From: an uncultured Christensenellaceae bacterium
GTDB taxonomy: Bacteria; Bacillota; Clostridia; Christensenellales; CAG-1252
DNA length: 33,473 bases
Assembly: GCA_964441295.1 (NCBI GenBank)
Contig: CAYTUT010000002.1
Span: 1 to 33,473 of the forward strand
Reading direction: 5' to 3'
In this document: positions 1 to 33,473 of the stretch, piece after piece
How the letters are laid out: every line of letters starts with the position of its first letter
Numbering within the stretch: position 1 is the stretch's first letter
Position numbers and translations under genes: made by a program
Notes under the pieces: model-generated
What the model was told of the DNA's origin: nothing
The model's database searches: none
Seen by the model: the letters and a program-made list of their open reading frames with translations, nothing else

Positions 1-807
1 AACTCTCTTCATGGCATGTTCTTTGACGAATTGATAGCCCTTGCGGTGCGCGCTCTCCCATTCTCCTGTAAACACCGCCGATATGCGGTTGTCAAGATTC
101 ATTGCGACATTGACAATAAAGTCGGGATTGACAATCGAGGCGCCCTCTCGGATATTCTCCCATACCGGATTGCCCGATGTAATGCCCCAGGTTGCCTGCG
201 GTGAGATGATTCGGGCGGCATTGTGGTTGCGCATTATGCTTTGAATATCGCTTAGCCCCGGCAATATCGCCTTTGGCCCACCGCTAAAACCGGCGAAAAA
301 ATGCGGCTCAATAAAACCCGTGCATATCTTCAGGTCGGCGTTGAGAAACTCGCTGTTGATGTACAGCTTGTTGCCGTCTGCAAAGTCGCCGGCGTATCCC
401 ATTGTGGAATAGTCAAAGCTGTTATGCTGGACGCACCTGTAGTTTTGCGCAACCTCCGCGGTAAGCATAGCGCACAACTCAGCCTCTGTCTGCGGGCGGT
501 GGCTTCCCGTCATATTCACAAGGACGATATTCTCCTTCCTTATGCCTAACGCAAGCAATTCATTAAGCAGTACGGGTATAATGATGTGATTGGGCGTTGC
601 GCGCGTTATGTCGGTATGCGCTATCGCAACGGTCTTTCTGCCCAAAGTTAGTTCCCTCAGTCCGGCTCCAAAATCCGGAGCGTACAACTTTTGCCTGATT
701 ACCTCCCGGGGATTATCTGCAGCTATCTGCGCTGAAGGAAAAAAAACATCCGCCCTGTCTATGTCTATGTTTATTCCGCTTTTTCCGTAATCCAGCTGTA
801 TGTTCAT
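1..807 (-). CDS. LarA-family nickel-pincer-nucleotide-dependent 2-hydroxyacid racemase/epimerase, N-terminal 269 aa. The 3' end lies beyond the window start.
   Basis: It is missing from the ORF track because it is open at the window edge. My reverse-strand translation from ATG at 807..805 reads MNIQLDYGKSGINIDID...HTDITRATPNHIIIPVLLNEL...VNMTGSHRPQTEAEL...CTGFIEPHFFAGFSGGPKAILPG...IMRNHNA.... These match LarA signature blocks: the GxHRP His, the GFIExHFFAGFSGGxK Lys and the NH His. The frame stays open through position 1. Its ATG overlaps the upstream TGA (ATGA at 804-807). Confidence 0.85.
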   Translation of the reverse strand, partial: MNIQLDYGKSGINIDIDRADVFFPSAQIAADNPREVIRQKLYAPDFGAGLRELTLGRKTVAIAHTDITRATPNHIIIPVLLNELLALGIRKENIVLVNMTGSHRPQTEAELCAMLTAEVAQNYRCVQHNSFDYSTMGYAGDFADGNKLYINSEFLNADLKICTGFIEPHFFAGFSGGPKAILPGLSDIQSIMRNHNAARIISPQATWGITSGNPVWENIREGASIVNPDFIVNVAMNLDNRISAVFTGEWESAHRKGYQFVKEHAMKRV

Positions 808-1715
808 TTTTTCACATTCCCGTCGAAAAACTCGACCATATCCTTGATGACTATATCCTTATCAATATCCGATGTCAGCTCGTGACGCGCATCCTCGTAA
901 AGCTTCATTCTTACATTAAGGCCAAGCTGATTATACGCATCATATAGTTTTTGCACTTTCCTGCCCATTGCGCCCAAGGGATCCCTCGAACCACTTATCA
1001 TAAAGATAGGCAATGCTTTGCTTATCCTTGCCAATGCGCTCTTTTTGTAAGCTTTTTGCAACCCCCTCATCATGGAGTAGTAAAACCCATGGGTCATAAT
1101 GAAGTTGCAATAGGGGTCATCGTTGTACAGCGCCACCTTTTCCATATCGCGGTTAAGCCACGCATTATCAATCCCGTCTTGCAAAAAGGGCTTGTTATTG
1201 GCGACAAAAGTCATCTTAAACAGCATATGGTTGGGCTGGTCCATTCTGTATTTTGCCCTTTGCAGCGCAGTAAGCAGCTTGCCGAAAACCAGCTTTGCCC
1301 CGCCCATATGCGCCGAACCGGAGAGAATCAATCCGTCCAAAAGCTCAGCTTGACGCGTGATATATGACTGCGCCAAAAAAGAACCGTAGCTGTGAGCGAA
1401 AAGCTGAACAGGCAAGTTGAATCTGGACTTGAGCATTTTGGTTATCTCGATTTCATCAAGTACGTTTTCCTCGAAGTTGTTTTTGCCTGCTTTACCCAGA
1501 TTATCCATCCCTGCAGTGTCGCCGTGCGGACGATGGTCATCTCCGTAGGCGATATAGCCGTATCTGTTGAGCTCCTGTCCCAGCTCCATATATCTTTTCA
1601 TGTGAGAGGTCATTCCGTGAAGTATCTGCACAACCCCTTTCGGGTTAACAACATCATCCCACAAGAAGCAGGCAAGCTCCTTGCCGTCATAGCTTATAAA
1701 AGTCTCTTTTTTCAT
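804..1715 (-). CDS. Alpha/beta-fold hydrolase (lysophospholipase/monoacylglycerol-lipase-like serine esterase)
   Basis: 303-aa ORF. It has HGMTSH (an oxyanion HG-type block), a nucleophile elbow AHSYGS (GxSxG-like), and a late D...H (SGSRDP...ARHEL). The RBS AGGGGA lies upstream of the ATG at 1715. Confidence 0.8.
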   Translation of the reverse strand: MKKETFISYDGKELACFLWDDVVNPKGVVQILHGMTSHMKRYMELGQELNRYGYIAYGDDHRPHGDTAGMDNLGKAGKNNFEENVLDEIEITKMLKSRFNLPVQLFAHSYGSFLAQSYITRQAELLDGLILSGSAHMGGAKLVFGKLLTALQRAKYRMDQPNHMLFKMTFVANNKPFLQDGIDNAWLNRDMEKVALYNDDPYCNFIMTHGFYYSMMRGLQKAYKKSALARISKALPIFMISGSRDPLGAMGRKVQKLYDAYNQLGLNVRMKLYEDARHELTSDIDKDIVIKDMVEFFDGNVKK

Positions 1716-1746
1716 ATTTCCCCTATTCCTTAATTTGCTACGAACA

Positions 1747-1775
1747 ATTATACAATATTAGCGCGCATTAATCAA
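1747..1775 (-). promoter_or_regulatory. Sigma-A-type promoter for the hydrolase/LarA-like pair
   Basis: The minus strand reads TTGATT (1775-1770), a 17-nt spacer, then TATAAT (1752-1747). This sits about 30 nt upstream of the ATG at 1715. Confidence 0.5.
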
Positions 1776-1920
1776 TACCTGCGCTTCCATTTGAAGCGCC
1801 AAATAATTATTATGCAAAGCACAGCCGGTATTGGGTAACTAGCCGTTAGGGAATAGTCATCGGTATGCCTTGATACTTCATTGCTGCAAGCCTTTTTTGC
1901 AAGTGTTAATCCCTGACGGC

Positions 1921-1951
1921 AATAAAAAAGCGGTGGATAATGCTCCCCCGC
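1921..1951 (-). terminator. Rho-independent terminator ending the long uxaC...TIM-barrel operon
   Basis: The minus strand reads GCGGGGG-agcattat-CCACCGC followed by TTTTTTATT. That is a 7-bp GC-rich stem with one mismatch. It lies about 65 nt downstream of the stop at 2015. Confidence 0.6.
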
Positions 1952-2014
1952 CCTTTGCTGTGTCAAATATATACGGCTATAGCCAAAAGACCAAGTATAA
2001 TGGATTATTGCACA

Positions 2015-2773
2015 TTAATAAATCTTTCTTAGATAGTTCAAGCTGTACTCAATGCTTTTGAAAGGATTAGGGGACAAGTCAAGCTCTACGACCGCGTTCT
2101 TTATGCCTGCCTGCTCCGAACAATGCAAAATATTCCCGAAGTTCAGCGCGCCCTTTCCGATAGCGCGAAACACCGGCACTCCCAGTATTTTTTTATAATC
2201 CTTGAGATGCAGGGTGCTGACACGGCCTTTGAGGCGCCTGATATACGCCTCGGGGTCATAGCCGCCGACCTTAATCCAAAAGGTGTCGGGTATAAAATGC
2301 ACGTCGCCAAGCGTGTTTTCAATCATATAATCGTATATAATCTCACCGTCTGCGCGCTTGAACTCAAAGTGATGGTTATGATATGCAATATTCATACCGA
2401 ATTTTTTGAGCTTCTCGGCAGTGGTGTTCAATATCTCTACAAAACGGCGTATGTCGTCAAGCTTCCCGGTTCGGAAAACTTTCGGCATCATGCCTATACC
2501 GATGCTCCGACAGTTAAACTCGGCATGCTCCTCTGCGAGACGCTCCAAGTCATCGACAATGCGCTTGTATGGAGAGTGAGTAATACATATTGGCAGTCTG
2601 TTATCGTCGGAAATCCTTTTGAGCTCGGCACTTGAGAGCGCCGCGCCCCCCGATACCTGCACTACCTCGGCAGAAAGCGCTTTAACTCTAGCAAAGACTG
2701 CCGCCATGCTTGCCGCATCCTTAATATACTTCCTCAGCGAGTACAGCTGAACGCCTATTTTGATTTTTTCCAT
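2015..2773 (-). CDS. Sugar phosphate isomerase/epimerase family protein (xylose-isomerase-like TIM barrel, AP_endonuc_2 fold)
   Basis: The protein begins MEKIKIGVQLYSLRKY... and contains IAYHNHHFEF and TLHLKDY blocks typical of this fold. I moved the start from 2824 to the ATG at 2773, which has a GGGGAGAG RBS. The longer ORF would abut the upstream stop. Confidence 0.8.
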   Translation of the reverse strand: MEKIKIGVQLYSLRKYIKDAASMAAVFARVKALSAEVVQVSGGAALSSAELKRISDDNRLPICITHSPYKRIVDDLERLAEEHAEFNCRSIGIGMMPKVFRTGKLDDIRRFVEILNTTAEKLKKFGMNIAYHNHHFEFKRADGEIIYDYMIENTLGDVHFIPDTFWIKVGGYDPEAYIRRLKGRVSTLHLKDYKKILGVPVFRAIGKGALNFGNILHCSEQAGIKNAVVELDLSPNPFKSIEYSLNYLRKIY

Positions 2774-2823
2774 ATTCACTCTCCCCACCCGCTCAAAGCG
2801 CTTATTGCCGCTAAGCGCGGACA

Positions 2824-4290
2824 TTAATCTCTGTTCTCAAAATAGCTTCTCAAGACTGCTTCCTTTTCTATCTGCAGTTCTGCCAGCTTCTTCTTGTTAA
2901 GCGGATATAGGAACCACAATACAAAAAACATCAGCAAAAACATAACCGCGGGAATCAGCACCGCAAGATCATACATCTTGTAGAGCGTGGAAGCCGCCTG
3001 AACGGCGCTATCTTTATCATAGGCTATCCAAATCAGCGCGGCATTAGCTAGTATCGCGGCGATTGTGTGCCCCAGCTTTCTTGTAAAGCTGTATACAGCG
3101 TAGCTCGTCGCATCCTCTCTCGTGCCTATCTTTACCTCGTTGTAGTCAATAGCGTCAGTGACAAGCGCCCAGACCTGCAGAAGGAAAAGCGCCGTGCCGA
3201 GCCCAGAAAAGAAGCACAGCGCAAGGAAGATATAGGGATTGGATGTCTTGAGGAAAAATAGCACAAAATTGGCAATTGCGGCAAGCAGCATACCCAATGC
3301 GCAGATCTCCTTTTTGCCAGCTGCTGCAATAATCTTCTGAGCTACAAAAATTAATATGACCATGGGCGCATATGTCGTCAGTGTCACCAAAAAATACAAG
3401 CCCGGCGAATTGAAATAGTCTTTGAACAGATATAAATAGTAGCTCTGCATAAACATTTGACCTGCTATCATCAGCATTGACGCTATGCAAATTACTAAAA
3501 ACGGGCGGCTTTTGAAAAGACTTTTTACGATTCTTGCAGTATCGCCCTTTTGCCTTACTGCAGGAGGCGCGGTCTGCACTCTTTCCCTTGTCCATCTGTA
3601 CGAGAAATAAAAAGCGACAATGGACAACACCGCCATAATCGAGACACCGATAATTAATCGCGGATAGTTGACCTCGCTTGCCTCCTTACCGTCCACAACG
3701 ACCTTGACAATGCAAAAGCTCGAAAGGAATATTGCGGGCAGACCGCCTATTCCAGAGCCGATAGCGCGAAAAACGGATAGGGAGGAGCGCTCCTTTTCGT
3801 TAGTTGTTATTACCGATGCAAGCGAGCCGTAGGGGATATTAACAGCAGTATAGAGCATACCGTACACTATATATGTGACCGTAGCAAAAATAAAGTATCC
3901 CGTCACGCTAAGCCCGGGAATCTTAATAAACATAAGCACCGTGCTCAAAGCGAGCGGATAGGATATCCACACCAGCCATGGTCTGTATCTGCCGTTTTTG
4001 CCCACTTTTTTGCTGTCTACTACCCTGCCCCAAATCGTGTCGTTGACCGCGTCCCAAAGCCGCGCCACGGTAAAGAGTATCATGAGCCAGCCCGGGTCAA
4101 TTTTGAGCACATCGGTATAATAGGTCTGCAATATCGATGTGACCAGCCCGAAAGACATCAAGCAGGCAAAATCGCCCAACGCGTAGCCGATTTTGTCCAC
4201 AAACTTTATGCCGCTTGTCCTCTCTATGTACGAATCGGAGCTCTCCTTGGCGCTAATTGCTCCCGTCTCCTGTTTTATGCCGTCATTCAT
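2824..4290 (-). CDS. MFS transporter of the glycoside-pentoside-hexuronide (GPH):cation symporter family (MelB/UidB/YicJ-like)
   Basis: About 12 hydrophobic segments. GPH blocks are present: IGYALGDFA, YYTDVL, ARLWDAVNDTIWGRVVD, GRYRPW, VNIPYGSLA. I placed the start at the ATG at 4290 (MNDGIKQ...), because the 515-aa ORF would overlap the upstream gene by 74 nt. Confidence 0.85.
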   Translation of the reverse strand: MNDGIKQETGAISAKESSDSYIERTSGIKFVDKIGYALGDFACLMSFGLVTSILQTYYTDVLKIDPGWLMILFTVARLWDAVNDTIWGRVVDSKKVGKNGRYRPWLVWISYPLALSTVLMFIKIPGLSVTGYFIFATVTYIVYGMLYTAVNIPYGSLASVITTNEKERSSLSVFRAIGSGIGGLPAIFLSSFCIVKVVVDGKEASEVNYPRLIIGVSIMAVLSIVAFYFSYRWTRERVQTAPPAVRQKGDTARIVKSLFKSRPFLVICIASMLMIAGQMFMQSYYLYLFKDYFNSPGLYFLVTLTTYAPMVILIFVAQKIIAAAGKKEICALGMLLAAIANFVLFFLKTSNPYIFLALCFFSGLGTALFLLQVWALVTDAIDYNEVKIGTREDATSYAVYSFTRKLGHTIAAILANAALIWIAYDKDSAVQAASTLYKMYDLAVLIPAVMFLLMFFVLWFLYPLNKKKLAELQIEKEAVLRSYFENRD

Positions 4291-4297
4291 TGCGGTT

Positions 4298-5452
4298 TTA
4301 GTGCTTGACGCCGCTTTTGGCTTCCAGCTTTTTGCACTTTTCCAGCTCGGATATAAACAGCTCTTCGTCAAGCGGTATGCTTACTTCTCTTCTGAGCCAG
4401 CCCGAAAGATGTATAGCGTTGGAAAATGTCAGCCCGATTATGCCCTCACTGCCGGGGGCTATAAAGTTGTTGTCACGCCTTAGCAGCACATCGGTAAAGT
4501 TTTTGATAACGCCCATATGCTGAATCGGATACTTAAAAGGCCTAAGATACCTTTCGAGCCCGCGGTATGTGTACTTGGTCGTTGCGGGCTTGCCCATAAA
4601 GACCTCGTTAACCCTACTGAATTCGGGCTCAGGCACTGTATTTTTGGTAAAGGTCAGCTTGCCTCTTTCAATTACTATCTTGCCGCCGTCGCCTGTAATC
4701 TCGAGACGGTTGGTGCCGGGAGCGTCATGCGTCGAAGTAATAAAAACTCCCGTCGCGCCGTTGGCAAACTTGCAATAGGCGGTAACATCGTTCTCTACAT
4801 TTATCTCTCTGCAACGGGTGCTGATTGTACTCATTACCGATACGGGCAGTCCTGCAAGCCAGGTGAACAAGTCCAGTTGATGCGGACACTGATTAATCAA
4901 TACTCCGCCGCCCTCGCCCCACCAGGTGCCTCTCCAGCCGCCCTGCGCGTAATAGGCTCTCGGACGGTACCAGTTGGTGATTATCCACACAATACGCTTC
5001 AACTCGCCGAGCGCGCCTCCCGCTATCAGCTCCTTCGCTTTAATGTACAGAGGGTTTGTGCGCTGATTGAACATCATGCCAAATAGCTGATTGGGATATT
5101 TTTTTGCCTCCTCGTTAAGCTCTCTAACCTGCTTTGTGTACACACCCGCGGGCTTGTCGCACAAGACATGCAATCCCTTTCGGAATGCGGCAATCGATAT
5201 TTCGGGATGAAAATAATGAGGTGTGACTACCATAACGGCATCAATTAGCCCGCTTTCGAACATTTTGTTGTAGTCGTCAAATACCTCTACGCCGGCAAGC
5301 TTTGCCTTCGCCCAGGCTCTTCTCTCTTCGGATATGTCGCACACGGCGGCAAGCTCCGCTCCCTTTATAAACCGTCTTAATTTGGTAAAAAGCGTGGTGT
5401 AATACGCGCCTTGCTTGCCAATACCCACTATCCCGTATCTTACTTTATCCAT
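4298..5452 (-). CDS. Gfo/Idh/MocA-family NAD(P)-dependent oxidoreductase (paralog A)
   Basis: N-terminal Rossmann motif YGIVGIGKQG, an active-site region CDKP (EKP-type), and a C-terminal block WYRPRAYYAQGGWRGTWWGEGGGVLINQCPHQLDLFTWL. The RBS GGAGGG is present. Confidence 0.85.
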   Translation of the reverse strand: MDKVRYGIVGIGKQGAYYTTLFTKLRRFIKGAELAAVCDISEERRAWAKAKLAGVEVFDDYNKMFESGLIDAVMVVTPHYFHPEISIAAFRKGLHVLCDKPAGVYTKQVRELNEEAKKYPNQLFGMMFNQRTNPLYIKAKELIAGGALGELKRIVWIITNWYRPRAYYAQGGWRGTWWGEGGGVLINQCPHQLDLFTWLAGLPVSVMSTISTRCREINVENDVTAYCKFANGATGVFITSTHDAPGTNRLEITGDGGKIVIERGKLTFTKNTVPEPEFSRVNEVFMGKPATTKYTYRGLERYLRPFKYPIQHMGVIKNFTDVLLRRDNNFIAPGSEGIIGLTFSNAIHLSGWLRREVSIPLDEELFISELEKCKKLEAKSGVKH

Positions 5453-5463
5453 ACGCCCTCCGG

Positions 5464-6384
5464 TTACTTTATTTCGCTGATCAATTTTTGCAGATTCTTA
5501 TACTGCCAAACAAAAACCTCTTTGCCCGATACTTTCTTATAGAAAGGTACACCCATGTCCTTATCAATCTTCCTGAATGCTCTAAAAAAGCCATTGAGTA
5601 TAAGCGGCATAAAAGGCACAAAATATACCGGAAGCTTCATTATCGAATACTTCAGGGTGTGCGGCTCCATGGTCAAAAAGCCGTTATAGCCGCTTTGCTT
5701 GATTTCTCTAAGAATAGTACTGTACCCGCCAAGCCCTGTACCTACGGGCACCTCCACCTTGTACTTTGAACAATCCTTGATATGATAATACACCGTGTAT
5801 CCTTTGAGCATATCAAATGCCTTGAGCGGCTCGATATCGCACTGCACATAATTGGATGCGTCGAAGCACAGCACAAAATCAGGATTATCGATATCCTTGT
5901 AAAGCCTGATTACCCTTTCTGGCACATCTCCGTACACCTTCTTTTCGTTCTCATGCATTAGCTTTACACCGCTGTTTTCAGCAATTTTTAAGAATTCGCG
6001 AAGCTTTGCTACAACCTTATCATGGCACGAATCAGGATTCTGCTTACCATAGAAAAAGGAAAAAATACGGATATACCCGCAATTCATGGCCTGCGCTATC
6101 TTGATTAGCTCGCCGAGCTGTTTTTTCTGCCGCTCGAATCCTTCCTCGTCATCTATGCCTACCTTACCGATTGGAGAGCCGATGGAAGAAAACTTGATAC
6201 CGTTATCGTCAAGGACGGGCTTTATGTCGCGGACAAACTCATCGGCAGTGTAATTGGCGATATTCTTGCCGTTGACGGTGCGCGGACACATATAACTTTC
6301 GCCGAATTCTTTAATCGCTTCTATCTGCTTACTCAAATCACCGCTGATTTCATCATAAAAACCCGAAATAATAAACTTGCTCAT
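5464..6384 (-). CDS. Sugar phosphate isomerase/epimerase family protein (xylose-isomerase-like TIM barrel)
   Basis: Begins MSKFIISGFYDEISGDLSKQIE... and contains YIRIFSF, KLMHENEK, YYHIKD and LTMEPH metal-ligand-type blocks. The RBS is GAAGAGGTG. Confidence 0.8.
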   Translation of the reverse strand: MSKFIISGFYDEISGDLSKQIEAIKEFGESYMCPRTVNGKNIANYTADEFVRDIKPVLDDNGIKFSSIGSPIGKVGIDDEEGFERQKKQLGELIKIAQAMNCGYIRIFSFFYGKQNPDSCHDKVVAKLREFLKIAENSGVKLMHENEKKVYGDVPERVIRLYKDIDNPDFVLCFDASNYVQCDIEPLKAFDMLKGYTVYYHIKDCSKYKVEVPVGTGLGGYSTILREIKQSGYNGFLTMEPHTLKYSIMKLPVYFVPFMPLILNGFFRAFRKIDKDMGVPFYKKVSGKEVFVWQYKNLQKLISEIK

Positions 6385-6396
6385 AATGCACCTCTT

Positions 6397-7518
6397 CTAT
6401 ATATTCTTTTCTTGTTCTTGCTTTTCAGCAAGCTTTATGTCGTATTCCCTGTCGTCAATAGGCAGTGTTATCTCCCTCTTGCTCCATTCGGAGAGATAAA
6501 TTGCGTTAATCAACTCAACCGCCGCCTGTCCCTCGTCCGCTCTTGCAAGCATGTCGCCTTTGCCTGACACCGCGGCTGCAAATGCCCTTACCGAGCGCAG
6601 CTGCTGACCCAGCGCAATGTCGCGGATACCGCGGATTATGCCGTATGAATACACCTTCTTGACGCTCGGCGCAAAGCCGTAGCCGAACTTTGTTGTCGCG
6701 TTAACCTCTTTTTCGCTCTTATGCGACCATACACGCATATTAAAAGGCGTGATAAAGATTTTGCCCTTGTCACAAGCTATCTCCAGTCTGTTGGTACCCT
6801 TCAGCTCGTGTGAAGAAGCCGAAAACATACAATTAAAACCCTTGTATCTGAGTATTGCGGAGACATCGTTCTCCACAGTTATGCGGCGATTGACCGTCTT
6901 GCACTCAGCATACACCGACTCGGGCATACCGATAAGCCATTGCAGAATGTCGAGCTGATGCACGCACTGGTTAAGCAGACAACCTCCGCCCTCGCCTGTA
7001 TAACTTGCGCGCCATCCGCCCTCGTTGTAGTATGCTTGAGAGCGGTACCAGTCAGTGATGACAAAATCCGCTCTTTGAATAGCGCCCAGCGCCCCGCTGT
7101 CCAGCAGACTCTTTGCTTTGCAATACAATCTGTTGGACCTTTGGTTGTATGATACCCCTACCTTAACCTTTGGAAACTGTTTTGCGGTATCCACAAGCTT
7201 TTTGCATGCTGATACGGTAACTGCAAGCGGCTTTTCTATAAGGGTATTGACACCCTTTTTTATGCAATACTCGGCAATTACGGTATGTGAAAAATGCTCG
7301 GTCACTATAATTACGCCGTCCAAAACTTCTTTATCAAGCATCTCCTTGTAATCTGTGTAGCGGTTGGCTTTTTTTGCATATGTTTTGCACCACTCGAGGG
7401 CTTCCGCGCTTATGTCGCATACCGCGGTAAGCCTTACTCCGCGGGCAAAGCCGCGCGCTAGATTAAAAGCGTGGCGCTTACCCATTCTGCCTATTCCAAT
7501 TATCGCAAAGTTAAGCAT
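6397..7518 (-). CDS. Gfo/Idh/MocA-family NAD(P)-dependent oxidoreductase (paralog B)
   Basis: Contains FAIIGIGRMGKRH, IEKP and WYRSQAYYNEGGWRASYTGEGGGCLLNQCVHQLDILQWL. It aligns clearly with the 4298..5452 product. Confidence 0.85.
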   Translation of the reverse strand: MLNFAIIGIGRMGKRHAFNLARGFARGVRLTAVCDISAEALEWCKTYAKKANRYTDYKEMLDKEVLDGVIIVTEHFSHTVIAEYCIKKGVNTLIEKPLAVTVSACKKLVDTAKQFPKVKVGVSYNQRSNRLYCKAKSLLDSGALGAIQRADFVITDWYRSQAYYNEGGWRASYTGEGGGCLLNQCVHQLDILQWLIGMPESVYAECKTVNRRITVENDVSAILRYKGFNCMFSASSHELKGTNRLEIACDKGKIFITPFNMRVWSHKSEKEVNATTKFGYGFAPSVKKVYSYGIIRGIRDIALGQQLRSVRAFAAAVSGKGDMLARADEGQAAVELINAIYLSEWSKREITLPIDDREYDIKLAEKQEQEKNI

Positions 7519-7577
7519 AAATCGACCTCATATTTTTGTCGTGTACAATTTAGCATAACAGCTATTCGCTGATACCG

Positions 7578-8420
7578 CTATACTCCGCTGTACGCGCTGA
7601 ATCCGCCATCTATCGGCAAGACCACGCCAGTAATAAAGCCCGCTTCGCTCTCCGAGAGCAGCAGCTTGACGGCACCGAGTAATTCGTCTATTTCGCCAAA
7701 ACGCCCCATAGGAGTAGCCGCAAGTATTTTGCCCGTGCGAGGAGTGGGCGTACCGTCCTCGTTATAGAGCAGCGCGCGGTTTTGATTAGTCACAAAAAAG
7801 CCGGGGGCTATTGCATTAACCCGTATCCCCGATTTAGCAAAATGCACGGCGAGCCACTCGGTAAAGTTGCTAACCGCCGCCTTTGCGCCGCTGTACGCGG
7901 GGATTTTTGTGAGCGGGGCAAATGCGTTCATGGATGAAATATTGAGTATTGAGCAGCCTTTTTTGCCCAGCATATCTTTTGCAAAAACCTGCGTGGGTAA
8001 AAATGTGCCCAAAAAATTAAGGTCAAACACGAATCTCACGCCGTTTTCGTCAAGGGCGAAAAAATCCTTGTCATAGCTCTTTCCCGGCTCGCAATACTCG
8101 TTATCGGTAGTTGCCCGTGGATTGTTGCCGCCCGCGCCGTTGATTAATATGTCCGCGGTGCCTATGTCTTGCAGTATTGCCTCGCGCGCTTGCAGTAAGG
8201 ACTGTTTTTGCAGTACATTCGCCGCATATGCCTTGGCAATGCCGCCGTTACCAGTTATTGTGTCCGCCATAGCCTGCGCGGCGGCTTGATTAAGGTCAAG
8301 CAAAGCGACCTTCGCGCCCAGCAAGGCTAATGCCTCCGCCACTCTGCCGCAGATAATACCGCCTGCGCCTGTTATTACTGCTACTTTGCCCTCAACACCG
8401 CAATCAAAACCTCTGTTCAT
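7578..8420 (-). CDS. uxuB: SDR-family oxidoreductase, UxuB-type D-mannonate/fructuronate oxidoreductase
   Basis: Contains GKVAVITGAGGIICG (TGxxxGxG), NGAGGN and YSGAKAAV (YxxxK), with a C-terminal PIDGGFSAYSGV typical of SDR-type UxuB. It is adjacent to uxuA. I moved the start to the ATG at 8420, which has a GAGGAGAG RBS. Confidence 0.7.
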   Translation of the reverse strand: MNRGFDCGVEGKVAVITGAGGIICGRVAEALALLGAKVALLDLNQAAAQAMADTITGNGGIAKAYAANVLQKQSLLQAREAILQDIGTADILINGAGGNNPRATTDNEYCEPGKSYDKDFFALDENGVRFVFDLNFLGTFLPTQVFAKDMLGKKGCSILNISSMNAFAPLTKIPAYSGAKAAVSNFTEWLAVHFAKSGIRVNAIAPGFFVTNQNRALLYNEDGTPTPRTGKILAATPMGRFGEIDELLGAVKLLLSESEAGFITGVVLPIDGGFSAYSGV

Positions 8421-8480
8421 AATTCTCTCCTCAATCCCGCTCGGCATCGCGCCGACGCATAACCCCAATGCAATAATGCT

Positions 8481-9527
8481 TTACTTCTTCAATACTGAGC
8501 TGAGCGCCGCCCAAGCGCCGTTGATGTAAGTTGCGCCCAAAGCGCGGTCAAAAAGACCGTAGCCCGGCTTGCCCGCTTCGCCCCATATCATTCTACCATG
8601 GTCCGGACGGATATATCCAGTGAAGTTTTCCTCTACCAGCGCGCGAATTATGCCGATAACATCCAATGAGCCGTATTTTTCATCGTGCGCCGTCTCCTCA
8701 AAGCCGCCCTCAACCAGCTTGATATTGCGTATGTGCATAAAGTGGATTCTGCCCGCTTTTGCATACTTTTTTACCAGCTTGACCATATCGTTATCCGTGC
8801 TTACCCCCAAAGAACCCGTGCAAAAGGTCAAGCCGTTGTTGGGACTGCTGTTAAGCGCCAAAAATCTGTCAATATTTTCTTCATTGGTAATAATCCGCGG
8901 CAGACCAAAGATATCCCAAGGCGGGTCATCAGGGTGTATTGCCATATTGACGCCGTACTCCTCTGCAACGGGTATAACACTATCCAAAAAATATTTGACA
9001 TTGCCGAAAAGCTTATCCTTGTCAATCTTCGCGTACTGCTCGAATAATCTTGCAAGCTCATCCTTCTTGTAGCTGCTGTCCCAGCCGGGCAAAGACAGCT
9101 CGCCGGTCAAAGGATTCATCTTCTCCAACTGCTCCTTGTAATATACCAATGAAGTAGAGCCGTCTTTTGCGACCTTGTCAAGCTGCGTGCGCGTCCAGTC
9201 AAACACGGGCATAAAGTTGTAGCAGATGCACTTGACGCCAGCGGCTCCAAGACGCCTGATATTTTCTCTATACGCATCGATATACCTATCTCTTGACGGC
9301 AGCCCCAGCTTAATATCCTCGTGTACGGGGACGCTCTCAATGACATCCATAACAAGCCCGTTACTCTCAACCTGCTCTTTAAGCCTTTTGATACTTTGCT
9401 CCGGCCATACCTCTCCGACAGGCACACTGTAGACCGCGGTCACAATACTGTGCATGCTGGGTATCTGGCTAATGTATCTTAGGCTTATCGGATCGCTCTC
9501 ACCGTACCAGCGAAATGCCAATTTCAT
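8481..9527 (-). CDS. uxuA: Mannonate dehydratase
   Basis: Begins MKLAFRWYGESDPISL.... It has an FCTGSLG block, is 348 aa long, and overlaps the uxaC stop by ATGA. Confidence 0.9.
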   Translation of the reverse strand: MKLAFRWYGESDPISLRYISQIPSMHSIVTAVYSVPVGEVWPEQSIKRLKEQVESNGLVMDVIESVPVHEDIKLGLPSRDRYIDAYRENIRRLGAAGVKCICYNFMPVFDWTRTQLDKVAKDGSTSLVYYKEQLEKMNPLTGELSLPGWDSSYKKDELARLFEQYAKIDKDKLFGNVKYFLDSVIPVAEEYGVNMAIHPDDPPWDIFGLPRIITNEENIDRFLALNSSPNNGLTFCTGSLGVSTDNDMVKLVKKYAKAGRIHFMHIRNIKLVEGGFEETAHDEKYGSLDVIGIIRALVEENFTGYIRPDHGRMIWGEAGKPGYGLFDRALGATYINGAWAALSSVLKK

Positions 9528-10927
9528 ATATCTGCCCCCTTCAAAAAATAGTTGACTGCGTTATCATAACATATATCCTTGACCAGCTTTTCAAGCATAT
9601 CGGTATCATCAGGATACTCGCCTTTCTCCACCCATTCACCGATTATATCGCAAAGTATTCTGCGAAAATAATCGTGGCGCGCATACGAGGTAAAACTTCT
9701 CGAATCAGTGAGCATGCCGTTGAAGAGCCCCAGACCACCCGTTGAGGCAAGTATCCTAAGCTGCTCCCTTATCCCGTCACGGTGATCCAAGAACCACCAG
9801 GCCGCGCCAAGCTGCATTTTGCCCTTTACCTCTCCCGCAAAATCTCCGGCAAGCGTGGACAAAGGATAATATGAGTTGGGATTGAGAGTATATACAACAG
9901 TCTTAGGGAGTCCGCCCTCGCGCTCGACGCTGTCAAACAGCCGCGCAGCAGCCGTAATATCTATCGCGTTGCCCACGCTGTCAATTCCGGTATCCGCTCC
10001 CAGCGCGCTAAACCTTCTGCTGTTGACATTGCGTATCACGCCGGTATGCAGCTGCATAACCATACCCTTAGCGGCGAACATGGATGCCAATGCCTTAATA
10101 AGCGCGAATTTGTACTCCTCGATGTCGCTCGCTAAGCTTTTTTCTCCCTTCAACGCCGCCTTCAGCGCTCTGTCTGCGGCCGAAGTATCCCCGTGCCCTT
10201 TCGGGAAGTCCTCGATGGCAATATCCGCCGCGACCGCTCCATTAATGCAAAAATAGTCCAATCTTTTGCCCAACGCGCCAAGCAAGCTATCAAAATCCGA
10301 TATGCCGGCATTCGCGCTATCCGCCAGCTTAAAAATATATGCCGCAAAGCCTTCTTTCTCAATATTTACCGCCGCATCCGGCCTGAAGCAAGGCAAAACT
10401 TTGAACGGCAACGGCTCTTTTTGCAACAATAAATGATATTCCAGACTGTCCGACGGGTCGTCTGTGGTAACAACAGCCTTGACCGCCGAGCGCGCAATGA
10501 GTTGCTGCGCGGAAAAGCTCCCGTCCGCCATTATCTTGAGGGTCTTCGACCATATTTTCTCCGCATTATCAGAGCATATCGGCAACGCGATGTCAAAATA
10601 ACGCTTCAGCTCAAGATGCGCCCAATGATACACGGGATTGCCTATGAAGGCGGGTAACGCCTCAGCAAATCTCAAAAATTTTTCTTTAGGCGCGGCGCTT
10701 CCGGTGATATATTGTTCGTCAATACCGAATGCCCGCATAATACGCCACTTGTAATGGTCACCTTCAAGCCACAGCTCGGTTAGGTTGTAAAACACTTTGT
10801 CCTTATATATTTCAAACGGACTCAAGTGGCAATGATAATCAAAAATCGGCATGGAAGCCGCGGTCTTGTATAACTTGCGCGCAGTCAAATTATTCAGCAA
10901 AAAACTATCCGCCATAAATGGAGTCAT
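9524..10927 (-). CDS. uxaC: Glucuronate (uronate) isomerase
   Basis: Begins MTPFMADSFLLNNLTARKLYK...PIFDYHCHL and contains DHYKWR, YHWAHLEL, QLHTG and WWFLDH blocks. The start is set at the ATG at 10927, which has a GAGGTG RBS. Confidence 0.9.
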   Translation of the reverse strand: MTPFMADSFLLNNLTARKLYKTAASMPIFDYHCHLSPFEIYKDKVFYNLTELWLEGDHYKWRIMRAFGIDEQYITGSAAPKEKFLRFAEALPAFIGNPVYHWAHLELKRYFDIALPICSDNAEKIWSKTLKIMADGSFSAQQLIARSAVKAVVTTDDPSDSLEYHLLLQKEPLPFKVLPCFRPDAAVNIEKEGFAAYIFKLADSANAGISDFDSLLGALGKRLDYFCINGAVAADIAIEDFPKGHGDTSAADRALKAALKGEKSLASDIEEYKFALIKALASMFAAKGMVMQLHTGVIRNVNSRRFSALGADTGIDSVGNAIDITAAARLFDSVEREGGLPKTVVYTLNPNSYYPLSTLAGDFAGEVKGKMQLGAAWWFLDHRDGIREQLRILASTGGLGLFNGMLTDSRSFTSYARHDYFRRILCDIIGEWVEKGEYPDDTDMLEKLVKDICYDNAVNYFLKGADI

Positions 10928-10971
10928 ATAGCACCTCATGATAAATTATATCATACATTTTTTTGTCAGTA

Positions 10972-11000
10972 TATATATATTATTGCTAAAAAACTTGTAA
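10972..11000 (-). promoter_or_regulatory. Candidate promoter of the uxaC operon
   Basis: The minus strand reads TTACAA (11000-10995), a 17-nt spacer, then TATATA (10977-10972). A second, closer TGaTATAAT lies at 10945-10953, so the real transcription start is uncertain. Confidence 0.4.
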
Positions 11001-11023
11001 AAATTGCTACGGCATGATACAAT
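10995..11023 (+). promoter_or_regulatory. Candidate promoter of the AraC-family regulator gene
   Basis: TTGTAA (10995-11000), a 17-nt spacer, then TACAAT (11018-11023), with an extended TG at 11015-11016. GGAG at 11061 and the ATG at 11069 follow. Confidence 0.5.
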
Positions 11024-11068
11024 CAATATAATATATTGCCCAAAACTGCAACAAAGACAAGGAGTGAT

Positions 11069-11932
11069 ATGAAAAATTCGCCCGCCCTTGCGCACTGGAA
11101 ATCCTCTCAACTAATGAACAACAACGACTACGAAATCGCTTTCTATAAGGACAAGGATTTTAAGAAGGTCAGTCTGCACAGCCACGATTTTTACGAGCTG
11201 TACTTTTTTATCAACGGCAATGCAAGCTATATTATCGAGGATTCGTATTACACCTTGCAATCGGGGGATATATTGCTGATATCTCCGAGAGATTTGCACC
11301 AGCTGGATATTAATGATGCCAAAGCCACTTATGAGCGCATCGTATTATGGCTCAATCCAAGATACCTCAAAGAGCTTAGCACGCCAAAAACCAATCTTGC
11401 CGAGTGCTTTGAGCTGAGTTATAAATGCAAAAACTACCTTATCAGAGATTATCCGCTATCCGAAACTATCAAAACTGATTTGGAAGAATTGTGCGCATAT
11501 AGCTCTTCCGGTGAATTCGGCGCCGATGTTGCTGCCGAAATCTTAATACGGAGAGTTCTCTTGAGGCTTGCGGTTCACGCTAGGTCCGCCGATTGCGGCA
11601 ATGGTCAGCGCAATCTGTCAGCCGTGTCAAAAACAATGAATTATATTTGCGAAAACATTGACGGTCAGCTCTCGCTCGACAATATCGCCGAAGCGATGTT
11701 TATAAGCAAATTCCATTTGTCACGCATTTTTAAGAAAGAGACAAATACGACGATACACCAGTATATACTCAAAAAAAGACTGATAATGTCAAAGCAGCTT
11801 ATCGAAAAGAAGCTGCCCATAACTGAAGTGTATCAAAAATGCGGCTTTGCCGATTACACGCATTTTTTCCGCGCGTTCAAGCACGAATATGGTATTACGC
11901 CCAAACAGTATCTTAATTTTACACGAAAATAA
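11069..11932 (+). CDS. AraC-family transcriptional regulator (N-terminal cupin sensor plus C-terminal dual HTH)
   Basis: The cupin-like N-terminus reads HSHDFYELYFFINGNASY...GDILLISPRDLH. The C-terminus reads LSLDNIAEAMFISKFHLSRIFKKETN...GFADYTHFFRAFKHEYGITPKQY. The track start at 11036 is a TTG; I prefer the ATG at 11069, which has a GGAG RBS. Confidence 0.9.
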   Translation: MKNSPALAHWKSSQLMNNNDYEIAFYKDKDFKKVSLHSHDFYELYFFINGNASYIIEDSYYTLQSGDILLISPRDLHQLDINDAKATYERIVLWLNPRYLKELSTPKTNLAECFELSYKCKNYLIRDYPLSETIKTDLEELCAYSSSGEFGADVAAEILIRRVLLRLAVHARSADCGNGQRNLSAVSKTMNYICENIDGQLSLDNIAEAMFISKFHLSRIFKKETNTTIHQYILKKRLIMSKQLIEKKLPITEVYQKCGFADYTHFFRAFKHEYGITPKQYLNFTRK

Positions 11933-11943
11933 TACCGTCAGCT

Positions 11944-12579
11944 CTACTCCCTTTTGCCGCAATCGAAGAATAGTATAATCATCCTCACGCCCCTTTCGTC
12001 GGTTTTGTCGCTAAGCGTTTCGAAGCCCATTTTTTGATATATTGTCTTGTTTTTTTCAGTGTTGGTAACGACGATACAATTTTGCCCCTTTGCCGCAAGC
12101 TCTGCAAGCACCGGTCTTATAAGCCTTGCCGCCCGTCCCTCGCCGTGATTGTCCGGATGCACTCCTATTATTGATAATTCTGCCGTGTTTTCGGGGATAT
12201 TCAGTTGTTTTTTGGTCGTATATAACTCGTTGGCCGAATAGTTAATCGCCTTGTATTCTTCACTGCTTGCGCAGAAAAGCAACCTTAACGAAGACAAGGA
12301 CAGACTGCTAAAATAGCTAAGGTAGGACGGTTGCTTGGCACTGTCATGCCAAACGGAAACTTCTCTGAACTCGCCGCCCAGCGTGAGCACACAGCCCTTT
12401 TTGAGGCTGTATCTTATCTCTATCCTTGCAATCTCCCGCATGAAAGTCCTGCGCCTGTCAACATTTTTGATGACAGCGGCGGGAAAGGGGTAGTCCATAA
12501 ATGCCTCTGAGAGAATATCGACAGCCTTTTCGATGTCTTTTTTGTTGAGATGACTGACACTGCTAGATAATATTTCCAT
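11944..12579 (-). CDS. GNAT-family N-acetyltransferase
   Basis: Has an acetyl-CoA-binding block IIGVHPDNHGEGRAARLIRPVL (Q/RxxGxG/A type) followed by YQKMGFE. Confidence 0.7.
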   Translation of the reverse strand: MEILSSSVSHLNKKDIEKAVDILSEAFMDYPFPAAVIKNVDRRRTFMREIARIEIRYSLKKGCVLTLGGEFREVSVWHDSAKQPSYLSYFSSLSLSSLRLLFCASSEEYKAINYSANELYTTKKQLNIPENTAELSIIGVHPDNHGEGRAARLIRPVLAELAAKGQNCIVVTNTEKNKTIYQKMGFETLSDKTDERGVRMIILFFDCGKRE

Positions 12580-12596
12580 ATTTTTCCTTTTTGATT

Positions 12597-12625
12597 ATTT
12601 TAACATAAGCGCAAATATATTGCAA
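12597..12625 (-). promoter_or_regulatory. Candidate promoter of the GNAT gene
   Basis: The minus strand reads TTGCAA (12625-12620), a 17-nt spacer, then TAAAAT (12602-12597), with an extended -10 TGt. An AAGGA RBS and the ATG at 12579 follow. Confidence 0.5.
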
Positions 12626-12642
12626 TGCCGTGCGCCCTAAGC

Positions 12643-12661
12643 AAAAAGGGCTTTTCAGCCC
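12643..12661 (-). terminator. Weak intrinsic terminator after the XRE-membrane gene
   Basis: The minus strand reads GGGCT-gaaa-AGCCC followed by TTTTT. The stem is only 5 bp. Confidence 0.35.
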
Positions 12662-12733
12662 CTCTACTTTGATCACGCTTTCCAAAGCACTATTTTGTTC
12701 GGTTGCGAACAGCCCGCTATTGCCGCTGCCGCC

Positions 12734-13636
12734 TTATTTCTTGGTGTTAGTATTGTTATGTATACCTCCGATAATGGTGCTGACCATACCGCAAAGTATT
12801 CCTCCTATCGGGAAAACTACCCAACTAGGATGCCACATATTGAATACTAAGCCTAGAATCAGAAATGTCGCCGTTGCGAGCAGCATTATCGCGCCGCACA
12901 GCGCTTCGCTGATTGTTTTGCCCTTTGGGGTCATCTTTTGCTCGTCCTCGTCGGACGGTATATTATTAACCTTAATAAAATTGCCCCAGCCAATTCCGCT
13001 AGGTATAATGAAAAGCATTGCAATCGCTACCATACCCAGCAAAGCCGCCACTCCGATAATGTCCCTTGTCAATGCGCTGAGAATTATCAGCAAGGCGGGC
13101 GATAATATGAGGAGCGCGACTCCAGCAGCCAGCAGAGAAGCAAAAAGCATACCCCTTTTTCTCTCTTCCGGGGAAATTTCCACGCTTTCCATTCTTCTCT
13201 TGAGTCCCATGATGATAAACATTACAACAGCGACAGAAACCGATGCTACCAAAACGCTCACCGCAATCGCCGTTGCGAATCTGCCTGCAAGCACATTGTC
13301 CAACACAATGAGCATTATTACACCTATTAGTATCAAGGAAACCCCTAGAGCTATCAGCACGCTCTCTTTAACTGTATGCGGCCTTAGCGCCACAAACTTG
13401 GTTTCCTCTTGTTCGGCGCATGCGCTCTCGGTGTTCCGCTCGCCCTTAAGCAGCTCGTCTATTGTAATATTGAATATCTTGGACAAGGGCAATAGCTGCG
13501 CCGTCTCGGGGTACGACTCTCCGGTCTCCCACTTGGATACCGCCTTGTTGGTAATATCCAGCTTATCCGCAAGCTCCGCCTGCGTCAGCCCCTTTTCTTT
13601 TCGTAATTGATACAAAAACTCTCCGAATTTGTTCAT
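12734..13636 (-). CDS. XRE-family helix-turn-helix protein fused to a polytopic membrane domain
   Basis: The N-terminus FGEFLYQLRKEKGLTQAELADKLDITNKAVSKWETGESYPETAQLLPLSKIFNITIDELL is a classic HTH_3 domain. About 6 hydrophobic helices follow. The RBS is GGAGGAGG. Confidence 0.85.
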   Translation of the reverse strand: MNKFGEFLYQLRKEKGLTQAELADKLDITNKAVSKWETGESYPETAQLLPLSKIFNITIDELLKGERNTESACAEQEETKFVALRPHTVKESVLIALGVSLILIGVIMLIVLDNVLAGRFATAIAVSVLVASVSVAVVMFIIMGLKRRMESVEISPEERKRGMLFASLLAAGVALLILSPALLIILSALTRDIIGVAALLGMVAIAMLFIIPSGIGWGNFIKVNNIPSDEDEQKMTPKGKTISEALCGAIMLLATATFLILGLVFNMWHPSWVVFPIGGILCGMVSTIIGGIHNNTNTKK

Positions 13637-13756
13637 GTTTTTATCCTCCTCCGTTTCGTAATTTCATTGTACCTCACTGCGCAAAATAGTAAAACCACTG
13701 TAGATAGAATGTCCTGAAATCACGATAGAAGTTAGTCTACTTTGGGTAGAATCTAC

Positions 13757-14599
13757 CTAAAATAGACTTTTTTCAAATTTAAGACTGATGTCCATAGCGC
13801 GGACGGTATGCGTTAAGGCGCCTATGGATATCAGATTGACCCCGGTCTCAGCTACGGTAATTAAATCTTTATCACCCATGTTGCCCGATGCCTCGACAAT
13901 AGCTCTGCCGCCCACAATGGCAACAGCTTTTCTCATGTCTTCAATGCTCATATTGTCAAGCATGATAATATCTGCACCCGCACTAAGCGCCTCCTTGAGC
14001 ATATCGAAGTTCTCCACTTCAACCTCGATTTTTAATGTATGGGGCGCTGCTTGGCGTGCTTTTTCTACCGCTTGGGTTATGCCTCCTGCCGCTACAATAT
14101 GGTTGTCCTTAATAAGTACGCCGTCCGAAAGATTGTATCTGTGGTTGCTCCCGCCGCCTGTCTTGACCGCATATTTTTCCAATACTCTTAATCCGGGAGT
14201 GGTTTTGCGCGTGTCGCAGATACTAGCGGATGTTCCCCTCACCGCTTCCACGCAAAGACTTGTTTTGGAGGCAATACCGCTCAATCTCTGCAAAAAATTC
14301 AGCGCCACTCTCTCACCGGTCAGTATGGAGCGCGCGTTGCCGGATATTTCGGCAATGATATTACCTTTTGCAAGCGTAGCGCCGTCCGGATAATTACTGA
14401 TAAAGCTAACGCTATCGTCAATTATCTCGAATACGCGCCGCGCGACATCAATACCGCACAAAACACCCCGTTCTTTAGCAATAAACTTGCCGCTTATAAC
14501 GGCGCTCTCTTCCACAGTCGACATCGTAGTAATATCCCCGGTGCCCACATCCTCTTTAATCGCCTGTCTTATGATATCGTCAATAATAAGTTTTTTCAT
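13757..14599 (-). CDS. nadC: Nicotinate-nucleotide diphosphorylase (carboxylating), quinolinate phosphoribosyltransferase
   Basis: Contains IKEDVGTGDITT, ERVALNFLQRLSGIA, DTRKTTPGLR, HRYNLSD and IMLDNM blocks. Confidence 0.92.
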   Translation of the reverse strand: MKKLIIDDIIRQAIKEDVGTGDITTMSTVEESAVISGKFIAKERGVLCGIDVARRVFEIIDDSVSFISNYPDGATLAKGNIIAEISGNARSILTGERVALNFLQRLSGIASKTSLCVEAVRGTSASICDTRKTTPGLRVLEKYAVKTGGGSNHRYNLSDGVLIKDNHIVAAGGITQAVEKARQAAPHTLKIEVEVENFDMLKEALSAGADIIMLDNMSIEDMRKAVAIVGGRAIVEASGNMGDKDLITVAETGVNLISIGALTHTVRAMDISLKFEKSLF

Positions 14600-14610
14600 G
14601 TTTCACCTTC

Positions 14611-16140
14611 CTAATTTTCTCTGTAGTGAGCGCCAACGCTTTCCTTTCTTGCAAGAGAGGCTTGTAATATTTCCATTGCTACCGTTGCCATGTTGAGAGT
14701 CTCGTATTGCTTGTATCCCGTCAAAACCGAATCACTGAGCGCCGCAAAATATTCTGATACTTCCTGAAGCGCCTCTTGCATCTCTAGAGTATTGCGTACG
14801 ATTCCGCCTTTTTTGGTCATCGTGTCGCGTATTCTCGAACGGAATGTCTGGCAATCCAGCTGCCTCTCATTCTTGTCAGGCAAATCCAGTCTCCCGATAT
14901 GGGGCGCTAGAATATTATTGCCGTTGATGTATTCGGCGCACCTTTTGCCAAACACCAGACATTCAAGCAAAGAATTGCTTGCAAGGCGGTTGGCGCCGTG
15001 CACGCCCGTGCAGGCAGATTCGCCGCAAGCGTACAGATTGGCAATGCTTGTCAGACCGTTGACATCCGTCTTGACACCCCCCATAAAATAATGCTGTACA
15101 GGGAATACCGGGATCCAGTTGACGGCGATATCGATATCTCTCTTAAGGCAATTCTCGTATATTTGGGGAAATCTGTCCTTGAGTACCTCCCTTGGCTTGA
15201 AGGTTATGTCAAGATAGACGCAGGGCAAATCATTCTCGCGCATCTCCTTGACAATCGAGCGTGATACGATATCCCGCGGCGCAAGCTCTGCAAGCTCATG
15301 CGCCCTCAGCATAAAGCGTTCGCCCTTGCGGTTTCTCAAGACAGCACCATTGCCGCGCATTGCCTCGGATATCAAGAAAAAGCGCATATTATCATTAGGA
15401 TATATAAGCGCGGTCGGATGAAACTGTACAAATTCCATATCCTTAAGCGTTGCGCCCGCTCTTTTTGCCGCGGCAATGCCGTCTCCGGTAGAGCATATAG
15501 AATTGGTGCTGTTGCGGTATACGCGCCCGATGCCTCCGGACGCTATTACGGTATGCGCCGCCTCAATAAGAATATTCTTTTCCCCGCTCTTTGCAACAAC
15601 GCCTACCGCAGTATTATTCTCAGTAATAATATCGAGCATGTGCATGTTCTCTATTATCTTGATGTTATGCTTTAAGCGGCAGTTTTCTATCAGCGTTTTG
15701 GTAAGGTGATACCCTGTCGCATCGCCTCCGCAGTGAACAATACGGTTGCAGCTGTGCGCCGCTTCTTTGGTTATGCAAAGATTGTTGTCCGAATCCCTGT
15801 CGAAAGGCACCCCGAGCTTAATGAGGTTCTCGATATTATCAGGGCCTTCCTTGACCAAGACAGTCACGGCTTCGATATCGCACATGCCTGCCCCTGCAAT
15901 ACGCGTGTCATTGATATGTGACTCCCACGTATCTGTAGACAGTCTTATCGCCGCGATACCGCCCTGGGCAAAAATGGAATTGGATTCTTCCAAATCCAGC
16001 TTGCTGAGAATAATAACATTCAGCTTGCTGTCGATATTAAGCGCGGTATACAACCCCGCCGCGCCGGCGCCGACTATCACAACATCGGCCTTTATCGTCT
16101 CTTCTATCCGAAATCCCTTGTGTATCGCGTAACTTCTCAT
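14611..16140 (-). CDS. nadB: L-aspartate oxidase
   Basis: Contains a VVIVGAGAAGL FAD motif, AQGGIAA, HCGGDATG, FVQFHPT and CTGVHGANRLASNSLLE. It overlaps the nadA stop by 4 nt. Confidence 0.92.
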   Translation of the reverse strand: MRSYAIHKGFRIEETIKADVVIVGAGAAGLYTALNIDSKLNVIILSKLDLEESNSIFAQGGIAAIRLSTDTWESHINDTRIAGAGMCDIEAVTVLVKEGPDNIENLIKLGVPFDRDSDNNLCITKEAAHSCNRIVHCGGDATGYHLTKTLIENCRLKHNIKIIENMHMLDIITENNTAVGVVAKSGEKNILIEAAHTVIASGGIGRVYRNSTNSICSTGDGIAAAKRAGATLKDMEFVQFHPTALIYPNDNMRFFLISEAMRGNGAVLRNRKGERFMLRAHELAELAPRDIVSRSIVKEMRENDLPCVYLDITFKPREVLKDRFPQIYENCLKRDIDIAVNWIPVFPVQHYFMGGVKTDVNGLTSIANLYACGESACTGVHGANRLASNSLLECLVFGKRCAEYINGNNILAPHIGRLDLPDKNERQLDCQTFRSRIRDTMTKKGGIVRNTLEMQEALQEVSEYFAALSDSVLTGYKQYETLNMATVAMEILQASLARKESVGAHYREN

Positions 16141-17036
16141 ACAATGTCAAGCATCCTTTTTACAGGCAGCGAGGCCTTTTCGATTACTTCGCTGTCAAAT
16201 TCGATTTTGTGTATTTCTCTGTCCAAACTGTCATATACATGACGGAGGGTGATTTTTTTCATATTGCCGCACCTCATTGCTTTGTGCGCGAGGTAAAATG
16301 TTTTGTTCGGATTTTGCTTCTTTAACTCATACAGTATGCCTTCTTCGGTACCTATTATAAACTCTTTGGCCGAACTCTTGTTGATATACCCGATTATCTG
16401 CGAGGTACTGCCGCAAAAATCCGCAATGTCTATCACCTCTTTCAAGCACTCGGGGTGAACTACTAGCAATGCCTCGGGATGCGCGGCTCTTGCCACTTTT
16501 GCCTTGTCCAACGTGAAGTTGTTGTGCACACAGCAGTGACCGTCCCAAAGGATAATCCTTTTGTCGGTAAATCCGGATACATATGTCCCGAGGTTTTTGT
16601 CAGGCAAAAATATTATTTCATCAGTATTTACAGAATTAACTACCTTGATCGCGTTAGACGAGGTACAGCATATGTCGCTTACCGTCTTGACTATAACCGT
16701 GGAATTGATATATGTTACGACAGCAGCGTCGGGATGCTTTGCCTTGAGCTTAATTATCTCCTCGGGAGTGGCCATGTTTGCCATCGGACAGGTGGCGCTG
16801 GGCTCGGGCAGCAACACAGTTTTGTGAGGGCTAAGCAGTTTGGCGCTGCCTGCCATAAAATCCACACCGCAAAAAACTATTATATCGGCGCTGTTATCCC
16901 TTGCAACGCGGCTCATCTCAAGGCTGTCTCCTACAAAATCCGCTATCGCCTGTATTTCGTCAGGCTGGTAATAATGGGCTATTATTATCGCGTTTTTTTT
17001 TCTTTTCAGACGGTTGATTTCTTCTACAATATTCAT
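16137..17036 (-). CDS. nadA: Quinolinate synthase
   Basis: Contains IIAHYYQ, DFVGDSL, ILFCGV-like (IVFCGVDFMA), CPMA, VTYINS and HPEC blocks. The RBS is GAGGAA. Confidence 0.92.
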   Translation of the reverse strand: MNIVEEINRLKRKKNAIIIAHYYQPDEIQAIADFVGDSLEMSRVARDNSADIIVFCGVDFMAGSAKLLSPHKTVLLPEPSATCPMANMATPEEIIKLKAKHPDAAVVTYINSTVIVKTVSDICCTSSNAIKVVNSVNTDEIIFLPDKNLGTYVSGFTDKRIILWDGHCCVHNNFTLDKAKVARAAHPEALLVVHPECLKEVIDIADFCGSTSQIIGYINKSSAKEFIIGTEEGILYELKKQNPNKTFYLAHKAMRCGNMKKITLRHVYDSLDREIHKIEFDSEVIEKASLPVKRMLDIV

Positions 17037-17065
17037 AATTCCTCGATTGGTGCTTTTGTCAGATA

Positions 17066-17094
17066 ATTATACCAAATCAACATTTCGATGTAAA
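17066..17094 (-). promoter_or_regulatory. Promoter of nadA-nadB-nadC
   Basis: The minus strand reads TTTACA (17094-17089), a 17-nt spacer, then TATAAT (17071-17066), with an extended TGg. This implies a leader of only about 25 nt. Confidence 0.6.
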
Positions 17095-17123
17095 TAGTAT
17101 GCTCATTAACGCCGCCGAATCCT

Positions 17124-18290
17124 CTACATGGCCTGCAAAACATAAAATTTTAGATATACCGTTTCATCGCTGCCGATTCTTGACGGGTGGTCTGAAGACT
17201 GTCCCCTGCGCTCAAGACACTTAAGCCGCACTCCGCTTTCGCGCGCCGCGGCGGCAAGCATACCTTCGAACAAGGGCGGAGTTACATAATGCGAGCATGA
17301 AGAGCTGGCTAGAATACCGCCCTCCCTAAGCAATTTGAGCGCAAGTATATTGATATCCTTGTATCCCCGTATAGCGTCCTTAATCTCTGATGCGGTCTTC
17401 GCAAAAGCCGGCGGGTCGAGCACTATTAAGTCAAAAGTTTCGCCGTTTTTCTTGTATTCTCTCAGCTTGTCGAACACATCGCAACACACCGTGTCTATGC
17501 TTAGACCGTTAAGCTTTGCGTTAGCTTGCAGACTGTCCAGCGCCTTGCTTGATATATCCAGCGCCGTAACGGACTCTGCCCCTGCAAGCGCGGCATTGAG
17601 GGAAAAACCTCCGCTATTAGAAAAACAATCAAGTACTTTTTTGCCTTTGGCATATTTCCGTATGGCAAATCTGTTCTCTTTCTGGTCGAGAAAATAGCCC
17701 GTTTTCTGTCCGTTTTCGATATCTACGAGCATTTTGACACCATTTTCGCATATTTCCACCAGCGGGTCGAACTCTCCGCACAATACGCCCTTAGTCTGCT
17801 TCAGACCTTCTTTTTCGCGCACTGCCACATCGCTGCGCTCATATATCCCTCTCGGCTGGAATACTTCCAATAGACATTCCAGCATAAGGCTTTTTTGCTG
17901 TTCCATGGCAAGCGATAGAAACTGCACGCACAAAATATCGGCATACTTATCCACAATCAGCGCAGGCATATCGTCCGCCTCAGCGAACACCGCGCGGTAG
18001 CAGTTGTCGTATCCCATGAGTATCCTAAGGTCGTTGGCGCGCCTGATCCGCCTCTCGAAAAATGCCTTGTCAATCTCCTCTCCGCGCCGTGTACTTAGTA
18101 TTCTCACCAGTATTTTGGAAGCGTGATTGACAAATCCCTTGCCCAGATATCTGCCATTTGCCGCGAATACCTCAGCCAAATCGCCGTTTCGCCCCTCGCC
18201 CTCGATGCTTGCAACTTCATTGGCATACACCCAGCTATGACCTTCAATAATCCTTCTTTCTTCGTTCTTTTTCAGTGTAATAGTGTACAT
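17124..18290 (-). CDS. Class I SAM-dependent rRNA (cytosine-C5) methyltransferase, RlmI-like with an N-terminal PUA-like domain
   Basis: The N-terminus reads LKKNEERRIIEGHSWVYANEV. The protein also has GYFLDQKENR, VLDCFSNSGGFS (SAM motif I) and LDPPAF (motif IV). Confidence 0.85.
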   Translation of the reverse strand: MYTITLKKNEERRIIEGHSWVYANEVASIEGEGRNGDLAEVFAANGRYLGKGFVNHASKILVRILSTRRGEEIDKAFFERRIRRANDLRILMGYDNCYRAVFAEADDMPALIVDKYADILCVQFLSLAMEQQKSLMLECLLEVFQPRGIYERSDVAVREKEGLKQTKGVLCGEFDPLVEICENGVKMLVDIENGQKTGYFLDQKENRFAIRKYAKGKKVLDCFSNSGGFSLNAALAGAESVTALDISSKALDSLQANAKLNGLSIDTVCCDVFDKLREYKKNGETFDLIVLDPPAFAKTASEIKDAIRGYKDINILALKLLREGGILASSSCSHYVTPPLFEGMLAAAARESGVRLKCLERRGQSSDHPSRIGSDETVYLKFYVLQAM

Positions 18291-18296
18291 AATGCC

Positions 18297-19310
18297 TCAT
18301 TGTTTGAAGATAATCCGCGCAAGGACGGGATAGTGATCGGATATGTAGTATCCGCTGCCGTATTTGTCGCGTATTATCGAATAGCTAAGGACCTCTACCT
18401 GGTCGGATTTGACCAAAATATAATCTATCGCCTCGCTGTCTTTTGATGCTCCGTACCCGTTAGAGGTAATACCGCTGTCAGAGTCTCCTTCGGGAGCAAG
18501 ATATTTGGTATCCGACAGCGTGTCGGACACCAGTCTTGTATATAGTTGTGTCTTTTCTTGAATGTTAAAATCACCCATTACAATAACCTTATCCGCCTGC
18601 TCGGACCATTGCAGTATCAGCTCGACGCTTTTCTCCTTGGCTAAGGCCCCCTTGTTGTCAAAATGCGTGTTCATCAGCGTGAATTCCGCGCCTGAATAGT
18701 GGTCTTTTAGCTTAACTCGGTTACATATCCTTTTAACTCCCGCATCCCATCCGCGGCTTGGCTTCGAGGGGGTCTCCGACAACCAAAGCGTATCGTACTC
18801 AAGCAGCTCAAAACGCGACTTTTTGTAGAAAATAACAGCCGCCTCTGAGATAATCGAACTGAACAGTCTATTAAAAATATTGACTTTCGGGGATATGCTG
18901 TCAATAAGAAGATCGCCTCTTTCCAGCCCAATTCCCGAACGGGATATGCCTACAAAAGCATACTCGTCGCCGAGCGCGCTGATAAGGTATTTGTACTGCG
19001 GATGAGTAACCTCCTGAAACCCAACTACATCCGGCGCGTATTGACGCACCAGGGCGGATACATGCTCCTTTCTGTTGTCCCAATAATTCTGCTTGTCACT
19101 TTCCTTGGTAAAGCACCTTATGTTAAAGGTCATTGCCTTTATCTCCATATCCTCATTGCTGACAGAAGCAGGCACCGCAATGTAATCTGCGCCGAGCGTG
19201 ACGGCGTTGTTGTCCGGCAACCCGATGCGATATGCTCCGAACAGCACTCCGACATTCGCCGAGGCTGCAAGTATGGAAATCATTGCAACAAATAATATCT
19301 TTCTTAACAT
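18297..19310 (-). CDS. Secreted endonuclease/exonuclease/phosphatase (EEP) family protein
   Basis: An N-terminal signal/TM segment LFVAMISILAASA is followed by TFNIR, VGFQEV, NTHFD, GDFN and a terminal SDHYPV catalytic-His block. Confidence 0.8.
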   Translation of the reverse strand: MLRKILFVAMISILAASANVGVLFGAYRIGLPDNNAVTLGADYIAVPASVSNEDMEIKAMTFNIRCFTKESDKQNYWDNRKEHVSALVRQYAPDVVGFQEVTHPQYKYLISALGDEYAFVGISRSGIGLERGDLLIDSISPKVNIFNRLFSSIISEAAVIFYKKSRFELLEYDTLWLSETPSKPSRGWDAGVKRICNRVKLKDHYSGAEFTLMNTHFDNKGALAKEKSVELILQWSEQADKVIVMGDFNIQEKTQLYTRLVSDTLSDTKYLAPEGDSDSGITSNGYGASKDSEAIDYILVKSDQVEVLSYSIIRDKYGSGYYISDHYPVLARIIFKQ

Positions 19311-19337
19311 AACAACACCCCAGTAAAGAATTATTGA

Positions 19338-19366
19338 ATTATAGCACTATTGACCGCAATATACAA
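19338..19366 (-). promoter_or_regulatory. Candidate promoter for the EEP/RlmI-like genes
   Basis: The minus strand reads TTGTAT (19366-19361), a 17-nt spacer, then TATAAT (19343-19338), with an extended TGc. Confidence 0.45.
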
Positions 19367-19440
19367 TACATACGACACAAAATCCCCATTAAGAACATTG
19401 ATACGGGCGTGATTTTCGCGACACTTGAGGCAGGCGGATA

Positions 19441-20469
19441 TTACCACTTGTTGCGCACTCTCTCTGCAAAGCCAAAGCAATCGCAAAAGTCTACTACACT
19501 GCCGTCATCAAGCACCGCGCGACCTTCGAATGTGCCAAACACCTGATGCGCGTCCTGCGCGATGATTAATGCGTTGAGCTTGGTGCGGTTGTCATATATA
19601 GGTCTAAAAATCATATTGAGTCTATCGTTGCTTGAGGTGAAATGCCACGGCTTCATGTACTCCAGTCTGCCGTCGATTACTGGTATGCCGAAGTCGACAA
19701 GCTCAAGCTTATGCGCCCTGCCTTTGTAAAATAACATATTTTCGCTTGCCGCCGAGGTATCTCCGAATCCGTAGCCTAGGTTAAAGCCGAGTGTTGAGCC
19801 GTCCTTGAGCCTTGCGCTCATACTGCTCCAGTACCAGGTGTTGTCATATGTCCATACGCCTCTTCCCCAGTCAAGCACCGCCAACATGTTGTTGAGATTG
19901 TAGTCCTTCTCTCCGTATCTCATGTTGCCCGTGACTTTCATGCAATTAATCTTTTGGTTATAATAGAATGCCCTTTTGTCCTCCGCAAATGGAGTGGCGA
20001 TAACCATCGAATCTTCGGGCAGCTCGGTGAGATTGACATCAATAATCAGCTGTTTATCGCCGTCAAACTTTGGCATATTGCAATACAGCCGTCTGTAGTT
20101 GCCGCCGTTAATGAAGTCAAGCGTGATTTTTTTGCTCTGATAGCGCGCGTCACCGCGTTCGCTTGTTGTCGGCAGCCTCATCCTGCCCATCGGAAAAGGC
20201 ACAAAGGCAAAATTGGTCACCTTAGTACCTGTGGTATAATCAAAAAACTGCGCGCTTGCGATGCCCATATAGGCATTGTCTGCAATAGTCAGCGACAAGC
20301 CGAATTCTTTGTTGCCGATAAAATAATAGTCCCATTCTTTAATTCTTAGCTTTGACGCTCTGATATCCTTGCGGTCATACTCCATAACGAGCTTGGTTGA
20401 GTAACCGCATTCAGCCAGCTTGCCGTTGCCGTCCAACAGCTTTTTTGCTCCGATTAGTTTGTTTTGCAT
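19441..20469 (-). CDS. DUF2804-type protein of unknown function
   Basis: 342 aa. It contains KEWDYY, NTWYWSS, GFNLGYGFGD and a C-terminal FGFAERVRNKW, which I recognise from memory as DUF2804-type blocks. The RBS is GGAGGAAGG. Confidence 0.6.
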   Translation of the reverse strand: MQNKLIGAKKLLDGNGKLAECGYSTKLVMEYDRKDIRASKLRIKEWDYYFIGNKEFGLSLTIADNAYMGIASAQFFDYTTGTKVTNFAFVPFPMGRMRLPTTSERGDARYQSKKITLDFINGGNYRRLYCNMPKFDGDKQLIIDVNLTELPEDSMVIATPFAEDKRAFYYNQKINCMKVTGNMRYGEKDYNLNNMLAVLDWGRGVWTYDNTWYWSSMSARLKDGSTLGFNLGYGFGDTSAASENMLFYKGRAHKLELVDFGIPVIDGRLEYMKPWHFTSSNDRLNMIFRPIYDNRTKLNALIIAQDAHQVFGTFEGRAVLDDGSVVDFCDCFGFAERVRNKW

Positions 20470-20556
20470 ACCTTCCTCCGGGTTCCGTTAAGTTATTATA
20501 ACATATTATTTCAGCACCCTGATAATTAATTTGCGCCGCACGCATGACTGGCGCTA

Positions 20557-20574
20557 AAATGTTGCACAACATTT
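20557..20574. promoter_or_regulatory. Perfect 18-bp palindrome, a candidate operator in the divergent DUF2804/DUF5054 intergenic region
   Basis: The sequence is AAATGTTG-CA-CAACATTT: 8-bp arms with no mismatches. It overlaps the likely -35 region (TTGCAC/TTGTCC) of the plus-strand gene. Confidence 0.5.
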
Positions 20575-20626
20575 GTCCAACTGTGATATTATTGTATTAA
20601 TATACGCTGAAAACAAGAGAGGCAAT

Positions 20627-22699
20627 ATGAAAAAAGTCATTGTCGTATCAAAGACGCATTTGGATTTGGGGTTCACAGACTACGCATATGCGGTGAGAGA
20701 AAAATATCTCAAAGATTTTATACCCTCCGCTATCGCCATTGCAAAAGCTGTCAATACCCGCACAAAGAGATTTGTGTGGACTACCGGCTCATGGCTTTTA
20801 AGCGAGGCGCTTAAAAACGGAACCCCCGAATTGAAAAGCAATTTGACCGAGGCGCTCAAAAACGGGGATATATGCGCTCATGCGCTGCCTTTCACCACCC
20901 ATACAGAGCTGCTCGACGCCGATACGCTAGAGTACGGGCTGTCGCTGATTGACAAAATAGACAAAATAAGCGGGACAAAAACCATATCCGCAAAAATGAC
21001 TGATGTGCCCGGTCATACTGCCGCTCTTGTGCCTTTCTTGGCGAGAAAAGGCATAAAGCTGCTGCACATCGGCGTCAACGGCGCTTCCGCAATACCCGTG
21101 GTCCCCGAATGCTTTTTGTGGAAGAAGGACGGATACGAGATTGTTGTCATATATTCAGGAGACTACGGCGGCGAGTTCAGAAGCTGTCTAATTGACGATA
21201 TTTTGTATTTTGACCATACCTTAGACAATCACGGTGTGCGCTCTCCCGAGGCGGTTATCGGCAACTTTAATGCCATACAAGAAAAATACAAGGGCTTCGA
21301 AGTCGTTGCCGGCAGTATGGATTACATCGCCGAAAAGCTTTGGTCGGTTAAGGACAGACTCCCCGTAATCACTTCCGAGATAGGCGACAGCTGGATACAC
21401 GGAGCCGCCTCAGACCCATACAAGGTTGCGGCGCTCAAAGAGCTGCAAAGTCTGAAAAGAGAGTGGCTCGATAGCGGCTCATTAGTCAAAAACAGCGCGG
21501 AATATAACGAGCTTGATGATAACCTGCTGTGTATCTGCGAGCATACCTGGGGTATGGATATGAAGACCTATCTCGGCGATTACGAGCACTATCTGCGCAA
21601 GGATTTTGAAAAAGCGCGCAAAAGGGACAAGGTAAGGATAACACGCATATTTGCTGATTTTCCGCATAATTTCAATAATTTTGTGCGCAGACTCAAGGGT
21701 GAATACAAGGTCGGGAGCTACAGAGTCATCGAAAAAAGCTGGCAAGAACAGCGGGAATACATCAAAAAAGCTGTCGGCGCGCTGTCCAAGGATAGAGCGA
21801 AGAAGGCATCTGAGCGGCTGGCGCGGCTTACCCCTCAAGATTATCTGAGGGAGGAGGGCAAGCCTCTCGAGTGCGGCAAAACATATTCGTTCGGCAGTTA
21901 CAGGCTGTGTATCAACAGTTTTGGCGGAATCGGGTCGTTTGCCGTTGATAATGTAAATCTAATCAAGGACAACAACAGACCCGTCATGCAATACCATTCT
22001 TACGGAATAGCTGATTATAATTTTTGGTTCGATCATTATACAAGGGATGCCGCCAAAAACAAAAATTGGGCATTTTCAGATTTTGGCAGACCTCTTCTAA
22101 AATATGCCGACAAAGGTTATCTGAAGGGCAGGTTCGATTACCGTCTGGAAAGCAGTACCATAAGGGAGAGCAAGCAAGGGCTCACAATCAGCGTTATGCT
22201 GCGCGTTGACGATTATTGCTCCTCGGAGCTAGGTGCGCCCAAAAGGATTCAGCTAATCTATACGGTTGATAATGACGGACTAAATATCCGCGTTATTTGG
22301 ATTAGCAAGCCTGCCAGCCGCCTTACTGAGAGCTTGCACTTCAACCTCTATCCCAACGCAAAAAAAGAAAGCCTGTTCTACCAAAAAATCGGCGCGGATA
22401 TTGACCCGTATAAGGTAGTCAAATACGGCAACCGCAATCTGTCAGCCGTCGAACGGATTAAATTTACATCAGGCGCCTCCGATGTCTGTATCGTTAATAG
22501 TCATGCTCCTCTTGTCGGCTTGGGCAAGGGCAAAATTTTAGAGTTTGACAACAAATACGGCAATGTCGAAGAAGAGGGGCTGAGCTTTATACTCCACAAC
22601 AATGTGTGGGGCACCAATTTTCCGCTTTGGTATGAGGGCAATGCCGCATTTGATTTCGCCGTTAAGGTCGAATCAAACAAGAGGCAGAGTAGCAAATAA
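20627..22699 (+). CDS. DUF5054-type (GH38 N-terminal-like) putative glycoside hydrolase
   Basis: Begins MKKVIVVSKTHLDLGFTDYA... and is about 690 aa. The family name is recalled from memory. I moved the start from the TTG at 20573 to the ATG at 20627, which has a GAGAGG RBS. Confidence 0.55.
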   Translation: MKKVIVVSKTHLDLGFTDYAYAVREKYLKDFIPSAIAIAKAVNTRTKRFVWTTGSWLLSEALKNGTPELKSNLTEALKNGDICAHALPFTTHTELLDADTLEYGLSLIDKIDKISGTKTISAKMTDVPGHTAALVPFLARKGIKLLHIGVNGASAIPVVPECFLWKKDGYEIVVIYSGDYGGEFRSCLIDDILYFDHTLDNHGVRSPEAVIGNFNAIQEKYKGFEVVAGSMDYIAEKLWSVKDRLPVITSEIGDSWIHGAASDPYKVAALKELQSLKREWLDSGSLVKNSAEYNELDDNLLCICEHTWGMDMKTYLGDYEHYLRKDFEKARKRDKVRITRIFADFPHNFNNFVRRLKGEYKVGSYRVIEKSWQEQREYIKKAVGALSKDRAKKASERLARLTPQDYLREEGKPLECGKTYSFGSYRLCINSFGGIGSFAVDNVNLIKDNNRPVMQYHSYGIADYNFWFDHYTRDAAKNKNWAFSDFGRPLLKYADKGYLKGRFDYRLESSTIRESKQGLTISVMLRVDDYCSSELGAPKRIQLIYTVDNDGLNIRVIWISKPASRLTESLHFNLYPNAKKESLFYQKIGADIDPYKVVKYGNRNLSAVERIKFTSGASDVCIVNSHAPLVGLGKGKILEFDNKYGNVEEEGLSFILHNNVWGTNFPLWYEGNAAFDFAVKVESNKRQSSK

Positions 22700-22725
22700 C
22701 GCCATCATTAAGTTGCTAATAGCTA

Positions 22726-22755
22726 TTGACAACTGCTCTGCTTTACATTTATTAT
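22726..22755 (+). promoter_or_regulatory. Candidate promoter for the SGNH-lipoprotein pair
   Basis: TTGACA (22726-22731), an 18-nt spacer, then TATTAT (22750-22755). A GGGGAG RBS and the ATG at 22787 follow. Confidence 0.45.
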
Positions 22756-22786
22756 ATCTATAATAAGATTTTGGGGAGTCTAGTAT

Positions 22787-23788
22787 ATGATAAAAAAGCT
22801 TATAGTTTTTGTTCTTGTAGCCGTCTTTGCGATATCTGTCGGTGTTGTCTCTGTCGGCTGTGATAAGGAGCCTCTTTTGATAGTGTATCTAGGTGATTCT
22901 ATCGGAGAAGGCATCGCGGGAGTTTCTCCCGTGTCCGAGCGCGAAAGATATGCGTATTACGGCATTTTGGGCATCCGTAACGAATATGAGTTTCGCAATC
23001 GCGCGGTAAGCGGGCATCAGACAACAGACCTGCTTGAGATTATCAGGCGCGAGGATACTGATGTCAAAATGATACGCACTCTTTTGACCGATGCGGACAT
23101 TATACATGTGTCTATACTCGGCAATGATTTGCTGCTTAACGATTTGGGCAAGCTTATTGTCACAGTCGCCAATAACGATTACTCGGCGCTTGATGCTATA
23201 CTCGATAGGTCCAGAGCCAATTTTGCTGAGATAGTCACAATATTGAGAGGCTATAATCCTAAAGCCACACTAATGTTTCAAAATGTATACAATCCGGTCT
23301 TCCTAGACTGTGATTTGATTAGCGCCGGGGTACGCGCAACGCTTGACGGTATGGATATCAGCGAGAGCGAATACAGAAGCTATGGCGGCATTATTCTTGA
23401 TAGGCTTAACGATATTATCAGCGATTATCTGGAGCAGAATCCGGGCGCATACTACATTATCGATGCGCGAGCCGAATTCGAGAGAATCTATCAGGAAGAC
23501 CCTTCGCGCGGAGAAAGACTTGTTTTTGTAGACAGCATACATCCCTCTAACGAGGGGCATGCGGTGATTGCCGACCTTATACAGACAAAACTGGAATCGC
23601 TCAAGCTTGCCAAGCAAAAAACCGCCGTCAAGAATTATAAGGAGCTGCGCAAGGAACAGCTTCAGCGGTTATACGGCAGCTCGGTGGATGTAGGCAGCGT
23701 CAGCGCGCAAATTGACAGTGCTAAAAACTGCGCTGATATAACCAAAATATACTTCGAGGCAATACAAAACCATTTGCCCGAGTATTGA
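22787..23788 (+). CDS. SGNH/GDSL-family hydrolase, probable lipoprotein
   Basis: It has a signal peptide plus lipobox (VSVGC). The SGNH blocks are YLGDSIGEG (block I Ser), VSGHQT (block II Gly), ILGNDL (block III Asn) and DSIHPS (block V D..H). Confidence 0.8.
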   Translation: MIKKLIVFVLVAVFAISVGVVSVGCDKEPLLIVYLGDSIGEGIAGVSPVSERERYAYYGILGIRNEYEFRNRAVSGHQTTDLLEIIRREDTDVKMIRTLLTDADIIHVSILGNDLLLNDLGKLIVTVANNDYSALDAILDRSRANFAEIVTILRGYNPKATLMFQNVYNPVFLDCDLISAGVRATLDGMDISESEYRSYGGIILDRLNDIISDYLEQNPGAYYIIDARAEFERIYQEDPSRGERLVFVDSIHPSNEGHAVIADLIQTKLESLKLAKQKTAVKNYKELRKEQLQRLYGSSVDVGSVSAQIDSAKNCADITKIYFEAIQNHLPEY

Positions 23789-23806
23789 TTGTAAGGAGAA
23801 CGCTTT

Positions 23807-24541
23807 ATGAAAAGAAATACCGTTTACTATAGATTATCATCATTGTTCATTGCGGTGGTTTTGCTCGTTTCGGCGCTATTATTCTCTACCGCATGTACTC
23901 CGAAAAGCAACGAACCCGAATCCTACCTCGTTGAAGAAGACACCTCCTTTGCAATCATTCTTACCGAGAGCAGTATAATGGGATTGCCCTTCAATCTGTT
24001 CATCGACAGAAGCAGTTCTATCGTATTAAGGACAGACGGCACCGCAACCATCACCATCAAAACCACCCGCGCCCTAAGCGGTCTTGCCAACACCCTCCTT
24101 TCGCAAGGGCTAGCGGGCGAATTTTTGATTACTCCCTTTGTGGAGATGGCGCTGGAATATATACCGGGCTTTTCCTTAATCGACATGCAAAGCACCTTCG
24201 GGCTTGTCCAAACTCTACTGGGTCTTACCCTAGTCGGTTTTGACTGGACCGACCCGGAGATTGAAGAGCTGTTCAACACAATCCACGAGACGGGAAAACT
24301 ACCGGCAGAGCTTCGCATTCCCAACAGCCTTACCCTAGAGTATACCGCCAATTATTACATCAAAGATGTCGCATCCCCCTACTCGGGCGCATATTCGGGT
24401 ATATATATGGGTGACCACGCCTCTAACGGTGAGCCTTTTATCCTTATGGATCTAAGAGAGGACGACAACGGAGATAAAAAAATTAATCTTAGAATAGAGC
24501 TGGTAAAGCTAATCGTCAACGCTTCTGAGATATTTAGCTAA
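23807..24541 (+). CDS. Hypothetical lipoprotein
   Basis: It has a signal peptide with lipobox LFSTAC and an AAGGAG RBS 8 nt upstream. I recognise no other domain. Confidence 0.6.
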   Translation: MKRNTVYYRLSSLFIAVVLLVSALLFSTACTPKSNEPESYLVEEDTSFAIILTESSIMGLPFNLFIDRSSSIVLRTDGTATITIKTTRALSGLANTLLSQGLAGEFLITPFVEMALEYIPGFSLIDMQSTFGLVQTLLGLTLVGFDWTDPEIEELFNTIHETGKLPAELRIPNSLTLEYTANYYIKDVASPYSGAYSGIYMGDHASNGEPFILMDLREDDNGDKKINLRIELVKLIVNASEIFS

Positions 24542-24572
24542 GCTAATTGCCATACTTGTTTTGCGAATAATT

Positions 24573-24630
24573 AAGGACATCAGCGACGTAATTCGTCACC
24601 ATACGCCAGTTTGATGTCCTTTTTATCTTT
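24573..24630 (+). terminator. Intrinsic terminator after the lipoprotein gene, with an atypically long loop
   Basis: AAGGACATCA (24573-24582) pairs with TGATGTCCTT (24612-24621). The 29-nt loop contains an inner GACG/CGTC stem. TTTTTATCTTTTT follows. Confidence 0.6.
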
Positions 24631-24689
24631 TTACTATCAAATAACCTTATATTGGCAAGACTATTGCAATTAAGCATATTTTTGCTATA

Positions 24690-24718
24690 TTTACTATTCT
24701 TGAAATATGTAGTATAAT
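24690..24718 (+). promoter_or_regulatory. Candidate promoter of the GGDEF/HD-GYP sensor gene
   Basis: TTTACT (24690-24695), a 17-nt spacer, then TATAAT (24713-24718). A GAGG RBS at 24738 and the ATG at 24747 follow. Confidence 0.5.
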
Positions 24719-24746
24719 TTCCCTATATGCCATGAAGTGAGGTAAT

Positions 24747-27587
24747 ATGCAATACAAACCAGTTAAGCGGATTTTTTTTGACAATACGCGAAAAATATTC
24801 TATTTGGTCGCGACGGTAATATTTGTCCTGCTGACTGCCCTTGCCGCACATATGGCGTGGTTGCGCACATCGCGTGAAGCGCGCGCTCAGGCGCTGTTGA
24901 TATCTGACACAATCGCACTTACTCTTAACATCGATTTGTTTAAGGATTTGACAATTTCTCTTGACGACTTGCAAAATGAAAACTATCAGATACTAAAAAA
25001 TAAATTTGAGAAGCTCCCTCAAACGGATAAAAACATACGATTTGTCTATATTTTCAAATTTATTGACGATCGCTTGTTTTTTGTGGTGGATTCGGAGCCG
25101 GCAACATCCGAAGATTATTCTCCTCCGGGTCAAGAGTACACCGAGGCAACAGAGGAATATGTCAACAGATATAAGACCGGCGACAGCTTCATAACACCTG
25201 CCGTTACTGACAGATGGGGCACTTGGATTACCGTAGTTACGCCTATTAAAGATAACGCGGGAAACGATAGCGAATACTATCTGTGCTTGGACTATCCGTA
25301 TGATGTTTTTTATAAGAAAGCAGTAGCCAATACTATTGAACTTACTACAATAGTTGCGTCGCTGTTGCTGCTAATATTCACAATCATTAATATCATTCTT
25401 AAGGGAAAGGATGTCAAAAAAAATAGAGAAAATTTCAGGATTCTCTCTCAGCTGACTTTTGAAGGCATATTAATTCACAAAAACGGGTTTGCTGTAGATT
25501 TCAACGATTCATTGTGCAACATCCTCAATGCAAAAAGAGAAGAGATGTTGGACAATTATATGTTGGATTATGTTCATCCGGATGATAGAGCCACAGCTAG
25601 GGCAAATATGGCAATTGAGTATTCGAGACCTTATACCGTAAGAATGGTAAGAAGGACGGGCGAGCCTTTTGTTGCCGAATTGGAGGGCAAAAACATAATG
25701 AGAGAGGGCGAACCTCTCCGAATGGTCGCAATAAGGGATGTAACCGAAAGATACAACGAAAACCAAAAGCTCATCGAGAGCTATAAGCGCTATGACGAGC
25801 TGTCAAGACAGAGCCAGACATTTACATGGGAAGTGAACGCCGACGGGCTCTATGTTGATGTAAACGATGCGGTGCTGGATGTCACGGGATACACGGCAGA
25901 CGAACTCATCAATAAGAAGTATTATTATGATTTGTGTCCCGACCCGGATATGGTGAAGGCGCAAGTTTCGCTTGCATTTGCGGAAAAGCTTCCTATCGTA
26001 GAGTTTGTCAACGCAATAGTGAAAAAGAACGGAGAGCTTATTTGGGTCTTAACCAATGCTTTGCCTATTTTTGACAAAAACCAATATCTCAATGGTTACA
26101 AGGGCTCCGACCGCAACATAACTGAGAAAAAGTTGCTTGAAGAAAAGGTGCTTAACGAGCGCGAATGGCTAAAAACAACATTGATATCCGTAGGAGATGG
26201 CGTAATTGCGACAGACACCGACGGGAAAATTACCCTGATTAATAGAGTCGCCGAAAGCATTACCGGCTGGAAAGAAAAAGAAGCATTGGGCATGGATTTT
26301 GAGCAAGTATTCAACATAATCAGCGAAAAAAATCGAAGGAGACGGCCTAATCCGATAAAGCAGGTAATTAAAAGCGGCAAGATTATTGAGCTCGCTAATC
26401 ATACCCTCCTAATAACCAAAAACGGCGATGAGGTGCCCATTGAAGACAGCGCCGCGCCCATTCGCGATCAAAGCGGCAACATCACAGGTGTGGTCTTGGT
26501 ATTTAGAGATTTTACCGACAAAAAAGAAAAACTTGAGCGCATTGAATACTTAAGCTATCATGACCAACTAACCGGATTATACAACCGTAGATATTTTGAG
26601 GAGGAAATGCTCAACTTAGATTGCGACGAAAACTACCCGCTTACGCTTGCCCTGCTGGATATCAACGGGCTCAAACTGATTAATGACGCATTCGGACACC
26701 TAGCAGGTGACCGCGCATTGCAGATTGTGTCAATACTTCTTGAAGAGATTGGCAATAGATACAACGCATCGGCATCCAGGATAGGCGGTGATGAGTTTGT
26801 AATGCTTCTCCCGCGAAAAGACTATGCCGAAACTGAAAAAATAATCAATTTGATTGAAAAAGAAGTTGTCCAGCACAAGATTAACGGCATCAATCTTTCT
26901 GTCTCTTACGGATGGTGCACAAAGTACGAGAAAGATGACAAACTGCTTACCGAGCTATTCTCCAAAGCTGAGGACGAAATGTACTCGCAAAAGCTGTCAG
27001 AAAGTCAAAGCATGAGGCATAGAGCTATTGATATAATAATGCAAACCTTATTCGAAAAAAACTCGAGAGAAGAATCTCATTCGAAGCGGGTATCTTCCCT
27101 TGCCGAAAAGGTTGGGCAGGCGCTAGGCTTGAGAGAACAAGAAATCAACGAACTCAAATCGGCAGGATTGCTCCATGATATCGGCAAAATTACAATACCG
27201 GACGAAATACTCAACAAGAGCGGAGCGCTTACCGAGGAGGACTTGAAGACAATAAGAAAGCACTCCGAAACTGGATACAAAATACTCTCATCAGTCAACG
27301 AATTCGCTAACATTGCCCTTTGTATCTTGCAGCACCACGAGAGGATGGACGGCACGGGCTACCCAATGGGCATCAGCGGGGACGAAATCAAGCTATACTC
27401 AAGGATAATCTCCATCGCCGATGCGTATGACGCGATGACAACAGACAGACCATACAGGCGCGCAATGAGCAGAGAGAATGCAATAGCCGAGCTGATAAAA
27501 CACTCGGGCACACAATTTGACGAGGAACTTGTCAAGATTTTTATCGACATTGTCCAAAAGGAATCAATAGGTTATTCGGCTTTATAA
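24747..27587 (+). CDS. Membrane sensor with an extracytoplasmic Cache-like domain, three PAS domains, a GGDEF diguanylate cyclase domain and an HD-GYP phosphodiesterase domain
   Basis: TM helices lie at about aa 17-37 and 198-217, flanking a domain of about 160 aa. PAS-like segments span about aa 225-590. The GGDEF domain reads YHDQLTGLYNRRYF...RIGGDEF (GGDEF at nt 26784-26798). The HD-GYP domain reads HSKRV...LLHDIGK (HD at 27174-27179)...HHERMDGTGYP (GYP at 27357-27365). Confidence 0.9.
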   Translation: MQYKPVKRIFFDNTRKIFYLVATVIFVLLTALAAHMAWLRTSREARAQALLISDTIALTLNIDLFKDLTISLDDLQNENYQILKNKFEKLPQTDKNIRFVYIFKFIDDRLFFVVDSEPATSEDYSPPGQEYTEATEEYVNRYKTGDSFITPAVTDRWGTWITVVTPIKDNAGNDSEYYLCLDYPYDVFYKKAVANTIELTTIVASLLLLIFTIINIILKGKDVKKNRENFRILSQLTFEGILIHKNGFAVDFNDSLCNILNAKREEMLDNYMLDYVHPDDRATARANMAIEYSRPYTVRMVRRTGEPFVAELEGKNIMREGEPLRMVAIRDVTERYNENQKLIESYKRYDELSRQSQTFTWEVNADGLYVDVNDAVLDVTGYTADELINKKYYYDLCPDPDMVKAQVSLAFAEKLPIVEFVNAIVKKNGELIWVLTNALPIFDKNQYLNGYKGSDRNITEKKLLEEKVLNEREWLKTTLISVGDGVIATDTDGKITLINRVAESITGWKEKEALGMDFEQVFNIISEKNRRRRPNPIKQVIKSGKIIELANHTLLITKNGDEVPIEDSAAPIRDQSGNITGVVLVFRDFTDKKEKLERIEYLSYHDQLTGLYNRRYFEEEMLNLDCDENYPLTLALLDINGLKLINDAFGHLAGDRALQIVSILLEEIGNRYNASASRIGGDEFVMLLPRKDYAETEKIINLIEKEVVQHKINGINLSVSYGWCTKYEKDDKLLTELFSKAEDEMYSQKLSESQSMRHRAIDIIMQTLFEKNSREESHSKRVSSLAEKVGQALGLREQEINELKSAGLLHDIGKITIPDEILNKSGALTEEDLKTIRKHSETGYKILSSVNEFANIALCILQHHERMDGTGYPMGISGDEIKLYSRIISIADAYDAMTTDRPYRRAMSRENAIAELIKHSGTQFDEELVKIFIDIVQKESIGYSAL

Positions 27588-29500
27588 TCTCTGATAGCAA
27601 TGCTTTCCAGTCTGACATTGTTGATGCGCATAAAAGTGTCTGTTGTTATGTCCGAAAACACCACTCCTATTGAAAGTTTGCTGCCTTGCTGATAAAACCA
27701 CTTAATTTCGCCTCTTATATCGCCAATGGTATCTATTTTTATTGCAACTAAATCACCTTTTGAGTATCCTCCTTCGTAATCTCTTGCATCCATTACGAAT
27801 TTTACTCCGTCCTCGGTTATATCCTCAATGTTACCTTTAAGAAGGTTTTTTTCTTTGCCGCAGTGAAATATAGCCGCTCTGTACTGGTATTGAAGCTTGA
27901 TACGCTCGGTTTTTCTTAGCTTTACACGATCTACGAACAGGAATAAGGATATCGCCAATCCCACAGTATTGTATAAGCACCATGCCATATTTATTAATAC
28001 CGCAAGCCAATCGGCGGGCAAAAGACCTGATGTCAGCTTATAAATATTGAGAGCTATGCCTGTAATTGATATAATTAGCAGAATGGTGTTTGGCATTGCG
28101 AGCTTAATACGAAAAACATTGCGCTGATTGGTAGTACCCTTTGGCGTTACATTGAATTTTACTTTTTTGCCGAAAATCAGTTCGAATGTGTACGAAACCG
28201 CCATGAATGCGGCAAGGGCCATCTCGTAGATATGCCCCAAAAATACGCTGCTTTTCTCCTTTGCTACCGCCTTAAAATAGCAAACTGTAGCAAGATAGTG
28301 CGGAATGTACAGATAAACCAAATCAAAGATGTTTGTGTCAAATAAGGATATCCTAAAAAACAAAAATAGAAGCGGTGATATAACAAAAACCAGCTTTTTT
28401 ATACCGAACATCCAGTAAAAAAGCCCGTCAAGGTATAGGATTTTTTGCGCAAAGCCCAGTCCTTTCATCCTTAGCGGGCTATACCTCTTATATACCTGGA
28501 CAGTGCCCCTGCACCAGCGGTCTCTCTGCTTAATCAAATCAACAAAACTATCCGGACTCAAGCCTATTGCCAGCACTTCGTTTATGTAGAAAGATTTGTA
28601 CTTTTCATTTTGTAGAAGCATTCCTGTGGCCATGTCCTCAGTTATAGAACCGGTCGGGATGCCGCCTATTGCGTCAATGGCGCTCCGCCGAAACACGGCA
28701 TTGGTCCCAACATGCACTACCGCATTATACAAGGCTCTCTTTTCCTGCAGTACACGCATAAAAAATTCTTGCTCGTTGGGAATCTTCCGTCCCAACTTAA
28801 GATTATACTGATAAGGATCCTCATTGTAAAAAACTTGTGGAGATTGCACAAAAGCAACTTTGCTGTCCTGGAAGAAATATATCATCTTTTTTAATATTTT
28901 TCTGTGGGGAATCATATCTGCGTCAAGAAACAATACGAATTCGCCGCTTGCGGTCTTCAAAACATTGTTAATATTGCCTGCTTTGGCATGAATATTTTTT
29001 TCTCTGGTAACATAGTTTATTCCGAGCTCGTTTGCGAGGGCTTTTATCTCCGCCCTGTTGCCGTCATCTCCAATAAAAACTTTTATCTTTTTACCTGGGT
29101 ATTCTATACCCAAGCAGCCCACTAGGGTGCGCTTGATTACCTCGACAGGCTCATTGTACGCACTGACGACAACATCAACTGTGGGCAATACCTTGAAAAT
29201 ATTATCATTGTCAAGATTCAAGCCCTTCTTCTTATGAAATAGCATTCTTAGCGTTAACGACTGCAAAAAGGCCAAAAACTCAAATAGCAGAAGAACAATG
29301 GCAAATATTATGTCAATACTGAAAAGCTTTGGTAAAGAAAATGCAAATCTCCAGACGATGTACAACGAAGAAAAGACTATCCCTATAATGCTTAACGGCA
29401 ATAGTAGTTTTTCATTTTTTGATTTTCCGTAGTGCAAAGCAAAAATTGATATAACTGCTACAATTGATATACTGGCCTTGACGATTTCGAACGCTAGCAT
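27572..29500 (-). CDS. BcsA-like family-2 glycosyltransferase (processive beta-glycan/cellulose synthase-like) with a C-terminal PilZ c-di-GMP receptor domain
   Basis: GT2 motifs are present: VVVSAYNEP, GDDGNR, FLDADM, TEDMATG and QRDRW (nt 28514-28528). Multiple TM helices flank the catalytic domain. The PilZ motifs are RKTER (27902-27916) and DITEDG (27806-27823). The start is set at the ATG at 29500, with a GGGGGA RBS; the track start at 29512 is a GTG inside that RBS. Confidence 0.85.
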   Translation of the reverse strand: MLAFEIVKASISIVAVISIFALHYGKSKNEKLLLPLSIIGIVFSSLYIVWRFAFSLPKLFSIDIIFAIVLLLFEFLAFLQSLTLRMLFHKKKGLNLDNDNIFKVLPTVDVVVSAYNEPVEVIKRTLVGCLGIEYPGKKIKVFIGDDGNRAEIKALANELGINYVTREKNIHAKAGNINNVLKTASGEFVLFLDADMIPHRKILKKMIYFFQDSKVAFVQSPQVFYNEDPYQYNLKLGRKIPNEQEFFMRVLQEKRALYNAVVHVGTNAVFRRSAIDAIGGIPTGSITEDMATGMLLQNEKYKSFYINEVLAIGLSPDSFVDLIKQRDRWCRGTVQVYKRYSPLRMKGLGFAQKILYLDGLFYWMFGIKKLVFVISPLLFLFFRISLFDTNIFDLVYLYIPHYLATVCYFKAVAKEKSSVFLGHIYEMALAAFMAVSYTFELIFGKKVKFNVTPKGTTNQRNVFRIKLAMPNTILLIISITGIALNIYKLTSGLLPADWLAVLINMAWCLYNTVGLAISLFLFVDRVKLRKTERIKLQYQYRAAIFHCGKEKNLLKGNIEDITEDGVKFVMDARDYEGGYSKGDLVAIKIDTIGDIRGEIKWFYQQGSKLSIGVVFSDITTDTFMRINNVRLESIAIRDYKAE

Positions 29501-29736
29501 ATTTTCCCCCACAAAAGCAACATATTATTAGCTATTTTATCACATTAGCGATTGTACTTCGACATTATTAGGTATTCTTAATCATAATTCGCTATGGTAA
29601 GGCAGAACTAGCTATCAAAAACAATGTAGCTATGCCGCATTGGTCATTCAATGACGATTGCGGCTGTATCTTGGTGATGCAAAACAATATTAATGGCATT
29701 TTTGAGATGTTTCAAAGTATTATTCTATATTGTTGC

Positions 29737-31302
29737 TCAGCTTTCTACGATGTCGTAACAGTATCTTTGCTTTGCTCTGTCATACGAGGAGTAATCAAAT
29801 TTTAATATATAGAAACCCTCAAGGTCTTTGTCGGGCAGATAATTCATTTCGGCGTAGAATATATTGCGGTCTGCCGGCATTGTTTTTGTGAACTTTTTGA
29901 AGCTTGCCGAATATTCAGTTTTCAGTATGGCGGGTATGCGGCGCGAATTGTTAGTGATAAGATAATCGAACCGCAGTGTTTCCTTCGCGTATTTGTCGCT
30001 TGATTCACAATACTTGAGCAGTGCGCCGTAAATTTCGTTTTCGTTGGCGTTTACGCTAATACTGTGTTTTGCCAAAAAATCCGCTATGCCAAGCAAGGCT
30101 TGGTACTCGCTGCCATTTCTTTCAAAAAGTCTATCAAGGTAATGAAAAAATTTGCCGCTGTTATACAGCCTATTCACAACTTGCTCTATTCTTTTCAGTT
30201 GCTCAAAATCTTCCTCGGTCATATAAGGTGTGGAAATGACCTCATAAGGTGCCGTATCGCAGTATACAGCATCGTAATTTTGCCTTAGCGGCGTGCCTTT
30301 GAGCATTTTCAAAAAACCTAGCTGCAGCATATGCGGCCTAAGCCTAATCGCCCGGTCAAAGCTTTCCTTAAAAGTTGCAAGCGTATCGTATGGCAGTCCT
30401 GCGATAAGGTCGATATGCGTGTGAATATTACCTTGGTCAATTATTCGCTTCATATTAGAAACAAAGCGTTCGCTGTCGAAGGTTCTGATTACCGCCTTGA
30501 GGCTTTTTTCATTAAAAGTCTGCACGCCTGCCTCGAGCTGTACAAGTCCTCTTGGCATGCTTTGGAGTAATTTCAGCGTACTCTCCTTAAAGAGATCTCC
30601 TCCTACCTCGAAGTGGAAACATATCCCGTTCCCGCCGAATTCTTCTTTGATGAAGGCTAATATTGTGTCGGTGCGTTCAGCATCCATATTGAATGTGCGG
30701 TCAGTGAATTTTACTGTTTTTGCGCCGCTGGAGGCGATTCTTCTTAAGTCAGCCTTAACCCTGTCAATACTGAAGTATCTGACACCTCGAGTAAGCCCTG
30801 CTGTGCAATACGCGCATCTAAAGGGACACCCCCTTGACGATTCATAATATATCAGCTTATTGCCGCTTCCGTTAAGCCTTGCAGAAGTATACGGGGAAGG
30901 AATGGTGTCCAGATCCTCTATTAACTCCTCCTCTATCTCCCTCGGCACAACTTCTTTCAATAGCCTGAGCAATGCCTTTTCGCCCTCTCCTTTGACAATG
31001 TAGTCAGCAGGAAAAAAGCTGTCAACCTCAGGTCCCCCCGCAATTATCGCGCATTGCTTGCGGCATTTTACATCGCTTACCAGCTTTTTTACGAATTCGA
31101 CATTGAATATATATACCGATACAAGCAATGTGTCAAAATCACGGCTTAACAAGCTTTGCAAGACCTTTTCGTACGGTTCGTTGACATTGTGATACAATTC
31201 TTCAATCAGTATTCCGTTTGAGGCAAGATATTCCGCCAAAAACCAACCCGCCGGCATCGTATGCACATATTTAGCGCTAATCCCTGCATAAAGTATTTTC
31301 AT
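29737..31302 (-). CDS. B12-binding-domain radical SAM protein with a DUF4080-type C-terminal region
   Basis: The N-terminus MKILYAGISAKYVHTMPAGWFLAEYL is typical of this family. The radical SAM cluster motif is SSRGCPFRCAYCTAG (CxxxCxxC). The track start at 31317 is a TTG lying inside a TATAAT box. Confidence 0.8.
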   Translation of the reverse strand: MKILYAGISAKYVHTMPAGWFLAEYLASNGILIEELYHNVNEPYEKVLQSLLSRDFDTLLVSVYIFNVEFVKKLVSDVKCRKQCAIIAGGPEVDSFFPADYIVKGEGEKALLRLLKEVVPREIEEELIEDLDTIPSPYTSARLNGSGNKLIYYESSRGCPFRCAYCTAGLTRGVRYFSIDRVKADLRRIASSGAKTVKFTDRTFNMDAERTDTILAFIKEEFGGNGICFHFEVGGDLFKESTLKLLQSMPRGLVQLEAGVQTFNEKSLKAVIRTFDSERFVSNMKRIIDQGNIHTHIDLIAGLPYDTLATFKESFDRAIRLRPHMLQLGFLKMLKGTPLRQNYDAVYCDTAPYEVISTPYMTEEDFEQLKRIEQVVNRLYNSGKFFHYLDRLFERNGSEYQALLGIADFLAKHSISVNANENEIYGALLKYCESSDKYAKETLRFDYLITNNSRRIPAILKTEYSASFKKFTKTMPADRNIFYAEMNYLPDKDLEGFYILKFDYSSYDRAKQRYCYDIVES

Positions 31303-31407
31303 ATGCTGATTATACAATAATACAAAAAATTAAGAAACCCTTTTGCCTGTTCTCTTTTGCCGTATCCGTGTATACTTTTTGACGGGTAATAACTAAAACA
31401 GCGTTTT

Positions 31408-31650
31408 TCAACCCTGCTTATTCTCGTTAATGAGCTTCTCAATCTGCTCAACAGACAGCATTCTGCCCATTGATACCACTTTTTTATTGATAATGATTGC
31501 CGGTGTGCTCATTATTCCATATTTCATTATTTCTTGGAGATCGCCAATGTTCGTTGGCTCCTCCACCCCGCAATTTCTTGCTGCTACCACCGCATTTTGG
31601 TGATTTTGCTGCGATTTTTTGCAGCAGTTGCCCAATGTGATTATTGTCAT
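31408..31650 (-). CDS. Small thioredoxin-fold protein (redox-active-disulfide-protein-2 type) with a non-canonical CCxxS motif
   Basis: Reads MTIITLGNCCKKSQQ...EIMKYGIMSTPAIIINKKVVSMGR.... The fold blocks match the roughly 80-aa Trx-like family that usually accompanies UPF0718 permeases. The start is set at the ATG at 31650, which has a GGAGG RBS. Confidence 0.75.
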   Translation of the reverse strand: MTIITLGNCCKKSQQNHQNAVVAARNCGVEEPTNIGDLQEIMKYGIMSTPAIIINKKVVSMGRMLSVEQIEKLINENKQG

Positions 31651-31723
31651 ACATACCTCCGCAAGTTTTTCAACACAAAATACCATGATGTATTATGGGT
31701 AGAATATCCTGATTTATAAAATG

Positions 31724-32914
31724 TTAAACAAACAAGAAGTTAAGCGCGTTGAAGATATATCCTATCGCAACAATGCCTAATGCGATTGTTGCGATAAAGG
31801 CAGCAAGCAGCTTAGGCTTTACCGCCTTTGAAAGCATAATCATGCTCGGAAGTGACAGCGCGGTAACGCTCATCATAAAAGCTAGAATTGTCCCGACGCC
31901 TACACCTTTGGCAAAAAGCGCTTCAGCGACAGGTATCGTGCCGAATATATCGGCATACATTGGCACACCCACTCCGGACGCAACAAGTACGCTGTACCAC
32001 TTGTCCTCGCCTAGCACCGCGCCAATCCATGCTTCGGGTATGACATTGTGTATAAGCGCGCCTATACCCACGCCGATAAGGATATAGGGCCAAACCTTCT
32101 TGAGAGTTGCAAGCATCTGGTCTTTTGCGTATATTAGCCTGTCTCTCCGCGTTAAGCTTTCGTTTTCCACATCGATATTCTCACCTTGCAGAATGAATTC
32201 TCTGACATTCTTGCCGGCACCTGACTTTTCAATTACCGTTCCGCCAATAACCGCGAGCACAAGCCCTACGACAACATATACCAGCGCTATCGGCAAACCG
32301 AATACGCTTATCAGCAGGATAAAAGCTCCGAGGTCTACCAAGGGACTGCTTATCAAAAAGCTGAATGTCACGCCGCTTCTAACTCCGGCTCTTGTGAATC
32401 CCATGAATAGCGGTATTGAAGAACAGCTGCAAAAGGGTGTGACAGTCCCGAGCAAGGCTCCCATAATGTTGCCCTTAATACCGCCGAATCTCGAGAGGAT
32501 TTTTTTGGTGCGCTCGGGAGGAAAATAACTTTGAATATAGCTGATAGTAAAAATAAGAACGCAGAGCAATACGATTATTTTGATGGTGTCATAGATAAAA
32601 AACTGTATGCCGGCGCCGTACCATGATGCGATGAATCCTCTGCCTGCGATAGCGTCCAAAAGCAATCCGATAAGACTGTTAAGCCATGCCATGCCAAGCA
32701 CCTGCCGGGTCAAAAAATCTCCGACCGTCTTAACCGCTCCCCAGCCTCCGGCAAGCGCGGCAATCCCAAAAGTCAATATCAATGCGGCGGCAATTATTAT
32801 GACCACAATAAGCGCTGTACGCTTTTTTCTGGTCTTAGCAGCGGCGGGGCCGCCAATATCGGGCCGACCTTCTACTTTCTTATCATTGTCATTTACTATA
32901 TCAATATCTTTCAT
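31724..32914 (-). CDS. UPF0718/ArsP-like permease
   Basis: Polytopic membrane protein with the characteristic TPFCSCSSIPLF block (vicinal CxC in a TM helix). It has a charged/TM N-terminal extension of about 70 aa, and its RBS is weak. Confidence 0.75.
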   Translation of the reverse strand: MKDIDIVNDNDKKVEGRPDIGGPAAAKTRKKRTALIVVIIIAAALILTFGIAALAGGWGAVKTVGDFLTRQVLGMAWLNSLIGLLLDAIAGRGFIASWYGAGIQFFIYDTIKIIVLLCVLIFTISYIQSYFPPERTKKILSRFGGIKGNIMGALLGTVTPFCSCSSIPLFMGFTRAGVRSGVTFSFLISSPLVDLGAFILLISVFGLPIALVYVVVGLVLAVIGGTVIEKSGAGKNVREFILQGENIDVENESLTRRDRLIYAKDQMLATLKKVWPYILIGVGIGALIHNVIPEAWIGAVLGEDKWYSVLVASGVGVPMYADIFGTIPVAEALFAKGVGVGTILAFMMSVTALSLPSMIMLSKAVKPKLLAAFIATIALGIVAIGYIFNALNFLFV

Positions 32915-32959
32915 TTTCGTTCATTCCATCTTTATACGCCTTTATTTCCCAAACAATAG

Positions 32960-33241
32960 TTAACATTCGTTCTCTGCCGTTATGGTATCGGTTAAAACGA
33001 TGCTCTTTGAGAGCGCAAGCAATGCTTCGCGATTAAGGGTGTAATGATTCCATATGCCCTTCTTTTCGCAGCATACCAAACCGCAGTCGACCAAAGCTTT
33101 CATATGATAGCTCAATGTCGGCTGAGTTATTGCAAAACGCTCAAGCAGCTTACACGCGCACTTCGTGCCGCCCTTGAGCAACTCAATTATTTCTAGCCTT
33201 GTTTCATCTCCAAGCGCCTTAAAGCACGCGATGTAATCCAT
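32960..33241 (-). CDS. ArsR/SmtB-family metalloregulator
   Basis: Reads MDYIACFKALGDETRLEIIELLKGGTKCACKLLERFAITQPTLSYHMKALVDCGLVCCEKKG.... It has a winged HTH and a CxC at the ArsR type-1 sensing position. The start is moved from 33433 to the ATG at 33241 (RBS GAGGAAGGG), because a consensus promoter lies inside the longer ORF. Confidence 0.85.
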   Translation of the reverse strand: MDYIACFKALGDETRLEIIELLKGGTKCACKLLERFAITQPTLSYHMKALVDCGLVCCEKKGIWNHYTLNREALLALSKSIVLTDTITAENEC

Positions 33242-33258
33242 ACCCTTCCTCACAACAC

Positions 33259-33274
33259 ATAGATAATTATCTAT
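33259..33274. promoter_or_regulatory. Perfect 16-bp palindromic operator, the presumed ArsR autoregulatory site
   Basis: The sequence is ATAGATAA|TTATCTAT with no mismatches. It directly abuts the -10 box and covers the predicted transcription start. Confidence 0.6.
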
Positions 33275-33303
33275 ATTATATGCCCGCCTTCCGTATATGT
33301 CAA
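33275..33303 (-). promoter_or_regulatory. Consensus sigma-A promoter of the ArsR-permease-Trx operon
   Basis: The minus strand reads TTGACA (33303-33298), a 17-nt spacer, then TATAAT (33280-33275). Both hexamers match consensus exactly. Confidence 0.7.
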
Positions 33304-33473
33304 CCAATTGCGGACTTTCTATTATCGCGATACTAAAAATCTTATCTTGCTGCATCCCTCTTGTCAAAGCCCTTTTCTGCTGTGCAATTCTCTGTTTGTT
33401 CGCTCCGGCGCTGTGGCTTGCATCGAAAAACACTTCCTATAGTATGCGCAAAAATTTTGCTTTCAAAAAGTTG

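Follow-up and report, generated by a model that had tools for sequence, protein, structure and literature searches.

An operon, presumably under AraC control, that probably takes up glucuronides, splits them without a hydrolase and passes the product on to the first three reactions of glucuronate breakdown was identified in an uncultured Christensenellaceae bacterium. The window analyzed comprises the whole DNA stretch of 33,473 nucleotides. Our reading draws on the observed gene content and homologies, on conserved catalytic residues and on conserved linkage among related loci (given below as L numbers). The chemistry, including cleavage of both alpha- and beta-glucuronides, has been demonstrated by others for homologs only 31–43% identical to the proteins described here, and because of this distance the substrate specificity is not secure. 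We infer the natural substrates, the division of labor within the TIM-1/TIM-2 and Gfo-A/Gfo-B pairs, the regulatory role of AraC and the import function of the GPH symporter.

Our main reference is the P2B11 cluster of Nasseri et al., reportedly published in Nature in 2024. This four-enzyme, glucuronide-cleaving cluster (Iso1-Oxido1-Oxido2-Iso2) stems from a Collinsella-like human-gut fosmid, and the P2B11 protein sequences used for comparison were taken from the supplement of that study (bioRxiv 10.1101/2024.03.25.586180).

Operon structure and control region

The ORF listing and the Pfam and NCBIfam scans confirmed eight packed, co-directional genes on the minus strand between positions 2015 and 10927, in the order uxaC, uxuA, SDR-type uxuB, Gfo-B, TIM-1, Gfo-A, GPH symporter, and TIM-2 (Table 1). 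The tight spacing and the ATGA overlap claimed in a preliminary description, which was based on the sequence alone, were thus borne out: with the most likely start codons, the intergenic gaps are 60, 59, 12, 11, and 7 nt, and the ATGA overlap joins uxaC and uxuA. A one-base overlap (TAATG) between the GPH symporter and TIM-2 genes was absent from that description, which had one overlap only.

Table 1 Features of the operon and its flanks in the analyzed window.
Feature	Positions	Strand	Basis
Terminator-like hairpin followed by T-run, operon end	1921..1951	-	Sequence inspection
TIM-2, relative of P2B11-Iso2, AL1/BT1, and OGE	2015..2824	-	Homology and ligand motifs
Glycoside-pentoside-hexuronide (GPH) cation symporter, candidate glucuronide importer	2824..4290	-	TIGR00792
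Gfo-A, probable glucuronide 3-dehydrogenase, P2B11-Oxido1 counterpart	4298..5452	-	PDB match 8TDI
TIM-1, P2B11-Iso1-like xylose-isomerase-fold metal enzyme	5464..6384	-	PF01261
Gfo-B, second Oxido1-like Gfo/Idh/MocA oxidoreductase	6397..7518	-	Homology to P2B11-Oxido1
SDR-type uxuB, D-mannonate oxidoreductase (fructuronate to mannonate)	7578..8420	-	NF006132
uxuA, mannonate dehydratase (mannonate to 2-keto-3-deoxygluconate)	8481..9527	-	PF03786, E = 4e-144
uxaC, glucuronate isomerase (glucuronate to fructuronate)	9524..10927	-	PF02614, E = 3e-177
Control region between AraC gene and uxaC	10928..11035	none	Sequence and alignment
Divergent AraC-family regulator, cupin-type AraC_binding domain and two HTH motifs	11036..11932	+	Pfam PF12833, PF00165, PF02311

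The AraC gene at one end of the operon and the terminator at the other, both noted previously, were located by Pfam and as a hairpin visible in the sequence, respectively. A divergent AraC gene occupies the same position in L085, L087, L081, L002 and others. In the window its ORF begins with TTG, and the real start may lie a few codons further downstream. The control region contains two AGCAAT repeats spaced 21 nt (10982–10987 and 11003–11008, minus-strand reading) and, ahead of uxaC, an extended -10 element, TGATATAAT, at 10945–10953 on the minus strand. In an alignment with L085, L087, and L081, the repeats as well as the TGnTATAAT box are kept; they are a candidate AraC operator and a candidate promoter, respectively. 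The hairpin at the operon end reads GCGGGGG-AGCATTAT-CCACCGC-TTTTTTATT, with an 8-nt loop followed by T6. It was not listed by a consensus terminator scan because of one mismatch.

Glucuronate catabolism and transport

All three catabolic genes scored above curated NCBIfam cut-offs, namely uxaC with 538.6 bits (equivalog NF002794, cut-off 387), uxuA with 386 bits (TIGR00695, cut-off 199.55), and SDR-type uxuB with 414.6 bits (NF006132, cut-off 281). The probable start of uxaC is the ATG at 10927, just preceded by AGGTG. The uxuB gene starts with the ATG at 8420 behind the ribosome-binding site GAGGAG, and its product of 280 aa equals its relatives in length. The operon shared with the Gfo/TIM module, with gaps of at most 60 nt, is a genomic context that fits glucuronate as the product of this module. 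As stated in the preliminary description for kdgK and kdgA, neither kdgK nor eda was found in the 33.5-kb window by a Pfam scan of its principal ORFs (non-overlapping ORFs ≥100 aa in length and one ORF of 82 aa) or by tblastn with a relative's KdgK and Eda. This absence counts against the proposed reading of the operon.

The putative transporter exceeded the cut-off of the GPH family model (TIGR00792, 302 bits versus 231). Its best named models were the glucuronide transporter PRK09848 and YagG, and its 224 bits on PRK09848 were under the equivalog cut-off of 528. The gene probably starts with the ATG at 4290, 7 nt past the Gfo-A stop codon. Since the nearest relatives (82–84% identity) carry no GPH gene, the unit also occurs without this transporter. 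The link to a transporter nevertheless recurs in L057, the nearest locus to P2B11, where a GPH-family transporter directly follows Iso2 and a single 690-aa ORF combines Iso1 with Oxido1.

Gfo-A and Gfo-B

In the PDB search, Gfo-A matched 8TDI (“P2B11 Glucuronide-3-dehydrogenase”) over residues 1–380 with E = 1.7e-98 and 333 bits, versus 106 bits for the runner-up among solved structures, and BLASTP gave 43% full-length identity to P2B11-Oxido1. All six residues that the 8TDI paper names for the active site (Asn147, Trp179, Arg181, Tyr185, Asn205, and His209) are kept in Gfo-A, and none of them varies across an alignment that comprises Gfo-A, Gfo-B, 8TDI, and seven homologs. Gfo-A and Gfo-B are paralogs (36% identity, E = 1e-84), as noticed earlier, and the block NQR(T/S)N.LY.KAK.L..GALG...W(Y)R..AYY..GGWR...GEGGG.L.NQC.HQLD..WL.G.P, previously described as shared by both, is real and holds the catalytic residues. 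Judged by identity, Gfo-B is nearer to P2B11-Oxido1 (34%, E = 5e-73) than to P2B11-Oxido2 (29%) and is not an ortholog of the latter. We propose that Gfo-B, which has the conserved Asn/Trp/Arg/Tyr/Asn/His set, could act as a second glycoside 3-dehydrogenase or as a 3-keto-glucuronate reductase.

The homologies strongly support one of two alternatives raised in the preliminary description, an oxidative release of glucuronate independent of beta-glucuronidase (8TDI with 333 bits; matches to Iso1, Iso2, AL1/BT1, and OGE). The other, a clostridial version of the Thermotoga IolG/IolM/IolN/IolO route that would make a hexuronate from myo- or scyllo-inositol, appears highly improbable. Although the highest-scoring named NCBIfam models were IolG for Gfo-A and Gfo-B and IolE for TIM-2, and uxaC/uxu genes are present downstream, the scores were far under the cut-offs (97–109 versus 355 bits for IolG, 38 versus 290 for IolE). 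Moreover, solved inositol dehydrogenases reached only 75–101 bits with Gfo-A in the PDB, versus 333 for the glucuronide 3-dehydrogenase; no homolog of an IolN-type inosose hydrolase and no inositol transporter was identified, and the carrier belongs to the GPH family. We give even less credence to a C-glycoside or levoglucosan type system acting on neutral glucosides (DgpA/DgpBC or LgdA/LgdB), which uses the same families of Gfo/Idh/MocA dehydrogenases and xylose-isomerase-like TIM barrels. Gfo-A scored 64 bits with DgpA (7XR9) and 59 bits with 6A3F (“Putative dehydrogenase” in PDB), which we take to be levoglucosan dehydrogenase. The NCBIfam levoglucosan dehydrogenase model gave 62–67 bits against a cut-off of 650, no DgpB/C or LgdB chain was found for TIM-1 or TIM-2 at E ≤ 0.01, and the genomic context is uronate catabolism.

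TIM-1 and TIM-2

TIM-1 shares 41% identity with P2B11-Iso1 over 250 aa (E = 6e-57), and in 57 of 80 related loci a TIM-1 homolog is encoded immediately upstream of the Gfo-A counterpart. Based on this homology, we propose a role as 3-keto-glucuronide lyase and/or glycal hydratase. TIM-2 is related to P2B11-Iso2 (31% identity, E = 2e-24) and matched the PDB entries 8TCT (BT1), 8TCD and 8TCS (AL1), and 8BVK (Agrobacterium OGE) with E of about 1e-17 to 1e-18. It keeps the HNH, DxxW, and HxKD motifs, which provide metal and substrate ligands in BT1. The position of the catalytic Glu of BT1 is Asp in TIM-2 (motif E-L-D), and P2B11-Iso2 carries the same E-x-D. The proposed role of TIM-2 is that of a 3-keto-glycoside 1,2-lyase (beta-eliminase).

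The AlphaFold model of TIM-1 (pLDDT 95) had only generic TIM-barrel epimerases as structural neighbors in the PDB, the closest being ketose 3-epimerases and UlaE. Together with weak NCBIfam matches to fructoselysine and L-ribulose-5-phosphate 3-epimerases and an operon that lacks a gene for aglycone handling, this would agree with Gfo/TIM pairs that cleave no glycosidic bond and convert free hexuronates or similar sugar acids into one another, epimerizing an imported uronate to glucuronate or fructuronate via 3-keto intermediates in the manner of YcjS/YcjR. We consider such a function unlikely, because the structural matches are fold-generic (TM about 0.65–0.69, 10–17% identity) and the sequence relatives of known function (Iso1, Iso2, AL1, BT1, and OGE) all act in glycoside cleavage. 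Furthermore, free hexuronates are usually taken up by ExuT-type and not by GPH-type carriers.

Proposed pathway

In the proposed oxidative route, a glucuronide would enter via the GPH symporter, and C3 of its glucuronosyl ring would be oxidized by Gfo-A with tightly bound NAD+. The metal-dependent TIM-1 and TIM-2 would then take the C2 proton, whereupon the aglycone leaves C1, and would also hydrate the resulting 2-hydroxy-3-keto-glycal to 3-keto-glucuronate. Reduction of the latter to D-glucuronate may be carried out by the NADH form of Gfo-A and/or by Gfo-B, so that the cleavage would be redox-neutral, which suits a strict anaerobe. UxaC, SDR-type UxuB, and UxuA would convert glucuronate via fructuronate and mannonate to 2-keto-3-deoxygluconate. 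KdgK and Eda would necessarily be encoded elsewhere in the source genome; in several relatives their genes are within the same operon.

Related loci and glycoside hydrolases

Gfo-A homologs (47–84% identity) were compared in 80 species-level loci, of which about half (38) have uxaC, uxuA, or uxuB within 10 kb on the same strand; where at least 5 kb of sequence upstream was available, the proportion was 33 of 61. This conserved linkage of the module to uxa/uxu genes supports the proposed reading. L003 and L013 have the order UxaC-UxuA-UxuB-Eda-KdgK-GfoB-TIM1-GfoA-GPH-TIM2, a gene set that spans import to KDPG cleavage, and L002 has the same order without GfoB.

No glycoside hydrolase was found in the 33.5-kb window (Pfam of the principal ORFs; tblastn with a relative's GH2). 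The earlier claim that a hydrolase is missing thus holds for the operon and the window but not as a family trait. In a widespread, 77%-identical lineage (L081–L084), a GH2 protein whose top NCBIfam match is “beta-glucuronidase LacZ4” (565 bits) is encoded in the same operon between kdgK and the Gfo pair. Right after Gfo-A, 13 loci (L007 to L031) contain a gene for a 644-aa (alpha/alpha)6 hydrolase-like protein, and five loci a GH13 gene. Since such genes occur in or beside the module in several lineages, the module may usually assist a hydrolase instead of taking its place. A less likely, though plausible, reading is that the operon is no self-sufficient hydrolase-free route and that the module is an aid to a conventional beta-glucuronidase or other hydrolase encoded outside the 33-kb contig, the single contig through which the source genome was viewed, and handles only hydrolase-resistant (e.g., alpha-linked, thio-linked, or sterically hindered) conjugates. 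Against this, the P2B11 enzymes alone cleave ordinary O-glucuronides of both anomers (bioRxiv 10.1101/2024.03.25.586180). Moreover, the operons of the window and its closest relatives (L001, L085, and L087) contain no GH gene, and BLAST with known queries detected no hydrolase in L002, L003, and L013, whose ORFs were partly scanned. L003 and L013 encode the full set from transporter to Eda.

Comparison with known systems

In the classical gus/uid operon, the GH2 beta-glucuronidase UidA and the GPH transporter UidB feed the Ashwell isomerase pathway, which consists of UxaC, UxuB, UxuA, KdgK, and Eda. The operon described here likewise has a carrier of the GPH family, with the glucuronide transporter as its top named model, and UxaC, UxuB, and UxuA above curated cut-offs; in both, the conjugate would be imported and glucuronate freed and then catabolized. 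It differs in that the window contains no GH2 or other hydrolase, the proposed cleavage is oxidative and eliminative, UxuB is of the SDR type, and kdgK and eda are absent from the window.

The AL and BT (BT2156–BT2160) 3-keto-glucoside pathway of Alistipes and Bacteroides and the 3-keto-glycoside route of Agrobacterium with OGE (PMC10628242) share with our operon a 3-dehydrogenase of the Gfo/Idh/MocA family that carries bound NAD(H) and a metal-dependent TIM-barrel 1,2-lyase. AL1, BT1, and OGE are demonstrated lyases, to which TIM-2 aligns with its ligand motifs kept. In contrast to these systems, the operon lacks a DUF1080 lyase/hydratase, and its substrates are probably sugars with a 6-carboxylate instead of glucosides, as judged from P2B11 and the context. 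The Gfo proteins reached only 46–57 bits on the BT_2158 model (cut-off 750).

The P2B11 set splits glucuronides of the alpha and the beta type through oxidation at C3 followed by elimination, hydration, and reduction, and does not hydrolyze glucosides. Its activity requires Oxido1, which was crystallized as glucuronide-3-dehydrogenase (8TDI), together with one or more “isomerases”, and increases with Mn2+ or Co2+; the study did not assign particular steps to Iso1 and Iso2 (bioRxiv 10.1101/2024.03.25.586180). Both systems stem from Gram-positive, gut-associated organisms and possess Oxido1-like (43%, identical active-site set), Iso1-like (41%), and Iso2-like (31%) proteins and a second Gfo/Idh/MocA oxidoreductase but no DUF1080 protein, and the same mechanism is expected. 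The genes are arranged differently (Gfo-B, TIM-1, Gfo-A, GPH, TIM-2 versus Iso1, Oxido1, Oxido2, Iso2), and the second oxidoreductase is an Oxido1-type paralog here. Because the oxidation-elimination route was first shown in 2024 (bioRxiv 10.1101/2024.03.25.586180), our operon is a further member of a system already known, and the novelty claimed in the preliminary description was overstated for the enzyme set and mechanism. It stands for the context, which is absent from that paper: P2B11 has “no apparent nearby transporter/regulator” (bioRxiv 10.1101/2024.03.25.586180), whereas here a single, presumably AraC-controlled operon, with the AraC gene divergent, unites the module with a GPH symporter and uxaC-uxuA-uxuB. 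Thus, in this gut Christensenellaceae-like bacterium, one operon probably provides for the import, beta-glucuronidase-free removal, and initial catabolism of glucuronic acid.

Organization of the operon

A listing of the open reading frames in the window, combined with Pfam and NCBIfam scans, identified eight co-directional minus-strand genes that form an operon (see the table). This agrees with the preliminary description, which had reported eight tightly packed genes with a divergent AraC gene at one end and a hairpin at the other. If each gene is read from its most plausible start codon, the intergenic gaps are 60, 59, 12, 11, and 7 nt. The uxaC and uxuA genes overlap by ATGA, and the gene of the glycoside-pentoside-hexuronide cation symporter (GPH) overlaps the TIM-2 gene by TAATG. 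The consensus terminator scan did not report the hairpin at the operon end, because it contains one mismatch. The two Gfo/Idh/MocA oxidoreductases are 36% identical and thus paralogs, as had been proposed, and no relationship between the two TIM barrels was detectable by BLAST.

Features of the operon and its surroundings in the window
Feature	Position	Strand	Support
Hairpin followed by a T-run, operon end	1921-1951		confirmed by eye
TIM-2, second TIM barrel	2015-2824	-	
GPH symporter	2824-4290	-	
Gfo-A, second Gfo/Idh/MocA protein	4298-5452	-	
TIM-1, xylose-isomerase-like TIM barrel	5464-6384	-	
Gfo-B, Gfo/Idh/MocA protein, 373 aa	6397-7518	-	
SDR-type D-mannonate oxidoreductase (uxuB)	7578-8420	-	NF006132, 414.6 bits (cut-off 281)
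uxuA	8481-9527	-	TIGR00695, 386.2 bits (cut-off 199.55)
uxaC	9524-10927	-	NF002794, 538.6 bits (cut-off 387)
AraC gene, divergent from the operon	11036-11932		
nadA-nadB-nadC operon, de novo NAD synthesis	13757-17036	-	

The intergenic region between the AraC gene and uxaC contains two AGCAAT repeats, located 21 nt apart on the minus strand (10982-10987 and 11003-11008), and an extended -10 element (TGATATAAT, 10945-10953). The repeat pair and the -10 element (10945-11008) are kept in the related loci L085 and L087 and, in part, also in L081, and are candidates for the AraC operator and the operon promoter.

The remaining genes of the window are unrelated to the operon and comprise nadABC, a methyltransferase, DUF2804 and DUF5054 proteins, a PAS-GGDEF-HD protein, a PilZ glycosyltransferase, a radical-SAM protein, and ArsP/ArsR. 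Together on the plus strand (20573-23788) lie the genes of the DUF5054 protein (708 aa), of a GDSL-like lipase/acylhydrolase (333 aa), and of a 244-aa protein without Pfam match; they are divergent from the DUF2804 gene (19441-20469) and may represent a carbohydrate-active cluster. At 24747-29512, the gene of a PAS-PAS-PAS-GGDEF-HD(HD_5) protein (946 aa, plus strand) converges with that of a cellulose-synthase-like GT2 glycosyltransferase (646 aa, minus strand) carrying a C-terminal PilZ domain. The two genes overlap by 16 nt and look like a c-di-GMP-controlled exopolysaccharide module.

Similarity to a glucuronide-cleaving enzyme set

The human-gut fosmid P2B11, which stems from a Collinsella-like organism according to the supplement of the original study, encodes the proteins Iso1-Oxido1-Oxido2-Iso2 (Nasseri et al., bioRxiv 10.1101/2024.03.25.586180). 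As a set, these proteins hydrolyse glucuronides of both anomers, alpha and beta, and do not act on glucosides. Cleavage starts with oxidation at C3, after which the aglycone is lost by 1,2-elimination and the remaining sugar is hydrated and reduced; it needs Oxido1 and at least one “isomerase”, Oxido2 being dispensable, and is stimulated by Mn2+ or Co2+, with no effect of added NAD(P)(H). No transporter or regulator is apparent nearby (bioRxiv 10.1101/2024.03.25.586180).

In a PDB sequence search, Gfo-A matched the Oxido1 structure 8TDI (“P2B11 Glucuronide-3-dehydrogenase”) over residues 1-380 of 384 (E = 1.7e-98, 333 bits, 43% identity), the runner-up PDB match reaching 106 bits. Gfo-B matched 8TDI over its full length with 219 bits and 34% identity. 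All six residues of the Oxido1 active-site set (Asn147, Trp179, Arg181, Tyr185, Asn205, and His209 in the numbering of the paper, which equals the PDB chain index + 10) are kept in Gfo-A and Gfo-B. They form invariant columns in an alignment (A1) of both proteins with 8TDI and seven homologs, and correspond to N129, W161, R163, Y167, N187, and H191 of Gfo-A. Gfo-A is a probable glucuronide 3-dehydrogenase of the Oxido1 type. An Oxido2-type second oxidoreductase was not found: Gfo-B aligned with Oxido2 (335 aa) only over the N-terminal 231 residues (29% identity), is nearer to Oxido1, and is, judged by its sequence, a second Oxido1-like paralog.

The TIM barrels were compared with P2B11 protein sequences from the paper's supplement, a machine-read text in which small errors are likely. 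TIM-1 is an Iso1-type protein (41% identity over 250 aa, E = 6e-57) and has the HENEK, HIKD, and EPH motifs in common with Iso1. TIM-2 is of the Iso2 type (31% identity over 198 aa, E = 2e-24), and the position of its catalytic acid is E-x-D, the same as in Iso2. It also matched 8TCT, 8TCD, 8TCS, and 8BVK (E about 1e-17) with conserved HNH, DxxW, and HxKD motifs, the His-x-His, Asp-x-x-Trp, and His ligand motifs being retained. The structure search suggested earlier for the middle proteins added little: Foldseek with the confident TIM-1 model (pLDDT 95) retrieved only generic xylose-isomerase-like barrels of the ketose-3-epimerase type, so that function was resolved no better than by the Iso1 match. 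The Iso1 family therefore lacks a solved structure. The Gfo/TIM pairs might instead epimerise free uronates, a reading that is disfavored because the homology of the TIM barrels is specifically to Iso1, Iso2, the 3-keto-glycoside 1,2-lyases AL1 and BT1 (Alistipes/Bacteroides), and the Agrobacterium eliminase OGE.

Transporter and genes of glucuronate catabolism

The transporter scored above the cut-off of the GPH subfamily model (302 versus 231 bits), and its top named match was the glucuronide-transporter equivalog PRK09848, with 224 bits under a cut-off of 528. The Ashwell pathway enzymes UxaC, UxuB, and UxuA each exceeded their curated NCBIfam cut-offs. Pfam scans and tblastn detected neither KdgK nor Eda (KDPG aldolase) in the 33.5-kb window, as noted previously, and both are encoded inside the homologous operon of the related loci L002, L003, L013, and L081-L084. 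This genomic context supports glucuronate as the product. Together, the homology to the P2B11 set and the uxaC/uxu context favor the earlier proposal of an oxidative release of glucuronate that is independent of beta-glucuronidase (GUS).

Conservation of the gene linkage in relatives

A scan in which each species was represented by a single genome yielded at least 585 relatives, the best 80 of which (47-84% identity to Gfo-A) were examined. Most of these were Christensenellales and Oscillospirales MAGs of gut origin (animal and human); Paenibacillus and Cohnella were also represented, and the nearest were Christensenellaceae MAGs with 84% identity. It had been asked whether the core always travels with uxaC/uxu genes and a GPH transporter. 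In 38 of the best 80 loci, at least one of uxaC, uxuA, and uxuB lies on the same strand no more than 10 kb away; among the 61 examined loci whose upstream sequence spans 5 kb or more, the number is 33. The GPH gene was present in 19 of the 80. Homologs of TIM-1 and TIM-2 occurred in 57 and 34 of these loci, respectively, and a second Gfo gene in 44.

Loci L003 and L013 have the order UxaC-UxuA-UxuB-Eda-KdgK-GfoB-TIM1-GfoA-GPH-TIM2, i.e., the arrangement of the window plus the two missing catabolic genes, and L002 has the same order without GfoB. The closest loci (L001, L085, and L087; 82-84% identity) share the core UxaC-UxuA-UxuB-GfoB-TIM1-GfoA and have syntenic flanks, with nadBC, HTH, and AraC genes on one side, where the nadB-nadC end occupies the same place relative to the AraC/uxaC locus, and an alpha/beta hydrolase downstream. 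The GPH gene is missing from all three, and TIM-2 additionally from L087. Comparison of the interval from Gfo-A to the alpha/beta hydrolase (window 1952-4297, containing GPH and TIM-2) with L085:10161-12473 and L087:10171-12878 revealed genes of an ECF-transporter S component and a PfkB kinase on the opposite strand in the 82-84% identical relatives, in addition to TIM-2 in L085 and an Abhydrolase_3 gene in L087. The cassette at the operon end is swapped, or an insertion or deletion, between the window and these relatives.

The examined locus nearest to P2B11 was L057, with 58% identity to Oxido1. It contains a single 690-aa ORF (9098-11170) with both Pfam domains of an Iso1-like TIM barrel and an Oxido1-like dehydrogenase, followed, up to position 14930, by Oxido2-like and Iso2-like genes and a GPH/MFS_2 transporter, without uxu genes. 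Unless it is an assembly error, this natural fusion supports a functional coupling of Iso1 and Oxido1.

Hydrolases within and beside the operon

Pfam scans of the window ORFs detected no GH2 (gus/uid) domain, tblastn with the GH2 protein of L081 gave no match, and no glycoside hydrolase was found anywhere in the window. The only candidate carbohydrate-active protein, the DUF5054 protein (20573-22699), was set aside as a hidden hydrolase and is not counted in the system because its gene is on the opposite strand at a distance of 9.6 kb, with nadABC in between. Likewise, BLAST with known query proteins detected no hydrolase in L002, L003, and L013.

The earlier statement that the operon has no glycoside hydrolase holds for the window but cannot be extended to the family. 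In a widespread 77%-identical lineage (L081-L084; represented by 99 index blocks, with contigs of up to 687 kb), the divergent AraC gene adjoins UxaC-UxuA-UxuB-Eda-KdgK-GH2-Gfo-Gfo-TIM2. The 751-aa GH2 protein encoded between kdgK and the Gfo pair (6528-8783) has “beta-glucuronidase LacZ4” as its top model match (565 bits, under the cut-off of 950). Hydrolytic and oxidative cleavage genes are co-transcribed in this lineage. A gene of a 644-aa (alpha/alpha)6 hydrolase-like protein with weak GDE_C, GH94, and trehalase matches follows Gfo-A in 13 Christensenellaceae-like loci (L007-L012, L017, L018, L023, L025, L027, L028, and L031). In most of these, genes of a PHP-domain protein and of an additional, third Gfo protein are present as well. 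In L008, for example, a third Gfo/Idh/MocA protein (425 aa), a 150-aa protein without Pfam match, and the PHP-domain protein are encoded between uxuB and Gfo-B (4545-7238), and the (alpha/alpha)6 protein and a different GPH transporter after Gfo-A (11187-14770). In five further loci (L015, L016, L019, L021, and L022), a GH13 alpha-amylase-family gene lies directly 3' of the Gfo-A homolog. The operon of such loci is UxuA-UxuB-TIM1-GfoA, and the GH13 protein of L016 (5237-7051) has 604 aa. The lack of a hydrolase is thus a property of the window's lineage and not of the family, and the module is combined with hydrolases or stands alone, depending on the relative. The operon may suffice alone or may complement a glucuronidase whose gene lies off the contig, a choice that weighs most heavily on its interpretation.

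Esterase genes also recur beside the module. An alpha/beta hydrolase (Hydrolase_4; 804-1715, minus strand) is encoded after the operon terminator, with 80% identity to its counterpart in L001, and occurs in L085 and L087 as well. Instead, L002, L003, L006, and L013 have a COesterase-family carboxylesterase directly after TIM-2 (L013:10895-12130). Esterified or acyl glucuronides may therefore be among the substrates.

Proposed pathway and its implications

The chemistry of the operon is proposed by analogy with homologs for which it has been demonstrated, and we infer the substrate range, the roles of the individual enzymes, the transport step, and the regulation. The GPH protein would import a glucuronide, which Gfo-A would oxidise at C3 with bound NAD+. 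TIM-2 and/or TIM-1 would then take the proton from C2, release the aglycone, and add water to the glycal, and the NADH form of Gfo-A or Gfo-B would reduce 3-keto-glucuronate to glucuronate. UxaC, UxuB, and UxuA would convert glucuronate to 2-keto-3-deoxygluconate, with KdgK and Eda encoded elsewhere. Such a cleavage would be redox-neutral and thus suit an anaerobe.

When gut bacteria strip off glucuronic acid, drugs, hormones, and toxins become active again. This deglucuronidation is at present ascribed almost wholly to GH2 beta-glucuronidases, which are pursued as drug targets. We tentatively propose, while regarding it as somewhat doubtful, that the operon confers a self-sufficient, hydrolase-free utilization of glucuronides, by which some gut Christensenellales import drug, hormone, bile-pigment, or dietary glucuronides and live on their glucuronate without a beta-glucuronidase, including GUS-resistant alpha- and thio-linked conjugates, and in which Gfo-B/TIM-1 and Gfo-A/TIM-2 form sub-modules specific for an anomer or substrate class. 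If true, the 3-keto pathway on glucuronides would thereby gain its first physiological role, and conjugates could be reactivated by a route beyond the reach of GUS inhibitors.

The oxidative set described in 2024 came from a fosmid without physiological context, which the window locus and its relatives supply: in a widespread group of gut anaerobes, a single regulated operon joins the enzymes to a glucuronide-type importer and to glucuronate catabolic genes. This sharing of an operon speaks for a genuine nutritional function of the pathway. The locus and its relatives also single out organisms and operons suited to tests of GUS-independent deconjugation.

Comparison with known systems

The alternative that the operon encodes an inositol-to-hexuronate shunt, considered in the preliminary description, or inositol catabolism was rejected. 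The scores for TIGR04380 (IolG; 97-109 bits, cut-off 355) and TIGR04379 (IolE; 38.5 bits, cut-off 290) were far under the cut-offs, and solved inositol dehydrogenases matched the window Gfo proteins with at most 101 bits. The C-glycoside deglycosylation system (DgpA/DgpBC) was dismissed because DgpA structures scored only 53-64 bits against the Gfo proteins, no DgpB or DgpC chain was among the PDB matches of TIM-1 and TIM-2 at E = 0.01 or better, and none of the operon genes was identified as encoding a DgpB-like small subunit. Low scores also spoke against the levoglucosan (LgdA/B) system. The 3-keto-glucoside pathway of Alistipes and Bacteroides (AL/BT; BT2156-2160) differs in its BT2158/BT2159-type dehydrogenase (46-57 bits for BT_2158_fam, cut-off 750; 33-34 bits for BT_2159_fam, cut-off 650) and in its DUF1080 3-keto-alpha-glucoside lyase/hydratase, which was not found among the window ORFs scanned. 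The locus lacks at least one defining feature of each of these systems.

Literature on glucuronide 3-dehydrogenases and 3-keto-glucuronide operons yielded nothing beyond the 2024 paper and reviews, and no later paper on a P2B11-type system within a uxaC/uxu operon with a transporter. The view that this operon type had not been described before must be narrowed accordingly: the enzyme set and mechanism have been known since 2024, and only the operon context is unmatched in the literature searched. The locus extends a known system and does not represent a new mechanism. It shares Oxido1-, Iso1-, and Iso2-type proteins with P2B11 and differs in its second oxidoreductase, which is Oxido1-like instead of Oxido2-type, and in the placement of its enzymes in an operon with a GPH transporter, uxaC/uxu genes, and AraC.
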